From Bdellovibrionales bacterium (GTDB lineage: Bacteria; Bdellovibrionota; Bdellovibrionia; Bdellovibrionales; JAUICD01): a DNA stretch of 64,000 bases. The notes under the pieces were generated by a model. It was not told where the DNA came from and ran no database searches. It saw only the letters and a list, made by a program, of their open reading frames with translations. The DNA is taken from the NCBI GenBank assembly GCA_965197425.1, contig CBDANC010000015.1, positions 10,704 to 74,703 on the forward strand. The letters are read 5' to 3'. The translations under genes were made by a program, and so were the position numbers. This document shows, in pieces, positions 1 to 64,000 of this stretch; the first letter of the stretch is position 1; each line of letters opens with the position of its first letter.

Positions 1-1434
1 CTTGTTTAAGTTCTCTGTTATTGTTTGAGTTACTTCAAAGAGATGTTTGTGATCAAATTGTCTTTTGTTTAAAAATTTGGGCAAAGCAATTGAAGCTAGA
101 TTACATACAGCGACCTCATCTTTTGAAGTGTATTCCATTATTTCTGTGCATAGATTGCTTGATTTTATTGTCCCTAGATTTTTTTGATTAGATTTCATGT
201 TAACACTATCTTTATAGAGCATATAAGGAGTGCCTGTTTCTATTTGTGATTCTAAAATTTTAAACCAAATCTCTCTAGCAGGAATTGTGTTTCTAGCTTT
301 TCCCTCTTTTTCATATTTTGTGTATAGAGTTTCAAACTCTTCTCCGTAGCAGTCACTTAAACCAGGAGCTTCATTTGGACAAAATAACGACCACTGACCA
401 CTTTCCTTTACCCTTTTCATAAATAGATCAGGTGTCCATAGAGCATAAAATAGATCTCTTGCACGATTTTCTTCTTTACCATGGTTTTTTCTTAAATCTA
501 GAAAGTCAAAAATATCTGCATGCCAAGGTTCGATATAAATTGCAAAAGCACCCTTTCTTTTGCCCCCACCTTGATCCACGTATCTAGCGGTATCATTGTA
601 AACTCTCAACATTGGAACAATTCCATTAGAAACACCATTTGTTCCGCTGATATAACTTCCCTTAGCTCTTATGTTGTGAACGCTAAGCCCGATCCCTCCT
701 GCAGACTGAGATATAAGAGCGCATCTTCTAAGAGTCTCATATATCCCGTCAATACTATCATCTGTCATAGATAACAGAAAACAAGATGACAACTGTGGTT
801 TTGGAGTTCCTGAATTAAATAGGGTTGGAGAAGCGTGTGTAAACCATTTCTCAGAAAGAAGGTTATAAGTTTTTATAGCAGCCTCTATATCTTCTTTGTG
901 TATACCAACGGCAACCCTCATCAACATATGCTGAGGTCGCTCCGCAACCTTATTGTCTATTTTTAATAAATAAGATCTCTCAAGTGTTTTAAAACCAAAG
1001 TAGTCATACTCAAAATCACGGCTATAAATTATAGATGAATCCAAAATGTCTTTGTTATCCATAATTATTTCGTAGACATCATCAGACACAAGAGGGGCTT
1101 TTTGTCCATTTTTAGGGTTTACATACTTATACAGGCGGGTCATGGTTTTTGAAAAAGATTTTTCTGTGTTTTTGTGTAAGTTGGATACCGCAATTCTAGC
1201 TGCTAAAATAGCAAAGTCAGGGTGAGTAGTGGCCAAATAAGCTGCTGTTTCTGCAGCTAAGTTATCTAGCTCGCTGGTAGATACACCATCATAGACCCCA
1301 ACAATTACCTTCTTAGCCACCTCTGTTGGATCTACATAGTCACTGTCTAGAGAGTAACATAGCTTTCTTATCCTAGAGGTAATTTTATCAAACTTAACAA
1401 CTTCTTTTTTGCCACTTCTCTTTACTACATACAT
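1..1434 (-). CDS. nrdA: Ribonucleoside-diphosphate reductase class Ia large (alpha) subunit, N-terminal 478 codons; gene continues past the window start
   Basis: Absent from the ORF track because there is no stop in the window. Manual minus-strand translation from ATG 1434-1432 gives [30 protein letters not shown]...[27 protein letters not shown] (ATP-cone). Further in it gives [54 protein letters not shown], closely resembling eukaryote-type R1. 1434 nt is exactly 478 codons. Confidence 0.9.
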
Positions 1435-1687
1435 ACTAATGCTACCTTAATTAACAATTATAAATTTGATATTTGAGGTTTAAGTTTCAATAAAAATATT
1501 TCCTTTCTTTAGAATCCAAGTATTTCTTAAGAAAGATAAAACCAGCTCTTATCAAATCTGTTTTAATGTGAAGGACTAAAACAGCTCCTACGATAATCCC
1601 ACAGCAGATAAGACAACAAGCAAAGCCAAACCGTATCACGACCAAATATGTGCAAAAGTCTAGCTAGTAAGTTTTAAACGACAAACG

Positions 1688-1722
1688 GGTCTTTTGTATA
1701 GGTTTTACGCTTATAAAAAATC
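1688..1722 (-). promoter_or_regulatory. Conserved bipartite motif upstream of nrdA, shared with the nrdB upstream region
   Basis: GGGTCTTTTGTATAG + GTTTTACGCTTATAAAAAA here; compare 3324-3380. Confidence 0.35.
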
Positions 1723-1916
1723 AAAAATTTGTAGTAGTAAAAAACAAAATAATTTTAGTGAGTTATAGATGCTCAATAATCACCATAATTCCTCGCAATA
1801 TAAAATATAAAAACAAATTGAATAAACCCCGTACTCAATGTAGTGTCCCGACCGACTTTATATTGATCGCAACTAGAGCTTACCTTTACTAAAGTTCTAT
1901 TTTCGTGGTCGCTGAC

Positions 1917-2180
1917 CGGAACGTAATTCACCCGCCAAAATGGAACAAGTCCCATTGTTTGCTGTTCATTAGCCTCACCTTAAGTTACAGGATCGGTATC
2001 GTGTTCAGAGCTGGGCAACCACTCGGATAAAAAAAGTGAACAAGTCCATTTGTTTTTATTATCGCTCGGAAGACCTTAAGCTACAGGATCAACATCTTGT
2101 TCTAGTGCTGGTCAGGCACTCGGCCAAAAAAAAAGCAACAAAGTCACTTTGTTTTTGGCCTCATTAACCTCACCTTTGGT
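1917..2180 (+). repeat. Modular intergenic repeat, locus 1: leader (1917-1981) plus two body-less A-C units (1982-2077, 2078-2176)
   Basis: Direct reading. It shares ACGTAATTCACC, (T/C)ACAGGATCGG.ATCGTGT.CAGAGCTGGGCAACCACTCGG.TAAAAAA, GAACAAGTCCA.TTGTTTTT and the tails ..CGGAAGACCTT / ..CCTCACCTT with loci 2-5. It ends 2-6 nt from the nrdB stop (2182-2184). Confidence 0.85.
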
Positions 2181-2181
2181 T

Positions 2182-3177
2182 TTAAAAATCGGCGTCCAGT
2201 TTGAACACCTGGTCTTTTCTCTTTGCTCTTACCCCAGATTTTTGGTAATCACCTACTCTTTTCTCAAAAAAGTTAGTTTTTCCCTGAAGAGAGATAAGCT
2301 CCATCCAATCAAATGGGCTTTTAGAGTTATACACTTTGTTAGCACCCAGGCTTAACAGAAGTCTATCTGCTACAAACTCAATATATTGGCTCATCAGCTC
2401 CGCATTCATGCCTATTAAGCTAACTGGAAGAGCGGATGTAACAAAACTTTTTTCTATCTCAACAGCCTCTGTAATTATCTGTGTAACCATATCAGTGTGT
2501 GGTTTGTTGTTAAGAAGACCAAACAGTAGACATGCAAAGTCTGTATGTAATCCTTCGTCTCTACTTATAAGTTCATTAGAAAAAGTAAGTCCTGGCATAA
2601 GGCCACGCTTTTTTAACCAGAAGATAGAACAAAAACTACCAGAGAAGAAAATCCCTTCAACGGCAGCGAAAGCTATAAGCCTGTGAGCAAAGGAATCACT
2701 ATCGTTAATCCAACGAAGTGCCCAGTTCGCTTTTTGTTTCACAGCAGGTATGGTTTCTATAGCATCAAATAAATACTGTTTTTCCTCTTCATCTTTTATG
2801 TATGTGTCTATAAGTAGACTGTAGGTTTCTGAGTGTATGTTTTCTACTGCCATTTGAAAGCCATAAAAACATCTGGCCTCTGGTATTTGTACCTCATTAC
2901 AAAACTGTATTGCTAAGTTCTCGTTTACTATACCATCACTTGCAGCAAAAAATGCCAGTACGTGTTTTATAAAATGTTGTTCATCAGAACTTAACTTTTC
3001 CCAGTCATTCATGTCTGCTGAGAGATCGATCTCCTCCGCTGTCCAAAAACTAGCTTCTGCTTTTTTGTACATATCCCAAACAGAAGGATACTTGATAGGC
3101 AACAACACAAATCTATTTGGATTTTCTTTTAAAATTGGTTCCTCTGCTAAATTTTTTGTAGTCACATCATCTGTCAT
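2182..3177 (-). CDS. nrdB: Ribonucleoside-diphosphate reductase class Ia small (beta) subunit
   Basis: 331-aa ORF with R2 hallmarks ([52 protein letters not shown] and a C-terminal acidic tail ending DADF). Confidence 0.92.
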
Positions 3178-3323
3178 ATCATCTACCTCTAATTAAATGT
3201 CTAAACACAACCAACCAAACATTATGGGTCTTAATTTTTAACTTATGATCGCATACTAAATCAAACCTATAATTTATTTATCTTGTAACCTATTAAAAGA
3301 ACTAGAAATGTCTATGCCACGCT

Positions 3324-3380
3324 GGGTCTTTTGTTTGTATAGAAGTAAAACAAGCAGGTGGGCTTTACGATGTATAAAAT
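3324..3380 (-). promoter_or_regulatory. Conserved bipartite motif upstream of nrdB, shared with the nrdA upstream region
   Basis: GGGTCTTTTGTTTGTATAG, an 18-nt insert, then GGCTTTACGATGTATAAAA. Both blocks match 1688-1722. Confidence 0.35.
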
Positions 3381-3465
3381 GGACATATATAATGCAAAGA
3401 TGTATAAGGACAGACTAAAGTGATATTAAGATTTTAGAAAATATTTAATGGAATTTAGAAAATAA

Positions 3466-4413
3466 ATGAACAGCATCATTGTAAAAGCAAAAATACTAGA
3501 GGCTTATAGATCTGCACTTTATGTAGTCATATCAAGTATTATATTGAGCTTATTTTTTTCTATAGCTTTTGCACAGACAGGGCCTGTTGGTACGGCTCTA
3601 TCGGGCCCTGCTAGTGCAAAAAGTGGAATTAACCCAGAGCTTATGCTGTCTAACCCAGCATCCCTGTCTGCGGCAAAAAATGTTTATCTAGGTACTATAA
3701 CAACATTTGGAAATAGCGGTAGGCTTGAACTTACTCGCAATATATCTTTGCGGAATACTTATAGTGTATATGTGGTAGATAGAGGAAGTGATTTGTTGCT
3801 TCCGCTTTCGCTTTTTTATACTCGTAGTTACTTGGATATACGAAGCCCAATGGCACAAAGTGATATGAGCAGCGTCTATGTTGCAACTGTGTTTGATATC
3901 ACCCCAACGCTGTCTTTGGGTGCAGGGTATTATAGGAGCAATCTTGGAGATAGTAACAGTAATTACTTAAAACTTGGGACAATATATGCTTTTTCTGAAA
4001 CCGTAAGTTTTGGAGCATCCTATCACCAAGACATATTTAACAATAACACAAGTGACAACGCAATCTCTCTAGGCGCGAGGGTGCTTTTGCTAAACAAGAT
4101 AAATGTGTTTTTAGATCTTACTCGTAGAAGTTGGACGTACACTATAAGAAGTAATGATGGTGTGGCTAATAGAAATAGCATGATTAGTTTGGCATTAGAA
4201 AATAAAATTTCTGATTTTATAATACGGCTCGGAGTGAACACACCTTTTTCAAAAGATATTAAAGACGCGCATTTTTCTTGTGGACTTGGATTTGAAGGAC
4301 CTAAAATTGGTGTAGATTATGGACTGGGATACTATAGGCCCGTAACAAACAACACAACTTATGAATCTATACGTGAGTTTACACATAGCTTTGACTTAAA
4401 CATTTATTTTTGA
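3466..4413 (+). CDS. Putative outer-membrane beta-barrel protein (signal peptide ending AFAQ, alternating beta-strand pattern, C-terminal ...LNIYF)
   Basis: 315-aa ORF with an N-terminal hydrophobic leader, Gly/Tyr/Ser-rich amphipathic strands and a terminal aromatic residue. No family assignment is possible by eye. Confidence 0.5.
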   Translation: MNSIIVKAKILEAYRSALYVVISSIILSLFFSIAFAQTGPVGTALSGPASAKSGINPELMLSNPASLSAAKNVYLGTITTFGNSGRLELTRNISLRNTYSVYVVDRGSDLLLPLSLFYTRSYLDIRSPMAQSDMSSVYVATVFDITPTLSLGAGYYRSNLGDSNSNYLKLGTIYAFSETVSFGASYHQDIFNNNTSDNAISLGARVLLLNKINVFLDLTRRSWTYTIRSNDGVANRNSMISLALENKISDFIIRLGVNTPFSKDIKDAHFSCGLGFEGPKIGVDYGLGYYRPVTNNTTYESIREFTHSFDLNIYF

Positions 4414-4615
4414 GAAACTACAGCGCATGGCATCTCCAACAAAACAGACAAGACTTAGAAGAAAGATGAAGAAAGCTAAGGCAGGTGCTGAAAGAAAGAA
4501 GAAAAATAAAAACCAAGGCACTACTAAAAGTGCTAAAGTACTCTTCAAAGACTAATGCTTCCCTCCATCACATAAAAATGCAAGGATGCTATTTGAAGGT
4601 GAGAGATAGTAGGGG

Positions 4616-5170
4616 TTGTCTTTTAAGGAAGTTGAAAATGGGACACTTAAACTTAGAGCAAATAACAGAGACTTAAAGTTGATAACAGGGTTTGGTTCTA
4701 AACACTTTTTGGTACTTGTTCTCTCATCAGCTTTTTTGATTTCTTGTGAAACCACACAAAAATCCGCAGACTCAACTAGAGATTCCTTGCCTTCTAGAGG
4801 AATTTCCAGCGTTAATTCCTTCGTAGATAGCAGAGGACACTCTCCCTTGCACGAAGCAACCAGAAGTGGTGATGTAAGATTAATTACTAGCTTAGTGCAA
4901 TCAGGAGGAGATATAAACATTGGAGATGCAATGGATGAAACTCCATTACATCTGGCGGCCAGAACAGGTCAAACAGCAGCGGTTAGAACTTTGGTGCGGT
5001 TGGGCGCTACGGTAAGCACAAAAGACAGGAAAGGACATACCCCTTTGCATGAAGTAGCTAGAAATGGTGATTCAGAAGCTGTTCGTTTTTTGGTAGGAGC
5101 TGGTGCAAATATAAATGAAATAGAGAAAACGAAACTGCACTTCACTTATCAGCTAAAAACAACCAACTAG
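4616..5170 (+). CDS. Ankyrin-repeat lipoprotein, 3' end truncated by a frameshift; true start probably the TTG at 4679
   Basis: Leader KHFLVLVLSSAFLISC (lipobox-like LISC). It is followed by three ankyrin repeats (GHSPLHEATRSGDVRLITSLVQSGGDIN, DETPLHLAARTGQTAAVRTLVRLGATVS, GHTPLHEVARNGDSEAVRFLVGAGANIN). Confidence 0.65.
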   Translation: MSFKEVENGTLKLRANNRDLKLITGFGSKHFLVLVLSSAFLISCETTQKSADSTRDSLPSRGISSVNSFVDSRGHSPLHEATRSGDVRLITSLVQSGGDINIGDAMDETPLHLAARTGQTAAVRTLVRLGATVSTKDRKGHTPLHEVARNGDSEAVRFLVGAGANINEIEKTKLHFTYQLKTTN

Positions 5171-5289
5171 AAACTTCAAGAGCTTTGGTTGAGTTGGGTG
5201 CTGACACAACGCTGAGAGACAGAGGTGGAAATACAGCCCTCCAAATCGCAACGAGAAAGGGTTATCGAGAAATCGTGTTCTGTACTTGA
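5125..5289 (+). pseudogene. Displaced C-terminal ankyrin repeat of the preceding gene, in the -1 frame
   Basis: Manual translation from 5125 gives ENETALHLSAKNNQLETSRALVELGADTTLRDRGGNTALQIATRKGYREIVFCT*. This is a fourth and fifth ankyrin repeat continuing ...GANINEIE. The frame changes at the A4 run 5126-5129. Confidence 0.6.
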
Positions 5290-5310
5290 AAGGTAAAGTT
5301 ATTGTTTTAC

Positions 5311-5345
5311 CTCGCCCACTTTAGAAGTCGGGCGGGATTCTTTAC
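5311..5345 (+). terminator. Possible intrinsic terminator between the convergent ankyrin and histone-fold genes
   Basis: GC stem CTCGCCC (5311-5317) / GGGCGGG (5330-5336) with one G-U pair and a 12-nt loop, followed by ATTCTTT. The large loop and short T tract keep confidence low. Confidence 0.35.
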
Positions 5346-5551
5346 AGATGATCTACAAAGATGTCTTTATCCATAACAGTTTTTCGTTTTTGAGCTTTAG
5401 CGTTGTCCACACCTCTTTTGCAAAGTGCTTCTACAGCTTTTGAAATCTGCGTAATTGCTGAGCTAGAAGTACTAAGCCCATAATTTTCCTTTATGTGTTT
5501 TTTCACCTTGCTGGTTACAATCAGTACACTTGCTAATAAAACTTCCGGCAT
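5342..5551 (-). CDS. Bacterial histone-fold (DUF1931-type) nucleoid protein, Bdellovibrio Bd0055/HBb-like
   Basis: 69-aa ORF preceded by the strong SD AAGGAGG 6 nt upstream. The sequence VLIVTSKVKKHIKENYGLSTSSSAITQISKAVEALCKRGVDNAKAQKRKTVMDKDIFVDHL matches my recollection of the Bd0055 histone (..VTSKVKKLIKEKG..LSKAIEQLCLKGVESAKADGRKTVMARDIVIDHL). Confidence 0.7.
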   Translation of the reverse strand: MPEVLLASVLIVTSKVKKHIKENYGLSTSSSAITQISKAVEALCKRGVDNAKAQKRKTVMDKDIFVDHL

Positions 5552-5777
5552 TTAAACCTCCTTTCTACTTGCTTTTTATGAAAGGTTTTTAGGTATTTAT
5601 CAATAATTTAAACATAAATTTTTAAATAATCCCATAGTCAAATAAGAGGGATATATCAGTTAACATATTAAAAATACTAGATTAATTCAAATATTTGCAC
5701 ATCTACAAAGCTTGTCAATAAATAGTGATATTTTTTCATACATCAACCTTGGGTGAGGTTATGGGAATGCACTTTTG

Positions 5778-7028
5778 TTATGTATTTTCTACATAGATAT
5801 TGGCAGTTAGGCCTTTTAGTTTGTCTTGAATTTTTTCATACCCTCGATCTATATGGTATGCACGATGAATTATTGTTGTTCCTTTAGCTGCTAATCCTGC
5901 AATTACTAAACTTGCACTTGCTCTTAAATCAGTTGCCATCACCTGTGCCCCGCATAGATCTTTTTTTCCTCTAATAATTGCTACTGTGGTTTTAGAAGTT
6001 ATGTTTGCTCCAAGTCTATTTAGCTCCGAAACATGCATAAATCTATTTTCAAAAATTGTCTCTGTTATAACACTACTACCGCAAGCTTGAGTCATTAAGG
6101 CCATGAATTGTGCTTGTAAATCCGTAGCAAATCCAGGGTATGGTGCTGTGGTAACATCTACAGGCCCTATAGTTTTTCCCGGAGTTATTTGGATATAATC
6201 CTTCCCTGAGCTTATATTAAAACCAGCTTCTTTTAATTTGCGTGTCAGTGCATCCAGGTGTTTGGGCTCACAAATAACTTTTACATTTCCCTTTGTTATA
6301 GCACCTGCTATCAAAAATGTGCCAGCCTCTATCCTATCAGGCATTATCTCGAAAGTTTCAGGTGTTAGTTTGTCCACCCCCTCCACTTCTAATACACTTG
6401 TACCAACACCTTCTATCTTAGCCCCCATTTTTTTTAGGTAAGTTATCAGATCATTAATTTCAGGTTCCTTTGCAGCATTTTCGATTACGGTTGTTCCCTT
6501 TGCCAGCACTGCGGCCATAAGAATATTTTCAGTCCCTCCAACGCTTACGCCATCGAATACAATTCTTGATCCAGTAAGACTCAAAGCGGTTGCACTCACA
6601 TACCCATTTTTTATTTGAATGTCAGCACCCAAACTCTTTAATCCTTCAATATGTTGATTTATGGGCCTTGTTCCAATTGCACAACCACCAGGAAGGCTCA
6701 CCAAAGCTTCCCCCCATTTGGAAACAAGAGGTCCTAAGCACAGTATGCTAGCTCTCATTTGCTTTACTAATTCATAAGGGGCTTTGGTATTAGAAATATT
6801 AGAGGTATCAACAGTGATACAACTTTCTTGTCTGGTTGTTTTTGCGCCAAAACTATCTAGCAACTTTAAAGTCAGATCAACATCTTTTAGATCTGGAGTA
6901 TTTGTAAACTCATGTTTTCCTTTGGCAAGTAGGGTAGAAAATAAAATGGGAAGAACGGCATTTTTTGCTCCACTTACTTTAACTTCACCTGTTAGGGTAT
7001 TAGGACCTTTAATAACTATTTTTTTCAT
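5778..7028 (-). CDS. murA: UDP-N-acetylglucosamine 1-carboxyvinyltransferase
   Basis: 416-aa ORF with MKKIVIKGPNTLTGEVKVSGAKNAVLPILFSTLL and the active-site region LPGGCAIGTRPINQHI. Confidence 0.93.
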   Translation of the reverse strand: MKKIVIKGPNTLTGEVKVSGAKNAVLPILFSTLLAKGKHEFTNTPDLKDVDLTLKLLDSFGAKTTRQESCITVDTSNISNTKAPYELVKQMRASILCLGPLVSKWGEALVSLPGGCAIGTRPINQHIEGLKSLGADIQIKNGYVSATALSLTGSRIVFDGVSVGGTENILMAAVLAKGTTVIENAAKEPEINDLITYLKKMGAKIEGVGTSVLEVEGVDKLTPETFEIMPDRIEAGTFLIAGAITKGNVKVICEPKHLDALTRKLKEAGFNISSGKDYIQITPGKTIGPVDVTTAPYPGFATDLQAQFMALMTQACGSSVITETIFENRFMHVSELNRLGANITSKTTVAIIRGKKDLCGAQVMATDLRASASLVIAGLAAKGTTIIHRAYHIDRGYEKIQDKLKGLTANIYVENT

Positions 7029-7038
7029 ATCTACTTCC

Positions 7039-7845
7039 TTAAGGTTTTTTAGCTTTTATAATTCTAGCTACATTATGAAGATCATTTATTAGTTCTATTT
7101 TATCAAATCCATTTTTTTCAAAAATTTCTTTGGCTTTTGTTCTTTGGCCATATCCTATTTCAAAAATAGCTATCCCCTTTGTTTTTAAAAAATCATGTGA
7201 AAGCTTTGACCATTTTTGTATACATTCAAGTCCTGTCATTCCAGAGAACAAAGCTTCCCAAGGTTCGTAGTTTTTAACCCCATCATCTAAATGATCTAGG
7301 TATGAAACATAGGGCGGGTTTGATACTACAAGATCATAGTTTTTGCCTTTAAAATCAGAAACATCTGCTCTTTCAAATGAAAAGTTTTTTACCCCATGTT
7401 TAAGATAGTTCTTTTCTATTACTTCAACCGCAGACTTTGATTTTTCTATTGCATGAACTTTTAAATTTTTTCTAGATAAAGCAATAGAAATTCCAATGCA
7501 TCCTGAGCCTGCACCCATGTCCAAAACAGATCCTTCTCTAGGCAAAGAGTCTATGGCTAAAGAAACCAAAAGCTCAGTTTCAGGCCTTGGGATTAATACA
7601 TCTGGAGTTATAAAAAAATCAAATCCATAAAACTGAGTTTGACTAATTATATACTCCAAAGGCTCACCTGAATTTCTTCTTTTAATTAGTTTTGCTAGAA
7701 TAAGTTTTTGATCGTTTGTTAGGTTTATGTCAGAAAATAATAAAGCTTCTTTTTTTATTTTTAGTATGTGACAAAGTAGGAGTTCTGCATCCAGCCTTGG
7801 ATTTTCTGCATGAAACTCTTTTGCAATAGCGTTTATTAAAGACAT
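7039..7845 (-). CDS. prmC: Release-factor glutamine N5-methyltransferase
   Basis: 268-aa ORF with SAM motif VLDMGAGSGCIGISIA and catalytic VSNPPY. It lies immediately downstream of prfA. Confidence 0.88.
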   Translation of the reverse strand: MSLINAIAKEFHAENPRLDAELLLCHILKIKKEALLFSDINLTNDQKLILAKLIKRRNSGEPLEYIISQTQFYGFDFFITPDVLIPRPETELLVSLAIDSLPREGSVLDMGAGSGCIGISIALSRKNLKVHAIEKSKSAVEVIEKNYLKHGVKNFSFERADVSDFKGKNYDLVVSNPPYVSYLDHLDDGVKNYEPWEALFSGMTGLECIQKWSKLSHDFLKTKGIAIFEIGYGQRTKAKEIFEKNGFDKIELINDLHNVARIIKAKKP

Positions 7846-7862
7846 TACTTTACCGTATTCCT

Positions 7863-8930
7863 TTAACCATCTTTTAAAGCTTGGGTTTGAAAATATGTTG
7901 TTACATGATCTATTAAATTTGACATCTGACCATTCATTACATCGCCTAGCGCTTTTGTGGTATATCCCACTCTGTGGTCCGTTATCCTAGATTGTGGAAA
8001 ATTGTAAGTTCTAATTCTTTCTGATCTATCTCCAGTGCCTATTTGTTGGAGTCTTTTTTCAGATTCACTTTGCCTAAATTTCCTGTTTTCCATATCTAAA
8101 AGTCGTGCATATAGAACCTTCATAGCTTTATTTTTATTTTTTAACTGGGATTTCTCATCCTGACAAGACACCACTATTCCAGATGATATGTGTTTTATCC
8201 TGACAGCAGAATCAGTAGTGTTTACATGTTGCCCTCCACTTCCACTAGATCTATAGACATCTATTTTTAAATCGTCAGGATCTATTTTTACATCTACCTC
8301 ATCTGCTTCTGGTAATACAGCAACGGTAATTGTAGAAGTATGAACTCTCCCCTGACTTTCAGTTCTGGGCACTCTTTGAACTCTATGTACTCCACTTTCA
8401 TATTTTAATTTGCTAAATACCTTATCTCCACTCAAAGCTGCTATTACTTCTTTATATCCCCCGGCATTTCCTTCTGAAATAGAAATTACATCTACCTTCC
8501 ATTTTTTACTTGTTGCAAAAAGGCCATATGCTCTAAACAATTCCTCCGTAAACAAACTGGCTTCGTCACCTCCAGCACCTGCTCTTATCTCTAAAATTAT
8601 GTTTTTGTTGTCATTTGGATCTTTTGGAATAAGTTGTTCTTTAAGTTTTTTTTCTAAAACCTCTTTTTTTGCTTTCAGATCTCCTATTTCATCCCTAGCA
8701 AGTTTGGTTAGTTCTTGATCTGTTGAATCATTTATTAACTCTTGGTTTGATTCAATTTGTGCTTTAATAACTTTAAATTGTCCGTAGATCTCCATCATAG
8801 GGTTAATCTCAGAAAACTCTTTCATCAGCTCTTGATATAGGGATTTGTTTTTGATAACTTCCGCATCTTGAAGCTTTTTTTTAATCTCTTCAAATCGCAG
8901 ATTGATGTCGTCTAAATCTTTAAACAACAT
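7863..8930 (-). CDS. prfA: Peptide chain release factor 1
   Basis: 355-aa ORF with the PRT-type tripeptide region (VQRVPRTESQGRVHTS) and GGQ motif (RSSGSGGQHVNTTDSAVR). Confidence 0.93.
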   Translation of the reverse strand: MLFKDLDDINLRFEEIKKKLQDAEVIKNKSLYQELMKEFSEINPMMEIYGQFKVIKAQIESNQELINDSTDQELTKLARDEIGDLKAKKEVLEKKLKEQLIPKDPNDNKNIILEIRAGAGGDEASLFTEELFRAYGLFATSKKWKVDVISISEGNAGGYKEVIAALSGDKVFSKLKYESGVHRVQRVPRTESQGRVHTSTITVAVLPEADEVDVKIDPDDLKIDVYRSSGSGGQHVNTTDSAVRIKHISSGIVVSCQDEKSQLKNKNKAMKVLYARLLDMENRKFRQSESEKRLQQIGTGDRSERIRTYNFPQSRITDHRVGYTTKALGDVMNGQMSNLIDHVTTYFQTQALKDG

Positions 8931-9145
8931 TATTTTTTGAATTTAGCATATCGTTTGTTAAATCTTTCAACCCTTCCTTCAACATCCACCAGTTTTTGCT
9001 TTCCGGTATAGAAAGGGTGACAATTGCTACAAATATCCACTTTTATTCTAGGTAGAGTAGAGCCAGTCAAAAAAGAATTTCCACAAACACATGTGACCTT
9101 AGAGTCTTTATGCCAACTAATATCTTTTTGTACATTTTGTTTCAT
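8930..9145 (-). CDS. rpmE: 50S ribosomal protein L31 (zinc-binding type)
   Basis: 71-aa ORF with CVCG...[13 protein letters not shown]. Confidence 0.9.
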
Positions 9146-9235
9146 GTTTGTCTCTTTGTTTTTTCCTTCTTATATTCTCTTATAAAAAACAGGTTTGTGC
9201 TTTTAGTTCAAGTTAAACATTAAGGCAACTAACAT

Positions 9236-10834
9236 CTAGTTGCTCATATTTTTTATAAATTCCTCATTTGTCTTTGTGTTTTTTAACTTGTCCAGTAAAA
9301 ATTCCACGCTATCAACAACATTCATAGGAGCTAAGACTTTTCTTAAAATCCAAAGTCTTTGTAAGTGACTGCTATCTAACAGAAGATCTTCTTTTCTGGT
9401 ACCTGATTTGTTGATATCCATACAAGGAAATATTCGTTTTTCCATAAGTTTTCTGTCTAGGTTTATTTCGGAGTTTCCTGTTCCCTTAAATTCTTCAAAA
9501 ATTACTTCATCCATTCTTGATCCGGTGTCTATCAGTGCCGTTGCAATAATGGTAAGACTTCCACCTTCTTCGATATTTCTGGCTGCCCCAAAAAATCTTT
9601 TTGGCTTATGTAATGCATTTGAATCTACACCACCCGATAAAATTTTTCCAGAAGGAGGTACAACAGTATTATAAGCTCTAGCTAATCTGGTTATTGAATC
9701 TAGTAATATAACAACATCATGCTTATGTTCTACCAGACGCTTGGCCTTTTCCAGCACCATCTCAGCTACCTGAACATGTCTGGTAAGCGGTTCATCAAAT
9801 GTAGAACTAATTACTTCCCCTTTTACATTTCTGGACATATCTGTAACTTCTTCTGGCCTTTCATCAATTAAAAGAACTATCAAAGACACTTCAGGATGAT
9901 TTATGGTGATAGCATTTGCTATATCTTGCAATATTACGGTCTTCCCAGTTCTAGGAGGAGCAACAATTAAGGCTCTTTGTCCTTTGCCTAACGGAGCCAT
10001 CATATCGATAACTCTGGTAGTGAAGTTTGCAGGGCTATGTTCAAGGGTAAGTTTTTGTTTGGGATACAATGGGGTTAGGTTATCAAATAATAGTTTTTCT
10101 TTAGAGGCTTCTAATTTTTCTTTATTTAAAGTTTCTACTTTTAAGAGAGCAAAATATCTTTCATTGTCCTTTGGAGGTCTTACAGTTCCAGCAATATCAT
10201 CCCCAGTTCTTAAACCAAACCTCTTAATCTGAGATGGGCTTACATATATATCATCAGGGCCAGGCAAATAGTTGTAATCGGGAGACCTTAAGAAACCGTA
10301 ACCGTCAGATAATATTTCTAAAACACCGTGCCCGTAAATATTTCCAAATTTAGCAGCCCGTTTTAAAACCTCAAACACCAAGTCTTGCCGCCTAAGTCCA
10401 GCAGCGTGTTCTATGTGAAGCTTTCCTGCTAATTCAGCCAGTGCATTTATCTTTTTGCCCTTTAAATCTTTCGAGTTTAGGGACGTTTTGTCCTCGTCTG
10501 TTAGAGCTGCTTTTATTTGTTCTATCTGTTCTTCAGATAACTCAAGTGCTATATTCTCGGAAGATTCCGTACCACCCACATTAACTTGAGATCCGGCACT
10601 ACTATTTTCATGTTGCTTTTTTCTAGATCTATCAGAGGAATAATTTCCATTATACCTTCTAGAACTACTAGCTCCGGATCTTCTCATAGAAGGGTTGTGA
10701 CTACTTCTAGATCTTCTCTTTTCACCTCTTTCAGAAGAAGAGGAAGTTTCTGATTTTACATCAGACCTTACATCATCTTTGTTTACGTTTGCTATCTCTT
10801 TACTATCTACCATTTCCCTTTCATCCGAGTACAT
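9236..10834 (-). CDS. rho: Transcription termination factor Rho with an approximately 105-aa Arg/Ser-rich N-terminal extension
   Basis: 532-aa ORF with a Rho N-terminal/CSD region ([31 protein letters not shown]), Walker A (APPRTGKT) and the RecA-type core. The first ~105 aa are low-complexity S/R/K/E. Confidence 0.92.
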
Positions 10835-10910
10835 GTAAAATTTTGCCTAAAATTGATGGTAAAGCTTTAAAACTGAATCTAACAAAATAGGTGGACTATA
10901 TTACTACAAC

Positions 10911-10938
10911 TTAATTACAACACCTTAATTACAACACC
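10911..10938. repeat. Perfect 14-nt direct tandem duplication TTAATTACAACACC x2 in the rho 5' leader region
   Basis: Read directly from the sequence. It lies ~80-100 nt upstream of the rho start codon. Confidence 0.8.
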
Positions 10939-11297
10939 CTAAGTTTCAGAATATCCTTAACCTTCTAGAAAACAGATCAACACCACATCTTTAATATACT
11001 TACCTAACATCTCTTTAATTAATATCTTCATTTTAAACAAGAGCTTTAATGTGATAGATCCTTGGTAGATTTTCTTGAAACTAAAGGCGTGAAAACACAA
11101 CCCCAGACGCTAACAACCCAAGGCCCTAAAGTCAATGCTTTTTGTAAAAGAAAGGTGCACAGGGGGTCTAAAGATGCGGTTTTTTTGAATAAAATAGTTA
11201 AGATTAAATCCTTTTCTCTGACCTAAATGAAGTCAAAAATAACTCCTGCCACTATCTCTGGGCGGGTCTGTAGATTAGCAATATTAATGTAATGAAA

Positions 11298-12677
11298 CTA
11301 TATTTGTGTTTCGCCGCCAAGCCCGGCAGTGTTTTCAATATCTCTTTGCCTAGCTTTAGCTCTCTTTCTAATAGCCACAAGCAAGACAAGTGTTATCAAA
11401 ACAACCCCTGCTGCAAGTATAGTTATTTTATCTCCCCCTCCAGGAAGCTTGTCCATAACCCCACCGCTGGTGGCAGCAGTGCCTTGGTTATCATCAGTAT
11501 CTGCTAAGGCAGGCGGAAGTGGAGGAGGTGGAGGAGGCACATCACCCATAATATCAGAAGGAGGAGGAGGAGGTATGTCACCCATCATATCAGGAGGAGG
11601 AGGTGGAGGAGGAGGTATGTCACCCATCATATCAGGAGGAGGTGGAGGAGGCATGTCACCCATCATATCAGGAGGAGGTGAGGGAGGCATATCGCCCATC
11701 ATGTCGGAAGGAGGAGGTGGCATATCTGTTGGTGTACCACCTTCAGGTCCAACAGGCATGTCAGAAGCAGGTGGAGCTACAGCAACTGCTCCCGATGGCC
11801 AATATGCAATTTCTCTGTCTTGTGTTAATGTCCATTTTTCAGATTCTTCCAAATCTATATTTTTAGCCCAAAGCTCTTTCCAAGAATTTCTGTTGCCCAA
11901 AATATTTTCAGCAATATCTCTTATATTTTCGCCCCTCTTTGCAGAGTAAACACTAGGAGGGAGATTTGAATCTTCATAGTAAGACAAAAGCCTTCCTCTA
12001 TCATCTGGCCTGTTTGGCGAGTTGTAGTAAACCTTATCACCCACAGAAATCTTATTAGCTAAATTTGGATTTATCTCTAAAAGTTCAGATTCTCTATCAG
12101 GTGTTCTATATATCTTTGAACTTATAGAACTCAAAGAGTCTCCATCCCTTACAATGTAAACAGCGTTGACTAAACGAGAAGCCTTATCATACGGCTCTGA
12201 CTTTATTTTCTTTACAGGTATAAATGTTCTTGTGCCTTCCTCAACATCATTGTATCCGGGCTCTGTATAGGCAAGATCATCTCCTCCATCTACTTCTTCA
12301 TATCCTTCATCAAAACTTTCGTCAGAAGGAGCTTCTGCAGTGGTTCCATCGCCGGACCCATCTTCATCAAAAAAATCATCTCCCCCATCAGCTGCTTCGT
12401 CAGCCGATACATCATAGTCTTCTCCCTCAAAACCTTCCTCATCTAAAGACATATCATTTGCATCAGCCATTTCATCCATCGAAGGTTCTTCGAAATCTTC
12501 ATCTAAGGGATCGTCTGGGAATTCTTCATCTAGGGCTCCGTCATCAAAATCTTCAAGACCAGAGTCACCTGCCATTGCTTCCGAACTATCTAAATCACTG
12601 GCCCCATCATCTTCCTTTTTGTTGGAAGTACAGCCAATAAAACTAAACAATAGTAAAATTAAAAATAAATGTCTCAA
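11298..12677 (-). CDS. LysM-domain lipoprotein with an acidic linker, proline-rich PPPPDMMGD tandem repeats and a C-terminal TM anchor (FimV-like organisation)
   Basis: Leader MRHLFLILLLFSFIGC (lipobox), then a ~130-aa D/E-rich region and LysM-like YIVRDGDSLSSISSKIY...INPNLANKISVGDKVYY. Next come five PPPP(S/P)D(M/I)MGD repeats, then a hydrophobic ITILAAGVVLITLVLLVAI segment followed by RKRAK. Confidence 0.75.
   Translation of the reverse strand: MRHLFLILLLFSFIGCTSNKKEDDGASDLDSSEAMAGDSGLEDFDDGALDEEFPDDPLDEDFEEPSMDEMADANDMSLDEEGFEGEDYDVSADEAADGGDDFFDEDGSGDGTTAEAPSDESFDEGYEEVDGGDDLAYTEPGYNDVEEGTRTFIPVKKIKSEPYDKASRLVNAVYIVRDGDSLSSISSKIYRTPDRESELLEINPNLANKISVGDKVYYNSPNRPDDRGRLLSYYEDSNLPPSVYSAKRGENIRDIAENILGNRNSWKELWAKNIDLEESEKWTLTQDREIAYWPSGAVAVAPPASDMPVGPEGGTPTDMPPPPSDMMGDMPPSPPPDMMGDMPPPPPPDMMGDIPPPPPPPPDMMGDIPPPPPSDIMGDVPPPPPPLPPALADTDDNQGTAATSGGVMDKLPGGGDKITILAAGVVLITLVLLVAIRKRAKARQRDIENTAGLGGETQI
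11513..11725 (-). repeat. In-frame tandem repeat (period 36-42 nt, 5 units) encoding PPPP(P/S)D(M/I)MGD(M/I/V)
   Basis: The plus strand shows five recurrences of AT(G/A)TCACCCATCATATCAGGAGGAGG... inside the LysM lipoprotein gene. Confidence 0.9.
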
Positions 12678-12828
12678 CTAGATCTCTTTTTTAATCTAAT
12701 TATTCCGCCTATTGTCCAATTACAGCACAATGAAAAAATATAATAAACAGCTAACTTTAAGTTAAAGGCTTTGGTCTAGTTGTTTTAAAAATTTAAGACT
12801 TTGGTCTAAGTAATGGACATATACAAAT

Positions 12829-13317
12829 TTAGTTGGCGTAGATTATTTTTTTATTTTTACAACTAAGTTTGTGTCCAACTGTTATTTTGTTTTTAGAAAA
12901 CCACCCTTGATTTACTTCCAGTGCATACCTTGCAGGTTTTTTACTAATATAGCTTGGAATATTTTTTAAAAGCAGGCTTTGTGGATCCATCTTTTGAATG
13001 TCTACGATAACACAATTTGAATTTATAAATGCTATGCTTAGTGGAATAAAAGTATTTTTCATCCAAAAAGACAAAGGCTGCTCATTTTCAAAAATAAAGA
13101 GCATTCCATGATCTTTTGCTAAACTTTTTCTATGCATTAAACCGGCGGATCTTTTTTCATCCGTATCAGCAATTTCTACATGTACATTTTTGTCATCTAT
13201 CTTTAAAATTCTCGTTGATTTTGCCATAGAATAATTTTTGAACAAAGTCAGCGCCATAATTGTACTGAATATAAATATATTTAATGGTTTTTTTAAAAAG
13301 CATACTTGTAACTTCAA
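12829..13317 (-). CDS. DUF192 (COG1430) family protein
   Basis: 162-aa ORF with the pattern IADTDEKRSAGLMHRKSL..DHGMLFIF...FWMKNTFIPLSIAF..., typical of DUF192. Confidence 0.6.
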   Translation of the reverse strand: MKLQVCFLKKPLNIFIFSTIMALTLFKNYSMAKSTRILKIDDKNVHVEIADTDEKRSAGLMHRKSLAKDHGMLFIFENEQPLSFWMKNTFIPLSIAFINSNCVIVDIQKMDPQSLLLKNIPSYISKKPARYALEVNQGWFSKNKITVGHKLSCKNKKIIYAN

Positions 13318-13337
13318 AACTATACCTTCTACAATCT

Positions 13338-14228
13338 TTATTGTTTTATTTTAAATAACATTTGTGCCGCAAGTGCTAATCTTACGCCACCATAACTTAC
13401 TTCAATAGAAGTGATACCAAGGTGTTTTAAAATTTCAATTAAAATCAAATTACCTGTAACAATTATATCTGCTCTTTTTGGATGAAGGGCAAGAGATGTT
13501 CTGTCAAAGACATTCATTGAAGATATTTTTTTAAAAACAACACTTAGATCATCTAATGACATTTGATTGCCGCTTTGTTTCAAATTAAATTTCTTTTTTA
13601 ATCTTAAAAGGGTATTTATGGTTCCTCCAACACCTATTGTTTGTAGAGTTGGGGGATGTTTTACCTCAGATAGCTTATTGTATACTTCAGATGATATTTT
13701 TTTGATCTCGTCAGATGCTATGGGATCATGTGATACATATTTTTCTTTAAATCTTAAAGCTCCCATATTTAAACTGTACGAGTAAATATTATGTAGATTG
13801 TCTTGCCATGCGATTTCTGTAGATCCTCCTCCTATGTCTATCACCATGTATGCATCCTGAGGCTTATCGTACACAGCGCCTTTATATGAGAGGGCTCCTT
13901 CTTGCTTTCCTGATATTATAGAAACGTCCATGTTATAAGAATTTATAAGTTCTATAAATTCATCTAAATTTTTAGACTCTCTAGCAGCGCTTGTAGCCAC
14001 TGCCTTAATTCTTGTTGCTTTATGTTTTTTTATTTTTCGACTAAAAAAATTTAAAACCCCATCCGCTTTTTTTAGAGAATCTTTACTAATTAAACCTGTT
14101 TTTTCTATATCCTGACCAATTCTCACTATTTTAGAATCATCAAATAAAATTTTTAACCTTTCATCTTCTAAAGTAGCTATCATGCATTTAAAAGAATTTG
14201 TTCCTAAATCTATTGAAGCAACAATCAT
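13338..14228 (-). CDS. Ppx/GppA-family phosphatase (ASKHA fold, short form)
   Basis: 296-aa ORF with SIDLGTNSFKCMIA and DIGGGSTE phosphate-binding motifs. It overlaps the gatB stop by 4 nt. Confidence 0.75.
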   Translation of the reverse strand: MIVASIDLGTNSFKCMIATLEDERLKILFDDSKIVRIGQDIEKTGLISKDSLKKADGVLNFFSRKIKKHKATRIKAVATSAARESKNLDEFIELINSYNMDVSIISGKQEGALSYKGAVYDKPQDAYMVIDIGGGSTEIAWQDNLHNIYSYSLNMGALRFKEKYVSHDPIASDEIKKISSEVYNKLSEVKHPPTLQTIGVGGTINTLLRLKKKFNLKQSGNQMSLDDLSVVFKKISSMNVFDRTSLALHPKRADIIVTGNLILIEILKHLGITSIEVSYGGVRLALAAQMLFKIKQ

Positions 14229-15595
14229 TTAGTTTTTAAACTCTCTATTAGTTCAACAACCACACCTGGATTGGCAGAGCCTTTGGTCTTCTGCATTACC
14301 TTTCCTACAAAAAATTCTCTTACCTTATCTTTACCATTTATATATTCATCCCACTGAGATTTGTTTTCAATTATTAGGCTTTTTAAAATTTCTGAAATCT
14401 TCCCTTTATCTGAGAGCTGCTTTTTTTCTCTAACTAATTTTTCTAGGTCTTGGCCTTCTAACACACTCTCAAAAATAATCTTGGCAGATCTTATCGAAAT
14501 TTCTTTCTTATTTACATATCCTATTAGTTTTTTTAATTTATTTATTTTAGACAAACGATCATCTCTCTTGGCAACAGTACACAAAAGATCCGTTGCCCAA
14601 CTTATATTTTTAAAATTTCTAAAAAGATTTAATATACTATCTGCTAATTCTGGGGTTTTGGTCATCCCAATAGCATCATCTGTCGATGTATATTTTAAGA
14701 ACTCTTCAATTTTATCTACCTGTGGCTCCGGTACAACTATATTCAAATCATCTTCAGAAAGTTTTATTGGGATCAAATCTGGATCAGGAAAATATCTGTA
14801 ATCCTCTGAGTCTTCCTTTGTTCTCATAGATATAGTTTTATCAGCAGCACTATCATATAACCTGGTTTCTTGCACTATCTCACCTTTTCTATCTATTATG
14901 CTAGATTGTCTGGCTATTTCATACTCAAGAGCCTTGTCTATAAATCTGAAAGAGTTTAGATTTTTTAGTTCAACTTTGACACCTAAAGAATTGTCTTCAT
15001 TTCTGATGCTAACGTTTAGATCAAATCTTAAAGATCCTTCCTCTAAATTGCCATCACAAATACCTAAATATACAACTAGATCCCTTATTGCTTTTGCATA
15101 ACTTGCAGCTTTGCTTGGAGAAGAAATTTCTGGTTCAGATACTATTTCTAATAAAGGTATTCCTGCCCGGTTAAAGTTTAATAAACTGAATTCTTTTAAA
15201 TGCACTAATTTTCCTGCATCTTCTTCTATATGAATTCTTGTTATGTTTATTTTGTGAAGCTCTTTGGCATAATATTTTACCATCCCATTTTTTAAAATGG
15301 GTAATTTATATTGAGAAATCTGATAGCCTTTGGGTAAATCCGGATAGAAATAATTTTTTCTTTCAAACACAGATTTTCGATTAATTTTACAATTTAAAGT
15401 TTTTCCCAATAAAATTGCTTTTTGTATCACAGCTTTGTTTATAGAAGGCAAACTGCCAGGAAGGCCCAGGCAAATGGGGCATGTGTTTTGATTATCCAGA
15501 TCATCAAACTTAGTAGAGCAACCACAAAAAAGCTTTGTTGTTGTATTTAACTGAACATGAACCTCTATACCTATTGCAGCTTGGTAATGTGACAT
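14225..15595 (-). CDS. gatB: Asp/Glu-tRNA amidotransferase subunit B
   Basis: 456-aa ORF with IGIEVHVQLNT..KLFCGC, NYFYPDLPKGYQISQ and a C-terminal GatB/YqeY-like tail. Confidence 0.92.
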   Translation of the reverse strand: MSHYQAAIGIEVHVQLNTTTKLFCGCSTKFDDLDNQNTCPICLGLPGSLPSINKAVIQKAILLGKTLNCKINRKSVFERKNYFYPDLPKGYQISQYKLPILKNGMVKYYAKELHKINITRIHIEEDAGKLVHLKEFSLLNFNRAGIPLLEIVSEPEISSPSKAASYAKAIRDLVVYLGICDGNLEEGSLRFDLNVSIRNEDNSLGVKVELKNLNSFRFIDKALEYEIARQSSIIDRKGEIVQETRLYDSAADKTISMRTKEDSEDYRYFPDPDLIPIKLSEDDLNIVVPEPQVDKIEEFLKYTSTDDAIGMTKTPELADSILNLFRNFKNISWATDLLCTVAKRDDRLSKINKLKKLIGYVNKKEISIRSAKIIFESVLEGQDLEKLVREKKQLSDKGKISEILKSLIIENKSQWDEYINGKDKVREFFVGKVMQKTKGSANPGVVVELIESLKTK

Positions 15596-16971
15596 GCGTC
15601 CTCTATCGCCTTAGCAAAATTAAACAAAGTTTGTTCATCAAAATGGCGGGCCATTAATTGTACTCCAATAGGAAGGTTGTCTTTAGATAACTTCACAGGA
15701 AGACTAATACTTGGAATACCAGCAAGGTTAGAGGGTACGGTATAATAGTCATTCCAATAACGCTCCAACTTATCTTTTATAGCACCGTGTTTAAATGCCA
15801 ATCCTGCTGTTACCGGAGATAAGATCACATCGCACTTGTTAAAACTTTTTTCAAAGTCGGTTTTTATAAGATTTCTCACCTTACATGCTCTTGAATAATA
15901 CTCATCGTAATATCCAGATGAGAGTGCCAATGAACCCATCAAAATTCTAAGCTTTACCTCTTTGCCAAATCCATTGCTTCTTGTGTTTTCAATAAATTCC
16001 ATAGAATTATCAAATCTAGAACCAAACTTCACCCCATCATAACGAGCTAAATTACTACTAGCTTCACTAGAACAGATTAAGTAGTAAGTAGAAATGGCAT
16101 ATTTTATGTGTTCTAACTTGATGTTTGTAAATTTACAGCCTAAGTTTTTTAAAATGTTTTTTACATCATCCAAGGCTGATTTTACCTCTGGGTGAATATC
16201 GCTTGCCTCTAACAAGCCTACTCTAAGACCTTTTATATTTGTGTCTATATTTTCATCCCAATTTGGGACAGAGACATTGGCAGTGGTGGAATCCTTGGAA
16301 TCGTGACCACTTATAAATTTGGCAATTAAAGCTGTGTCTGTTACATTGTTTGTAATGGGCCCTGCCTGATCAAGGCTAGATGCAAAAGCTATAACACCAT
16401 ACCTGCTAACTCTACCATAAGTTGGTTTTAACCCTACAACCCCACAGAAACTTGAAGGTTGTCTTATAGAGCCACCAGTATCAGTTCCAATAGATCCATA
16501 GACAAATCCACTTGCAACACTTGCACAACTCCCACCACTTGAACCGCCAGCCACATGGTCTCTGTTCCATGGATTAAAGACACTTCCAAAACAAGAAGTT
16601 TCGTTACTAGAACCCATTGCAAACTCATCACAATTGTTTTTGCCCACGATAATAGCTCCAGCAGACTTTAGCCTTTCAACCAATGTGGCAGAATAAGGAG
16701 CAATAAAATTCTTCAGCAAATTTGAACAAGCAGTAGTGGGCATTCCTTTTACACAAATCATATCTTTTACAGATATAGGAACGCCTAATAATTCTAAGTT
16801 GTTATCTAAATTTAGATTGTGAGCCTCTTTTAGTGCATCATAAGATATATGTACAAGTGAATTTATATCTTTATCTTTTTTGCCTATCTTATCTAAGGAA
16901 GACTCTATGACTTCAACAGGGGTTATGGTTTTATTTTTAATTGATTGTACTAACTGTTTTATTGATCTCAT
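15571..16971 (-). CDS. gatA: Asp/Glu-tRNA amidotransferase subunit A
   Basis: 466-aa ORF with the amidase signature GGSSGGSCASVASG...GTDTGGSIRQPS. Confidence 0.92.
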   Translation of the reverse strand: MRSIKQLVQSIKNKTITPVEVIESSLDKIGKKDKDINSLVHISYDALKEAHNLNLDNNLELLGVPISVKDMICVKGMPTTACSNLLKNFIAPYSATLVERLKSAGAIIVGKNNCDEFAMGSSNETSCFGSVFNPWNRDHVAGGSSGGSCASVASGFVYGSIGTDTGGSIRQPSSFCGVVGLKPTYGRVSRYGVIAFASSLDQAGPITNNVTDTALIAKFISGHDSKDSTTANVSVPNWDENIDTNIKGLRVGLLEASDIHPEVKSALDDVKNILKNLGCKFTNIKLEHIKYAISTYYLICSSEASSNLARYDGVKFGSRFDNSMEFIENTRSNGFGKEVKLRILMGSLALSSGYYDEYYSRACKVRNLIKTDFEKSFNKCDVILSPVTAGLAFKHGAIKDKLERYWNDYYTVPSNLAGIPSISLPVKLSKDNLPIGVQLMARHFDEQTLFNFAKAIEDACHITKLQ

Positions 16972-17231
16972 AATTTGAAAGGTACTTTAAAACTTCTTCC
17001 AGCTAATTGCGGGGCATTTTCAAAAAAACCATCTCTATCTGGCATATCTACTATAATATCTTCTCTATATTTATCTAATACTTCTATAGGGGTGGAAGTA
17101 GGCTCTATACCCTTAGTATCTACCTCTTCTATTTGCTTAAAAGCATCCAAAATCAAATAAAGTTCTTTTTTGTTAGAAAGAATATCTTCTTTTTTAAGCC
17201 TTGTTAATTTAGCTAGTTTTTCTACATCCAT
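16968..17231 (-). CDS. gatC: Asp/Glu-tRNA amidotransferase subunit C
   Basis: The track ORF runs to 17318, but GatC-length (~87 aa) fits a start at internal MDVEKLAKLTRL (ATG at 17231). It overlaps the gatA start by 4 nt. Confidence 0.75.
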   Translation of the reverse strand: MDVEKLAKLTRLKKEDILSNKKELYLILDAFKQIEEVDTKGIEPTSTPIEVLDKYREDIIVDMPDRDGFFENAPQLAGRSFKVPFKL

Positions 17232-17308
17232 AGTTGCCTTATACCTAACCTTTTTGACCTCTGTAAAGCCTTGTGTTTTTTTAATGAGATTGATACTGTA
17301 CCATTCTA

Positions 17309-19339
17309 GTGAACTCATTTAAAAGCGATATTAGAAAAACCATCAACAAACTTGCGTTAGAAATAAATCAACATGACTATCACTACTATGCCCTAGATAA
17401 CCCAACTATAAGTGACCTTGAATACGATAAAAAATATGCAAAATTACTAAGACTGGAAAAAAAACATCATTATATCCCTCAAAACTCACCAACACAGAGA
17501 GTCTCAGGGTTTGTTTCAAAGGGCTTTGAAAAAACCTCACATCGTATACCTATGCTGTCTATCCAAAACTGTTTTTCAGATGATGAAATTAAGGCATTTG
17601 ATGCCAGGGTACAAAAATTCTTAGATTCAAAACTTAGAAATACACTAGAGTATTTCTGTCAGCCCAAACTAGATGGGCTGGCTATGGAACTAGTATATGA
17701 AAACGGAATACTCTCAAATGCCATAACAAGGGGGGATGGTGTCATAGGGGAAAATGTGACAGCAAACATAAAAACCATAAAATGCATACCACTTGAAATT
17801 AATAACGCTCCTAAACTTCTGGAAATAAGAGGAGAAGTTATTATGAAAAAAAATGAATTTGAAAGTTTAAATCAAAGACAACAAGGAGAAGGACTTGGTG
17901 TTTTTTCTACTCCAAGAAATGCTGCAGCAGGTTCTGTAAGACAACTCAACTCTTCTATAACAGCTCAAAGAAAACTATTTTTTTATGCATATGCTTGTGG
18001 AGCTATGGAAGGTACCTCATTCAAAACCCACAAACAAATGGAAGACGCCTTAAGAAACTTTGGAATACCAACAATATCTACAAGAAAAAATCTAAAAGCC
18101 AAATCTATAAATAACCTGTCGTACATAGCTAGATCACTTAAAGATGCCATTGATTATAGAAATTTTATTTATAATATCAGACCAAAATTGAAGTTTGATG
18201 TCGATGGCATAGTTATGAAAGTAAATAGATTAGACTTACGAAAGAAAATCGGCGTTACAGCTAAATATCCAAGGTGGGCATGTGCAGCTAAGTTTAAAGC
18301 AGAAGAGGGAGAAACAAAAATTGTAGACATTAAAATTCAAGTTGGGAGAACCGGAGCGTTAACTCCAGTAGCAACACTTGAACCAGTAAAGGTTGCAGGA
18401 GTTTCAATTACTCATGCATCTTTGCATAATCAAAATGAAATAGATAAAAAAGATATACGAATATCTGATACAGTAAAGATTCAAAGAGCTGGAGATGTGA
18501 TTCCATATATCACAGGTGTTAATTTTGTAAAAAGAAAAAAAGGTGCGGCTAAATACACAATACCAGATAAATGCCCTACCTGTAAAAGTGCAGTAGATAA
18601 ATCTGAATCTGCGTCCAGATGTATAAATCCAAATTGCAAATCCCAAATAAAAGAAAAACTAAAACACTTTGTGTCCAGAAAAGCTATGAATATTGACAAC
18701 CTTGGAGACAAACTAATAGATAAACTTTTTTATGCAAACCTAGTAAAAAAATATTCTGATTTTTATAAACTAACCAAAGAAAATATTCTATCCCTAAAAG
18801 GATACAAAGAAAAATCTGCAAATAATGTTATAGTTAGTATCAAAAAAACAACAACACAAAAAATGGACAGATTTATATACGCTCTAGGAATAAGACATGT
18901 TGGAGAAAATACAGCAAAATTAATAGCTAAATATTTTAAAAACATAAATGCTCTAATAAATGCTAAGGAAGAGGATTTTTTTAACATAGATGGAATAGGT
19001 GAAAAAACCAGACTTGCTACGGTTCAATACTTGTTGGAAGGAGGAAAAGAAGAAATAAAAGAACTTTTAAGTGTAATAAAACTTGCTTATAGTAAAACTT
19101 CTGTTAGCAATAAAGCAGTGGTTTTAACTGGCAAGTTACAAAGAACTAAACAAAAAATAAAAGAAATACTAGAAAATTTTGGATACAACACTTCAAACTC
19201 TGTCTCTAAAAACACAGACTTTGTTTTATATGGAGAAAAACCAGGATCAAAATTAAACAAAGCAAAAGAACTTAATATAAAAACAATAGATGAAGCCTCC
19301 ATAGACTGGGATAACTTCAGTGACTTAGATAAAATATAA
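17309..19339 (+). CDS. ligA: NAD-dependent DNA ligase
   Basis: 676-aa ORF with the adenylation motif CQPKLDGLA, a Zn-finger (CPTCKS...CINPNC), HhH repeats and a C-terminal BRCT region. GTG start. Confidence 0.93.
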   Translation: MNSFKSDIRKTINKLALEINQHDYHYYALDNPTISDLEYDKKYAKLLRLEKKHHYIPQNSPTQRVSGFVSKGFEKTSHRIPMLSIQNCFSDDEIKAFDARVQKFLDSKLRNTLEYFCQPKLDGLAMELVYENGILSNAITRGDGVIGENVTANIKTIKCIPLEINNAPKLLEIRGEVIMKKNEFESLNQRQQGEGLGVFSTPRNAAAGSVRQLNSSITAQRKLFFYAYACGAMEGTSFKTHKQMEDALRNFGIPTISTRKNLKAKSINNLSYIARSLKDAIDYRNFIYNIRPKLKFDVDGIVMKVNRLDLRKKIGVTAKYPRWACAAKFKAEEGETKIVDIKIQVGRTGALTPVATLEPVKVAGVSITHASLHNQNEIDKKDIRISDTVKIQRAGDVIPYITGVNFVKRKKGAAKYTIPDKCPTCKSAVDKSESASRCINPNCKSQIKEKLKHFVSRKAMNIDNLGDKLIDKLFYANLVKKYSDFYKLTKENILSLKGYKEKSANNVIVSIKKTTTQKMDRFIYALGIRHVGENTAKLIAKYFKNINALINAKEEDFFNIDGIGEKTRLATVQYLLEGGKEEIKELLSVIKLAYSKTSVSNKAVVLTGKLQRTKQKIKEILENFGYNTSNSVSKNTDFVLYGEKPGSKLNKAKELNIKTIDEASIDWDNFSDLDKI

Positions 19340-19429
19340 AAGTTTTAACTTGAAAACAAAAAAATTACTGTGAGTGTTTTATCAAAAATTTGATTATATC
19401 AATAGTGCCCAGTAAATTTAATGGTATAT

Positions 19430-19903
19430 CTAACTATTATTAGTCACCAGATGTGCAGTTATTTTAGCTTCAGAAACTTTTATATCTTCTTCTTTAAAAA
19501 TGCTTGTATTAAAAACAAACATACTCGACTTTGATCTATATACTCTAGCTTCTATTTTTAATACATCCCCTGGAGTTACAGGGCTTCTAAACTTTGCACC
19601 ATCAACCCCTGTTATAAGTGTTGTGCTGGTATCCGATGAGTTTGGTTTTAAAACCAAAAGTGCAGCAGCTTGGGCCATCGCTTCAATCTGCAAAACCCCA
19701 GGCATTATAGGTTTGTTAGGGAAATGACCTACAAAAAAAGGTTCATTAACAGTAATATTTTTTCTTGCTATTAGGTAAGCATCATCCCATTTGGATAAAT
19801 TTTTATGCCTCACCCTCTTTAAAACCCTGTCTATCAGCAAAAAAGGATACCTATGAGGCAGTATTTTTAAAATTTCATCTATTGATAGACTGTCTTCAAC
19901 CAT
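19430..19903 (-). CDS. fabZ: 3-hydroxyacyl-ACP dehydratase
   Basis: ILPHRYPFLLIDRV...FFVGHFPNKPIMPGVLQIEAMAQ. The likely start is MVEDSLSIDEI (19903), directly after the skp stop. The longer track ORF (to 19984) overlaps skp. Confidence 0.88.
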   Translation of the reverse strand: MVEDSLSIDEILKILPHRYPFLLIDRVLKRVRHKNLSKWDDAYLIARKNITVNEPFFVGHFPNKPIMPGVLQIEAMAQAAALLVLKPNSSDTSTTLITGVDGAKFRSPVTPGDVLKIEARVYRSKSSMFVFNTSIFKEEDIKVSEAKITAHLVTNNS

Positions 19904-19905
19904 TT

Positions 19906-20421
19906 CTACTTTTTGCCATCTGATTTTGTACCATCTACTTCTTTCATAATTTGATCCGTCAAATCCAAAGAAGGTTTTCCCCATAACAAAGACATTTCAT
20001 TTTTCTGTAAAATCAAATCATAACCATTTGCAGTGCCAACCTTGCTTGCAACACTTAGTATTTTAGTCAAAATAGGTTTAGTTAATTCCTGCTCTTTTTT
20101 CTGGATACTTAGCTGGCTCTCGGCTACTTTTTGTTGAAAAGCCACAAATTTTCTTTGCAACTCTGTTTGCTGCTTTACAAAAACATCCTTCGATAAAACA
20201 GCTTCTTTTCTCTTCAAGTCCTCGCTTTGCTTTTTTAAATCAGACTCAGTTTTGCCTATTTCCCTCTTTATTTTATCTATTTCAGACTCCAACTGTTTCT
20301 TTGCAGCCATACCAACCTTGGTTTGCTGTAATGCTTTCTGCACATCAACATAACCTATCTTCAACTCAGCCCGTAAAGGGGCTGCAATCAACATCAAAGA
20401 AATGATTAAAAATATACGCAT
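19906..20421 (-). CDS. skp: Periplasmic chaperone Skp/OmpH
   Basis: 171-aa ORF with a signal peptide, a coiled-coil K/E/Q-rich body, and position directly downstream of bamA. Confidence 0.8.
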   Translation of the reverse strand: MRIFLIISLMLIAAPLRAELKIGYVDVQKALQQTKVGMAAKKQLESEIDKIKREIGKTESDLKKQSEDLKRKEAVLSKDVFVKQQTELQRKFVAFQQKVAESQLSIQKKEQELTKPILTKILSVASKVGTANGYDLILQKNEMSLLWGKPSLDLTDQIMKEVDGTKSDGKK

Positions 20422-20441
20422 CTTTCCTCCTAAAAATTTTT

Positions 20442-22744
20442 TTAAAACGGTGCTCCTAAAGAAAATTGAAACATCGAACCCTCCATTTCACATTCTCCGT
20501 CTGAAGATTCCCTTTTTATACATTTTCTATTTACAGGAAATCCCCACTCAAATCTCAAAGGACCCATAGGGGAAAACCATCTAAATCCAACTCCAAAATT
20601 AGCCCTAAGCTTGCTTAGTTCTAATACATCTTCTGCCATACCAATATCATAAAATACCACTCCAAAAATTTTAGTAGCATCTACCAGAGGAAACTGCAAC
20701 TCCAGATTATAATATGCCTGCTTTGTACCACCCTTTACTACTTCTACTACTTCCTCTCCTGTACTACTTGTAACAGTTCTTCCTATATCAAACCACCCAA
20801 AACCACGCAATGTATTTACTCCGCCAAGCCTGTACAAATCGTTAAAAGGAATCTCTCGTTCACCATAGGGAAACAACATAGAATATGTAAAATTATTTCT
20901 TACAACCAATTCACGCCATATAGGTTTATAAAATCTTGCGTTAAACTCAGTTTCTACAAATCTTTTATCTCCCCCGAGGCCCGCTATCTCTGCAGAAACA
21001 CTTGCAAGGAAACCATCACTCGGCATCCATCTATCATTTCTTTTGTCATAGTCTAAAGAAAATGTCATGGAACTTAAAATGCCTTCTGCAGAATCTACAT
21101 TAAAAACATCACTTCTAAAATCATCGCGGGATTCAATTGATGTATTTTCATATAGATATTTTATAAATCCATACAGGTAAGGAGCTACGGGATGGCCTAA
21201 TCTAACAGCTCCACCCTTTCTAAAATCTCTGTACTGCTCCTGAACTATATAGTTTGTACTATAAACATCTAAGCCCGCAGTCCATCTAGTATCTAAAAAA
21301 TATGGATCAGTAAAACTTAAAGTATAAAATTTCTCTTGTCCAGATAAATTAGTACTTAAACCTAATGTTTGACCTCTTCCAAGTAAATTTGTTTTTTCAA
21401 TTCTTCCATTAAAAATAAAACCACTATAAGAACCATAACCAGCACCAACTTGAATGCTACCAGTGCTTCTTTCTTCAACCGATATATCATAATTAACTGT
21501 ATTTGGACTTTCAGCATCCACTTTTTGTTGAAAAGTTACATTCTCAAAAAATCCAAGTCTTCTAATATCATTCAGAGACTTTCTTTTATTAGTCTCATTA
21601 TATAGTTCTCCTTCAATTATACTCATCTCTCTTCTTATAACTTTATCCCTAGTGCTATGATTTCCTACAATATCAAACTTTCCAAAGTAAACTTTTTCAC
21701 CTGTATCTATTGAAAAATCTAAATCAACTACCTTGTTTTCTCGATCTAACTTAGTATTTGGTATGATGTTTACAAATGCATAACCCAAATCACCATACAT
21801 TGCCTGCAATCTCTCTAGGTCACTTTGTAAAACATCGTAGGCAAAGACAGATCCATTGGATGTTTTTATTTTTTGTAAATGCTCATCTGCTGTGAATAAT
21901 AAATCTCCACTAAAGCCGATTTGTCCGACAGTATGTTGATCTCCTTCCTCAATCTCTATGTTAATAATTATATCCCGTTTGTTAGGAGAAATAAAAATTT
22001 GAGATCCAACAACCTTTGCATTAATATATCCTTCATTTAGATATAAATATTTTATTACCTGAAGATCTCTTTCAAAACCCACCTCACTATACCGACCACC
22101 GCCAGAGAAGAAGCTAAAAAAAGTCTTCTCTTTGTTCACCAAAGCTGACTTTAATGCTTCATCAGTTATAGCTGTATTTCCCTGTATATTTATTTTCTTT
22201 ATTTTTACTTTTTGATTTTCATTTATTTTAAAAACTAGTCTGACTCGTTTACTGTCTTTATTATTCTGATTGTTTTCCTCTTTGATCTCATAAATTACAT
22301 TGGCTAGAAAAAAACCTTAGACTCATACAAGTCAGTAATACTATTTATAGAAGTGTTTACCTTGGCAACATCTAAAAAATCATCTTGTTTAAAATCTAAA
22401 GCTTCAAACAGTTCATCAGACTTTATTTTTTTATTTTTTTCGAAAACTATTTCAGATATTGAAGGTCTTTCTTCCACTACATATCTTAAAACATCGTTTT
22501 CTCTGTAGATCTCTATGTCATAAAAATGCCCCATTTCAAAAATTCTTTCTAAGTCTTTTAAAACTTGATCTTTTGAATAAGGTTTGCCGGAAGAACTTTC
22601 AATTTTATCAAGTATTGCTTCTGTACCTATTTTTTTATTGCCCTCAACAACGATGTCTTTAATGAGAGCGGCATAGGAAATTTTATGCATCATAAAAAGC
22701 AACAAAAAAAACACTCTAAATATAGAAGATCTCAAGGCAAGCAT
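20442..22744 (-). CDS. bamA: Outer-membrane protein assembly factor BamA, interrupted by a 1-nt frameshift in a T7 run (plus-strand A7 at 22308-22314)
   Basis: Two track ORFs: 22304-22744 (signal peptide plus POTRA1-2) and 20442-22142 (POTRA plus 16-strand barrel, ending ...FQFSLGAPF). The 161-nt gap translates without stops in the downstream frame as GFFLANVIYEIKEENNQNNKDSKRVRLVFKINENQKVKIKKINIQGNTAITDEALKSAL, joining both parts. Confidence 0.85.
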
Positions 22745-22776
22745 CCAAGCGGTTCTAGCATAGTTTCATAAAACAA

Positions 22777-23445
22777 TCAAACTAACCATTTGCCGTCCTT
22801 CATATTTAAAACCCTTGGAAACATCTTAGAAAAACCCAAGTCATGTGTGACAACAACTAATGTTATACCCATCTTACTATTTAACTCCAATAACATATTT
22901 TTTATAATTTCTTCATTTCTACTATCTAAATTTCCTGTAGGTTCATCAGAAAACAAAATATCAGGACTTTGCATCAATGCCCTGGCTATAGCAACTCTCT
23001 GTTGCTCCCCACCGCTTAACTCCTTTGGAAGATGGTTTTTTCTGTGATCAAGCCCCAACGATTCTAAAAGCTCCATAGCCCTGTCCTTAATATTAAACTC
23101 ATTTGCAATTTGCGCCGGTAACATTACATTCTCAAGAGCTGTGAACTCTTTTAATAAATGGTAAGCTTGAAATACAAATCCTACAGTTTTATTTCTGAAC
23201 CTCGCAAGTTTCTCGGAATCAAAACTATATACATCCTCCCCATCATATAGCACCTTACCGTTAGTCGGTTTATCTAATGTTCCTAAAATGTGAAGCAAGG
23301 TACTTTTTCCAGCTCCAGAAGAGCCCATAATACAAAGAGCCTCTTTCTTATAAATCTTTAGACATATTTCGTGTAATACTCTTACTGTTTTGATATTAGT
23401 TGTGTAAGTTTTAGAAACGCTTACAGCCTCTAATAAAGCACTCAT
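22777..23445 (-). CDS. lolD: Lipoprotein-releasing ABC transporter ATP-binding protein
   Basis: 222-aa ORF with Walker A GSSGAGKST, signature LSGGEQQRVAIARAL and Walker B ILFSDEPTGNLD. It is coupled to the upstream lolC/E. Confidence 0.85.
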   Translation of the reverse strand: MSALLEAVSVSKTYTTNIKTVRVLHEICLKIYKKEALCIMGSSGAGKSTLLHILGTLDKPTNGKVLYDGEDVYSFDSEKLARFRNKTVGFVFQAYHLLKEFTALENVMLPAQIANEFNIKDRAMELLESLGLDHRKNHLPKELSGGEQQRVAIARALMQSPDILFSDEPTGNLDSRNEEIIKNMLLELNSKMGITLVVVTHDLGFSKMFPRVLNMKDGKWLV

Positions 23446-24698
23446 GTTCGAAATCCCTCAACAGGATCTAATTTTGCTCCCTTTATTGCTGGCAGTATAG
23501 TAGATACAAAACAGATAAGCAAAGTTGACAAAACTATAATAAACATATCAAAAATCTCAACATCCACTGGAAGACCGCTAAATTGATAAATATTCGCTGG
23601 AACCTCTATTATCTGAAGATGTTTTACCATCATACATAAAATAAAACCCAAAACAATCCCGGCAAAAGATCCTATTACACCAATCAATAAACCTTGACTT
23701 ATAAATAACTTTATCAAAAAACGATCTGAAGCTCCTAAGGTCTTTAAAATACTAATGTCATAAAATCTCTTAATCACATAGACAAAAAGAGTGCTACACA
23801 CATTAAAGCATGCAACCAATATGATAAAAGACAGTATTACAAACACAGCCCACTTTTCTAATTCTAATGAAGAAAAGAAATTATAGTTCATGTTAAACCA
23901 ATTTTGCATGTGATATTCAAACCCCAACTTCTCCTGGAGTCTATACTCTAAATTAACAGCAACATCAGCATCATTTAATAAGAGTTTAATGCCAGAATAC
24001 ACACGGCCTAAACCCAACATTTCCTGTGCAGCAGCATCTTCAATAAACACAATTCGTTCATTATAATCGTACTTGCCTAAATCAAGTACTCCAGATACAT
24101 AAAAATCCTTAGACTGAGGAGCAAAAGAACCTTCCATTACACTGTCTTTTGTTCTAGGAACAACAATTTGAAACTTGTCTCCCACATTTAGATTTAACTT
24201 TTCACTCAGAACACTACCAATCATAGCTTGACTCTGATTATTCTTAGAAAATAAAAATTCTCCTGTAATAATCCTTTCATCTAAATTAAGGGTGCTTTGA
24301 TAGGTGTTTTTGTCTAATCCATTTACCAAAATACCACCTATATCACCTTTATTTATAGCCAATGCCTCCATTGTTATAAATGGACTCGTATGTTTAAGCT
24401 CAGGAACAGAGCTTTTAATGATATCTTCTTCCTGCTTAGTTATGTTTCCATAGATAATAAAATGTCCATTAATATCTATAACAGATTGTTTAATTACATG
24501 TTCTACACCATTCATTATAGACATAGCTAACATTAAACAAGCAACGCCGACTATAATGCCTAAAACTCCAAACCCAGATGTCCAAGTTACAAACTTACCA
24601 CCACCTCTTAGATACTTTAAAATCATCCATATACTTAGAGGTTTTTTTAACAATCTCTTTTTTATGCTTTTCATAAACTCTATGCCACGACTTTTCAT
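23442..24698 (-). CDS. lolE: Lipoprotein-releasing ABC transporter permease (LolC/LolE family)
   Basis: 418-aa ORF with MacB/FtsX topology (N-terminal TM, large periplasmic domain, three C-terminal TMs, ...AIKGAKLDPVEGFR). The start may be the internal MKSIKK. Confidence 0.8.
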   Translation of the reverse strand: MKSRGIEFMKSIKKRLLKKPLSIWMILKYLRGGGKFVTWTSGFGVLGIIVGVACLMLAMSIMNGVEHVIKQSVIDINGHFIIYGNITKQEEDIIKSSVPELKHTSPFITMEALAINKGDIGGILVNGLDKNTYQSTLNLDERIITGEFLFSKNNQSQAMIGSVLSEKLNLNVGDKFQIVVPRTKDSVMEGSFAPQSKDFYVSGVLDLGKYDYNERIVFIEDAAAQEMLGLGRVYSGIKLLLNDADVAVNLEYRLQEKLGFEYHMQNWFNMNYNFFSSLELEKWAVFVILSFIILVACFNVCSTLFVYVIKRFYDISILKTLGASDRFLIKLFISQGLLIGVIGSFAGIVLGFILCMMVKHLQIIEVPANIYQFSGLPVDVEIFDMFIIVLSTLLICFVSTILPAIKGAKLDPVEGFRT

Positions 24699-24709
24699 AC
24701 AACCACCAT

Positions 24710-25817
24710 CTATTTCAAACTTAAATATCCATGTATGAACGCTTCAATATCTCCATCCATCACTTTTTCTACATTCGAAACTTCAATCTTAGTTCGGTGA
24801 TCTTTTGCGAGTCTATATGGATGCATGATATAAGATCTTATTTGACTGCCCCACTCATTTGCCTTCTTAGTTGCATTTAGTTCTTCTTTTTGTGCTTCCT
24901 TCTTGCCCCGTTCATTCTCATATAATGCTGATCTTAGCATTTTCATAGCTCTTTTTTTATTTGCATGTTGAGATCTTTCTCTCTGACAACTTACAACCAA
25001 ACCTGTAGGAACATGCGTAATTCTTATGGCAGAGTCTGTTTTATTTACATGTTGCCCACCAGCACCACTTGCTCTAAATGTATCTATTTTTAGATCTTCA
25101 TTTTTAATATCAATATCTATGCTGTCATCAATATCAGGAGTGGCAAAAACTGCAGCAAAAGAAGTATGTCTTCTTGCATTTGAATCAAATGGGCTTATCC
25201 TGACAAGTCTATGTACTCCATTTTCGCACTTCAAATATCCATAAGCGTTCTCACCCTTAATTTGAATGATAACGCTCTTAATGCCAGCTTCATCACCATA
25301 ATTTATGTCCATTACATTGAAATTGAACTTCATCCTCTCCGCCCACCTAGAATATAGACGCATCAACATCTGTGCCCAATCACATGCTTCAGTTCCTCCT
25401 GCTCCAGATTTTATGGTTAAATAAGCGTCACTTACATCTAACTCTCCTTTTAAAAGAGCTTTCAGCTCGAGTGTTTTTATTTGATTTGAAGCATTGGATA
25501 TCTCTTGTTTTAACTCTAAAAAAAGATCTTCGTCAGATTCCTCAATACATATATCAAGCATTGTTTTTATATCTTGGATGTTAGCGTCTAACTTATTAAA
25601 AACCTCTAAAATCTTTTCCAAAGAAGAAATTTCAGAGTTTATTTTATTGAGCCTGGAATGATCAGACCAGAGGCTAGAATCTTTTGTGGATTCTTTTAAT
25701 TTTCGCAAATTATCTGTTTTTGAATCGACCTCAAAGATACCCCCTTAACTTATTTATGTCTGAGGCTAGCTTTGTAACTTTGGAACTTACTAAATGTACT
25801 TCTTCTTGTATTGACAT
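24710..25817 (-). CDS. prfB: Peptide chain release factor 2, expressed via programmed +1 ribosomal frameshift
   Basis: Frame 0 (25817-25734) gives MSIQEEVHLVSSKVTKLASDINKLRGYL, then in-frame TGA (25733-25731). The +1 frame runs 25732-24710 (341 codons) and contains SPF (RISPFDS) and GGQ (RASGAGGQHVNKTDSAIR). The site AGGGGGTATCTTTGAG is essentially the E. coli prfB shift site. Confidence 0.93.
25731..25746 (-). promoter_or_regulatory. prfB: prfB programmed +1 frameshift site (internal SD AGGGGG, slippery CTT, in-frame TGA)
   Basis: The minus strand reads AAGGGGGTATCTTTGAG. Frame arithmetic was checked: 28 codons lie upstream and 341 codons lie downstream in the +1 frame. Confidence 0.92.
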
Positions 25818-25849
25818 AGATACCTACAAAAATTCTAACACAAGACTAG

Positions 25850-26677
25850 CTATTCACTAGGATTCTTTATGGATTGTCTTACAATGTCATGTACATACAT
25901 ATCAGCCTTGGAACCGCCTAAAAGAGTCTTAATCCTAGAATGAATAGCTGGGTCATTTATAATCGCTCCTAAAGTACCCTGACCTCTTTCAATTTTGTTA
26001 ATTACACTAGACAGATCGGCTAACAGGTTTTTTAACTCATCTTTCGTTGTGCCATCCAAAATTTTATTTATATTAGCCAGCAAGGTTTTTAATTCCATAG
26101 TTACTTCTTCAAGGCTATTTAATATGTTGTCATCTTCTTCTTCTGAACCAATTTTTTCTAATAAAACTTTTATATTAGTCAATATGTCCGACAACTTATC
26201 CAGAGGAGAGTTGTCGTCTGACAGGGCTGCTAAAATACCAGTAGGGGCGCCTAATTCTATGAAATCTTCATCCTTTAAAAGCTCACCGTGATTGTCTCCA
26301 GGTCTTATTAAAACAAACATATCACCTAACGCCCCTTGAGATTTGATATATGCCTTAGAGTCTACAGGTATCATAGATTGAAATTCTTCATATATATTTA
26401 AAATAACCAGTACTTCATTGCTTTTTTCTGGTATCAGTTTAATTTTTTTTACATTACCAATAGGTACTCCCAACAGTTGAATCACACTTCCAGGACCAAG
26501 TCCTTCCACTGATCTTGCTTTCAAGTTGATCTGATACCTGTCTCTGAAAAAACTTACTCCACCATCTTCCAGTGACAGCAGAGCTATAATACAAATAACG
26601 ATTGCTGATGTGACAAATATACCAACCTGTATTTCTATACTTCTTTTATTCATAAACTTTCTCCGAAAGAATTTCAC
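25850..26677 (-). CDS. mlaD: Mla/MCE-domain substrate-binding protein
   Basis: 275-aa ORF with an N-terminal TM, an MCE domain (...GLGPGSVIQLLGVPIGNVKKI...) and a C-terminal helical region. Confidence 0.75.
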   Translation of the reverse strand: MKFFRRKFMNKRSIEIQVGIFVTSAIVICIIALLSLEDGGVSFFRDRYQINLKARSVEGLGPGSVIQLLGVPIGNVKKIKLIPEKSNEVLVILNIYEEFQSMIPVDSKAYIKSQGALGDMFVLIRPGDNHGELLKDEDFIELGAPTGILAALSDDNSPLDKLSDILTNIKVLLEKIGSEEEDDNILNSLEEVTMELKTLLANINKILDGTTKDELKNLLADLSSVINKIERGQGTLGAIINDPAIHSRIKTLLGGSKADMYVHDIVRQSIKNPSE

Positions 26678-27410
26678 CCTCTGTGAATTGCTTAATCATA
26701 CTGTTTTCTTTATTTCTAAACTCCTCTTTGGTGCCTATTTCACCTATCTTGCCTTTATATAGAATTGCTATTCTATCACATACTGCATAGACGGTGGGTA
26801 TATCGTGTGTAACCAAGATAGACGTTATACCAATTTTTTTTAACTGCAAGATCATTTTTCTAATTTTTAATGTGTTAAACGGATCAAGCCCAGCAGTTGG
26901 TTCATCATATAAAATTACTTCAGGCTCCAATATTATGGCTCTCGCTAAACCAAGTCTTTTCTGCATACCTCCAGATAGCTCAGAAGGTAAAAGCTTTGCG
27001 CTCTCTTGAAGGCCAAACATACTCAAAGTTTCAAATATTTTTTTTGATATTTCATGCTCACTTAACTTTGAATGTTCTCTTAGTGGGTATGCTAAGTTAT
27101 CGAATACACTCATTGAATCAAACAGCGCGCCTCCCTGGAATGCATATGCAACTTTTTTCCTAACATCCACCAATTGGCGCTCTTCTAATTTGGTAATCTC
27201 TTCTCCATTTATTTTTACACTTCCGGAATCGGGCATTTCTAGCCCTATTATACCCCTAAGTATTATGCTTTTTCCGGCACCACTACCTCCTATCAAACCA
27301 AGACATTCTCCTTTTTGTACATCAAAACTAACATCCGTATGTATTGTTTTTTCGCCAAAACTTTTGGCAAAACTTTTAACTTCTATAATAACCATTTTTC
27401 TATTATCCAA
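26646..27410 (-). CDS. mlaF: Mla-type ABC transporter ATP-binding protein
   Basis: 254-aa ORF with GGSGAGKS, LSGGMQKRLGLARA and ILYDEPTAGLDP. Confidence 0.8.
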   Translation of the reverse strand: MDNRKMVIIEVKSFAKSFGEKTIHTDVSFDVQKGECLGLIGGSGAGKSIILRGIIGLEMPDSGSVKINGEEITKLEERQLVDVRKKVAYAFQGGALFDSMSVFDNLAYPLREHSKLSEHEISKKIFETLSMFGLQESAKLLPSELSGGMQKRLGLARAIILEPEVILYDEPTAGLDPFNTLKIRKMILQLKKIGITSILVTHDIPTVYAVCDRIAILYKGKIGEIGTKEEFRNKENSMIKQFTEGEILSEKVYE

Positions 27411-28174
27411 AATACTTTACTTATGAAAAAATCACTTATTACTATCATTATAGATGACACAACAACAGAATGTCTGGTTGCCATGCCGACAGCCTTCGTT
27501 CCACCTTTGGCACTAAGACCGTAGTGACAAGCTATAATTGAAATGAAAAATGCAAACACAAATGGTTTGGCAAAACCACTCATAAAATCTATAAAAAATA
27601 CAGATTGATATACTTTCAAAAGAAAGAACCCAACATCAACATTCAACTCTACACTAGCAACCAACGCTGCTCCAAATAAACCAATAAAATTTGCAATTAA
27701 AACCAATGCAGGCAAAGCTATCAAACAAGCTATAACTCTAGGAATAACTATTTTTTTTATTGGAGATGTGCCTAAAGCCCTAATAGCATCAACCTGTTGA
27801 GTTACAGACATAGAAGCAACTTCTGAAGCTATACCAGCTCCAACTCTTGCTGCAAACATGAGGCTAGTAAGCACAGGGCCCATCTCTTTTACTATAGCTA
27901 AGGACACCATTCTAGGAACATAGAGCTTCATACCGAATTTTTCTAACCCTAAACCAAACTGAAGTGAGATAACCATACCTATACTAAGTGCGGTTACAAC
28001 TATTAAACCCAAAGACCTGATACCTACATGGTTTAGGTGGTGTATAATAAGTCCGGGATAGTAAGGAGGCCTCACGCACTCTTTTGCTGATTGAATTAAC
28101 AAAAGCCAAGATCCGCCAACAAATCTGATTTGTGTTATTAAAAAGGAACCTATGGACTGTGCTAATGCACTCAT
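27383..28174 (-). CDS. mlaE: Mla-type ABC transporter permease
   Basis: 263-aa polytopic membrane ORF with MlaE-like motifs (..ARVGAGIASEVASMSVTQQVDAIRALG..). Confidence 0.8.
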   Translation of the reverse strand: MSALAQSIGSFLITQIRFVGGSWLLLIQSAKECVRPPYYPGLIIHHLNHVGIRSLGLIVVTALSIGMVISLQFGLGLEKFGMKLYVPRMVSLAIVKEMGPVLTSLMFAARVGAGIASEVASMSVTQQVDAIRALGTSPIKKIVIPRVIACLIALPALVLIANFIGLFGAALVASVELNVDVGFFLLKVYQSVFFIDFMSGFAKPFVFAFFISIIACHYGLSAKGGTKAVGMATRHSVVVSSIMIVISDFFISKVFWIIEKWLL

Positions 28175-28666
28175 TTATTCCACCCTAAAGCTTTCTATAA
28201 AATCATCAAACACACCCTTAGCTTGAGAGATTTTGTCTGGGTGCCCTACCAACATAATGTTGTAGTGACAATAGCCTTTTGCAAATACCATCATATCTAT
28301 TTGCCGTTTTATGCTGTCTATCTTTGATAAAAAATCGGCTCGTATAGCAAGGCTGTTGTTATATCTAAATTTGGTTTTTTCTGCATCCTCTATTGTCAAT
28401 AATCCGGCAACATATTTGTCAAATACAACCTCCACATCTGGAGCTGGTTCATTACTACACTCTGTATGATATGAGATAATATTGTCATTAGAATCTTTCC
28501 AGGATCTGTCAGCAAAATTTGATTTAATCCAATTAAAACCAACTGGCTTTAGATAACTCACTTGTTTTGAGCTCTTTATTTTGTTTGGATCCAACCTTAC
28601 AGATATGCAACCTGTAGCAAGGCTTAAAAAAATTAGCAAAAAAAATCTCATTTTTAACTTATTCAA
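28175..28666 (-). CDS. Lipoprotein of unknown function, first gene of the mla cluster
   Basis: 163-aa ORF with leader MRFFLLIFLSLATGC (lipobox LATGC). Its stop abuts the mlaE start. Confidence 0.55.
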   Translation of the reverse strand: MNKLKMRFFLLIFLSLATGCISVRLDPNKIKSSKQVSYLKPVGFNWIKSNFADRSWKDSNDNIISYHTECSNEPAPDVEVVFDKYVAGLLTIEDAEKTKFRYNNSLAIRADFLSKIDSIKRQIDMMVFAKGYCHYNIMLVGHPDKISQAKGVFDDFIESFRVE

Positions 28667-28903
28667 GACGGGAATCTTGGATCAAAACCCCTTTAATTTA
28701 AGGCTAGTTAGATTTCTTCTACTCATAAGCACCTCCACTAGATAAGAAAATAAAATCAAAATAAACTATCTAGGTCAACAAAACTACCGCATTTTAGCCA
28801 TTGTTGACTCATATCGCTTGTCAACTTAAGCCCTATCGGCAACTTATGCTCTATTTTCTATAGTAAGTAGGAAAAAAACAACAGTTATTATTTTTATTGA
28901 GCT

Positions 28904-29707
28904 TTATCGGTTATTCCTATAGCAACTGCTGTCTGATAGAAACATATTACCTCTTGCTATTTGTTGGTTGGCAAATGAAACAGTAAAACTAGCATTGTTG
29001 CAATCTTCAAGATCTTCTGGAGAACCATTTACCCTAATTTTTAAATTGGTATGTCTTTCTGAAAAAAGATCATATATTATCTCAAATTCTCTATCCTCAT
29101 TTACTCTTGTAAACCTTCCCTCTTGTATAACCCAAGGCTCTAGCTGACCTAATTGTGTTAATTGTTTATGCCATACATATGCATCTGCTTCTGCATATGA
29201 ATCTTGTTGAGGATTGTAATCTAAGAATACATTAAAGCCTAATCTAAGATTTTCTACAGCACTACCACAAGAGTGGCTGCCAATAACAAGCTGCGCATGC
29301 AACCCACTCCATCTGGAGTTTGCACATACTCCTAACAATTCTAAAAAGTTATTAAATACATCTTTATTTGTAATCCTGAGAGTTTCTCTACCACTAGGGT
29401 TTGCGGTTGTTAACTGCATGCCATTCCAACTGCTGCCAGTGTACCTACCATCTTCACATTTATATCTGTGTTGGTTTGATCCAGGATAATTATAGTCTAG
29501 ATCACCCAACATATTTGGATCTGAAGTGGCAGCATAATCCTGTGAGTGCTGTCTGCCGTAGTCTTCGCAATATTTGCCGCCATGAAATGGACCTGCATAC
29601 TTACTTCCCTTCCTACCGCAATTAGTTACACTCATAGCAATAATCGCCACGCCGACTATTATGTAGGTTATGTTCCACTTATTTTGTCTTATCTTCTTAA
29701 GATTCAT
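28904..29707 (-). CDS. Cysteine-rich putative lipoprotein of unknown function
   Basis: 267-aa ORF with an N-terminal TM/leader ending VTNC and several more Cys. I recognise no family. Confidence 0.5.
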   Translation of the reverse strand: MNLKKIRQNKWNITYIIVGVAIIAMSVTNCGRKGSKYAGPFHGGKYCEDYGRQHSQDYAATSDPNMLGDLDYNYPGSNQHRYKCEDGRYTGSSWNGMQLTTANPSGRETLRITNKDVFNNFLELLGVCANSRWSGLHAQLVIGSHSCGSAVENLRLGFNVFLDYNPQQDSYAEADAYVWHKQLTQLGQLEPWVIQEGRFTRVNEDREFEIIYDLFSERHTNLKIRVNGSPEDLEDCNNASFTVSFANQQIARGNMFLSDSSCYRNNR

Positions 29708-29769
29708 TAGGCCCCTAATCGGAGTACCCTGGTGATAAATTTAGGGTAAAACTAGGATTCAGGCCTTTT

Positions 29770-30489
29770 TTATAGGTTGGACTTAGTGTTTGAAAAAAGA
29801 GGTCTAAGCGAATAGAACCCAAAAATAACAAGCATAATGCTAATAAAGGTAGATATCGGATAGTGCCCTCTAAAATCTCCCCTCAAACTTTCTAATAAGA
29901 TCCTAGATATGCCATATAAAATCAAATATACAAAAAATCTTTTTTTATAAAATAACCCATGTCTTTCTAAATAAAGAATCATTGCTGTTATCAAAAACCC
30001 TAAAAAGGAAGAATATAGTTGTGTAGGATGAGATGTAATGCCACTTAATCCAATAGACTTAAAAAAATTAGTATTTTCTCCAAAGCAACATCCTGCTAAA
30101 AAACATCCAATCCTGCCCAAGGCATAGCCCAGAGGTATAACAGGTGCAAGTAAATCTAAAAAATCCGAGATATTTTGTTTCTTAAAAGTTAAAAATAAAA
30201 AACCAAATAAAAATGCAAATATAAATCCCCCATAAAACACAAAACCACCCTGATGCAATTTAATAATGTTAATGGGGTTTTCTATATAATACTTAGGATA
30301 CTCTACTATTACATGAAATAACCTTCCGCCCACAAGCCCAGAGATCATTAAAATTAAACATAAATCCAAGGCATCTTTTAAGTTTTGCTTTTTTGATCGA
30401 AGATAAACCCATACAATGCATATACAAAAAGACAAGGACATCACAAACAAATAAGTAGATAAATGTAATGGACTTAAAGTAGGCGCCAA
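29770..30489 (-). CDS. Prolipoprotein diacylglyceryl transferase paralogue (short form)
   Basis: 239-aa polytopic ORF with Lgt motifs (GGRLFHV, GGFVFYGGFI, GRIGCFLAGCCFG, HPTQLYSS). Confidence 0.75.
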   Translation of the reverse strand: MAPTLSPLHLSTYLFVMSLSFCICIVWVYLRSKKQNLKDALDLCLILMISGLVGGRLFHVIVEYPKYYIENPINIIKLHQGGFVFYGGFIFAFLFGFLFLTFKKQNISDFLDLLAPVIPLGYALGRIGCFLAGCCFGENTNFFKSIGLSGITSHPTQLYSSFLGFLITAMILYLERHGLFYKKRFFVYLILYGISRILLESLRGDFRGHYPISTFISIMLVIFGFYSLRPLFSNTKSNL

Positions 30490-30490
30490 T

Positions 30491-31333
30491 TTATGGTATG
30501 GACTCCTTTATTGGATTTTTTATTCTAACATACAAAAGTATTATGCCAAATATAATCATTATAGAACAAAGTATTTGACCCATACTAAAATATTCTGCAA
30601 AAAATCCAAGTTGACTATCAGGTTGTCTAAAAAATTCCATAATAAATCTAAACATTCCATATAAAATTAAATATGAAGTACACATTACACCTGTTCTCTT
30701 CCATACACCGCTTCGATTGTTTTTTGGTGCAAAACCTAAACCTATCTCCCTTTTTTCTATCAGAAGTAGAATAAAAAAGATTAAAAGTCCTTCTGTTAGA
30801 GATTGATATATTTGAGAAGGATGTCTTGGCATGTTATCTATTGCAGGGAAAATTACAGCCCACGGAACTTCTGTGACCCGACCTACAAGTTCTCCATTAG
30901 CAAAATTTCCCAATCTTCCCCAAAAAACCCCAAAAGCTGCCGCAAGCACTATAGTATCCATTATATGAAAAAAACCAACTTTTAATTTCTTTGAAGCTAC
31001 TATACAAGCAACAGTAAACCCAATAGCAGCTCCATGATAAGATAAACCCCCTTGCCAAATAGCAAACACACTTAAAGGAGATTCAATATAAGCCCAGTAG
31101 TCATACACAGTTACATAAAACAACCTGGCTCCCAAGATCATGCCAATCATTAAATAGGTTATAAGTAATTGAGATGCTTCAGGGTTTAATGCAAATCTTT
31201 TTTTTTTCCACCTTCTTACAAAAATTAGATAACCTACGAAAAACCCAAGTACATACATAAGCCCGTACCATCTTATTTGGATAACGCCCAACTTTAAAAT
31301 AGCAGGATCTATATCATGTATATAGTATTGCAT
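30491..31333 (-). CDS. lgt: Prolipoprotein diacylglyceryl transferase
   Basis: 280-aa ORF with IRWYGLMYVLGF, GARLFYV, WQGGLSYHGAAIG, GRLGNFANGEL.GR and HPSQIYQS. Confidence 0.88.
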   Translation of the reverse strand: MQYYIHDIDPAILKLGVIQIRWYGLMYVLGFFVGYLIFVRRWKKKRFALNPEASQLLITYLMIGMILGARLFYVTVYDYWAYIESPLSVFAIWQGGLSYHGAAIGFTVACIVASKKLKVGFFHIMDTIVLAAAFGVFWGRLGNFANGELVGRVTEVPWAVIFPAIDNMPRHPSQIYQSLTEGLLIFFILLLIEKREIGLGFAPKNNRSGVWKRTGVMCTSYLILYGMFRFIMEFFRQPDSQLGFFAEYFSMGQILCSIMIIFGIILLYVRIKNPIKESIP

Positions 31334-31433
31334 TAATAGATTGTATTCTTATTTAGATCGCATTTTCAAGAATAAATAGAAAGCAAATAAAAAGAAGCTT
31401 TAATAAATTACAAGTTGGATACTTTTGTTTTAA

Positions 31434-31982
31434 CTAAGCCTTGGCCTCTTTTTTCTTCTTGGAAGCTGCCAAAGCTTTCTTAGAATCTCTTATCATAACT
31501 AAAATTAAAAGTGCTATCCCGCATACAATGCTTATGTCAGCTACATTAAATGCAGGCCAAGAATAATCTTTGTAATAAAAATCTAAAAAATCAATTACAT
31601 ACTGAGTACCTTCTCCAGATAACTTGGCACGAACTCTATCAATATAATTTCCAATGGCCCCACCAAATATCAAGGCAAGGCTGGTTATTTGAACTCTATC
31701 ACTGTTTTCTACTGATCTGAGTACAGAGATCACAATTGCAAGTGCAACAGGAGGAATTAAAAAAAAGAAAATATCTCTGAATAATGGATGTGATTCTGAT
31801 AAAAATCCGAAAGCAGCTCCAGGATTTCTAACATAAGTTATGTTAAAAAATTCAGGAATCACTTCTATTATATCCCCTACCCTTAAACGAACGTGAATGT
31901 ACATCTTTGTCAACTGATCTAAGGCACATACAAAACCGGACATAGAAACTAACAACAAATATTTAAAGTACTTAACCCTCAT
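31434..31982 (-). CDS. lspA: Lipoprotein signal peptidase II
   Basis: 182-aa ORF with NPGAAFG, GGAIGNYIDR and FNVADISI, downstream of ileS. Confidence 0.9.
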   Translation of the reverse strand: MRVKYFKYLLLVSMSGFVCALDQLTKMYIHVRLRVGDIIEVIPEFFNITYVRNPGAAFGFLSESHPLFRDIFFFLIPPVALAIVISVLRSVENSDRVQITSLALIFGGAIGNYIDRVRAKLSGEGTQYVIDFLDFYYKDYSWPAFNVADISIVCGIALLILVMIRDSKKALAASKKKKEAKA

Positions 31983-32111
31983 GTTTAAATTCTCATGTTT
32001 AACTTTTATGTTTAACTCTAATATAAAATCTCAACATCAACTCTGCCCCCATGAACTCTTTTTATTAAATATATTCTATCAAAATTTACACTTATTAAAC
32101 TTTACATTAAT

Positions 32112-34838
32112 CTACTTGAGTGCGTCTATACACTTGGAGCAAATATTGGGAAATTTGTCTTTTGGATTAACAGTATCACTGTATTTCCAACACCTAGCAC
32201 ATTTGTTCCCCAAAGCTTTGTATACCATAATATTATATTCTCCCGAATTTAGCTCCACATCTGATACTATGAAAAACTCACTTAGAGAATCTTTGTACCT
32301 AGAGATAAGTTCATAGGTTTTTTTATCTAAAGTCAAAGAAACTCTTGATTCTAAACTTGATCCTATCTGTTTTGATTCTCTTAAAACTTCCAATTTCTTT
32401 TTAATTTGCTCTCTTATATTGAACATTATTTCATAATCAGAATCTATTTTTGCATTTTCCCAAAGATTTTCAGAATCAGGCTGACTATCTAAAAAGACAC
32501 TTTCTTCTTTTTTATTAGGTAAAAATTCGTAAACTTCTTCCGACAAAAAGCTAAGTATAGGGGCCATAAGTCTAGTAAGATTGTCTATAAGATATAGCAA
32601 TACAGTTTGAGTTGATCTTCTTAATTCACCATCCCTTTTGCTAGTATAAAGTCTGTCTTTTATTATATCCAAATATAAAGAAGACAAATCCACACTAAAA
32701 AAATTATTTAACAGATGGTATATCTTAAAAAATTCATAGTTTTCATAATAATTTCTGGAAGTTTTGATTAGCTTGTTAAGTCTGTGCAAGATCCACTGTT
32801 CAAGTGAGTGTAACTTTTCATACTGGACAAGATTATTGTGATCAAACTCGTGGAGATTTCCTAACATAAACCGCATTGTATTTCTGATCCTTCTATAGGT
32901 TTCTTTTAGTCTATCGAAGGATTCAGGGCTGCAATTTATATCTTGTGTATAGTCCTCGTGTGATGCCCAAAGTCTTAGTATTTCTGCACCATCTTTGCTT
33001 ATTATATTTTTAGGATCTACAACATTACCTTTGCTTTTACTCATCTTTATGCCTTTGGAAAACATAACAAATCCATGAGTAAGCACTGTTTTAAAGGGAG
33101 CTTTTTTTTGATTAGCAATTGAAGTTAAAAGGCTTGTATGGAACCATCCTCTGTGTTGGTCACTACCTTCTAAATATATATCGGCAGGAAAAGGACGGTT
33201 TTTATATAAAGAATAGGCCCATGCAACACCACTATCAAACCACACATCTAAAATGTCCTTTCCTTTTATAAAGTCTCTAGTATTACAACAAGAAATACTT
33301 TTGTCCAACAATGTGTCTATGTCATTTGACCAGTATTCTTCTATTCCATCTTCTTTTTCCATCAAGCTTGCTAGTCTTAGCATTGTATTTTTTTCGATGT
33401 GTTCTTTGCCACACTTAGCACAATAAAACACCGGAATTGGTACGCCCCAAACCCTCTGTCTGCTAACACACCAATCAGGCCTTGCCTCTATCATAGAACT
33501 TATTCTATTTGCTCCCCATTCAGGAATCCAGGAAACTTTTTGTACTTCTTCTAATGCTAGCTTTCTTACGTTTAAATCTGCATGATCCATTTTTATAAAC
33601 CATTGAGGAGTAGCTCTAAAGATTACAGGAGTCTTGCTTCTCCAGCAGTGAGGATAGCTATGTTTTATCTGGTCTGCAAAAACTAGATGTCCTGATTTTC
33701 TAAACCTTTCAATTAAAAGTGGATTGGCTTCAAATACATGCACGCCTTCATAATCTGAAACTTTATTTGTATAATTCCCAAATTCATTTACGGGGCTGAA
33801 TATTTCTAAGTTGTACTTTTTCCCTATCTCAAAATCTTCTTGTCCATGCCCAGGAGCTGTATGAACTATCCCAGTACCTGCGTCCAAAGTTACATGCTCT
33901 CCAGATACAATAGGAGATTCTTTTTCTGGATACATTACATGTTTTGTTTTTAAGCCTAAAAGCTTTTCACCTTTAAATGAATCAGATTTTTTCTCTAAGA
34001 CTAAGCCAGTTGTATTTTCGAAGTGCTCTTTCAGTCCATCTGCCATTATCACATAGTCACAAGACAGTTTATATATGCTGTAATCAAATTCTTCTTTTAC
34101 AGCGTGGGCCCTGTTAGCAGGTATTGTCCAGGGAGTGGTTGTCCAAATCATTATGCTTAGGTTTTTATATTTAAAAGGGCTTTTCGTAATTGGAAACTTA
34201 ACATAAATAGAAGGGCTTTCTCGATCCATGTACTCTATCTCTGCTTCAGCAAGAGATGTTTGTAGAGCGTAACACCAATAAACCGCTTTTTCGCCACGAT
34301 ACAAGAGGCCTTTTTCCACTAAATCAGAAAGCACTCTGATTTGTGAAGCCTCATATTCTCTATCCAAAGTGAGATAAGGTTTGTCCCAAGTAGCTAAAAC
34401 CCCAAATCTAATAAATTGTTGAGTTTGAATTTTTACCCACTTGTTTGCTTCATCTCTACATAACTTTCTTATCTGGCTGTCAGTTTTTTCTTTTAGGTTG
34501 AATTTTTTGGTAACCACATGCTCAATTGGCAAACCATGGCAATCCCAGCTAGGTAAAAACTCTGCACTATACCCAGTCATGTTTTTGTACTTAATTACTA
34601 TGTCTTTAAGCACCTTATTTAAAACATGCCCCATATGTAACTCACCATTGGCATAAGGTGGACCATCTATTAGAGTAAATGGTTTTTTGTTTTTATTTAC
34701 CTGCTTGGCATGTAAACCTATACTGTTCCACTGTTTAATAATTTCAGGTTCCCTTTGAGGAAGATTACCTTTCATAGGAAAGTTGGTTTTAGGCAAATTA
34801 AGAGTGTGTTTATAATCCTGCAAGGCTAATACTCCCAA
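32112..34838 (-). CDS. ileS: Isoleucine--tRNA ligase
   Basis: 908-aa ORF with HIGH-type motif (PYANGELHMGHVLNK), KMSKS (KMSKSKGN) and a C-terminal Zn-finger (CARCWKY...CSKC). Confidence 0.95.
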   Translation of the reverse strand: MGVLALQDYKHTLNLPKTNFPMKGNLPQREPEIIKQWNSIGLHAKQVNKNKKPFTLIDGPPYANGELHMGHVLNKVLKDIVIKYKNMTGYSAEFLPSWDCHGLPIEHVVTKKFNLKEKTDSQIRKLCRDEANKWVKIQTQQFIRFGVLATWDKPYLTLDREYEASQIRVLSDLVEKGLLYRGEKAVYWCYALQTSLAEAEIEYMDRESPSIYVKFPITKSPFKYKNLSIMIWTTTPWTIPANRAHAVKEEFDYSIYKLSCDYVIMADGLKEHFENTTGLVLEKKSDSFKGEKLLGLKTKHVMYPEKESPIVSGEHVTLDAGTGIVHTAPGHGQEDFEIGKKYNLEIFSPVNEFGNYTNKVSDYEGVHVFEANPLLIERFRKSGHLVFADQIKHSYPHCWRSKTPVIFRATPQWFIKMDHADLNVRKLALEEVQKVSWIPEWGANRISSMIEARPDWCVSRQRVWGVPIPVFYCAKCGKEHIEKNTMLRLASLMEKEDGIEEYWSNDIDTLLDKSISCCNTRDFIKGKDILDVWFDSGVAWAYSLYKNRPFPADIYLEGSDQHRGWFHTSLLTSIANQKKAPFKTVLTHGFVMFSKGIKMSKSKGNVVDPKNIISKDGAEILRLWASHEDYTQDINCSPESFDRLKETYRRIRNTMRFMLGNLHEFDHNNLVQYEKLHSLEQWILHRLNKLIKTSRNYYENYEFFKIYHLLNNFFSVDLSSLYLDIIKDRLYTSKRDGELRRSTQTVLLYLIDNLTRLMAPILSFLSEEVYEFLPNKKEESVFLDSQPDSENLWENAKIDSDYEIMFNIREQIKKKLEVLRESKQIGSSLESRVSLTLDKKTYELISRYKDSLSEFFIVSDVELNSGEYNIMVYKALGNKCARCWKYSDTVNPKDKFPNICSKCIDALK

Positions 34839-35131
34839 AAATAAAACTTGTAGTTTTCAATCCAAGAGAGACTACCAAATTGTACTTAATCTCGCCAGCA
34901 CCTAGAAAGCTTGTAAAAAAATCATGTTTACTTTCAAACATAATCGTCACTTTATCACTAAAGGTTTTTAATACTAAATACTTACCAAAAACCCTAGATA
35001 TTAAACCCAAAACTAGACATACTATGTGAGGCATGCGTAGCGTCACATAGGTCTTTATCAAATTTTTACATAGGCAATTTATTTGTTCTTGAAAAGTATT
35101 ATTTTGCAAACTACTCTTCTAGGCTTATTAA

Positions 35132-35413
35132 ATGGAATTACCTGATGTACAAATACAGAGGCTGGCACGAAATATTGTGGATAGCCTTGAGAGGGACAAT
35201 GCGTCTCAGTTTATTTCCAAAAAGGAGGTTGTGATATCTAAAACCTCAGATATTATAAAGGACAATTTTAATGCTGAAAAAAAACTAGATATTGAAGCAA
35301 GGCGACTAGCAGATCAGTTGATTGCGGGCTCAGGTGACTCCTCACTTGATAGACATAAGTTATTTAAAATGACAAAGAAACGGTTGGCTAAGAGAAAAGG
35401 CTTTATACTATGA
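35132..35413 (+). CDS. Small helical protein, DUF507-like
   Basis: 93-aa ORF, translationally coupled (ATGA overlap) to the next paralogous ORF. Confidence 0.5.
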   Translation: MELPDVQIQRLARNIVDSLERDNASQFISKKEVVISKTSDIIKDNFNAEKKLDIEARRLADQLIAGSGDSSLDRHKLFKMTKKRLAKRKGFIL

Positions 35414-35667
35414 TTTCTCTGGATAGACAGGCTTACTTGGCAAAAGAAATTATAAATGGTTTAGGTGAACATCTAAAAATTGATAATAAAGATAGAGCGG
35501 TGAAAATTGCAAAAAGGACAATTGAACAATTTGTATCCTCTTTGTCTGACATAGATACTGTTGTGAAACAAAAAATTACTTCGATAAAAAGGGGCATTAT
35601 GGAAGGAACAAGTGAATGGAAAGCACTTTATGACAGGTTCTATTTAGAAGAGTTAAATAAGAGATGA
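35410..35667 (+). CDS. Small helical protein, DUF507-like
   Basis: 85-aa ORF. The C-terminal GIMEGTSEWKALYDRFYLEELNKR resembles the DUF507 signature as I remember it (..GS.EW..LY.KYY.EEL). Confidence 0.5.
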   Translation: MISLDRQAYLAKEIINGLGEHLKIDNKDRAVKIAKRTIEQFVSSLSDIDTVVKQKITSIKRGIMEGTSEWKALYDRFYLEELNKR

Positions 35668-36989
35668 GGATTTTTGTTCTATTCTTGTGTCTTTTTTTTG
35701 CTCACCAAAGTTTTGGGTTCGATTTTAGTTTTCACGGAGGCTATAAGTTTGGTGGAACTTATTTAAATCAAGAATCTGATACAGAAGGTGAAGAAAACTT
35801 CACCAAAACATATCTAATGCACAATCTAATTTTGGCTCCAGAGATAGTTGCATATGACGACATTAATATCTACACAAGACTTGGTATATTTAACTCTGAT
35901 TACTCAGAATACTTGGGAGGGAGTTTTTTAGGAGGTAATAAGATAGGAAACTTCCAATATCAAATGCCATCTGGAATATATGCTAGCCTAGCTTATTTGT
36001 CCTGGACAAGGGAGTATGGAAGTCTGCTATTAGGTAGAATTCCTTTGAATTTTGGGTTGGGCTTAAATCTATCGGATAAAGGGGAACATTATTTAGATAA
36101 CCTAGATGGGATGGCAATAAAAGCAATACTAGGAAACTTTACTCTTATGCCAGCTTATGGAGTCTCCAAATCAGAAGGAACCACCATAGAAGCAAGTGAA
36201 TTTATTGTAAACTTGCTATATGAAATTCCAGAAATTACTCTAGGGGCTGTTTATCATAGAAAAATTGGGCACTCTGAAGGAACAGAGTCAGACGGTCTCT
36301 ACAGCACTGATACATCAGAATCTATAGGAAGCGTAGGCATAACATCCATGGGTGCATATGTTGAAAAATCTTATAAAAAACTCAAACTTAGATCAGAGCT
36401 AACTATTCAATCAGGTGGCACAGGTATTACGCCATCAGATAGTACCGAAGGAGAGCTTACATTGGATGCATTTGGATTAGCTGCAGTACTAAGTGCAGAT
36501 GATGTTGTCTTAAACAACAAAATGGGATTTGGCCTTCACACAGGTTACATCTCCGGAGATGATCCAGAAACTCAAAATGTATACGAAGGATTTTTAGCAG
36601 ATCGAGATTATGAAGTTGGTTTAATTTTGTTCAACCATGTTCTAACAGAGGACTTTTTAGGTACCAAAAGATTTTTTGACAAAGATAATTTAGATGTAAC
36701 TAGTGTACCTGATGTTGAGTTTTTAACAAACTCTTTCTATATGTCAGGAGAGGTAAACTATTCTCTTACAGAAAAAATAAATCTAAAAACAAATATTCTG
36801 TTGGCAAAGATACTAAATATAAATCTCAATGAAGATATTAGCCAATATGGCGTGGAACTTGATTTTAGGGCTGATTATAAAATAAATGACATTACAAATA
36901 TCTCATTAGATCTGGGTTACTTATTCCCGGGGGGAGTAGTACCCTTCGGTGCAATGGCTGCACAAGCTAATTTACATTTTTTATTTTGA
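35664..36989 (+). CDS. Putative outer-membrane beta-barrel protein
   Basis: 441-aa ORF with signal peptide MRIFVLFLCLFFAHQSFG, amphipathic strand pattern and C-terminal ...ANLHFLF. It overlaps the upstream DUF507-like gene by 4 nt. Confidence 0.55.
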   Translation: MRIFVLFLCLFFAHQSFGFDFSFHGGYKFGGTYLNQESDTEGEENFTKTYLMHNLILAPEIVAYDDINIYTRLGIFNSDYSEYLGGSFLGGNKIGNFQYQMPSGIYASLAYLSWTREYGSLLLGRIPLNFGLGLNLSDKGEHYLDNLDGMAIKAILGNFTLMPAYGVSKSEGTTIEASEFIVNLLYEIPEITLGAVYHRKIGHSEGTESDGLYSTDTSESIGSVGITSMGAYVEKSYKKLKLRSELTIQSGGTGITPSDSTEGELTLDAFGLAAVLSADDVVLNNKMGFGLHTGYISGDDPETQNVYEGFLADRDYEVGLILFNHVLTEDFLGTKRFFDKDNLDVTSVPDVEFLTNSFYMSGEVNYSLTEKINLKTNILLAKILNINLNEDISQYGVELDFRADYKINDITNISLDLGYLFPGGVVPFGAMAAQANLHFLF

Positions 36990-39512
36990 TTATAGAATTT
37001 TTAAGACAGTCTGAACAATATTATCAGAATTCAACCCGTGATAAGTATATATATCACTTGGGTTGCCACATTTAGAGTGAACTCTTGTAGCAAGTGTTTC
37101 TGATTTTGCACCTAATATAGAACCAGCATTATCTAAAAGGCCAGGCTCTCCATCATGGATTGTAACTATAGGAGCATTTTGTGCTATAAGACTTTTAAAG
37201 TGCAAAAATTCATTTTTGTATGCTAAATTACCTAGTAGTAGATCAGGGCTTGTAACCACCAATAAGTTTGCATAAATTCCAAACTTTAATAATTTGTCAG
37301 ACGCTTCTATTGCTTCCGTTGTAAGAGAGCCCATAGACACTAGATTTATTACATTATCTCCTACTTCATATGCATGATAGTTGGAATAGTTTATCAAACT
37401 ATATCCTCCTGCAAGCACATCAAATTTTACTGTATTTAAAATTTCATTGTCATTTATATTAGAAACTGTTTGTTCATAAGCAAATGTTGTATTCTCTTCC
37501 GCACTCAAAATGTTCTTGTCTGTTTTAAACCTGCTTTGTTTTTTTAAATATTTTAATAAGTCTTTTTGCTGAACACCTCTTGTAGTTGCCCTTATTAAAA
37601 CTCCTGTCCTGTCTTTGTTATTTCCAAAGTGTCTTTTTAAAGCATCTACAAAAATCCAATCCATTTCCTGGCAGAAAAAAGGTTCCCATGTAATTTGATT
37701 GGGAATTTGAAAATCTGATTTCCAACCATGCTGAGCTCCTTCAGGAGATAAAGTAATTCCAGAAGGAGTACCTATTAAAATAAAATTAGAATCCCAATAT
37801 AAATTGTAAAAGTACTGGTCATGAGCTCTTTTTATAAAAAAATCATATATAGACATGATGGGTATTATAGGGGCTCCCAACAATTCTTTTATTTTACCAA
37901 AAGATCCAACACAGCTCATTGTGTTTGCTTCTGTTATATCAAACCTAAAAAACCTATTTGTATTATCTTTATCAGGAGCAAGGTGCGGTGATTTTGGATC
38001 CCTAACATTCAGATCGCTTTCTAAATCATGAACTTTAGTACCATATACTTTTCCATCCATAGTAGGATTTAAGTTTGTAGAAGTTCCAACATCAGGAGAC
38101 ATTATAGCTAAGAGCTTAGCTATAGGCTTAAACATCTTTTCGTTTTTTTCTTTAACCTCAGTGTTAGCTATTCTGGTAAGTTTAGCTATTAGTTGCCCTA
38201 GCATCCACTGTGTGTGCGGAAAAATAGCAAATTTTAAATTTATATCTAAACTGTCAGGAATATCTGTAATGTTAATCTTGTTGTTTTGCTTTATCTTTGA
38301 CACCTGCTTAAAGTCATCCAATAGTTCAGTGTGTCTTTTTTGTAAAAACTTATGCACATCTGTACCAGGTTTAAAAGTTTCAAAAGTATCTTGTACATTT
38401 TCTATGTTTTTTAAATAGGAAACCTCTTCTTTGGTTGGCAATGTATTATGATTAGAGCATTCGGCTTTTGATTTAAGACCCCAACCTTTAACAGTGTGTG
38501 CAATTATTATTGTGGGTCTATCTGATGTTTTGCTTTGATTTAAACATTTGAGTATCTCTAAAAAGTCATGGCCTCCAAAATCATTCAAACCACCTGCTAA
38601 ATCTTCATCACTTATATTATCTAAAAATAATTTTAGGTTTGTGTTTTGTTCTAAAATTTTTTCTCTTACATCAGATATGTTGGAAGACAAAATAAGTGCT
38701 TGTAGTTCAAAATCTGATAAATCTTTTTCTAGTAAATTTTTAAAAAACTCTCCGCCAGGTTTTGTAAATAATTTTTGTCTTAAACTACCATGTTGTAGTT
38801 CAATGCAATTCCAACCGTTAACCTTAGCTGTATGATATATTCTTTCGCAGTCATTTCCATAAACATTTTGGTCTATTACTCTATGGCCATCTAAACTCTG
38901 TCTGTTATAATCTATGATCCAGGTTACATTATTTAAATTTCTTTCAGCAAAATCAGGCATGGCTTCCATAAGTGATCCTTCCCTAAACTCAGAATCTCCA
39001 ATCAAAGCCCAAAAGTGTGCCTTATCAGGTATAGTAAAACCTTGTGCTTGCGCAAATTTGTAAGCCAAGGCTAAATAACCTAAATTGACAGGAGGAATAC
39101 CAACAGTGCCCGAAGGAAGAAATCCCATATGATCAGGATCGTATTTAGAATGATAGGATTGAAATACGTACTCATCATTAGAAAAAGCTCTTAAGTTATG
39201 CATGGCTTTTACTGCTTGATCTTTGCTAATAGGATTTAGGTTTTTATCTAATAATAAGTTTAGCAAATAATTATAAGAATGGTCACAAGGAGCAGCATGG
39301 GGCTTTACAGCCATATAGTCAAACCCTGATTTAACAACTAAATGTAATGCTCCTAACAAATGTAGTGAGCTGGCGCAAGCAGCAGGGTGACCACCAATTT
39401 TAGGATCCCCTTTTTGTTTGTCACTTCTATTGTTTGCTAGATAAATCATCTGTACAGTGAAGTACAAAGCTCTCTTTGCTACAGAGTTTAGTAGGTTGAT
39501 ATTATGATCCAT
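36990..39512 (-). CDS. Pyruvate/2-oxoacid dehydrogenase E1 component, homodimeric AceE-like (transketolase fold)
   Basis: 840-aa ORF with GGHPAACASS, a ThDP-binding region (ALIGDSEFREGSLMEAMPDFAERNLNNVTWIIDYNRQSLDG) and Pyr and C-terminal domains. Confidence 0.7.
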   Translation of the reverse strand: MDHNINLLNSVAKRALYFTVQMIYLANNRSDKQKGDPKIGGHPAACASSLHLLGALHLVVKSGFDYMAVKPHAAPCDHSYNYLLNLLLDKNLNPISKDQAVKAMHNLRAFSNDEYVFQSYHSKYDPDHMGFLPSGTVGIPPVNLGYLALAYKFAQAQGFTIPDKAHFWALIGDSEFREGSLMEAMPDFAERNLNNVTWIIDYNRQSLDGHRVIDQNVYGNDCERIYHTAKVNGWNCIELQHGSLRQKLFTKPGGEFFKNLLEKDLSDFELQALILSSNISDVREKILEQNTNLKLFLDNISDEDLAGGLNDFGGHDFLEILKCLNQSKTSDRPTIIIAHTVKGWGLKSKAECSNHNTLPTKEEVSYLKNIENVQDTFETFKPGTDVHKFLQKRHTELLDDFKQVSKIKQNNKINITDIPDSLDINLKFAIFPHTQWMLGQLIAKLTRIANTEVKEKNEKMFKPIAKLLAIMSPDVGTSTNLNPTMDGKVYGTKVHDLESDLNVRDPKSPHLAPDKDNTNRFFRFDITEANTMSCVGSFGKIKELLGAPIIPIMSIYDFFIKRAHDQYFYNLYWDSNFILIGTPSGITLSPEGAQHGWKSDFQIPNQITWEPFFCQEMDWIFVDALKRHFGNNKDRTGVLIRATTRGVQQKDLLKYLKKQSRFKTDKNILSAEENTTFAYEQTVSNINDNEILNTVKFDVLAGGYSLINYSNYHAYEVGDNVINLVSMGSLTTEAIEASDKLLKFGIYANLLVVTSPDLLLGNLAYKNEFLHFKSLIAQNAPIVTIHDGEPGLLDNAGSILGAKSETLATRVHSKCGNPSDIYTYHGLNSDNIVQTVLKIL

Positions 39513-39586
39513 ATGAAACCTTATTAGAGAGTAAATGATACAGTAAGTAGGTCAATGTTTCAAGCATAAGATAGTAGTGCTGGGGT

Positions 39587-41164
39587 CTACTTGTTTTTCG
39601 AGATAGCAGCTTTAATTAAACCATCAAACAAAGGGTGTGGGAGGAAGGGTTTTGACTTAAACTCTGGGTGAAACTGAACTCCAATAAACCAGGGATGGTC
39701 TTTTATTTCAATCATTTCAATTAAATTTTTTTCTTTGTTTATCCCAGACAAAATCAATCCATGTTTTTTTAAAACAGATGCATATTTATTGTTTACTTCA
39801 TATCTGTGCCTATGCCGCTCTTTAATCTTTGTTTTCTTATAGAGTCTTTTGGCCAAAGTATTGTTAGATAAATGGCAAGTATATGATCCCAATCTCATTG
39901 TTCCACCCTTATTTATTTTTTTCTTTTGATCTTTCATAGTATGAATAATATGAGTACCAGTTTTTGAAAACTCACTACTAGTTGCCGTTTTAATGCCACA
40001 TATGTTTTTTGCATATTCAATTATACAAAGTTGCATTCCAAGACAAATGCCTAGGAATGGAATTTTATTTTCCCTAGCATATTTAGCTGCTGCAATTTTT
40101 CCTTTAATACCTCTGTTACCAAAACCTCCTGGAATTATAACGGCGTCTATATTTTTTAAACTATTTTCTTTAAATTTCTCTGAGTCTATGTATCTAATTT
40201 CAATTCTTACCCTATTTTTTATACCACTGTGAATTATTGCTTCATGTAGAGATTTGTAACTTTCCTTTAAATCCACATACTTACCTATAAATGCTATTTT
40301 TACTTTTTGTGTTGCTTTTTTCAGATCTAGTATTACGTTGTTCCATTTAGATATGTTGGGCTTTTTACTTTTCAGCTTCAGTTTTTTAACTATGTTTGTG
40401 TCTAGTGATTCTTTATGCATAAAAATAGGAAGAGTATAGATAGATTCTACATCTGGTGATGAAACAATTTTGTCTATATCCACACTGCATTGGAGAGATA
40501 TTTTTTCCTTAGCACTAGAAGTAATTATATCTTTGCTTCTACAAACCAAAAAATCTGGTTGCAATCCAAGGCTTCTCAACTCTCTTACAGAGTGTTGAGT
40601 GGGTTTTGTTTTGATCTCACCCGCAACATCAATTTTTGGGAGCAAGGTAACATGAACGATAACAGAATTTCCTGCACCTACACTACTTCTGACCTGCCGT
40701 ATGGTCTCTAAAAATGGCAACCCCTCAATATCTCCTACGGTTCCTCCTATCTCTACCAAGGTAACTTCTTTGTTTTTTGACACTTTAAAAATACGTCTCT
40801 TTATTTCGTCTGTTATGTGCGGGATGACTTGTACAGTGCCTCCCAAATATTTGCCTTGTCTTTCATTTTGTATAACTGTCTCATATATCTGCCCGGTGCT
40901 AACAGAGTTTTGATAAGACATAGTACAATTTGTAAATCTCTCGTAATGCCCTAAATCCAGATCTGTTTCTGCACCATCCTCAGTAACATATACTTCACCA
41001 TGTTGAAATGGATTCATCGTTCCAGGGTCTACATTTATGTAAGGGTCAAATTTTATTATAGAGATTTTATGACCTCTTTCCTCAAGAAGTGATGCAATTG
41101 ATGCCGTCGTAAGACCTTTCCCTACAGACGATGCCACGCCCCCTGTTATAAAAATATATTTCAA
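39587..41164 (-). CDS. pyrG: CTP synthase
   Basis: KYIFITGGVASSVGKG..., with a glutamine amidotransferase domain (GICLGMQ, HRHRYE). I prefer the TTG start at 41164: SD TAGGAGTGAG lies 4 nt upstream and it gives the canonical MKYIFITGG. The track ORF extends to 41224 through repeat-derived sequence. Confidence 0.88.
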   Translation of the reverse strand: MKYIFITGGVASSVGKGLTTASIASLLEERGHKISIIKFDPYINVDPGTMNPFQHGEVYVTEDGAETDLDLGHYERFTNCTMSYQNSVSTGQIYETVIQNERQGKYLGGTVQVIPHITDEIKRRIFKVSKNKEVTLVEIGGTVGDIEGLPFLETIRQVRSSVGAGNSVIVHVTLLPKIDVAGEIKTKPTQHSVRELRSLGLQPDFLVCRSKDIITSSAKEKISLQCSVDIDKIVSSPDVESIYTLPIFMHKESLDTNIVKKLKLKSKKPNISKWNNVILDLKKATQKVKIAFIGKYVDLKESYKSLHEAIIHSGIKNRVRIEIRYIDSEKFKENSLKNIDAVIIPGGFGNRGIKGKIAAAKYARENKIPFLGICLGMQLCIIEYAKNICGIKTATSSEFSKTGTHIIHTMKDQKKKINKGGTMRLGSYTCHLSNNTLAKRLYKKTKIKERHRHRYEVNNKYASVLKKHGLILSGINKEKNLIEMIEIKDHPWFIGVQFHPEFKSKPFLPHPLFDGLIKAAISKNK

Positions 41165-41180
41165 ATTCTCACTCCTATTA

Positions 41181-41496
41181 GTCTTTGGTCTCATTAAACT
41201 TACTTTTAGCAAATGGATCGGCATCGTGTCCAGAGCTGGGCAACCATTCAGCTAAAAAAGTTTCTTTGCTCAGCGACGTGCTTTGCACACCGCTACGCCA
41301 ATCAACTTTTATTAGCCTAATTAGGAAGACCTTTGGCAAATGGATCGGCATCGTGTCCAGAGCTGGGCAACCTCTCAGTAAAAAAACCGACCTTGGGGAG
41401 GTTGTTTCAATTGGAAAACATAAAGATTTATCTCGTGAGCCAATTGAACCAAAGAAGGCAAAGCCTCCTTATTTTTTACCTCGTTAACCTCACCTT
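41181..41496 (+). repeat. Modular intergenic repeat, locus 2: degenerate tail (41181-41206), unit 2a (to 41333, alternative body), unit 2b (41334-41496, A-B-C)
   Basis: AAATGGATCGGCATCGTGTCCAGAGCTGGGCAACC occurs twice (41211-, 41338-). The body ...CCGACCTTGGGGAGGTTGTTTCAATTGGAAAACATAAAGATTTATCTCGTGAGCCAATTGAACCAAAG is present. The tail CCTCGTTAACCTCACCTTT overlaps the engB 3' end. Confidence 0.9.
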
Positions 41497-42021
41497 TAGC
41501 TTTTTTTTTACTTCTAAAATACCCTTTTTGGTTTTTGAAGAACACACAAAAACATTATTAATTCCAGACACACTCTTTATTTTATCCATTTTTTTATTTG
41601 TATCTTTTAATTTATCAGCTTTACTTAGTATTATATAAATGGGAATCGACTTGTTTTTAGCTAATTTTATCAACATAATTTCATCTTTTGTTAAATCTCT
41701 TCGTATATCCATCAAAAGAAGCATTAGCCTTAGCTCAGATCTTGTTTGTAGATAATTTTCTACCATATTCTTCCATTTATTTATCTCATCAAAACTTCTT
41801 TTGGCATAACCATATCCTGGCATATCTACTAAAATATAATCTTTCATATCAAAAAAGTTTAAAAGATTTGTTTTGCCAGGTATTTTAGACACTCTGGCAA
41901 CTTTGGCACCCGATAATGAATTTAAAAAGGAAGACTTGCCAGCGTTAGAACGACCTACCAGGGCAACTTCAGGCATTGAATGTACAGGATAGTCATAGTC
42001 ACAACTTTTTATAAACATCAA
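41476..42021 (-). CDS. engB: Ribosome-biogenesis GTPase EngB/YsxC/YihA
   Basis: 181-aa ORF with G1 GRSNAGKSS and G3 DMPGYG; I did not locate the G4 motif. The last 7 codons plus the stop lie inside repeat locus 2. Confidence 0.85.
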   Translation of the reverse strand: MMFIKSCDYDYPVHSMPEVALVGRSNAGKSSFLNSLSGAKVARVSKIPGKTNLLNFFDMKDYILVDMPGYGYAKRSFDEINKWKNMVENYLQTRSELRLMLLLMDIRRDLTKDEIMLIKLAKNKSIPIYIILSKADKLKDTNKKMDKIKSVSGINNVFVCSSKTKKGILEVKKKLKVRLTR

Positions 42022-42136
42022 AGAGTCTCATTCCTGAGACTTAAAATCTCAAAAACGGTACTCAAGCTAAGGTTAAGTTTTCAAGCTGTCAATAAATTTA
42101 TAAGTGTTTATAGGTAGTAATAATTTTTAATATGTG

Positions 42137-42152
42137 TGGCATAATTTTTGAT
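42137..42152 (+). promoter_or_regulatory. Candidate sigma-54 (-24/-12) promoter upstream of the FHA/sigma-54 activator gene
   Basis: TGGCATAATTTTTGAT versus consensus TGGCAC-N5-TTGC(A/T). GG and the TTG are correctly spaced, with one mismatch in the -12 GC. The element ends about 30 nt upstream of ATG 42182 and about 15 nt upstream of SD GAGGAGGA. Confidence 0.3.
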
Positions 42153-42181
42153 TACCTTATTTGAGCTGAGGAGGATTTCTT

Positions 42182-43423
42182 ATGATAGTTGCAAATAATA
42201 CATGCTATGGATACCTTTTGCCGTGTGATTTAAACGGCAGCTTTATGCCTTTAACTAAAAGTTCTAGTCTAAGTTCTTTTGTAAGTTCAAAACAAAATAG
42301 CTCAAGGCTTTCCAACATCTTGCTTAAGATCAATGGGTCTAATGTTTATATAAATAACTTGAATCTAACTTCCAAGGTATATGTCAATGGAACACAGATT
42401 ATAGATGCTGTTTTAAATAATGGAGATATAATATCAGCATATGATAATGAATTTATGTTTCTTAGAACCAAGTTAGACATAACCAACATAGAATCTAAAA
42501 ACTATAACTGGAAAAAGGAGCTTTCTAAGCTACTAGGTTTTGCTACAACAAACCACCCTGTTTTGTTAGTAGGGGAATCGGGTACTGGAAAAGATGTAAT
42601 ATCCAGATTTATACATCAGTCTTCTAAACGAAATGGAAAACCATTTATCAGTATAAATTGTAGTACTCTTACTGAAAATATGATTGAAAGTGAATTGTTT
42701 GGACATAAAAAAGGGAGTTTCACCGGATCAGTTAATGATAGAAAAGGAGCTTTTTTAGCCTCAGAGGGTGGTACTTTATTTTTAGATGAAATAGGAGATT
42801 TGCCCATACACCTGCAACCAAAACTTTTAAGAGCACTGGAGAATAAAGAAATAAAACCCCTAGGTTCGGATAGAAGTATTAAAACAGATGTAAGATTTAT
42901 TTCAGCAACTCACAGAGATTTAAAAGATTTAATTAGACAGGGAAAATTTAGATCAGATTTGTATTATAGGCTAAATGTAATTAGTATTCATATACCTCCT
43001 TTAAGAGACAGAACAGAGGATATAGAGCCTTTGCTTTTCAAGCTTAGTTTAACCAACAAAGTGAAATTTTCAGATTGTGCTGTTGATGTATTGAAATCTC
43101 ACACATGGCCAGGGAACATTAGAGAACTAAAAAATTTTGTATCTAGAGTGTCTGCTATACATAGATATAAAACTTTGTACAAAAGTGATCTGAGCAATCT
43201 TTTGGAGCTAGAAAATTGTGAAACTGAGAATTATGAAATTGGGAAAAGTTCTGAGCAATTTGAAAAAAATGAAAAAAAGATGATGCTGAAAATTTTAGAT
43301 AAACACAAGGGGAATGTAAGAAAAGCTGCACAAGAGTTTAAAGTATCAAGAGGTAAATTTTACTATAACTTAAAAAAATGGGGTATTAAACCAAATGAGT
43401 TAGCATCTAAATTTTGTAGGTAG
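42182..43423 (+). CDS. Sigma-54-dependent transcriptional activator with an N-terminal FHA-like domain
   Basis: 413-aa ORF with the AAA+ sigma-54 interaction module (GESGTGKD, ESELFGHKKGSFTG, GTLFLDEIGDL) and a C-terminal Fis-type HTH. The N-terminus is FHA-like (..VYVNGTQI..LNNGDIIS...F.F). Confidence 0.85.
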   Translation: MIVANNTCYGYLLPCDLNGSFMPLTKSSSLSSFVSSKQNSSRLSNILLKINGSNVYINNLNLTSKVYVNGTQIIDAVLNNGDIISAYDNEFMFLRTKLDITNIESKNYNWKKELSKLLGFATTNHPVLLVGESGTGKDVISRFIHQSSKRNGKPFISINCSTLTENMIESELFGHKKGSFTGSVNDRKGAFLASEGGTLFLDEIGDLPIHLQPKLLRALENKEIKPLGSDRSIKTDVRFISATHRDLKDLIRQGKFRSDLYYRLNVISIHIPPLRDRTEDIEPLLFKLSLTNKVKFSDCAVDVLKSHTWPGNIRELKNFVSRVSAIHRYKTLYKSDLSNLLELENCETENYEIGKSSEQFEKNEKKMMLKILDKHKGNVRKAAQEFKVSRGKFYYNLKKWGIKPNELASKFCR

Positions 43424-44482
43424 TAGGTGTTCTAATTTTGCAAATTTTAATACCGTAGCATAACCTATTTCATCAAAAAGTGCAGAGTCATGATGCTGAT
43501 CTTTTATTAGGTGAAAATTTTCTAAGAAATTACAAATTTGTATAATCTCTGTTGGAAATACTCCAAGCTCTTCTTTCATAAAATTTGTAAGGCCGGTATC
43601 CTTAGAAAGGCTGCCTCTTCTTATTTTATTTTCTGGATTGTAATTCTTAAATGCTGTTAGGAATCCTAGGGTTAAATAGGCAAAATGTTCTTTTGGATTG
43701 TTTGTATCACATATATTCATATTATTTAGATAAATCTCAAATTCCGGCAGTTTGGTTTTGTTCTGCATGGCCTCATGTAAGGTAGGCATAATATGTTTCA
43801 TAATTTCTAGATCAAAAAGTTCAAAAAACACTGATTTTGGGTGTTCTAGTTTTAAAATTTTCAAAATTTCTTCCCTTATTCTAGGTAACTTTGAATTTTT
43901 TAGTTCAGAACCTAAACCTTCTATTGCTTTCCTTAATTGTGATTCTATGGAAAAATTTAATTTTTCAGCAAATCTTAGTGCCCGTAAAATTCTTATTGGA
44001 TCTTCTCTTAGTCGGATAATAGGATTTCCAATCATTCTTATTAATCTTTTCTTTATGTCTTTAATGCCTTTTTCGTAGTCTATAATTTTTTTATTAATTG
44101 GATCGTAGAAAATACTGTTGATGGTAAAGTCTCTTCGGGAAGCATCCTCCTGTGGTTTTCCAAAGACATTATCTCGATCGGGTATACTTTTTTTATCCTC
44201 TGGATCTTTTCTAAAAGTTGCAACCTCGAATTGCTTAAACCCTCTTTTGACCAGCACAAGCTTAAAACGCCTTCCTATAATATAGCTGTTTTTTATTATA
44301 CGCTTGACTTCTCTGGGCTTCGCATTTGTTGCTATGTCGAAGTCTTTGGGCTTAAGCCCTAAGAGAAGGTCCCGGACACAACCTCCTACTAAATATGCGG
44401 TAAAACCTTCATTTTGTAGTCTTTTTACAATGTCTATTGCCTCTGAATCTACAAGACTGGTTACATCATTTAAATGAGTCAT
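43400..44482 (-). CDS. Poly(A) polymerase / CCA-adding tRNA nucleotidyltransferase family protein (PcnB-like)
   Basis: 360-aa ORF with GGCVRDLLLG.KPKDFDIAT, IGRRFKLVLV and RRDFTINS. Confidence 0.8.
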   Translation of the reverse strand: MTHLNDVTSLVDSEAIDIVKRLQNEGFTAYLVGGCVRDLLLGLKPKDFDIATNAKPREVKRIIKNSYIIGRRFKLVLVKRGFKQFEVATFRKDPEDKKSIPDRDNVFGKPQEDASRRDFTINSIFYDPINKKIIDYEKGIKDIKKRLIRMIGNPIIRLREDPIRILRALRFAEKLNFSIESQLRKAIEGLGSELKNSKLPRIREEILKILKLEHPKSVFFELFDLEIMKHIMPTLHEAMQNKTKLPEFEIYLNNMNICDTNNPKEHFAYLTLGFLTAFKNYNPENKIRRGSLSKDTGLTNFMKEELGVFPTEIIQICNFLENFHLIKDQHHDSALFDEIGYATVLKFAKLEHLLPTKFRC

Positions 44483-44590
44483 TTTTTAACGTTTCCTTAA
44501 TTTTATTAACAAATTGTTAACATGGAACCTAAAAGGTGATAAACATCAGGTTAATTGGTTTTAGCGATTTTGTTATAAAGCTGCAAGTGA

Positions 44591-46051
44591 ATGTATTTCA
44601 AAGACTTAAATCTTTCTGATGAATTGTTTCAAGGTGTCAACTCTAATGGCTTTGAGGAGTGTACTCCCATACAATCTGTCACTATCGTTGATGGCCTAAA
44701 GGGCAAGGATATTTCTGGGCTTGCTCAAACTGGCACAGGCAAGACAGCTGCATTTTTAATACCTCTGATGGAACGGGTGTTTTTAGGAAAACTAAAAACA
44801 GGAGGATTTTCTAACTGGCAGAAAGGCCATTTTTGTTTGGTTTTGGTACCCACTAGAGAGTTAGCAGAGCAGGTATATCAGGATTTTTGTTCCTTAAGAG
44901 GAAAAACAAATCTTAGTGCCGTCCAAGTGTATGGCGGCACCACTTATGATAGACAGATTAAGATGATTAAAAGCAGCGTTGAATTTATTGTAAGTACTCC
45001 AGGGAGACTTATTGACCTGTATAAATCACACTCCTTGGATCTAAGGCAATGTAGAGCAGTTGTGTTTGATGAAGCTGATAAAATGTTTGATATGGGATTT
45101 AAAGATGATATGCAGTTTTTGCTACACAGAATTCCAAGAAATAGACAACTTATGTTTTTTAGTGCAACTTTGAATTTTTCTGTAACCAATATGGCGTATA
45201 AATTCGGCGCACACCCCATTGAAATAGATTTGAGTAAAAAACATGTAAGAACTGAGAACGTAGAAGATTTTATACATCATGTGGGGGAATCACAAAAACC
45301 CCAATACTTATTGTCGTTGTTAAGAAAACTTAAACCTAAGCAGACTATAGTATTCAGTAACTTTAAACATAAGGTTGAGTTGATAGAAGCCTTTCTAAAT
45401 AAAAATAATATTCCATCTGTTGGAATTTCGAGCCTTCTAACCCAGCTTCAGAGAAAACGAGTTATGGAGCAATTTAGAAATAATTCTAACTTTAATGTTT
45501 TGGTCGCAACAGATGTTGCCGCCAGAGGCTTAGATGTGGAAGATGTTGATTTAGTAGTTAATTATGAAATTTCTGATGACCCAGAAAATTATGTTCATAG
45601 AATAGGTAGAACTGGCAGAGCTAAAAAAACTGGCTTTGCGTGTAGTTTGGTGTGCGATTCAGATATCCCTAACCTTTTAAGAGTGGAAGAATATCTATCA
45701 TGTAAACTTGAAGTTAAATGGCTTGAAGACAAGGATTTAATAGAAAACTTTCTGAGCCTAAAAAATATAAAAAACAACTTACGGAAACAAAAAACTATAT
45801 CTAAGCACAGCCAGATGACAAAAAAGAAAGTGAAAAAGAAGACAAAAAAGATCCAAAAATCAAACAATAAGTTGCCAGAAGTAAAAGGAAATAAAAATCT
45901 TAATAGATCTGTTAAGCAAACAAGAAAAATTTCAAAGAATCTAAATAAAAACAAAGCGATAAGAAGAGGAAAAAGTAGCAAAAGAATTACTAGTAGCGAA
46001 AAGAAAGGCATCTTAGCAATTATAAAGAAAGTACTAACCCTAAGAGGTTAA
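44591..46051 (+). CDS. DEAD-box ATP-dependent RNA helicase with a Lys-rich C-terminal tail
   Basis: 486-aa ORF with Q-motif, AQTGTGKT, PTRELA, a DEAD-box variant (FDEADKM), SAT, and HRIGRTGR. The last ~90 aa are K/N/R-rich. Confidence 0.9.
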   Translation: MYFKDLNLSDELFQGVNSNGFEECTPIQSVTIVDGLKGKDISGLAQTGTGKTAAFLIPLMERVFLGKLKTGGFSNWQKGHFCLVLVPTRELAEQVYQDFCSLRGKTNLSAVQVYGGTTYDRQIKMIKSSVEFIVSTPGRLIDLYKSHSLDLRQCRAVVFDEADKMFDMGFKDDMQFLLHRIPRNRQLMFFSATLNFSVTNMAYKFGAHPIEIDLSKKHVRTENVEDFIHHVGESQKPQYLLSLLRKLKPKQTIVFSNFKHKVELIEAFLNKNNIPSVGISSLLTQLQRKRVMEQFRNNSNFNVLVATDVAARGLDVEDVDLVVNYEISDDPENYVHRIGRTGRAKKTGFACSLVCDSDIPNLLRVEEYLSCKLEVKWLEDKDLIENFLSLKNIKNNLRKQKTISKHSQMTKKKVKKKTKKIQKSNNKLPEVKGNKNLNRSVKQTRKISKNLNKNKAIRRGKSSKRITSSEKKGILAIIKKVLTLRG

Positions 46052-46198
46052 TTAAAACCTTAGACCGCTAATTTTTTGATAAGCTTTGCCCCTCAGCATC
46101 TTATTACTTTCATATTATTCTCTAGACTTATGTATGATTAAAAAATTCATATGGTTAATTGTCTAAGAGTTTTTTTAATATGTGTCGATATTTATATT

Positions 46199-47542
46199 AT
46201 GGCATTAAATACAAAATTGGATCTGAGTAAAAACACTATTGTGTATGGCAATTGCTCTGATGAAGATGGTCAGGGTTGGCTTAATTTAATATCCGAAAAA
46301 TCTGTTGATTTGATTTATATAGATCCTCCATTTTTTTCAAACAGGGATTATAAAGTTGTGTGGGGCAATGGTTACGAAGTTCGCTCTTTTGGAGATCGAT
46401 TTAAAGGTGGAATTGATCATTACATTAATTGGATGAAACCAAAAATTTTAGAATCAAAAAGAGTATTAAATGATACAGGATCTATTTTTTTACATTGTGA
46501 CTGGCATGCAAGTCATAGACTTAGGTGTTTATTAGATGAAGTATTTGGAGAAAAAAGTTTTATAAATGAAATAATATGGTTTTATCCCAATGGTGGAGGA
46601 AGGAGTAAATCTTGGCTTAACAAAAAACATGACACAATTTTTTGGTACGCTAAAGACAAAAACAAATTTAAATATAATTGGAAAGAAATAGCTTTAAGTC
46701 GAAATCAAGATCAAAAAACTTTTGGAGGGTATTTTAAAACAGATAATAAGGGAACTTATCAAGAAGTAAGATCAAACGGTAAGGTATATAAGTACTATGT
46801 TGACGAGCCAAAAAATAATGATGATGTTTGGTTTTTAAATATTATTTCTCAAAGAGATACAACAGAGAGAATTGGATATAGAACTCAAAAACCTGAAGCT
46901 TTGATAAAAAGGATTGTAGAGTGTTCTACTGATAAAAATGATGTAGTGTTAGATTTTTTTGGTGGGGGCGGTACTACTGCAAAGGTTTGTTCTGATTTAG
47001 ATAGGAGATTTATCACAGGTGATGTATCTCCTATTGCTGTTAGAGTAACAGCAGATCGGTTGAGTGATAATGGATATAGAGACTATGAAATAAAAGGATT
47101 GCCTTCTACAAAAAAAGAATACCATAGTATGCACAAAAACAAGTTTGTTCAAATAATATGCGACCTAATGGGCTGGGATAGGAATTTAAAAAAATCATTA
47201 AACAATACTTTTGATGGATTTGCTGATGAGGGTAATATACCTGTTTTTATTCAAAATCAAAGTGAGAAAACTTCTATACCCGATATTAAAAAATTCTTAA
47301 AGCTTTTAGCTAAACATAAAAAAGGAATCTTTGTTTCTTGGGATTTTTCCAAAGAAGCGTCAGAATATGTGTATAGTTTAATACAACAAAAAATAACACT
47401 ACTTGCAGTTAAGGAAATTTTAAACGGCTTATTAATTTCTGATGAATTATCTAAAAAGCCAAAGAAATTATATGATGCTGATACAAAAAAGATTTCTTGG
47501 GAAGACAAGTCTGTGCATGGATTAAAGCAAAAAACAGCATAA
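46199..47542 (+). CDS. Beta-class (motif IV before motif I) N6-adenine/N4-cytosine DNA methyltransferase fused to an Mrr-like C-terminal domain
   Basis: DLIYIDPPFFSN (motif IV) precedes VLDFFGGGGTT (motif I). The C-terminal ~110 aa follow the Mrr_cat pattern (FVQIICDLMGW..FDGFAD..VFIQNQSEK..IPDIKKFL..KGIFVSWDFSKEASEYV). The likely start is MALNTKLDL at 46199; the track ORF starts at 46151. Confidence 0.8.
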   Translation: MALNTKLDLSKNTIVYGNCSDEDGQGWLNLISEKSVDLIYIDPPFFSNRDYKVVWGNGYEVRSFGDRFKGGIDHYINWMKPKILESKRVLNDTGSIFLHCDWHASHRLRCLLDEVFGEKSFINEIIWFYPNGGGRSKSWLNKKHDTIFWYAKDKNKFKYNWKEIALSRNQDQKTFGGYFKTDNKGTYQEVRSNGKVYKYYVDEPKNNDDVWFLNIISQRDTTERIGYRTQKPEALIKRIVECSTDKNDVVLDFFGGGGTTAKVCSDLDRRFITGDVSPIAVRVTADRLSDNGYRDYEIKGLPSTKKEYHSMHKNKFVQIICDLMGWDRNLKKSLNNTFDGFADEGNIPVFIQNQSEKTSIPDIKKFLKLLAKHKKGIFVSWDFSKEASEYVYSLIQQKITLLAVKEILNGLLISDELSKKPKKLYDADTKKISWEDKSVHGLKQKTA

Positions 47543-47585
47543 AATCTATAAGCAAATTTAAAATTTATAATAAGCTAGTATATTT

Positions 47586-48509
47586 TTATTCGCTTTCTTT
47601 GTTTGGCAATTCTGGTTCCTTTTGAGGCTGAGAGAAATTTGCTATTTGATTTTGTATATCAGGGTCTAGCTTCACAAACTCAATCCCATATCTAGATGAC
47701 CCCTTATCATCTTTAGTGATATTTACTACCTTACATTTAGCACTAAAAGAGGGTAGATGGTCTCCAGGTTTAAAGTCTAGCAAAATGATACTTTGATCTT
47801 CTATATCCGCATTTTCTACTGTAATGGCAGCGCCAGATTCTCCTATGGAGATACCCGTTCCAAGATATAAAGTCTCACCTGACTGAATTACCACCGGTAT
47901 GTTGCACAATCTTCTAGGATATTTTCTTCTGAAAAATTTGTCCTCAATAGGTTCATCAAAATTGACCCCTTCTAATTGGGACAACTTTTCTATACTAGAC
48001 TTTTCAAAATCACTGACTTCTGCAATTTTCATCCACTGTTCAAGACCTTGTTTCCAGGTATAGTCATACTCATATACTAGGCTGGATAGAAGCATCTGAG
48101 CTATCTCTACATGGTCAAATGGTCCATATCTATCCTCATTTCTCAGCACAAACCATGTTTTTTCGGTGTATTTAGATAATTCTTCTTTAGCTTTATCTTC
48201 ATCTAAACCGCTGCTATTAGCTTCTTGATTAATATCAGAAGTTCCTTTGCTAGAATTTTCTTCTCCACTGGTCCCTTCTTGTAGAGTATCTTTTCCTGGA
48301 AAAGTAGGTTCCTCAGATTGGTCTACACCAGACACACATTTCATTATATAATCATGGCTTACAATTGTAACCCAGGTTTCAGACTCTTCATCATATATCA
48401 GATCACTTAACTTGTATGTGTTGCTCTTTAACTTTTCTATTATTTCAGACACTGGCAACGGATCTGTCTGTTCTTCATTAACGTATAAATAAAATAACTT
48501 TTCAGACAT
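47586..48509 (-). CDS. Tandem GYF_2-domain protein with a C-terminal PilZ (c-di-GMP-binding) domain
   Basis: 307-aa ORF. Two GYF-like modules (FYLYVNEEQTDPLPVSEI...TWV; WFVLRNEDRYGPFDHVEI...QWMKIAEV) and PilZ motifs RRKYPRR and GISIGESG. Confidence 0.65.
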   Translation of the reverse strand: MSEKLFYLYVNEEQTDPLPVSEIIEKLKSNTYKLSDLIYDEESETWVTIVSHDYIMKCVSGVDQSEEPTFPGKDTLQEGTSGEENSSKGTSDINQEANSSGLDEDKAKEELSKYTEKTWFVLRNEDRYGPFDHVEIAQMLLSSLVYEYDYTWKQGLEQWMKIAEVSDFEKSSIEKLSQLEGVNFDEPIEDKFFRRKYPRRLCNIPVVIQSGETLYLGTGISIGESGAAITVENADIEDQSIILLDFKPGDHLPSFSAKCKVVNITKDDKGSSRYGIEFVKLDPDIQNQIANFSQPQKEPELPNKESE

Positions 48510-48637
48510 TTTTCTATCTCCTAACCTTTACTCTACTAAGTCACTACACGAGAGAATCGGCTTAAATTTGCCGAGACATAACAGAAATCCACATAAAATA
48601 ACGCTTCCATGTCACGAATCTTTGCTTATATTAAGCT

Positions 48638-50776
48638 TTAAATTCTGTCTGCTCTTATAACACTCTTAATTTTAGAGATCTGTTGTAAGGTTAAGTTAAT
48701 ATGATTGACGCTTTTTACGGCAACATCAAAAATACATATTGCCTTTTTGTTTTTAATTGTTCTGATATGGGCATTTGATATGTTTATGTTGTTCATCGTG
48801 AATGTCTCACTTATTGATTTGAGTACTCCAGATGTATCATTACATAACACACGAATTTTTGTGTTTCTGATAGGGCTTTGTGCCTGCTCTCGTTCCCACT
48901 CTACCTCTACAATTCTATCTCGATCCATTTCAAATGTTTTTTTACAGGACGATCTATGGATAGTAACGCCCCTTTCACGAGAAATAAATCCAACTATTGG
49001 ATCGCCTGGAATAGGATGGCAGCACTTAGCATAATATATCAAAATATCCGACATTCCATCGACTTTGACCATCGACTTTCCACTAGGGCGTTTGTATCTT
49101 CTAAATATTTTTTTCAGAAAAGAATCTTCATCTTCTGTCTTAGATTCTGTTCCTGATAGCAAGGTTGTGATCTTAGATGGAGTATGTTTTCCATATCCAA
49201 TTTGAACATACAGTTCTTCGACTTTGTGTATTCCCAAACTTTCCATTACTTTTTTGGCGTTAGGTGCATTAATGATATTGTTAAGCTTTAACTTCAGCTT
49301 TGTACACTCCTGCTCTAAAAGAGTTTTGCCCAAACTTATTGAATGCTTTCTTTCATTTGCTCTTATAAAAGCTCTAATTTTGGACTGAGCTTTAGAAGAA
49401 GTGCAAAATGAAAGCCAGTCTTTTGAGGGGGTTTGATGTGGTGAAGTTAGAATTTTTACGGTATCTCCGTTTCGTAACTTGTGTTTTATAGGAACCATCT
49501 TGCCATCAACTTTTGCTCCTACAGTTTTACTTCCTATATCAGAGTGTATTGCATATGCAAAATCCAGTGCTGTTGCGCCATCTCTTAACTCTTTAACATC
49601 ACCCCTTGGAGTAAATACATAAATATCTTCATCCATTAGATCTAATTTTATGCTTTCTAAAAATTCACTGGAGTCGTCGATATCTCTATGCCAACTAGTT
49701 AAACTCTTTAACCACTCAAAATTTTCTTTTGTCTTGATATCCACCTGCCCTTTTTCTTTGTAAGACCAGTGCGCGGCAATGCCATTTTCTGCTACTTCAT
49801 GCATCTGTTTGGTTCTGATTTGAATCTCTACCCTTTGACCTCCTGGCATAATTACAGCGGTATGTAAGCTTTGGTAATTATTAACCTTTGGCATGGCTAT
49901 ATAGTCCTTAAATCCTTCAGTAATTGGTCTATAGGAGCTGTGCATGAGGCCTAATATTTCATAACAATTAGAAATTGTTTCCGTGATAATTCTAAACCCA
50001 AATATATCAAGTACATCTTCATACTCTATGTTTTTGTCTCTCATTTTTCTGTATATTGAGTAAATGTGTTTAGTTCTTCCGTATATTCGAGGTTTCAAGC
50101 TGGTATTTTGATCTATTTTTTCAGATAACACTGCTATAACTTGTTCAATGTATTTGTCGTGTTCTTCTTTTTTTTTGGTTACTTTCGAAGAGAGTTCTTG
50201 ATAAATCTGAGGTTTTAAGTGCTTAAAACTTAAACCTTCCAACTCCATTTTCCATGAACTGATTCCCAATCTATTGGCTATTGGAGCGTATATATCCAAA
50301 GTTTCTTGAGATACGTTAAGTTGCTTTTCATAAGGCATATACTTCAAAGTTCTCATGTTGTGCAGACGATCTGCAATTTTTACGATTATTACCCTCATAT
50401 CTTGACCCATTGCTACTATCATCTTTCTGATATTTTCACTTTGAGCCACATGGGTATTTTTAAAATTCATCTTGGATATTTTGGTAACACCATCCACCAC
50501 ATTTCTTACAGTCTTACCAAACTGTTTTTCTATTTCATCGATTGAGGCGGCAGTGTCCTCCACTGTGTCATGCAAAAGAGCTGCGACAATGGTAGTAGTG
50601 TCAAAATACAATTCGGACAATAAAAAAGCCACACCTGCAGGGTGGGTTATATAGGGCTTGCCACTTTTTCTAAATTGCCCCTGATGGACATTCTTTGCAA
50701 ACTCATAAGCTCTGACTATTAAATTTAAATGTTCCTTGGAATATATCTTGGAAAAAGCACTTGTAAATTCTTCCAA
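48638..50776 (-). CDS. spoT: Bifunctional (p)ppGpp synthetase/hydrolase (RelA/SpoT homologue)
   Basis: 712-aa ORF with the HD hydrolase (HPAGVAFLL...LLHDTVEDT), synthetase, TGS and ACT regions. TTG start; downstream of rpoZ as in many bacteria. Confidence 0.9.
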   Translation of the reverse strand: MEEFTSAFSKIYSKEHLNLIVRAYEFAKNVHQGQFRKSGKPYITHPAGVAFLLSELYFDTTTIVAALLHDTVEDTAASIDEIEKQFGKTVRNVVDGVTKISKMNFKNTHVAQSENIRKMIVAMGQDMRVIIVKIADRLHNMRTLKYMPYEKQLNVSQETLDIYAPIANRLGISSWKMELEGLSFKHLKPQIYQELSSKVTKKKEEHDKYIEQVIAVLSEKIDQNTSLKPRIYGRTKHIYSIYRKMRDKNIEYEDVLDIFGFRIITETISNCYEILGLMHSSYRPITEGFKDYIAMPKVNNYQSLHTAVIMPGGQRVEIQIRTKQMHEVAENGIAAHWSYKEKGQVDIKTKENFEWLKSLTSWHRDIDDSSEFLESIKLDLMDEDIYVFTPRGDVKELRDGATALDFAYAIHSDIGSKTVGAKVDGKMVPIKHKLRNGDTVKILTSPHQTPSKDWLSFCTSSKAQSKIRAFIRANERKHSISLGKTLLEQECTKLKLKLNNIINAPNAKKVMESLGIHKVEELYVQIGYGKHTPSKITTLLSGTESKTEDEDSFLKKIFRRYKRPSGKSMVKVDGMSDILIYYAKCCHPIPGDPIVGFISRERGVTIHRSSCKKTFEMDRDRIVEVEWEREQAQSPIRNTKIRVLCNDTSGVLKSISETFTMNNINISNAHIRTIKNKKAICIFDVAVKSVNHINLTLQQISKIKSVIRADRI

Positions 50777-50823
50777 GCTCTTACATGTATCAGGTTGGAT
50801 TTTTTTATAACTAAGCGAAATCC

Positions 50824-51063
50824 TTATTCACCTTTCAAACTTTTTTGAATCTGCATCTGAGGAGTGCCACTAGCTTCATCGTGCCTGAAGCTAACTTTTT
50901 TTGAGGCAACCTCCCTAAGAGCGGTTACAACACTCATGTTATCGGTCTTTAAAAGCGGCTCCGCCCCAGAATACAGGCTCCTAGCCCTCTTAGCAACTAA
51001 CATCACCAACTCAAACCTGTTTGTTACCTTATCTAAACAATCTTCTACAGAAATTCTAGCCAT
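50824..51063 (-). CDS. rpoZ: DNA-directed RNA polymerase subunit omega
   Basis: 79-aa ORF, MARISVEDCLDKVTNRFELVMLVAKRAR. Confidence 0.88.
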   Translation of the reverse strand: MARISVEDCLDKVTNRFELVMLVAKRARSLYSGAEPLLKTDNMSVVTALREVASKKVSFRHDEASGTPQMQIQKSLKGE

Positions 51064-51223
51064 GCATTCACCTCAATCTAACACTCACTCCGACTACTAA
51101 AAACTTGCTTTTTGGCAGACAAACTATGTTTCGGTCTATCGCTATTCCTTAAGCTCTATCTGCCTACAATTCACGTTGTTTTCGTGGTCCTTTCTTCTAC
51201 CACTAAGTTTACCAAACTTCACC

Positions 51224-51799
51224 TTATTTTATAATATTCTCGACAATTTTTCTAAATTTTTTATAAGCTTCATCAAAATTGTTGTTTATTATCTGGTGAT
51301 CATATTCACAGGCACTTTTCATTTCCATATCAACCACTCTTAACCTGCCTTCAATGTCTTCTGTACCTTTGTTCTTGCTTCTAGCCCTCAGCCGCTTTTC
51401 TAACTCCTCAATTGAAGGGGGAAGGATAAAAATGGTGTGGCTTTCAGGGTATAGCTTTTTTAAGCTGGTGGCCCCAGCTACATTTATATCCATCATTAGA
51501 AATTTGCTCCCTAAACTCATCCTCTCTATCTGATGCCTAGGAGTGCCATACAGCTCACCATGTACTTTTTCCCATTCTGCAAAATAATTTTCCTTTATCT
51601 GTTTTTCGAAATAATTTTTACTGACAAAGAAATATTCTTGTTTATCTCTCTCACTTTCCCTGAGGCTCCTGGTGGTGCAACTGATGCTATAGGACAAACA
51701 ATTTTCTAGCTCCTTCAATATTTTGTTGCACAAGGTGGATTTGCCCACTCCACTAGGCCCTGATACGATAATCAAATTAGTTCCACCATAACTATTCAT
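51224..51799 (-). CDS. gmk: Guanylate kinase
   Basis: 191-aa ORF with SGPSGVGKST and TTR...E..G..Y.FVS. Confidence 0.9.
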   Translation of the reverse strand: MNSYGGTNLIIVSGPSGVGKSTLCNKILKELENCLSYSISCTTRSLRESERDKQEYFFVSKNYFEKQIKENYFAEWEKVHGELYGTPRHQIERMSLGSKFLMMDINVAGATSLKKLYPESHTIFILPPSIEELEKRLRARSKNKGTEDIEGRLRVVDMEMKSACEYDHQIINNNFDEAYKKFRKIVENIIK

Positions 51800-51801
51800 A
51801 A

Positions 51802-52653
51802 TTATTCTATATTCTGTACCTGTTCCTTTATTTGTTCAATCAATAATTTTGCTTCTATAACCATCTTGTTTGTTTGGTACTTATTGGATTTAGCTCCAAT
51901 TGTATTTACTTCTCTTAACAGTTCTTGAGTATAAAAATCCATTTTTTTTCCAATAGGGTATATAGACCTCGTGTCTTTTTTAAAAGCTTTGATGTGTTCC
52001 TTTAGCCTAGAAACCTCTTCTGAAATTTCTGATTTATCTAAGTTAAACACCACCTCATATGCAAGTTTACTTAGATCTACACCACTAAACGATTGTTCTA
52101 GCCCCGATAATCTTTTTTTTATGTTTGTTCTTGGGATTTTAACTTTTTCTAGCTTAGAAATTATAAGGGTGAGTTTCTTTAAAATAGTGTCAATTTGCAC
52201 CTTTGTTGCATTTCCTTCTTTTCTTCTGTTAGACAAAAGTCTTTCAGTAACCTTTTGTATTAAATTGCAAATTGACTTTTCTTCTAAATTACTTACATAT
52301 CTTTCTACCTTCACTGCTCGTTCAAACAAATTTGAGTTTAGATCAATGTTAGCTTTCAGTTTGGAAAATATTTTCTTATATACATCAGATATTTTTTTAG
52401 CAAGTTCCATGTCTAGCTCAACTTTTATGTTCTTGCCGGAGTTAATTTTGTTTATATATAAGTAAACATTTCCTCTATGGATTTTCTTTCTTATAATGCC
52501 CCTAATTTTGGGTTCTAGAAAACTATATTCTTTAGGAAGGTTTAACTTAATATCCAAAAATCTGTTATTATAAGATTTAATGGTAATATCAATTATTGAA
52601 CCATTAAATTTGTGAACTGTATTATAAAATCCAGTCATGCTATTCATATGCAT
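51802..52653 (-). CDS. yicC: YicC-family stress-induced protein (putative endoribonuclease)
   Basis: 283-aa ORF with N-terminal SMTGF and C-terminal ...REVNTIGAKSN.... Confidence 0.8.
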   Translation of the reverse strand: MHMNSMTGFYNTVHKFNGSIIDITIKSYNNRFLDIKLNLPKEYSFLEPKIRGIIRKKIHRGNVYLYINKINSGKNIKVELDMELAKKISDVYKKIFSKLKANIDLNSNLFERAVKVERYVSNLEEKSICNLIQKVTERLLSNRRKEGNATKVQIDTILKKLTLIISKLEKVKIPRTNIKKRLSGLEQSFSGVDLSKLAYEVVFNLDKSEISEEVSRLKEHIKAFKKDTRSIYPIGKKMDFYTQELLREVNTIGAKSNKYQTNKMVIEAKLLIEQIKEQVQNIE

Positions 52654-52724
52654 CTCCTGTCATATGTATTCTATGATGCGCTTACTGATTATAGCAGTCC
52701 AGTTGAAAGTAACTGTGTCAAAGT

Positions 52725-52931
52725 GTTTGTTTAGCTTCTTTATTTTTTGCCTCGTTCGGAAGACCTTAGAGTAACAGGATCGGCATCGTGTTGCAGAGCT
52801 GGGCAACCACTTGGATAAAAAACCGACTGCAAAGAGGTTCATCCAATTGGAAAATATAAAGGTTTATCCCGTAAGCCAATTGAACTAAAGAGAACAAGTC
52901 CACTTGTTTTTATCCTCGTTCGGAAGACCTT
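52725..52931 (+). repeat. Modular intergenic repeat, locus 3: orphan tail (52725-52767) plus one complete A-B-C unit (52768-52931)
   Basis: The unit is flanked by direct copies of CCTCGTTCGGAAGACCTTAG (52750-52769 and 52914-52933). It contains all three modules and overlaps the miaA 3' end. Confidence 0.9.
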
Positions 52932-53839
52932 AGGGTTAATTCTATTTTGTTCATAATGCCACGAATATTTTCATTGTGTTTTACTTTTAGTATTTTATAT
53001 TGCTCGCTCTCATATCTGTTAAACCATGTGTTTTGTTTTTTAACCAACTTCATAGTTGATTTGACTATTTCTTCTTCTAATTCTTGTTTACTAAGCGAGC
53101 CTTCAATAAATTTTATGGTTTCTTTATAACCTACACTGTTCATAGGAGACCAGTTTTTTAATCCTTTGTCTAATAAACCCTGCACCTCTTCTATTAGGCC
53201 ATTATCTAACATTTGCTTTGTTCGCAAGGTTACATTTTTTTTAATTTCTGATTTATCCATTTCTATTCTTAAAAAAACATATGGATAGGGGAATTGTTTT
53301 TTTACATAAGTTCTTTTTATTTCAGTAATAGTTCGATCTTGAAGGCGCATTATCGATGCTGCCCTTAATATTCTATATTTATCATTTTGGTTTATTGTTG
53401 CTGCATATTCTGGATCTTTTTTTTTAATTTCTTCATAAATAAAGGCAAGCCCTTTGTTTTTTAAATCATGATCTAATATATTTTTTAATTCTATAGGTGT
53501 TTTGGGGAAGTTATACATTTCAGATATAAGCGCATTTATATAAAATCCACTTCCTCCTACTATAAATGCATACTCTGTTTTTATTTTAGATAACTTGCTA
53601 AGGCATAATTTTTTAAATTCTCCTGCAGTAAACTCATGTCCTTCACTCAATATATCAAATAGATGATGTGGAGTTTTATTTAAGTCCTTTTTTTTTGGTT
53701 TAGATGATCCAATGTTTACAGATTTAAAAAATTGTATACTGTCAGAATTTATAATCTCTGCATCATATATCTCTGCCAGCCTTAATGCTAAGGCTGATTT
53801 TCCTACTGCTGTAGGGCCTATTATAAATACTGCCTTCAT
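52910..53839 (-). CDS. miaA: tRNA dimethylallyltransferase
   Basis: 309-aa ORF with GPTAVGKSALAL and YRILRA.... The last 7 codons plus the stop (LRSSERG*) lie inside repeat locus 3. Confidence 0.9.
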   Translation of the reverse strand: MKAVFIIGPTAVGKSALALRLAEIYDAEIINSDSIQFFKSVNIGSSKPKKKDLNKTPHHLFDILSEGHEFTAGEFKKLCLSKLSKIKTEYAFIVGGSGFYINALISEMYNFPKTPIELKNILDHDLKNKGLAFIYEEIKKKDPEYAATINQNDKYRILRAASIMRLQDRTITEIKRTYVKKQFPYPYVFLRIEMDKSEIKKNVTLRTKQMLDNGLIEEVQGLLDKGLKNWSPMNSVGYKETIKFIEGSLSKQELEEEIVKSTMKLVKKQNTWFNRYESEQYKILKVKHNENIRGIMNKIELTLRSSERG

Positions 53840-55593
53840 ACTATTCTACAGAATTCTGTGTCTAGTTTGGTAAAGGGATATTCTATATATACAGGTCTTC
53901 CATGAGGACAAAAGCTTGATAATGAAAACTCATCCATTTGTTCAAGTAAACCTTTTATCTCTAAATTGCTTAAAACTTTCCCTGCTCTTATTGCAGAATG
54001 ACAGGCCATTGTGGCAAAAATATTTGATATGTTTTCCTCTATAGGAGCATTGCCCTTATTTAATTCTATATCATTTAGTATGCATTCAAGACCTGATTCT
54101 ATACTTTTTTTATTTAAGATTACTGGGCCTGATAAAATTTCTATAAAGTTTTTGTCAAACGAAATGTTTATGCCTATTTTTTCTAAAAATTTAGTTTGGG
54201 ATTTTAAGACGGATATCTTGTCTCTATCTAACTCTGTTTTTATAGGGATAAGGTTGTTTTGAACTTTAATATTGCCAGATGAAAATTCAAAATTTAATTT
54301 TTCATAAAGCATCCTTTCATGTGCTGCATGCTGATCTATCAATATCAAACTATTTCTAGATTGAGTTATTATATAAGTACAATTGCATTGGCCTATTATA
54401 TCTAATGCTTGCCATTTTGGTTCTTTTTTAGAAATTAAAGATTCTTTGTTAGAAGGTGAACCTTGTAATGTTTCGGCAGGTCTTGACCATTTAAAATTAG
54501 TGGAGTTATTAAACGTTTTTTTTGCAAAGTGAGCTACATTAAATGTGTTTCCTCTAAACCCTGTGGTAACTTGAGGTTTGTGATTTCTAATCGAGTTTTC
54601 TTCAGGTAAAACCCTGTTAAGCCATGGAGAGTTTTGTAATGCTGGTCTTAATGTTTGTACAACTGAATTAAAAATTTCTGACTGTCTTAAAAATTTAACC
54701 TGGGATTTTGTAGGATGAATATTTATGTCAATCTCATCTTTTTTACACTTAATACTCAGCGCAACTATAGGAAACTCTCTGTGCATAAGTAAAGTTCTAT
54801 AACTTTCCATAATAGCTGCTTGGATAGATTTATCCTGTATCCATCTGTCTTGTGCAAATATCCAAACATTTTGAGATGTTTTTTGAGTATTGTTAGGGCT
54901 AGAAAAACAAACTTCTATATTAAAACTATTTATGAATTTCTTAACATGGTATAGTTCATCTAAATCTAATACATTTTTTGCTCTTTCATAAAAAGAGTCT
55001 TTTGGGCTGAAGATATTTACTAGCTCTGAGTCTTGGCTTAACTTAAACTCTGTTTTGAAGTTGATTAAAGCTAAGGCTTTTAGTGTTTTTTTTATGGAAA
55101 TTGACTCTGACCTATTGGACTTTAAAAACTTTAATCTTGCAGGCAGATTTTCAAATAACTTTTTAACACTAATCAATGTACCGCTATCGCCGTGGCTTTT
55201 AACAACTGGGCTTGATTTTCCAAAATTTGAGGTAATGTTAAATGCCTCGTCATCTTTGGTTTTAGAAGTTATAGAAAGAATACTTACACTGGCTATACTA
55301 TGTAAAGCCTCGCCTCTAAAACCAAAGCTGTCTAAGTTCCATAAATCATCTATGTTTGATATTTTGCTTGTAGAGTATCGGTCTAATATTAAAGGTAGAT
55401 CTTTTTTGGTTACGCCTATGCCATTATCTTTTACCAGGATCTCTCGTCCACTATCAGAAAAATTTATATGTACCTTACTGGCCCCAGAATCTATGCTGTT
55501 TTCTACAAGCTCTTTTACAATCTGAGATGGCCTATCTATTATTTCACCGGCTGCAATTTGGCTTATCACATTTTCTGGTAATTTGATAATCAT
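53836..55593 (-). CDS. mutL: DNA mismatch repair protein MutL
   Basis: IKLPENVISQIAAGEIIDRPSQIVKELVENSIDSGA, GFRGEAL, and a C-terminal dimerisation/endonuclease region (DQHAAHERMLYE...CPHGRP). The likely start is MIIKLP at 55593; the track ORF starts at 55611. Confidence 0.9.
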   Translation of the reverse strand: MIIKLPENVISQIAAGEIIDRPSQIVKELVENSIDSGASKVHINFSDSGREILVKDNGIGVTKKDLPLILDRYSTSKISNIDDLWNLDSFGFRGEALHSIASVSILSITSKTKDDEAFNITSNFGKSSPVVKSHGDSGTLISVKKLFENLPARLKFLKSNRSESISIKKTLKALALINFKTEFKLSQDSELVNIFSPKDSFYERAKNVLDLDELYHVKKFINSFNIEVCFSSPNNTQKTSQNVWIFAQDRWIQDKSIQAAIMESYRTLLMHREFPIVALSIKCKKDEIDINIHPTKSQVKFLRQSEIFNSVVQTLRPALQNSPWLNRVLPEENSIRNHKPQVTTGFRGNTFNVAHFAKKTFNNSTNFKWSRPAETLQGSPSNKESLISKKEPKWQALDIIGQCNCTYIITQSRNSLILIDQHAAHERMLYEKLNFEFSSGNIKVQNNLIPIKTELDRDKISVLKSQTKFLEKIGINISFDKNFIEILSGPVILNKKSIESGLECILNDIELNKGNAPIEENISNIFATMACHSAIRAGKVLSNLEIKGLLEQMDEFSLSSFCPHGRPVYIEYPFTKLDTEFCRIV

Positions 55594-55699
55594 GGGTATT
55601 AAATACAACATTTAATATAAAAGGCAAACCCAGTTTTAATTTTAGCTCTTTTATTTTGAAAATAAGAACAAAAAGAGCTTATAGAAAATATGTGAAGCT

Positions 55700-56746
55700 T
55701 CAAATATTATTTAATATGATAGCCAAAACAATCACTTGAGGCACTAAGACCAAGGGTATGAATAGAGCAGTTTTCCAAGACTTGGTTGTTTCCTTTACTA
55801 TCATAATTTCTGTATAATCTGTAGCAACACCTGCCATCAAAAAGGCAAAGGTATTCCCTACGGCCTTGGCTTTGTTAAAAATTTCTCCCGCCACTGGAGC
55901 CAACCCTTCAGAGCAAACTTCCAGTATAGTAGATATCCCCAACGTAATGCCCAACCCTAACAGCGTTGGAGCAAAATACTTACCTATATGAGCATCAGTC
56001 ATAAACATGTTCAATAGACCAGATATAACTATTCCAACACAAAGCCACTTAATAACTATTTTAGAACTACGTAATCCATGAATTATTATCTGATAAAAAG
56101 ATTGTAATGTTAGTTTGTCTTTTACAAACATATTTTTTGATAACTCTAATAGTGACACAGAGCTTTTGTTGTTTGAGCTGTTTGGGTTAGCAGGTAAGAT
56201 ACTACGATTTGTCAATCTGTCAAAAATCAACCCTGATATAATTGCTAGAAGCAAGGATAGAATAATAAAAACGATTGTCCACTTTATACCTATTAATGAA
56301 GCTAGAATAATTGTTATAGACATTGAGTTCCAAGGACTTGCTATTAGAAAACACATGACCTGGCCAAGGCTTACGCCTTTTTTATATAGCTTCATTGCTA
56401 CCATAAGAATACCATGGCTACACAGATCTAAAAATAGGCCAGCAAACGCAGCTCTAAACATTCCATCGAACGAATTGCCTTTACCAAATAATTTAACAAT
56501 AGCTTCATCAGGAATTTTATGAAGAAAACCAACAAATAAAATACTTAAAACAACACCTATCCAAACTTGATTGACCACTTCATATTGAGTTTCAATAAAC
56601 CTACTTAAATACAAGCGTTCTAAGTAATCTCCTATACTTATAACTTCACCAGTAAGGTGTATCAGATAAGAAAAACAAACAACTAAAACAACTGCTATGA
56701 AAAAATAGTCTCTTTTTTGCGTGTTACATTTCATGGGTTCATTCAT
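55700..56746 (-). CDS. Predicted permease (ArsP_1/DUF318-like polytopic membrane protein)
   Basis: 348-aa ORF with about 8-9 hydrophobic segments. The family call is tentative. Confidence 0.5.
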   Translation of the reverse strand: MNEPMKCNTQKRDYFFIAVVLVVCFSYLIHLTGEVISIGDYLERLYLSRFIETQYEVVNQVWIGVVLSILFVGFLHKIPDEAIVKLFGKGNSFDGMFRAAFAGLFLDLCSHGILMVAMKLYKKGVSLGQVMCFLIASPWNSMSITIILASLIGIKWTIVFIILSLLLAIISGLIFDRLTNRSILPANPNSSNNKSSVSLLELSKNMFVKDKLTLQSFYQIIIHGLRSSKIVIKWLCVGIVISGLLNMFMTDAHIGKYFAPTLLGLGITLGISTILEVCSEGLAPVAGEIFNKAKAVGNTFAFLMAGVATDYTEIMIVKETTKSWKTALFIPLVLVPQVIVLAIILNNI

Positions 56747-56887
56747 TAAGGTTAAACCTTAAGACATGTAAAGGCTAAAATATATAAAAAAAGACTATAG
56801 AGCAATAAATGGCAACGGCACCATCTCTCTATGGCTACACTGCTTAGCCATCTTTTGTTTTAAGGCTGAAAAAAATATCTTTAGTTT

Positions 56888-57604
56888 TTATAAACGATCT
56901 CTAACATATGATACTACGGCACTAACAGGATGCCTCTTACCATGCTCACTATCCACAAATGCATATTTGAATCTAGCCAAGCCGTCCACCATAAGATAAG
57001 CACTAATAGTCAGTTTTATGGCGTTGGAAGGAGCATTACGCAAAAACCGATGATTTTTTGGGGTAAGAGCTCTTAGGCCAGGATCAGTTTGTAGTCTTCC
57101 ACTGACCTCCAAGTGATGGTTCGTATTATATATTGATACATATAATAATACAGCTCCACCAGTCGTTTGAAGTAGTCCTAAAGCTAGTTGAGGTATGTTC
57201 ATTTCAGGGCTACCTATAACAGGGTGATCAAATGACATACCTTCTTGGTACCCCAAACCAAAGTTCTTGTATCCATCCGTCATATAAGATCCAATAGACG
57301 CGATTTTTTCTGAATGTGAGTCCTCTTCAAGGTTAAGATCAACTGTAATAGAGCGTTCTTCACCTTCGTCAATTTCCAAGTACACGGTCATGTAAACTGG
57401 GATTTCATTAAGAAAATCTTCTTCACTAATACCATCAAAATGAACCGTAGTAATATGATCTATGTCTATTACATAATCACTTATGTCGTGAACACTATCA
57501 TGTTTAGGAAAAGCCACTCGCTCGGGATTGTCGTCCGAGACATCATTTGCCTGTATGGAAGAAAACGAAAGGGTCAATAAGGCTGATAATAAAAACTTGG
57601 TCAC
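56888..57604 (-). CDS. Secreted protein of unknown function
   Basis: SD AAGGAGGTG precedes the GTG at 57604, giving signal peptide (M)TKFLLSALLTLSFSSIQA. The track ORF begins 30 nt further upstream. I recognise no family. Confidence 0.5.
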   Translation of the reverse strand: MTKFLLSALLTLSFSSIQANDVSDDNPERVAFPKHDSVHDISDYVIDIDHITTVHFDGISEEDFLNEIPVYMTVYLEIDEGEERSITVDLNLEEDSHSEKIASIGSYMTDGYKNFGLGYQEGMSFDHPVIGSPEMNIPQLALGLLQTTGGAVLLYVSIYNTNHHLEVSGRLQTDPGLRALTPKNHRFLRNAPSNAIKLTISAYLMVDGLARFKYAFVDSEHGKRHPVSAVVSYVRDRL

Positions 57605-57818
57605 AAACACCTCCTTAACAAAGGAACCTTTCACATAAAAAACTGCAATTTAGCATGTAAGAAAGTTTGTCAAGTTGAGATCTATTAAGTCAATATCCGC
57701 CAAGCTTAGAACATAGAACGTTAGGTGATGCAAAAAGCAGCCCTTCACAATCTTCTATTTGGTTTAGGTTCTACAGTGTAGTGTTGTTATTGTCTAGATA
57801 TTTATAAAAATTTCTCAT

Positions 57819-57980
57819 AAAGGTCTTCCGAATGAAGCTAAAAACAAGTGGACTTGTTCACTTTGGTTCAATTGGCTCACGGGATAAATCTTTATATTAT
57901 CCAATTGAAATAACCTCCCTGCGGTCGGTTTTTTAGCTGAGTGGTTGCCCAGCACTAGAACATGATACTGATCCCGTCTC
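57819..57980 (-). repeat. Modular intergenic repeat, locus 4: one complete A-B-C unit in inverted orientation
   Basis: The reverse complement reads ..GGATCAGTATCATGTTCTAGTGCTGGGCAACCACTCAGCTAAAAAACCGACCGCAGGGAGGTTATTTCAATTGGATAATATAAAGATTTATCCCGTGAGCCAATTGAACCAAAGTGAACAAGTCCACTTGTTTTTAGCTTCATTCGGAAGACCTT. Confidence 0.9.
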
Positions 57981-57994
57981 ATAAATTATAAAAA

Positions 57995-59251
57995 TTACCT
58001 AGGGAATATACCTCTTAACTGCATTGCTTTTTGCAACCTTTTGGCTGCAACTCCGATGGAAGCATTTCTAAGATTTAAATCCTTTTCCTTGGAAAATTCC
58101 CAAACTCTATCAAAGGCCTTCTCCATTGCTGTTTTAAGCCTTTCGTTAACTTCATCCTCTGACCAAAAATAAGACACTACGCCCTGTACCCATTCAAAGT
58201 AGGAAACCACAACTCCACCACCATTTGCCAAAATATCCGGTACAACTATTATTCCCTTTTTGTCCAATATCTCGTCGGCTTCAAAGGTTACAGGACCGTT
58301 TGCTCCCTCCAATATGATCGATGCTTTGACATCATTGGCATTGTGTTTGTCGATAACTCTGTCCAAAGCTGCTGGCAATAATACATCACACTTAAGGGTC
58401 AGAACCTCATTTCTGTCTATTGATTCTCCTCCATCAAATTCTGATAGGCTTTTGCTTTTTCTGTAAAAACACGTCAAAGCAGGGATGTCCAAACCATTCT
58501 TGTTATATATTCCCCCGAAAGCATCACCTATCGCTACGACCTTCATTCCTCTCTGATAAGCTGAGATAGCTGCATGTGAACCAACATTACCGAAACCCTG
58601 AATAGATATGGTTAGGCCTTTAAGTTTCTTGTTCAACTTCTTACACGCTTGAGTTAAGCAGTATATTGTGCCAAGACCAGTTGCACTGATTCTTCCCATG
58701 GAACCACCTATTTCTATAGGTTTTCCCGTTACAACACCAGGAACAGAAAAACCTGTTCTATGAGAAAAAGTGTCCATGATCCACGACATAGTCTGTTGAT
58801 CAGTACCCACATCTGGAGCCGGTATATCAGTTTCCGGACCTATTATCTGATATATTTCAGTTGTGTATCTTCTGGTTAGGGCCTGAAGTTCAGCTTCAGA
58901 GAGTTTGCTTGGATCAACACAAATTCCTCCTTTTGAACCTCCTAACGGCAAGTGGAGCAATGCATTTTTAAACGACATTAACATAGCAAGTGCTGCGATG
59001 TGACTTAGATCAACCGAAGTGTGATACCTTATGCCGCCTTTGCAAGGGCCTAAGGTCTGATTATGCTGTACCCTATATCCATCAAAAACTTTAACCTTAT
59101 TGTTATCCATACGTATGGGTACGCTTACTACTACAGATTTTCTAGGTTTTAATAACCTCAGCCTAACATCACTGTCTATGCCTATGATATCTGCTACTTT
59201 TTCAAAATTATTAACTGTATTCTTAAATAGATCACCTTGAAATAAATTCAT
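57995..59251 (-). CDS. gdhA: Glutamate dehydrogenase (Glu/Leu/Phe/Val dehydrogenase family)
   Basis: 418-aa ORF with GPCKGGIRYH, LPLGGSKGG and the NAD(P)-binding GFGNVGSHAA. Confidence 0.88.
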   Translation of the reverse strand: MNLFQGDLFKNTVNNFEKVADIIGIDSDVRLRLLKPRKSVVVSVPIRMDNNKVKVFDGYRVQHNQTLGPCKGGIRYHTSVDLSHIAALAMLMSFKNALLHLPLGGSKGGICVDPSKLSEAELQALTRRYTTEIYQIIGPETDIPAPDVGTDQQTMSWIMDTFSHRTGFSVPGVVTGKPIEIGGSMGRISATGLGTIYCLTQACKKLNKKLKGLTISIQGFGNVGSHAAISAYQRGMKVVAIGDAFGGIYNKNGLDIPALTCFYRKSKSLSEFDGGESIDRNEVLTLKCDVLLPAALDRVIDKHNANDVKASIILEGANGPVTFEADEILDKKGIIVVPDILANGGGVVVSYFEWVQGVVSYFWSEDEVNERLKTAMEKAFDRVWEFSKEKDLNLRNASIGVAAKRLQKAMQLRGIFPR

Positions 59252-59397
59252 AAAGCTCCAATATATTTTTGTTAATTCCCTAAGTAATAAAATAAATATT
59301 GCGAAAGCTGAATAACAAGTAAGTTTTTAGAAGTCTAGTACAAACAATGAAGATTGTGAAATGGGTTGAGGGGATTGAGTTTTAAAGTGGCTGTGTC

Positions 59398-59730
59398 AAA
59401 ACGTAATTCACCTGGCAAAAGTCGGCAGAGCCAACTTATTGCCAGGTTCAATCAGTGCTGGGGCTCACCTTTAGTTACGGGATCGGCACCGTGTCCACCA
59501 GGAAACAGCCACTCGGCCAAAAAGGAAAGCAAAACTTCCCTTATTTTTTGCTTCGTTCGGAAGCTTTTTAGTAACAGGATCGGCATCTTGTTCCAGAGCT
59601 GGGCAACCATTTAGCTAAAAAACCGACCGCAGGGAGGTTATTTCAATTGGAAAGTATAAGATTTATCCCGTGAGCCAATTGAACCAAAGTGAACAAATCC
59701 ACTTGTTTTTAGCTTCATTCGGAAGACCTT
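59398..59730 (+). repeat. Modular intergenic repeat, locus 5: leader (59398-59472), divergent A-C unit (59473-59569), complete A-B-C unit (59570-59730)
   Basis: Unit 5b is nearly identical to the locus 4 unit. The leader shares AACGTAATTCACC with locus 1 and contains an 8-bp hairpin CCTGGCAA..TTGCCAGG. It ends 1 nt before the kinase stop codon (59732-59734). Confidence 0.9.
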
Positions 59731-59731
59731 G

Positions 59732-61198
59732 TTACATCCATTGTGAGTCTTGGAACACAGCCTTGTTTTCATTAAAATTATCAGGGGACGGCATCAGGTA
59801 CCAAAATTCCTTTACTAACATTGCCAAAGCAGCAAAGGCCAGAATGGTAGCAACCATTCTTTTCCACGGAAAGTTATTTGCTAATATTTGCTTTTTTTGT
59901 ATTTTTTTTCTTTTTTTAAGAACTCTAGTTGAAATTACATTCCGGTCCACACTAATTTTTGAAGATAATGTGCTATGTAAACTTATTGTGTCTTTAGGTT
60001 GAAATATTTTTGGGACAGCTCTTGGTGTCCGCACAGAAGATGTATTGCTTTTTGTATCATGTAGTCGCTCCATAGATTTTATTTTGCCCCTAAGCTCCAT
60101 TGATCTACTCGGTTTTGGAGTAAAACCAGAAGACAACACTTTTTTATCCCTTGAAAATTCTTTTTTGTATTCTTCTTTAAAAATTTTTCTAAACTTCTCG
60201 CCAAGTCTTTCTGGGTTAAACTTGGGATAATTTATGTTTAAAAATTCATGTAACTTTTCATACAGCTTGAATGCTTCCATTCTTTTGTGTGGATCTCTTT
60301 GTAGCAGTTGCACTACAATGTTATCTATTTCTTCTGGAACATTCTGGTTGATTTCTCTTAGTAAAGGAACTTTAAGATTTAGAATGTTCTGTATTGTTTT
60401 CATTTCATTTGGTCTGTAAAATAATCTTTTGCCATTAGATAGCATCTCCCACATCACAACCCCTAAAGAAAAAATATCCGTTCTGTAGTCAAGATGTTTG
60501 CCTTGAGTTTGTTCTGGACTCATATAGGAAAATTTACCTTTTATGCTAGTTGTTTCGTCTACTCCTAAATCCTCATTGCCGGTTGATACGGCCTTAACTT
60601 TGCTGATACCAAAATCTAGAATTTTAACTTCACCTTCCCAACCGACCATTATATTTTGGGGACTTATATCACGATGTGCAGGCTTCTCATTCTCTTCTTT
60701 GTCAAACATATCGTATTGGTGGATGTAGTTAAGACCTCTTGCTGTCTCCTTTATGATATATACCACATCTTCTATCTCTAATTTGTTCTCTAACAAGCCT
60801 ATGTGTCGTAAACTCCGTTCTTGTTTGTTACTTCTAAGTTTTGTACTTATTTGCTTTAGGTTTCTTCCCTTTATGTAATCAACAACTAAACAGAGCTCGT
60901 TCGAGCCGTCGGAGTAGGCTCTATACGACTTTACCACATTTGGGTGATTCATATTTATGGCAATCTCAACTTCCCTTTTGAAGTACTCTCTAAACTTTGG
61001 TTGGGAAGCATATTTTGGTAGTATCTTTTTTATGGCCACTAACTTTTGTGTCTTTCTGTCTTTCTCGAGAGTTCTGGCAAGATATACTTCTGCCATACCT
61101 CCAGAAGCAAGCAAAGAAACTAGCTCATAACTGTTGCCTATAATCATGTTGTTATTGTATTTGGGCATTCCAGCGACCTCGTCTTTAGAATCGGCCAA
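59732..61198 (-). CDS. Hanks-type Ser/Thr protein kinase with a C-terminal TM segment
   Basis: 488-aa ORF with GGMAEVYLA...VAIKK, HRDISPQNIM, DFGISK, YMSPEQ and a hydrophobic MVATILAFAALAMLV near the C-terminus. Confidence 0.88.
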   Translation of the reverse strand: MADSKDEVAGMPKYNNNMIIGNSYELVSLLASGGMAEVYLARTLEKDRKTQKLVAIKKILPKYASQPKFREYFKREVEIAINMNHPNVVKSYRAYSDGSNELCLVVDYIKGRNLKQISTKLRSNKQERSLRHIGLLENKLEIEDVVYIIKETARGLNYIHQYDMFDKEENEKPAHRDISPQNIMVGWEGEVKILDFGISKVKAVSTGNEDLGVDETTSIKGKFSYMSPEQTQGKHLDYRTDIFSLGVVMWEMLSNGKRLFYRPNEMKTIQNILNLKVPLLREINQNVPEEIDNIVVQLLQRDPHKRMEAFKLYEKLHEFLNINYPKFNPERLGEKFRKIFKEEYKKEFSRDKKVLSSGFTPKPSRSMELRGKIKSMERLHDTKSNTSSVRTPRAVPKIFQPKDTISLHSTLSSKISVDRNVISTRVLKKRKKIQKKQILANNFPWKRMVATILAFAALAMLVKEFWYLMPSPDNFNENKAVFQDSQWM

Positions 61199-61315
61199 AA
61201 TTAACCCATTACTTTAGGTATTATTATTGTTATTCTAGGTGTAGTATTGCCTTGGGCAATACTGAGAAGTTGTACTTAAAATTGACATCTTTTTACTACA
61301 AATGGAGTTTATAGA

Positions 61316-61921
61316 TTGAAATGGATCGGTATAACAGGTGGCATAGGAGTAGGTAAGTCTAGTGTATGCAAGATTATTACTGAAAAGAAGCTACCAACAA
61401 TAGAAGCAGACAACATTATTCGTAAAACACTATTGCAAGATCATGAGGTGCAAAATGACATCATCAATGTATTTGGCAAAGAAATTTTAGATCATGAAGG
61501 TCAATTAGACCGAAAAAAGGTGGCTAGCGCAGCTTTTTCGAATAAAGCAAAACTATCTGAATTGGAGCAAATAATACATCCGAAGCTAGCGAATTTAGTT
61601 AAATTAAAAAGGGATTTGCTCAAAAAAAAAGGGTATAAAATAGCTTTTTATGAAGCGCCATTATTGTTTGAAAAACAAATGCAAGATCAATTTGATGAAA
61701 TAATCCTAGTTGCAGCTAAAGAAAATTTAGTTATAAAAAGACTTTTAAAAAGGGGATTAGAAAAAAACGACATATTACTTAGAATGAAGCATCAATTGCC
61801 CCAGAAAGACAAGTTAGCTCTAGTATCTTATGTTATTTGGAATAACTCATCACTGTATGATCTTAAAAAAGCTTGCTGTAAAGTTCTAACAGATATAACA
61901 AAAACAAATGATAAACAGTGA
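61316..61921 (+). CDS. coaE: Dephospho-CoA kinase
   Basis: 201-aa ORF, (M)KWIGITGGIGVGKS...EAPLLFE. TTG start. Confidence 0.88.
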   Translation: MKWIGITGGIGVGKSSVCKIITEKKLPTIEADNIIRKTLLQDHEVQNDIINVFGKEILDHEGQLDRKKVASAAFSNKAKLSELEQIIHPKLANLVKLKRDLLKKKGYKIAFYEAPLLFEKQMQDQFDEIILVAAKENLVIKRLLKRGLEKNDILLRMKHQLPQKDKLALVSYVIWNNSSLYDLKKACCKVLTDITKTNDKQ

Positions 61922-64000
61922 TATAAATATTAAATTCTTTGGTGATTGGAAAGATCTTAGTAAAGCACTTTCTTCTATAGATATTCAAAAAAACTCTCTT
62001 ATTGTATCTGGAATAAAAACTAAAACTGATCTTCAGTTTTATTTTTTAAACCAGCAAAAACTTCCTATGGTTGGAAATTCTATACAAACATTTTATGAGT
62101 TTTTAGAAGATGTCTTATTTCAAGTAAGGCTAGATATTAAAATTGTATCTAGTCACTACATTAAGGCAATGATAGCAAGAGAAGAAAACATGCCTGGGGC
62201 TTCTGAGTCTGTATTTGAGTTTTTAAAACTAATGCTTCCAGCCTTTTCTCATCCTAATGGATTTGAAATAATGTCAGAATGGTCACAAGCTCATAAAGCC
62301 AATATCCGATGGGGAAAATTATTTAAAAAGGCATATAAAGCATATACTCAAATTTTAGATCAAAACATTACAACTCAAGAATTTATACCTGCCCTACTCT
62401 TTAATCTAGATTTAACCAACATAAAAACAAAAAAAGTGTATTTTTACTTAAGTAGCAACTTAAAACCTGTATATATTCATATCCTAAATAATTTAGCTAA
62501 AAATAATGATCTAACCCTACTATGCCCTACTAAAAATTGGATAGATGAACATGAAGCACTAAAAGTCTATAGAGGACTTAAAGCTTCCAACACATCTATC
62601 TTATATAAATCAGAAAATAAAATAATCTCTAAAAGATTTACCTCTATGCTATCTGAGGTTAAGGATTGTATAGCACATGTAAGGAAATGGATAGAAGATG
62701 GCATTGAACAAAAAGATATAGTAATAGCAGCACCAGGTATTGAGTCTTATTGGGAAGTATTAAAAGAACATTTAGACGTTGAGGGCATAGGATATGATAG
62801 AGCAGTTAAAATACCAATACAAAGTTTTTCCGATGTAACCAGATTAATATCTACAATACGAGCAAATTTAATTCCTTCTAAAAATGATCTACAATTAGCT
62901 ATTTTTCACAAAGATAAACCCATTTCATCTTATGATTCTTTTTACGAACAATATGATGTAGTAACCGAGCTAGAAGACTATAAAAGATCTGAAATAGTCT
63001 TTAAATTTATATCAGATAAGTTTAATAAAGAAGCTTTAAGCTTAGATGAGTTTATTGAATATGTATCTGTGATTTGGAAAAAAATAAACGGCGATCCAGA
63101 TAGGTTAGCAAAAATTTTAAGTTGTCTTGTTCAAGATAATTTTACTTTCAAAATGAGTCTTTCTAAATGGTTTTATTATTTAGAATCGCTCTTGACTGAT
63201 GTAAAAATAACAAAAACTCACCCTAATTTAAATGGGGTAGGTATTTTAGATTTATCTAAATTAGACAGGTTGGATATTAAAAAAATATATCTAATGGGAG
63301 CTACTTATCAAGCAATGAATAGTTTTAAAAGTGTTCCCATCACAAAACAAGATTTAGATACCATAGAAAAAGATACTGGGTTTGTATTAGACTATAAATC
63401 TAGAAACTTAGAGTTTAATGCAGAGTGGATGTTATCTGGCAATGCTGATGTGGTGATAAGTTTTGCAGAAAACAGCTTTTTTTCAGACGAACTAACTCCT
63501 TCTTACTTTTGGCTAAAATATGCAAAATGCAAATTCACAAGCCAGCCTAAGAAGACAAGATGGGATTTGATTCAAGAAAAAAATGTTAGAAAACCTGGGC
63601 AAAGCAAATCTTATGATAATTACGCGATCAAAAAAACTTTAAAAAAATATGATCTAAAAAAAATATCTGCTACAGACATTGAAACATTTAAGAGTTGTCC
63701 CTTTATATTTTATGCAAAAAAATGTTTGGGATTAAGAGACAATGCTTCTTTAGGTTTAGATTTTAGTTACTTATACCAAGGATCATTTTTACATGAATGT
63801 TTAGAAGAGTTAGTTAAAGAGCCATTTAAAAATTATTCTAAAAAAGATCTTGAAAAGTATTTAAAAAATAAGATTAAACCTAAGGTTGTGGAGTCTAAAT
63901 ACATAGATAAATTTATACATAAATATGCTAGAATTCTTGAGAGAGTTTTTGAATTTGAATTAAAAAATAGGGAACAAAAAAATATAAAAACCATAGGCAA
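61908..64000 (+). CDS. AddB-like PD-(D/E)XK nuclease / helicase-nuclease subunit, 5' part; continues past the window end
   Basis: Absent from the ORF track because there is no stop in the window. Manual translation from ATG 61908 (14-nt overlap with coaE) stayed open over the first ~950 nt I read (MINSDINIKFFGDWKDL...); the stretch from there to the C-terminal block was not translated by eye. An AddB-like block follows (FTSMLSEVKDCIAHVRKWIEDGIEQKDIVIAAPG). Near the end comes ISATDIETFKSCPFIFYAKKCLGL, typical of the PD-(D/E)XK cap region. Confidence 0.65.
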   Translation, partial: MINSDINIKFFGDWKDLSKALSSIDIQKNSLIVSGIKTKTDLQFYFLNQQKLPMVGNSIQTFYEFLEDVLFQVRLDIKIVSSHYIKAMIAREENMPGASESVFEFLKLMLPAFSHPNGFEIMSEWSQAHKANIRWGKLFKKAYKAYTQILDQNITTQEFIPALLFNLDLTNIKTKKVYFYLSSNLKPVYIHILNNLAKNNDLTLLCPTKNWIDEHEALKVYRGLKASNTSILYKSENKIISKRFTSMLSEVKDCIAHVRKWIEDGIEQKDIVIAAPGIESYWEVLKEHLDVEGIGYDRAVKIPIQSFSDVTRLISTIRANLIPSKNDLQLAIFHKDKPISSYDSFYEQYDVVTELEDYKRSEIVFKFISDKFNKEALSLDEFIEYVSVIWKKINGDPDRLAKILSCLVQDNFTFKMSLSKWFYYLESLLTDVKITKTHPNLNGVGILDLSKLDRLDIKKIYLMGATYQAMNSFKSVPITKQDLDTIEKDTGFVLDYKSRNLEFNAEWMLSGNADVVISFAENSFFSDELTPSYFWLKYAKCKFTSQPKKTRWDLIQEKNVRKPGQSKSYDNYAIKKTLKKYDLKKISATDIETFKSCPFIFYAKKCLGLRDNASLGLDFSYLYQGSFLHECLEELVKEPFKNYSKKDLEKYLKNKIKPKVVESKYIDKFIHKYARILERVFEFELKNREQKNIKTIG

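Follow-up and report, generated by a model that had tools for sequence, protein, structure and literature searches.

Interest in bacterial histones is recent and lively, yet just two have been characterised, HBb (Bd0055), a DNA-packaging protein of Bdellovibrio bacteriovorus HD100, and HLp of Leptospira perolatii. Histones with a truncated α3 helix have been divided into groups that include the "bacterial dimers" (HBb), the face-to-face tetramers (HLp) and others (PMC11390915, PMC12701072). The group of the bacterial dimers was defined by sequence clustering (PMC11390915), and the face-to-face, HLp-type tetramer interface involves the residues R49, N53 and R55 (PMC12701072). The binding mode of HBb in vitro is disputed, a sheath of dimers having been proposed in one case (PMC10627809) and bending of the DNA in the other (PMC11317129).

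Within the 64-kb stretch of bacterial DNA analysed here, referred to as the window, a gene encodes a protein of 69 residues that an earlier note had read as a histone-fold protein similar to Bd0055/HBb. Sequence, predicted fold and conserved functional residues have borne out this reading, and the protein is very probably an HBb orthologue, a DNA-binding nucleoid histone of the "bacterial dimer" type from an uncultured, AT-rich lineage of Bdellovibrionota. Including the window copy, five orthologues were found, all of exactly 69 residues and 80-96% identical (the others being P0001/L015, P0002/L013, L014 and P0003/L016), which are referred to below as the 69-residue clade.

The 69-residue protein and its relation to Bd0055

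5342..5551, minus strand: coding sequence of the HBb/Bd0055-type histone, 69 codons plus a TAA stop (5344..5342), assigned from the open reading frame, homology and an AlphaFold2 model

A phmmer search of 177,635 PDB sequences gave E=1.2e-17 (8cmp) and E=1.4e-17 (8fvx), both depositions of the B. bacteriovorus histone, with residues 6-69 aligned without gaps to residues 1-64 of Bd0055. BLASTP against Bd0055, a check that the earlier note had proposed, returned 37/64 identities and 49/64 positives, again without gaps, which amounts to 58% identity over 64/64 Bd0055 residues and places the protein with the "bacterial dimer" group by full-length similarity. Judged by its sequence, the protein is a genuine Bd0055/HBb relative, with a similarity far above chance. 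Among the segments that had been quoted as shared with Bd0055, VTSKVKKxIKE and SKAxExLCxxGVxxAKAxxRKTVMxxDIxxDHL are essentially right, but the pieces given as LSKA and KGV really read ISKA and RGV; moreover, the N-terminal extension relative to Bd0055, previously put at seven residues, amounts to only five (M1 of Bd0055 is matched by L6). A profile search with the 69-residue clade collected 863 representative clusters (50% identity) at E<=1e-3 and 370 at E<=1e-10; the matches inspected share the same fold-length architecture, and many among the 863 clusters are doublets. The family is already known, and the window gene adds to it a divergent but clear HBb orthologue and no new protein type.

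The AlphaFold2 model, built from a six-sequence alignment, has a mean pLDDT of 89.4 and helices at residues 3-24, 30-53 and 61-63. When compared with the PDB through Foldseek, its top five matches were all Bd0055/HBb (8fvx, 9ezz, 9f0e and 8cmp among them), with target-normalised TM scores of 0.78-0.81 and rmsd values of 1.6-2.2 Å (TM 0.81 and rmsd 1.8 Å for 8fvx), and below them came further histone folds, among them MHF, Leptospira HLp, HTkC and eukaryotic core histones. In the model, α2 would be about one turn shorter than in HMfB and α3 would be reduced to a single turn, as in the bacterial dimers.

Residue roles described for HBb (PMC11317129, PMC10627809) can be transferred to the window histone with a numbering offset of +5. 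Ten of the 13 DNA-contact or clamp residues are identical (T8, S9, K10, K12, K16, S24, R51, K52, T53 and D58 in HBb), and the remaining three are changed (N22 to S, R57 to K and D49 to Q), D49 being an auxiliary salt bridge of HBb (PMC11317129, PMC10627809). The dimer-core positions V11, L31, I35, L38 and I59 (HBb numbering) are still hydrophobic. Throughout the 69-residue clade, the RD clamp and RKTxxxD motif (R56-K57-T58-V-M-D-K-D63) is invariant, as are the S-K motif and lysines of α1 (S14, K15, K17 and K21, corresponding to HBb S9, K10, K12 and K16). On the side of the tetramer residues, A53 (A48 in Bd0055) takes the place of the archaeal tetramerisation histidine, and N50 and Q54 those of the face-to-face residues R49 and N53. 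The retention of the RD clamp, the RKT loop, the T-S-K cap and the helix-1 lysines, together with the absence of the tetramer residues, therefore assigns the protein to the HBb-type "bacterial dimer" histones.

By homology with HBb, two chains would associate through their antiparallel α2 helices into a histone-fold homodimer, which would bind DNA across the minor groove without sequence preference. The DNA would be contacted by the paired L1-L2 loops, through S27/S29 and R56-K57-T58 held by the R56-D63 clamp, and further by the first turn of α1 and its lysines (T13-S14-K15, K17 and K21). As the residues for archaeal-type or HLp-type tetramers are missing, the protein should act as a dimer, which may bend DNA locally or, at high occupancy, coat it. 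The reading frame, its Shine-Dalgarno sequence, the homology, the predicted fold, the conserved residues, the purifying selection and the synteny are shown here, whereas homodimerisation, DNA binding, abundance and the choice between bending and coating are properties that we infer for the window histone; it would probably be an abundant nucleoid protein, expressed from its own promoter and with a very strong ribosome-binding site.

N-terminus, charge and histone type

5516..5548, minus strand: codons 2-12 (PEVLLASVLIV), a doubled hydrophobic N-terminal segment that alignments place in the 69-residue clade only

The usual N-terminus of the family consists of one acidic or polar residue and a four-residue hydrophobic run, followed by a T/A-S-K cap ([DE]VLVV-TSK), and this run has four residues in 115/139 SKxK motifs of the top family representatives. 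Two tandem hydrophobic units (E-V-L-L-A / S-V-L-I-V) occur, among the top 150 family representatives, only in the 69-residue clade, and they account for its five extra residues. Orthologues differ in codons 2-12 by 2-9 synonymous and 0-3 non-synonymous changes, and these codons are translated and constrained. The two units may conceivably stem from a tandem duplication of 15 nt; by a count made by eye, the codons of EVLLA and SVLIV share 6/15 bases, and synonymous sites are near saturation. Codon 6 is TTA, so that there is no alternative start within the N-terminus.

Other family members with unusual N-termini were also noticed. Five singlets of 85-97 residues (P0139, P0142, P0146, P0148 and P0149) carry an internal M[AS][ED]VLVVTSK after non-conserved sequence, and are most likely gene calls started too far upstream instead of histones with real tails. 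A protein of 206 residues (P0219) has a Cys-rich N-terminal domain and may match the known ZZ-histone architecture.

The 69-residue clade also departs from the Bd0055 group in its charge. Three acidic residues of that group, E26, D29 and D49, are replaced by S, T and Q, and the balance of K+R minus D+E is about +5 in the window histone versus +2 in Bd0055 (pI 9.6 versus 8.9). This loss could weaken the contacts between basic ridge and acidic underside that have been proposed for the filament and, together with the doubled N-terminus, could alter the higher-order behaviour of the protein relative to Bd0055.

These features lend themselves to another reading, namely an HBb-family histone with a different higher-order assembly, for example stronger tail-swapped filaments or oligomers mediated by the N-terminus. 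In the crystal of Bd0055 with DNA, the N-terminal tails are swapped between the dimers of the nucleohistone filament (PMC10627809), and in the clade the doubled unit, unique among the top 150 representatives, is under purifying selection and accompanied by the loss of acidic residues that are conserved in the Bd0055 group. AlphaFold2 extends α1 back to residue 3, with a mean pLDDT of 78 for residues 1-10; however, the model is monomeric, so that intermolecular contacts are not visible in it, and Bd0055 deprived of its AEVL segment keeps both its in vitro DNA binding and its absence of wrapping (PMC10627809). On balance, a changed assembly of this kind seems very unlikely. In any case, two of the features by which the disputed Bd0055 nucleohistone filament is proposed to be stabilised are affected by the natural doubling of the N-terminus and the reduced acidity, so that the clade offers an inexpensive natural variant on which the models of bending and coating could be tested.

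A second reading, that of a face-to-face histone of the HLp/HTkC type, would imply a stable tetramer wrapping about 60 bp of DNA. Both types belong to the same α3-truncated superfamily, HLp is a weak sequence match (E=3e-3) and a structural match (TM 0.75) of the window histone, and Q54 stands at the position of HLp N53. Nevertheless, R49, which defines the signature of this type (PMC12701072), is replaced by N50, and the aligned residues (N50, Q54 and R56) retain only the arginine of the RD clamp, on which grounds the type was rejected. Moreover, the window histone continues beyond α3 with an HBb-type C-terminal tail (D-I-x-[VI]-D-H-L) that HLp lacks, and its identity is 58% to HBb versus about 36% to HLp. 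A bootstrap-free neighbour-joining tree puts the 69-residue clade beside the Bd0055 "IDHL" group, and apart from both it places the "DKDI/DRDF" sequences of Spirochaete, Oligoflexales and Bacteriovoracaceae origin. A face-to-face tetramer is thus highly improbable, and the HBb-type dimer remains the preferred assignment. The archaeal nucleosomal type was likewise rejected, since NCBIfam NF043032 (archaea_histone) gives 18.7 bits where its cutoff is 50, α3 has one turn instead of three, and A53 stands at the position of H49.

Neither PF00808 nor PF00125 reaches its gathering threshold with the 69-residue clade. With Pfam PF00808 (CBFD_NFYB_HMF) the window histone scores 16.2 bits, below the gathering threshold of 21.4, whereas Bd0055 passes at 23.7; it is also below the gathering threshold of PF00125, and the precomputed Pfam annotation is empty for all five relatives P0001-P0005. 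The earlier note had regarded Bd0055 as a DUF1931 protein, which proved mistaken: Bd0055 scores 18.7 bits with PF09123, below the cutoff of 21.8, and membership was rejected for the window histone too, which has no match to this model at E<=1. A published survey of histones used Pfam gathering cut-offs (PMC10627809, Methods) and could therefore miss the 69-residue clade, and surveys that rely on such cut-offs probably undercount the histones of Bdellovibrionota.

The gene, its lineage and its neighbours

5557..5563, minus strand: Shine-Dalgarno sequence AAGGAGG, with a 5-nt spacer to the histone ATG
5603..5598 (-35-like) and 5580..5575 (-10-like), minus strand: candidate promoter of the histone gene itself, TTGATA-17 nt-CATAAA
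5291..5334, minus strand: two adjacent hairpins just 3' of the histone stop, without a U-tract, a possible transcript end

After the upstream in-frame stop, the ATG at 5551..5549 is the earliest codon that could serve as a start, and over 5342..5551 the other strand holds no competing open reading frame of at least 40 residues. The strong Shine-Dalgarno sequence claimed for this gene stands, since a perfect AAGGAGG lies 5 nt 5' of the only possible start codon and is conserved in the orthologues, the stretch AAGGAGGTT being unchanged in 4/4 upstream regions fetched (window, L013, L014 and L015). Only 3/11 AAGGAGG heptamers of the 64-kb window are correctly placed before the start codon of an open reading frame of at least 40 residues, which puts the ribosome-binding site of the histone among the strongest in the window. 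A gap of 226 nt separates murA from the histone gene and holds the candidate promoter. All four orthologous upstream regions share its -35-like TTGAT without change, and CAT[AT][AT]A at a spacing of 17 nt is present in the window, L013 and L014 and absent from L015. A consensus promoter scan passed over this site and chose a different, non-conserved one at 5718..5690; the counts of promoter-like sites in that scan were no higher than in shuffles. Downstream of the gene, the pair of hairpins has a predicted RNA fold of -17.4 kcal/mol (z = -3.5 versus shuffles), and the sequence of the second one was found again 3' of the L013 orthologue. They are a possible transcript end common to the histone gene and the convergent ankyrin gene described below. 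A terminator scan found none, and an Rfam search of the window gave no match.

The adjacent MurA points to Bdellovibrionota independently of the histone, as its best named relatives, at ~59-61% identity, are from Bdellovibrionales, Bdellovibrionota, Bdellovibrio sp. qaytius and Pseudobdellovibrio, which makes the organism an uncultured member of this phylum that branches fairly deep. An entry 100% identical to this MurA, like the histone itself, lies on a 461-kb NCBI/ENA contig, and one of its close relatives lies on a contig of 1.6 Mb. The histone had been proposed as the best lineage marker of the window. It does hint at the lineage, but histones of its type are also on record from Spirochaetota, Elusimicrobiota, Planctomycetota, Myxococcota and Chlamydiota (PMC11390915), which keeps it from being an exclusive marker. 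Neither does an extension of the family to AT-rich genomes, offered as a novelty, hold up: the GC content of the window is 34.3%, Bd0055 homologues are present in two Bdellovibrionales MAG loci (L005 and L006) of 34.5% and 35.4% GC, and a homologue had been reported in 67% of Bdellovibrionota genomes (PMC10627809), so that histones of this family in AT-rich genomes are not new. In a scan of genome contigs, no relative was above 64% identity to the window histone, and the 64-residue homologues of Bdellovibrionales (L001-L006) share none of the flanking genes of the window. Within the 64 kb of the window itself there is neither a second histone-fold gene nor, as judged with an HU query sequence, an HU-like one. 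Apart from the undercount and the natural variant, neither the gene nor its occurrence in this phylum is a surprise.

Among the five orthologues, pairwise dN/dS values are 0.04-0.15 and synonymous differences are near saturation; the histone open reading frame is a real gene under purifying selection. The gene order rho-(rpmE)-prfA-prmC-murA-histone is common to the window, L013, L014 and L015, and the GC content of the histone gene (36.7%) matches that of its neighbours. Although precomputed Pfam is empty for orthologues and relatives, the protein goes without a name in the sources and bacterial histones have a patchy distribution (PMC10627809), the idea of a spurious or decaying frame, a recent horizontal acquisition or an assembly contaminant, devoid of any nucleoid role in the host, has a negligible probability and is effectively refuted by the dN/dS values and by a place downstream of murA shared by four related contigs, one of them of 1.6 Mb, the conserved Shine-Dalgarno sequence and the matching composition also speaking against it.

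That long contig (L014, ena:ERZ25070167:ctg394275_27.16x_c, 1,600,901 bp) carries rho-prfA-prmC-murA-histone in one piece. The "_c" suffix of its name may stand for circular, in which case the genome of this lineage would be small for Bdellovibrionota.

Three genes lie on the other side of the histone gene in the window:

4427..4555, plus strand: ultra-basic open reading frame of 42 residues (MASPTKQTRLRRKMKKAKAGAERKKKNKNQGTTKSAKVLFKD), pI 11.7, 16 K+R, converging with the histone gene
4616..5170, plus strand: ankyrin-repeat protein with a hydrophobic N-terminal segment (Ank_2, E=2e-28)
3466..4413, plus strand: protein of 315 residues with a signal-peptide-like N-terminus and a C-terminal ...NIYF that resembles the end of an outer-membrane beta-barrel

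The 42-residue frame accompanies the histone gene in all five contigs (window, L013, L014, L015 and L016), lying close by and convergent on the other strand, with 83-90% identity in the latter four. Among 5.8 billion proteins its relatives number just four, all within the 69-residue histone clade, and it matches no Pfam or NCBIfam model. The 315-residue protein, which gives only sub-threshold matches to Porin_4 and PorV, is kept beside this pair in L013 (67% identity), L014 and L015. The ankyrin gene sits between the 42-residue frame and the histone gene in the window alone, being absent from that place in L013, L014 and L015; at 40.5% GC it exceeds the mean of the window, and it looks like a lineage-specific insertion. 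Its product shows weak NCBIfam matches, far below cutoffs, to ankyrin effectors of the Legionella Dot/Icm system. A more speculative and very unlikely proposal would be that the doubled N-terminal arm and the acidic loss alter how dimers assemble on DNA, possibly with the 42-residue basic protein as part of a lineage-specific chromatin module.

Comparison with described histones

Doublet histones, already described for Peredibacter starrii (PMC13147790), belong to the same domain family, and those of P. starrii (ACJVC5_12015) and of the locus L007 are top-scoring representatives for the profile. Doublets are two fused folds of about 130 residues (PMC13147790), whereas the window histone is a singlet. 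In L007 (2954..3373 of the Bacteriovoracaceae MAG contig CAXGOD010000157.1), two Bd0055-like folds are found in one open frame of ~140 residues, and doublets of 126-149 residues make up the top-scoring family representatives P0126-P0135.

The archaeal histones HMfB and HTkA share with the window histone the histone fold, the RKT(V) L2 loop and the RD clamp. Unlike them, the window histone has shorter α2 and α3 helices and lacks both the sprocket arginine and H49; hypernucleosomes are therefore not expected of it. HLp of L. perolatii (PDB 9qt0-2) is a face-to-face tetramer with the same truncated fold, the RD clamp and the S-K-V-K motif of α1; it differs, however, in its identity of about 36%, in R49 (here N50) and in ending right after α3 (PMC12701072).

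The closest system is HBb/Bd0055 itself (8fvx, 8cmp, 9ezz and 9f0e), with which the window histone shares the short α2, the one-turn α3 and the extended DHL tail, as well as the RD clamp, the RKT loop, the T-S-K cap, the α1 lysines and the lack of a tetramerisation histidine. In contrast, HBb begins with AEVLVV and the window histone, five residues longer, with EVLLA-SVLIV; HBb is less basic (pI 8.9 versus 9.6), and PF00808 is passed by Bd0055 only. The window gene also lies in a neighbourhood unlike that of the 64-residue homologues of Bdellovibrionales (L001-L006).

Follow-up and report, generated by a model that had tools for sequence, protein, structure and literature searches.

In the 64-kb stretch of DNA that we analysed (hereafter the window), engB, which encodes a GTPase, and pyrG, which encodes CTP synthase, both lie on the minus strand and are separated by a spacer of 311 nt (41165–41475). 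Almost all of this spacer is made up of repeated modules, which form a head-to-tail array of two units and a truncated third. Read along the gene strand from engB to pyrG, the features are the following:

41476–42021, minus strand: engB (yihA/ysxC) coding sequence, a TIGR03598 equivalog (E = 6e-54)
41479–41499, minus strand: T' module of type 1 (CTAAAGGTGAGGTTAACGAGG), the gene-proximal edge of unit 1, encoding LKVRLTR; the same module stands after nrdB (2157–2177)
41476–41478, minus strand: engB stop codon TAA, directly after T' type 1
41451–41475, minus strand: H', a variable hairpin slot (AAGGAGGC-TTT-GCCTTCTT, then TTTGG; about −6.2 kcal/mol)
41387–41450, minus strand: B', an optional module that contains an inverted repeat (TTCAATTGG...CCAATTGAA) and is found in four of the nine window units
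41335–41386, minus strand: A' module (T-run, GGTTGCCCAGCTCTGGACACGATGCCGATCC, linker TTGCCAAA), the distal end of unit 1 (nhmmer E = 1.3e-16)
41314–41334, minus strand: T' module of type 2 (AAAGGTCTTCCTAATTAGGCT), the start of unit 2, identified by its sequence
41260–41313, minus strand: variable hairpin slot of unit 2 (GCGGTGTGC-AAA-GCACGTCGC), read from the sequence
41208–41259, minus strand: A' module of unit 2 (nhmmer E = 1.1e-18), holding a spurious ATG at 41222–41224 (from the ORF list)
41181–41207, minus strand: truncated unit 3, a degenerate T' (AAAAGTAAGTTTAATGAGA) plus CCAAAGAC, holding a second spurious ATG at 41192–41194, in frame with pyrG
41162–41176, minus strand: native pyrG ribosome-binding site AGGAG (41172–41176) and TTG start codon (41162–41164); the TTG is present in the relatives L001–L004
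39587–41164, minus strand: pyrG, 525 aa from TTG, with PF06418 and GATase matches

The same modules recur elsewhere in the window, giving five loci in all (1920–2177, 41181–41499 [W2], 52701–52934, 57813–57985 and 59383–59731). Together they hold nine A' copies (nhmmer E-values of 1e-13 to 1e-18), 12 T' copies of two types and four B' copies, and we found further copies in the close relatives L001, L002/L005 and L008. Besides the engB–pyrG array, the window contains these loci:

1920–2177, minus strand: array W1, downstream of nrdB, with two complete units and a partial one; its first unit begins 7 nt past the nrdB stop codon
52701–52934, minus strand: array W3 between miaA and yicC, in which T' type 2 encodes the end and stop codon of MiaA (LRSSERG*) in a frame unlike that at engB
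57813–57985, plus strand: W4, a single unit in the opposite orientation (57822–57976, 155 nt, T'-H'-B'-A') flanked by 9-bp direct repeats
59383–59731, minus strand: array W5, downstream of a Ser/Thr kinase gene; its first unit begins 3 nt past the stop codon

On the gene strand, a unit consists of T', a hairpin with a T-run, the optional 64-nt B', A' (…GGTTGCCCAGCTCTGGACACGATGCCGATCC) and a linker of 8–9 nt that leads into the next T'. T' is about 20 nt long and reads AAAGGT-GAGGTTAAYGAGG or AAAGGT-CTTCCGAAYGAGG, the pattern GTTCAATTGGCTYACGRGATAAA matches all four B' copies, and the hairpin slot is AT-rich and variable in sequence yet always forms a hairpin. Units measure 79–210 nt, are present in nine copies in the 64 kb and, within arrays, all share one orientation, strictly head-to-tail. 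Translation of T' plus hairpin in each frame gave a stop after 0, 7–11 or 21–39 codons, depending on the frame. Two more short modules were confined to the far ends of arrays: W1 and W5 share GGTGAATTACGTT, and W3 and W5 share TTTGACACAGnnACTTT (window 1920–1932, 59400–59412, 59387–59401 and 52701–52723); the second holds TTGACA, with no properly spaced −10 box after it.

In either orientation, whole units folded no better than shuffled sequences (z-scores of +0.6 to −1.7) and contained only short local hairpins, and we dropped a structured-RNA reading on this ground. Local alignment of the first 35 nt with the reverse complement of the last 35 nt detected no terminal inverted repeats in 11 units (scores of 3–7; shuffled controls averaged about 5.2, with maxima of 8–10), and the conserved blocks A' and T' are not palindromes. 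Rfam returned no match in the whole window at gathering thresholds and only sub-threshold noise in the spacer. A coding reading of A' (WLPSSGHDADP) was rejected on account of single-base indels between copies and stops. Likewise, a hairpin picked out by eye near the end of A' (AACAnGAT-GCCG-ATCCTGTT) always contained a mismatch and showed no compensatory changes. We scanned public sequences with five element patterns in all: GTDB representative genomes (two patterns) and JGI metagenomes (two patterns) gave no matches, and in IMG/VR (three patterns) two had none and the third had two chance matches in GC-rich coding sequence. The repeat family appears to be undescribed so far and somewhat unusual; the absence of inverted repeats and the head-to-tail arrays are what set it apart.

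Past the array after nrdB, about 500 nt of the nrdB–nrdA spacer are non-coding and conserved between the window (1400–1920) and L008 (1700–2293), and Rfam at gathering thresholds gave no riboswitch or leader in that spacer.

The first-pass annotation had taken the last engB codons to be the repeat tail itself, and this reading held. On the minus strand, 41499–41476 (CTA AAG GTG AGG TTA ACG AGG TAA) is T' read as LKVRLTR*, with T' modules present at all five window loci, and the junction in the protein lies at ...GILEVKKK|LKVRLTR*. The same sequence had been said to stand, non-coding, after nrdB; indeed, the 18-mer AAGGTGAGGTTAAYGAGG has exact copies at 2159–2176, 7 nt past the nrdB stop, and at 41479–41496. 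When up to three mismatches were allowed, it had three matches against 0.11 expected by chance, a number that none of 100 shuffles reached.

EngB scored 182.5 bits against TIGR03598 (cut-off 124.45), with residues 9–175 aligned to profile positions 11–185 of 186. Residue 175, at which the YihA/YsxC profile reaches position 185, is the first of the residues that the repeat encodes (175–181), and all of these fall at the end of the profile or past it. Because the profile ends at the junction, the exchange is limited to the unconserved tip of EngB. The gene itself probably starts at ATG 42018, which gives 180 aa and matches the public call P0363.

The frame of the tail is set by a run of nine A residues (A9, 41500–41508) directly before T'. 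With eight, EngB would end ...KKS*, at a TAA (in CTAAAGG) within the repeat edge, and the EngB stop codon is therefore repeat-derived under A9 and A8 alike. The run is probably real, as L001, which was assembled independently, also carries A9 before T'. Elsewhere in the window, bamA (POTRA, Omp85; 20442–22744, minus strand) is split into ORFs of 146 and 566 aa about 160 nt apart. The break lies near 22304–22320, and the upstream ORF ends just past a T8 homopolymer; either an indel that the assembly introduced in the homopolymer produced the split, or the gene is genuinely frameshifted or a pseudogene; this calls for caution over homopolymer-dependent frames such as that set by the engB A9.

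Homologues of this EngB form a small uncultivated clade, and the best-matching named bacteria are Bdellovibrio-like, at about 50% identity in EngB and MiaA and 76% in NrdB. The engB–pyrG locus and the EngB C-terminus compare as follows:

Window: element present; EngB ends ...GILEVKKK|LKVRLTR*
L001 (EngB 96% identical): element present in another arrangement, 440-nt spacer; ...KKKASSK*
L002 (EngB 77% identical): element present; ...GIVE|LKVRLARLETR*
L003 (EngB 77% identical): element absent, 20-nt spacer; ...KKSIRFK*
L004 (1.6-Mb circular contig; EngB 69% identical): element absent, 65-nt spacer; ...KKSMNDALTKSTA*

The junction of T' with engB lies four codons earlier in L002, with the frame unchanged, and 33 nt of the element are translated there. 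L003 has 20 nt, with AGGAG, between the engB stop and TTG-AAA-TAT-ATT. The right-hand junction of the array (…CCAAARAC|TAATAGGAG) is common to the window and L001. EngB homology therefore stops at the repeat junction, at a position that varies by lineage. Orthologues from genomes without the element had been proposed as a check on the LKVRLTR end, and those in L003 and L004 end otherwise. The native 3' end of engB has thus given way to a repeat-derived tail. Of the claim that the element had taken the place of the native 3' end in an essential GTPase gene, the replacement stands, given the differing C-termini of relatives, but its likely consequence was overstated, since the segment lies beyond the conserved profile; the effect on the EngB and PyrG proteins is probably small.

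The native engB end of L003 (GCATTAGGTTTAAGTAG) is faintly similar to T' and may be an old scar of the element. As a separate observation, the EngB end of L001 (GCG AGT AGC AAA TAA; L001 6140–6200) can be derived from the T'–hairpin junction of the window by a deletion of about 16 nt, a weak similarity; if this origin were true, the ASSK* of L001 would also be repeat-derived and not native.

The engB tail is one of several such gene ends. MiaA (52910–53839) ends ...IELT|LRSSERG*, with 20 nt of T' type 2 translated, and a gene for a transketolase C-terminal domain in L005 ends ...TLKVFR* in T'. Gene ends formed by the repeat edge thus appear to be general for the element (engB, miaA and the L005 transketolase gene); the last seven residues of EngB and the last seven of MiaA are both repeat-derived. 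No more than about 20 nt separate the element from the upstream gene's stop codon at any of the six independent loci, even where the spacer is at least 150 nt long.

L006 and L007 lack the element between miaA and yicC, which overlap there by 4 nt. The miaA–yicC spacer of the window measures 256 nt and contains the repeat array, and L005 lacks yicC altogether. The longest yicC ORF in the window runs from ATG 52653 on the minus strand (MHMNSM...); its true start is probably ATG 52647, because the orthologues in L006 and L007 start MNSM....

At the other end of the engB–pyrG array, three in-frame starts compete for pyrG: ATG 41224 (545 aa, the longest ORF), ATG 41194 (535 aa) and TTG 41164 (525 aa). 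In PyrG read from TTG, PF06418 covers residues 2–264 (profile positions 1–265), so the domain begins at residue 2. AGGAG stands 7 nt upstream of this TTG; AGGAG-N7-TTG is kept in L001 and L003, and in L004 the TTG follows another spacer, one that contains GAGG. In L003 and L004, in-frame stops 2–11 codons upstream of TTG exclude longer forms of PyrG. Downstream of TTG, 59 of 60 nt match between the window and L001, with many differences upstream, and PyrG counted from TTG is identical at 98.9% to that of L001, 89.5% to that of L003 and 81.1% to that of L004. These observations point to TTG 41164 as the start of pyrG and to ATGs 41194 and 41224 as spurious, repeat-derived starts.

ATG 41194 belongs to the truncated T'. 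The degenerate tail beside pyrG had been described as 22/27 identical to the copy at the nrdB locus, and we obtained the same figure for 41181–41207 against 2151–2177. Elsewhere the full module reads ATG AGG CCA AAA ACA AAG TGA (MRPKTK*); the T' copy at pyrG stands without the stop-bearing hairpin. The first-pass annotation had proposed that a repeat ATG inflates the pyrG ORF by 10–20 codons, in agreement with the lengths of 535 and 545 aa against 525 aa, and it had judged the upstream ATGs spurious, as the start of PF06418 and the in-frame stops in L003 and L004 also indicate. Its further suggestion that the repeat mimics a Shine–Dalgarno sequence plus ATG was right for the ATG but not for the Shine–Dalgarno part: because the copy reads AAAAGTAAG and not AAGGTGAGG, it is degenerate and offers an ATG with no good ribosome-binding site. 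Nor is the combination a conserved feature of T', as the ATG occurs in about 7 of 19 T' copies. For annotation, PyrG should start at TTG 41164 (525 aa). Gene callers are demonstrably misled by the repeat ATG: the public call for PyrG in L001 has 535 aa and starts at the ATG of T'.

Evidence for movement came from W4, whose flanks carry a perfect direct repeat (9/9; TCTCATAAA) at 57813–57821 and 57977–57985. Once the unit and one repeat copy were removed, the site was colinear with empty sites in L005 and L006. From this duplication of a 9-bp target, together with the two relatives' empty sites, we conclude that the element is, or was, mobile. Copy number also differs at the nrdB locus, where the window has one whole 96-nt unit more than L008 (NrdB 98% identical). 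The breakpoint lies inside A', and the A' of L008 is a chimera of the two A' copies in the window, which points to unequal recombination in A' rather than transposition.

The 51 window ORFs scanned against Pfam (64 kb) included no transposase, integrase or RAYT, and all those that matched a Pfam family were housekeeping genes; tRNA and tmRNA genes were likewise not found in the window. Several other features deserve mention. A gene for an N6/N4 DNA methyltransferase (46151–47542, plus strand) lies between DEAD-box helicase and PilZ/GYF genes; it is also present in L001 and absent from the same position in L003, L005 and L007, and has the look of an orphan methylase gene gained by lineage-specific insertion. 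An ankyrin-repeat protein, of a kind unusual in free-living bacteria, is encoded at 4616–5170 (plus strand); the closest complete relative is a 1.6-Mb circular contig. An ORF of 459 aa with no Pfam match (11298–12677, minus strand) contains tandem repeats of 36–42 nt (GGAGGAGGAGG...CATGTCACCCATCAT) at 11521–11720, which, read on the coding strand, would give a proline-rich repeat protein. Two lgt paralogues stand in tandem at 29770–31333 (minus strand).

Taken together, the spacer array is very probably a small, non-coding, non-autonomous mobile repeat that has clipped and re-closed engB and that misleads ORF calls for pyrG. Beyond the repeat membership, the junctions, the empty sites of relatives, the one 9-bp duplication and the pyrG start, all of which are shown, we infer an order of events and a neutral tail. 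Ancestrally, the engB stop would have been followed by about 20 nt with AGGAG and then by the pyrG TTG. Insertion of the element, followed by gain and loss of units and small deletions, would have brought T' within the last codons of engB. Because T' plus hairpin has stops in every frame, a gene clipped in this way would quickly be closed again, here after a short foreign tail, and this tail would have been tolerated because the conserved GTPase domain ends before it. Next to pyrG, the truncated T', without the stop-bearing hairpin, would let its ATG run in frame into pyrG, the real start of which would remain the TTG with its native AGGAG. Several points weigh against this explanation: an A9 homopolymer, known from a metagenome assembly, sets the frame of the EngB tail; the 64-kb window yielded no mobilising gene; a clean target duplication is seen at one insertion only, the difference from L008 being better accounted for by recombination; the linkers are alike across loci; and the engB end of L003 bears a faint likeness to T'.

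A different reading would make the arrays 3'-end cassettes recruited by the host, in which T', hairpin and T-run serve as a terminator or as a stabiliser of mRNA 3' ends and are selected at stop codons. Placement would then follow the manner of REP/BIME or SPRITE repeats, and the coding overlap would be a by-product. Liang, Rudd and Deutscher are said to have found in 2015 that many REPs lie just after stop codons. A hairpin does follow every T', the hairpin and T-run being kept while the sequence varies, and T' faces the upstream stop in five of six loci, in addition to the close placement at all six described above. However, the hairpins are weak (−1.6 to −6.5 kcal/mol), and that at 41451–41475 failed a terminator scan as too weak and AT-rich. 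In the three arrays scanned, we found neither a consensus terminator on the gene strand nor a consensus promoter for the downstream gene; the one terminator-like match, in W2, was on the opposite strand. Moreover, two arrays separate genes that in relatives lie side by side or overlap (engB–pyrG, 20 nt apart; miaA–yicC, with its 4-nt overlap). Both pairs are probably co-transcribed, and efficient termination between engB and pyrG would be harmful, as it would silence pyrG. Weak hairpins, the lack of gene-strand terminators and promoters in the scanned arrays and the co-transcribed pairs all favour a selfish passenger tolerated at gene ends, and leave a terminator or 3'-stabiliser role conceivable but poorly supported; we rate recruitment by the host as rather improbable.

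The means of integration might also differ from cut-and-paste transposition. Linkers and left flanks are alike across loci (TTGCTAAA, TAACTTAA, TTACTCTAA, TAACCCTAA and AACCTTAAA, roughly T-W-R-C-Y-W-A-A), and the flanking 8–9-mers of units other than W4 match at 5–8 positions. In this small sample, such linkers could represent a preferred target or a recombination core, not ordinary target duplications. Under site-specific recombination, a small circle with an A'–linker–T' junction would recombine at a TWRCYWAA-like core of 8–9 nt, duplicating the core at both junctions; reintegration into resident cores would then build head-to-tail arrays, and TAA-containing stop-codon contexts would be the natural targets. 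Such a process would suit the absence of terminal inverted repeats, the strictly head-to-tail arrays, the likeness of flanking 8–9-mers within and between loci (the first four sequences above and TCTCATAAA) and the identity of the two T' copies around the W3 unit (20/20 nt). Against it, no recombinase was found in the window, the copies are too few for a statistical definition of the core, the duplicated 9-mer at W4 fits the proposed core only partly, and the sole unit-length polymorphism breaks in A', not in the linker. We regard site-specific recombination as quite unlikely. The broader idea of a new kind of non-autonomous element, one without inverted repeats that duplicates a TWRCYWAA-like core (often containing or abutting TAA), re-targets such cores to form arrays and routinely re-terminates the genes it clips, strikes us as unlikely also; a recombinase, an IS110-like enzyme or a reverse transcriptase may be candidates for mobilising it.

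Finally, LKVRLTR might be the native C-terminus of EngB, T' elsewhere being derived from the engB 3' end or a chance lookalike; the tail presumably does make the length of EngB past its conserved glycine equal to that of Bacillus subtilis YsxC (the alignment that we made ends before the tail), but T' occurs at 5/5 window loci and in relatives, in two sequence types and three reading frames, its matches far exceed the chance expectation given above, C-termini are unrelated in relatives without the element at engB–pyrG, and L001, at 96% identity, diverges exactly at the junction, so that to judge from these sequences this reading is effectively refuted.

A selfish mobile repeat of this type has counterparts among known systems. 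With the REP/BIME repeats of enterobacteria and pseudomonads, which are associated with RAYT transposases, it shares mosaic intergenic arrays of short repeats, but BIMEs alternate the orientation of palindromes of 20–40 nt, whereas the units here measure 90–155 nt and follow one another strictly head-to-tail (PMC2817692). Alternating short palindromes are absent from our arrays, as is a RAYT (Y1 HUH) among the 51 window ORFs scanned. Pneumococcal BOX and SPRITE repeats resemble the element in their modular build with an optional internal module (boxA–boxB(n)–boxC), terminator-like hairpins and intergenic clustering or nesting (PMC10969869). They belong to another host phylum and show no sequence similarity to it, and the terminator-like features are weak here; the ends of BOX are partly complementary, whereas those of our units are unrelated.

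Classical MITEs (Correia/NEMIS, ERIC and RUP) are likewise small, non-coding and multi-copy, with target duplication and insertion polymorphism, and all of these, including empty sites, were seen for the element. The differences are that no terminal inverted repeats were detected here and that the duplication is 9 bp. Correia elements duplicate a TA dinucleotide.

The first-pass annotation had likened the engB tail to what Rickettsia palindromic elements (RPEs) do. RPEs are palindromic sequences of about 100–150 bp that are inserted in frame inside genes and fully translated (PMC10969869). The analogy holds loosely: in both cases, housekeeping genes of a bacterium with a small genome would gain codons from a selfish repeat, with no obvious destruction of their proteins. 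However, our units are neither palindromic overall nor folded into one long hairpin and have no terminal inverted repeats. Unlike in RPEs, only 21–33 nt of one edge are translated (21 nt at engB in the window, 20 nt at miaA and 33 nt at engB in L002), at the very 3' end, where the element supplies the stop codon and terminates the ORF.

Closer to our case, by analogy, are the 3'-end overlaps of Coxiella burnetii QMITEs. Where QMITE1 and QMITE2 meet functional genes, the overlap is with the 3' end (1–50 bp), and in the Dugway strain a QMITE supplies the C-terminal residues of enhC, with the stop codon immediately downstream; the authors ascribed such overlaps to tolerance of C-terminal change (PMC5896051). 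Like the element here, QMITEs are small non-autonomous repeats, and they affect gene ends in the same way as the element does in engB, in miaA and in the transketolase gene of L005. The two differ in that QMITEs have terminal inverted repeats and stable stems, whereas the element has neither and is modular and arranged in head-to-tail arrays, and we saw no sequence relationship between them. The repeat family appears to be new, and the phenomenon is already known from MITE-type repeats in Coxiella. Here, a compact genome (about 1.6 Mb) of an uncultivated bacterium related to Bdellovibrionota tolerates selfish DNA between housekeeping genes that are adjacent or, in relatives, overlap, and the element itself closes the ORF that it clips and leaves the downstream ribosome-binding site intact.

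Follow-up and report, generated by a model that had tools for sequence, protein, structure and literature searches.

Small modular repeats at gene ends of an uncultured Bdellovibrio-like bacterium: a probable family of insertion-prone interspersed elements

Introduction

Which kind of element recurs, in composite form, between the housekeeping genes of an uncultured Bdellovibrio-like bacterium? Five such loci lie in the 64-kb stretch of DNA analyzed here as a whole (hereafter, the window). They could be small RNA genes, as the reading previously made from the sequence alone had suggested, signals kept by the host at the ends of its genes, or mobile DNA. We compared the loci with each other, with the corresponding regions of relatives and with known families of bacterial repeats. 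The explanation that we favor, with a probability of about 0.65, is that of a lineage-restricted and previously undescribed family of small, non-coding, modular interspersed repeats, non-autonomous and prone to insertion.

Results

Five loci carry chained units made of shared modules

The window has about 34% G+C and a negative GC skew on its plus strand, and its minus strand holds most of the genes. The loci have housekeeping genes as neighbors (nrdB/nrdA, pyrG/engB, yicC/miaA, gdh and the gene of a 248-aa protein, gdh and a Ser/Thr kinase gene), whose nearest named protein relatives, beyond the close ones, belong to Bdellovibrio and Bdellovibrionota (60-61% identity for PyrG, 40-45% for MiaA). 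The five loci that the sequence-only reading had delimited by eye are true copies of the family, with the modules that it described at the coordinates that it gave, according to the sequence, a repeat finder and module HMMs. The repeat finder ties the loci together as direct and inverted repeats. For example, positions 52774-52931 show 85% complementarity to 57820-57977 (158 nt), and positions 57820-57892 show 99% to 59658-59730 (73 nt). The pattern GGATCNNNATCNTGTN{5,6}GCTGGGCAACC, which describes the core of module A, has 6 matches in the window and none in 100 shuffles. Searching the 64-kb window by nhmmer, with HMMs made from the window's own copies, returned module A 8 times (E 4e-17 to 2e-10), module B 4 times (E 5e-24 to 6e-21) and the hairpin-plus-tail module 10-11 times. 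The first two numbers are exactly those counted by eye, no module had a significant match in the 64 kb outside the five loci, and shuffled sequence gave none. The high copy number that the sequence-only reading expected for the genome as a whole is an extrapolation from these loci.

A unit has three parts. The first is the 5' module A, which contains a conserved 14-nt core, CAGAGCTGGGCAAC, or its variant ACCAGGAAACAGCC. The second is a slot inside a covarying stem of the form G-N-N-A5...T5-N'-N'-C, where a short hairpin that varies in sequence may be joined by the 67-nt module B. The third is a 20-nt tail ending in ...TTCGGAAGACCTTAG or ...TTAACCTCACCTTTAG, two types (T1 and T2 in the list below) that match the original description. 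Module B follows 4 of the 8 A modules in the nhmmer results, so that units with and without it both occur, and all 4 copies contain the CAATTGG/CCAATTG stem that had been noticed by eye. As had also been described, the family is modular, intergenic and chained, with units placed head to tail and some body-less units in which A passes to the hairpin and tail. The leader AACGTAATTCACC, reported as common to two loci, is indeed found at 1920-1932 and 59400-59412, and a shorter related leader, CTGTGTCAAAG, lies at 52713-52723. Some linkers within arrays are locus-specific (CAAAT at locus 2, YTACA at locus 1), and YTT(T)AG followed by a short linker is found at every module boundary of the window and of L081 and L132, two contigs of relatives. 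At every locus the element starts 0-25 nt from the stop codon of the upstream minus-strand gene. The tail points to this gene in four loci; the remaining one, locus 4, has its unit in the opposite orientation. The positions are as follows.

1917-2180, plus strand: locus 1, between the nrdB stop codon (2182) and nrdA (sequence, nhmmer)
1920-1932, plus strand: leader, first half of locus 1
1942-1984, plus strand: hairpin and T2 tail, first half of locus 1
1986-2034, plus strand: module A, first half of locus 1
2037-2080, plus strand: hairpin and T1 tail, second half of locus 1
2082-2131, plus strand: module A, second half of locus 1
2138-2179, plus strand: hairpin and T2 tail, second half of locus 1
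41181-41499, plus strand: locus 2, flanked by pyrG (whose true start is probably near 41161) and engB (stop codon 41476-41478, within the element) (sequence, nhmmer)
41185-41209, plus strand: T2-like tail, first half of locus 2
41211-41259, plus strand: module A, first half of locus 2
41260-41336, plus strand: long unique hairpin and T1-like tail, first half of locus 2
41338-41386, plus strand: module A, second half of locus 2
41387-41454, plus strand: module B, second half of locus 2
41456-41499, plus strand: hairpin and T2 tail, second half of locus 2
52713-52934, plus strand: locus 3, flanked by yicC (start 52653) and miaA (stop codon 52910-52912, within the element) (sequence, nhmmer)
52713-52723, plus strand: short leader, first half of locus 3
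52733-52769, plus strand: degenerate hairpin and T1 tail, first half of locus 3
52773-52822, plus strand: module A of locus 3
52823-52890, plus strand: module B, second half of locus 3
52891-52934, plus strand: hairpin and T1 tail, second half of locus 3
57822-57976, minus strand: locus 4, one inverted A-B-hairpin-tail unit downstream of gdh (sequence, nhmmer, empty-site alignment)
57929-57977, minus strand: module A of locus 4
57861-57928, minus strand: module B of locus 4
57818-57860, minus strand: hairpin and T1 tail of locus 4
57813-57821: left 9-bp direct repeat TCTCATAAA of locus 4, putative target-site duplication
57977-57985: right 9-bp direct repeat TCTCATAAA of locus 4 (sequence, empty-site alignment)
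59391-59730, plus strand: locus 5, flanked by gdh (start 59251) and the Ser/Thr kinase gene (stop codon 59732-59734) (sequence, nhmmer, hairpin folding)
59391-59412, plus strand: leader, start of locus 5
59411-59447, plus strand: strong hairpin CCTGGCAA...TTGCCAGG, start of locus 5
59460-59474, plus strand: T2-like tail, start of locus 5
59475-59523, plus strand: module A variant with ACCAGGAAACAGCC, middle of locus 5
59528-59571, plus strand: hairpin and T1 tail, middle of locus 5
59573-59622, plus strand: module A, end of locus 5
59623-59689, plus strand: module B, end of locus 5
59690-59730, plus strand: hairpin and T1 tail, end of locus 5

The units are inserted DNA and rebuild the ends of genes

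Syntenic contigs of relatives at several distances were reached through protein searches with MiaA, NrdB and PyrG, and one relative has a contig of 1.6 Mb. The alignments of these contigs show that the repeat units are inserted DNA: the relatives have empty orthologous sites for four of the loci (nrdB-nrdA, engB-pyrG, miaA-yicC and downstream of gdh). The clearest case is locus 4, where the contigs L081 and L082 align straight through the site and have no unit. In the window, the 155-bp unit (57822-57976) has TCTCATAAA on each side, and this 9-bp direct repeat is the signature of an insertion with a putative 9-bp target duplication. Hence, the statement that no target-site duplication was evident was wrong for this single-unit copy, and the mobile-element reading, previously set aside, is supported by the empty sites and the direct repeat. 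The duplication is clean at this locus only, the empty sites of the other loci giving none. At locus 3 we rejected as a candidate the 7-bp repeat ATAGAAT (52939-52945 and 52668-52674), which is within chance expectation for AT-rich DNA. A duplication of ATAGAAT at this place would restore a plausible end of miaA (...NKIEYI-stop).

The insertions have changed the boundaries of genes. The gap between engB and pyrG is of 20 nt in L133, a contig with about 79% nucleotide identity to the window, and the two genes overlap in L134, whereas they are separated by about 315 nt in the window. The C-terminus of EngB reads ...KKKH-stop in L133 and ...KKK followed by LKVRLTR-stop in the window. The genes miaA and yicC overlap by ATGA in L082 and L083, and are about 285 nt apart in the window, where MiaA ends in ...IEL followed by TLRSSERG-stop. 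In both engB and miaA, the tail of the element provides the seven final codons and the stop codon, a TAA that forms at the stem's T-run boundary, on the opposite strand. The nrdB-nrdA spacer of L131 is devoid of the element. These comparisons show that the units were inserted into A/T-rich sequence, at the 3' end of a gene or no more than a few codons away from it.

Arrays change between close strains and the family has a patchy distribution

The contigs L129 and L132 come from one sample and have 93-96% DNA identity to the window. L132 is 94.5% identical to it over 17.8 kb, and the two are collinear except at locus 2, where the array spans 439 nt in L132 vs 315 nt in the window and differs in composition: it has a nested inverted unit, joins engB differently, and carries other inserts in the slot that B occupies in the window. 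L132 also contains mini-units made only of the hairpin (CAACAAGTCACCTTGTTTCTAACTTTAG). L129 carries a single A-hairpin unit at locus 1, against two in the window, a difference of 96 bp that is bounded by the repeated A head. Because the arrays of L129 and L132 differ within otherwise collinear DNA, they change faster than the surrounding sequence, likely by further insertion and by recombination between modules.

Matches to the HMMs of the family are confined to the window, L129/L132 and L081. None was found in L082/L130/L133, L083/L131 and L134, which represent three relatives and about 100 kb of sampled sequence. In L081, whose MiaA is 75% identical to that of the window, the A head has diverged and the intergenic flanks are weakly alignable; the core CAGAGCTGGGCAAC, a variant of it (ACCAGGAAACA) and both tails are nearly unchanged. 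L081 has a further copy at the 3' end of engB, within which the contig stops. The patchy spread and the conserved end and core motifs fit a mobile family whose conserved parts would be recognized by something. Further afield, the strict pattern of the A core had no match in the species-representative genomes of GTDB and in the JGI metagenomes, a blastn search of plasmid and phage collections gave no similar DNA, and a full-text search of the literature returned no report of small interspersed repeats in Bdellovibrionota. A looser pattern, CAGAGCTGGGCAACN9AAAA, matched 45 loci in JGI metagenomes. The AT-rich cluster among them belongs to another small transposon, of which it is the inverted end (CAGAGCTGGGCAACTCAA). 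The contigs with this transposon encode NHL/B-box and TPR proteins and look eukaryotic, and we took the match for a chance one to a 14-mer.

A hairpin slot with a covarying closing stem resembles a terminator

Each of the slots that we folded, which lie between the A-run at the end of module A and the T-run before the tail, gave a hairpin. The slot stems have at least six different sequences (AACAAG/CTTGTT, AACAAAG/CTTTGTT, AAGGC/GCCTT, GGAAG/CTTCC, GGCAA/TTGCC and CCTGGCAA/TTGCCAGG), and two copies have long unique hairpins. These inner stems are mostly AT-rich and of 5-7 bp, the closing stem between the A-run and the T-run coming in addition. Weak folds (-3 to -7 kcal/mol, z about -1) make up most of the slot hairpins, with a few strong exceptions (-11 to -22 kcal/mol, z below -3.7). 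The leader hairpin of locus 5 has a folding energy of -21.9 kcal/mol (z -6.1).

The closing stem is the part whose structure is conserved. The A-run pairs with the T-run, and the outer three bases covary (GCT/AGC, GAT/ATC, GCC/GGC, GT/AC). When the arms are taken by a fixed rule, as the three bases adjoining each run, 92.9% of the cells of the trimmed-arm alignment are paired and 5 are double-change cells; 9-10 of 500 shuffles were as good, and slid controls gave values near zero. The support for this stem is moderate because the sample consists of seven distinct rows. The sequence-only reading had proposed a conserved hairpin from apparently compensatory changes in module A. A conserved and covarying hairpin does exist, but it is this closing stem and not the A head, for which RNAalifold computes -1.8 kcal/mol and finds 0 double-change pairs. 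Whole units fold no better than shuffles on either strand (z -1.2 and -0.7).

Every unit has a hairpin followed by a T-run at its 3' end on the element's own strand, and in A-hairpin units a T-run follows the hairpin on both strands; the minus strand of locus 1, for example, reads AACAAAG-TGA-CTTTGTT-GC-T9. A scan with a consensus for terminators gave a single pass, at 59550-59564, in a tail hairpin. The predicted hairpin of the element looks like a bidirectional terminator, and terminator activity is only putative because most of the hairpins are weak and one passed the scan.

This structure raises the question of whether the units are terminator or insulator modules selected by the host, which would be kept to end or attenuate transcription in both directions between co-directional genes, their mobility being secondary or historical. 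The location of every locus directly after a stop codon, the covariation of the closing stem and the T-runs on both strands of the A-hairpin units are in line with this idea, as is the conservation of the core and tails between the window and L081 in spite of the weakly alignable flanks. The SPRITE elements of pneumococci have been interpreted in the same way (PMC3049150). On the other hand, the stems are short, AT-rich and weak, with the one pass in the scan. The pairs engB-pyrG, miaA-yicC and nrdB-nrdA are tightly coupled or overlapping in relatives, and termination at these three loci would be harmful unless new promoters arose. Finally, the free differences between arrays at about 94.5% DNA identity look like neutral turnover rather than constraint. 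We regard selection by the host as an unlikely primary explanation, though one to be taken seriously.

A bolder form of the mobile-element reading would see in the units "portable gene ends": a mobile family without inverted ends, moved in a hairpin- or junction-directed manner of an undescribed kind, that targets the A/T tract close to stop codons and brings along its own in-frame stop, a bidirectional terminator-like stem and a cargo slot for B or other hairpins. If this speculative and rather doubtful proposal were true, the element would actively rewrite gene boundaries and operon structure in the lineage, with engB-pyrG, miaA-yicC and nrdB-nrdA all uncoupled by it.

The units match no known RNA and encode neither a conserved protein nor a transposase

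In line with the original description, the units match no Rfam family. There were 0 matches at the gathering score in the whole window, and permissive searches (E up to 5 or 10) gave 0 matches overlapping the repeat loci. Terminal inverted repeats are likewise missing: local alignments of the A head with the reverse-complemented tail score 6-12, and 931 to 2000 of 2000 shuffles are as good. No transposase domain was found in the ORFs of the window that were tested, as anticipated, and ORFs on either strand of the element are not conserved among copies. By eye, there is no conserved -10 hexamer at the junctions between tail and A, where the hexamers differ among copies, and a consensus promoter scan of positions 51000-62000 found no plus-strand promoter ahead of the A modules. 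The same type of scan gave no minus-strand promoter at 52600-52760. We considered and discarded an outward promoter in the leader: its reverse complement contains TTGACA at loci 3 and 5 and lacks it at locus 1, and by eye no -10 is suitably spaced from it (22 nt at locus 3).

These results bear on the proposal that each unit is a small RNA gene of about 140 nt, or, in a more general form, that the loci are tandem sRNA genes of about 100-160 nt on the plus strand, each with its own promoter and ending at a hairpin and U-run. The hairpin and T-run that close every unit on its own strand and the 14-nt core kept between the window and L081 would be expected under this model, and sRNAs derived from MITEs are known in Coxiella (review PMC10969869). 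Yet, it has little support because the A head has no compensatory changes, the folds of whole units are at the level of shuffles, no conserved -10 or -35 is seen by eye upstream of A, and the scan of 51000-62000 gave no plus-strand promoter ahead of the A modules. Furthermore, the tail is the best-conserved part across species and would be absent from the transcript because it lies downstream of the terminator-like hairpin, close strains gain, lose, nest and invert units, and Rfam has no match. We therefore hold the sRNA explanation to be improbable.

Even less probable is that the units are cassettes joined by site-specific or hairpin-directed recombination of single-stranded DNA at a ...CTT(T)AG/TAAC... 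junction, by a tyrosine or Y1-type enzyme (RAYT/IS200-like or integrase-like). Such recombination would explain how units are chained head to tail without inverted ends, which are indeed absent, and is consistent with the YTT(T)AG and short linker at all module boundaries of the window, L081 and L132, with the hairpin-only mini-units of L132 and with a hairpin that is kept in structure and not in sequence. Four of the five loci also share one orientation, on the strand with a negative GC skew, but a number as small as five cannot demonstrate a strand bias. The 9-bp flanking duplication of locus 4 is unexpected for transposition of the IS200/IS605 or RAYT type, and no recombinase gene is found nearby. 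REP sequences recognized by RAYTs are conserved in sequence, unlike the variable hairpin of these units. An analogy with integron attC sites was also rejected, as the units are without RYYYAAC/GTTRRRY cores, cassette ORFs and an integrase.

Known type I toxin-antitoxin systems were first noticed as intergenic repeats, and the minus strand of locus 3 has a 46-codon open frame (VDLFSLVQLAYGINLYIFQLDEPLCSRFFIQVVAQLCNTMPILLL-stop) running through the hairpin, B and A, but the idea of a small-protein gene, or of a hydrophobic peptide encoded opposite an antisense regulator RNA made from the element strand, is hardly credible and was rejected because this frame is broken in the other copies: stop codons or shifts in the three remaining A-B-hairpin units leave it with 19-21 codons or no start, the peptide could not be made from units that lack B, and the indels between copies include non-multiples of three.

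Discussion

A family close to, and distinct from, known bacterial repeats

The best reading of these data is a family, in an uncultured Bdellovibrio-like bacterium, that behaves like BOX, BIME and SPRITE elements and yet belongs to none of these groups. The inverted ends that define BOX and MITEs and the alternating conserved palindrome that defines REP/BIME are lacking here, as is, apparently, the uniform long duplex of SPRITE.

The BOX elements of Streptococcus pneumoniae (boxA-boxB(n)-boxC), which we compared by their description, are similarly modular, with an optional or variable internal module; they measure about 70-640 bp, are non-coding, form intergenic clusters near the ends of genes, can extend or alter neighboring reading frames, and vary between strains in their arrays (PMC3049150). 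The variable internal module has its counterpart here in the units with or without B and in the other slot inserts found in L132 and at locus 2. BOX elements have terminal inverted repeats, and boxA and boxC pair into one tight fold. In contrast, the present family lacks inverted ends and a global fold, chains its units head to tail and shares tails between them, and its host is from another phylum.

The resemblance to SPRITE lies in a hairpin as the main feature, with an A-run on one side and a T-run on the other (AAAA/TTTT ends), in the strong enrichment beside the 3' ends of coding sequences, with suspected co-option as terminators, and in the lack of clear inverted ends apart from the A/T runs (PMC3049150). 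All SPRITE copies have the same uniform build, an 18-bp duplex and a long tract rich in U, whereas in our family the hairpin varies in sequence, the stems are mostly of 5-7 bp besides the A/T closing stem, and the conserved non-palindromic modules A, B and tail surround them. A target duplication could not be established for SPRITE, and is seen in this family at locus 4.

BIMEs, which have a link to RAYT transposases, are made of a conserved GC-rich palindrome (REP) whose orientation alternates. In our family, the palindrome is not conserved in sequence and the units are direct rather than alternating. The two groups are alike in being mosaics of short motifs at gene 3' ends and between the genes of operons, with a copy number per array that varies between strains and neither inverted ends nor a transposase inside (PMC3049150). 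Some enterobacterial REP/BIME elements are transcriptional attenuators (PMC3049150). Finally, our repeats share with MITEs such as Correia, RUP and ERIC a small size, a non-coding and AT-rich sequence, multiple copies, insertions that are polymorphic among relatives and a flanking direct repeat at the clean insertion of locus 4. They differ from MITEs in that the defining terminal inverted repeats are absent and no parent IS is known.

How the repeats may move and persist

We propose that the units would be moved in trans, by an enzyme encoded outside the 64-kb window. The insertions lie at the 3' ends of genes, to which the tail then gives new terminal codons and a TAA stop. The arrays would grow, shrink and be reshuffled by further insertions and by recombination between the repeated modules, and the linkers CAAAT and YTACA suggest that local duplication or gene conversion may contribute, as well as repeated insertion. 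The A-run, hairpin and T-run may form a weak bidirectional structure akin to an intrinsic terminator, which would make insertions at gene ends tolerable or even useful, and the conservation of the A core and tails across species might reflect their recognition by the mobilizing enzyme. Regarding this enzyme, the classical MITE mechanism based on DDE transposons is not indicated because terminal inverted repeats are absent. The 9-bp duplication argues for staggered cleavage; the missing inverted ends and the constant ...CTT(T)AG/linker junction leave room for a site- or hairpin-directed recombinase. Its identification could be informative because inverted ends are absent and yet a flanking duplication is present.

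Implications for the lineage and for annotation

This is a newly described family within the general class of small interspersed bacterial repeats, and it adds a well-documented case for an uncultured, Bdellovibrionota-like phylum with small low-GC genomes. Insertion and rapid turnover are both well supported, by evidence that is unusually clean for insertion, with four empty sites, one flanking duplication and turnover of arrays at the level of strains; one structural element, the closing stem, is modestly supported. The family is also an example of how repeats of this kind separate genes that overlap or are translationally coupled, and of how they remodel the C-termini and stop codons of proteins. 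This has consequences for annotation: ORF callers run pyrG into the repeat, engB and miaA gain tails encoded by the element, and the contig of at least one relative (L081) terminates within a copy.

Repeat units and the genes beside them

The features of the window that concern us here, other than the repeats, are the following.

1446-3177, minus strand: ribonucleotide reductase genes, in the order nrdB then nrdA
4616-5170, plus strand: ankyrin-repeat protein (Ank_2, E 2e-28)
11298-12677, minus strand: ORF of 459 aa without a Pfam match
39587-41224, minus strand: pyrG, as called
46151-47542, plus strand: orphan N6/N4 DNA methyltransferase (PF01555)

The pyrG call runs upstream into the repeat, where the ORF begins MPIHLLKVSLMRPKTNRSENL. 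This extension is an annotation artefact produced by the element; translation probably begins instead at the TTG near 41161, with AGGAG ahead of it. The pyrG gene call of the close strain L132 (protein P0242, 535 aa) begins at an ATG within the tail.

The gap between nrdB and nrdA is about 735 bp, of which the repeat array makes up 264 bp. Among relatives, the two genes are divergent in L130 and lie 267 bp apart in L131.

In the array at 59391-59730, one copy of the T1 tail (59550-59564) folds as the hairpin GCTTC-GTTCG-GAAGC followed by the T-run TTTTT, and it is the sole feature of the element to pass a consensus terminator scan.

Other genes of the window

The orphan methyltransferase gene has the DEAD-box helicase gene on one side and the GYF-PilZ gene on the other, both in the window and in L132. 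It looks like a lineage-specific insertion, because these two flanking genes adjoin each other in the relatives L081 and L133. The genome encoding the ankyrin-repeat protein appears to be small, low in GC and Bdellovibrionota-like, and the protein may hint at a host-associated lifestyle. Within the 459-aa ORF, positions 11521-11720 hold tandem repeats of 36/42 bp (GGAGGAGG...CACCCATCATATCA), which, read on the coding strand, would specify a proline-rich repeat protein.

Similar sequences in other contigs

Two short sequences from relatives bear a faint likeness to the repeat family: GACCTTAGATGTAGGATCGGACAGAGTTGCC, between coaE and a kinase gene (L083, 1610-1692), and GGCATGTTCTCTGGGCAAC, upstream of gdh (L082, 1-265). 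Neither reaches significance against the family HMMs, so each may be either a copy that has decayed or a chance resemblance.

A different small transposon occurs at many contig ends in the JGI metagenome contigs L084-L124 (GC 0.30-0.34). It has inverted ends CAGAGCTGGGCAACTCAA and subterminal repeats GAATTGAATTGA, with both ends seen in L105. A 14-mer is common to this transposon and module A, apparently by chance. ORFs were read in one of these contigs only, L084, where they specify NHL/B-box and TPR proteins of a eukaryote-like kind.
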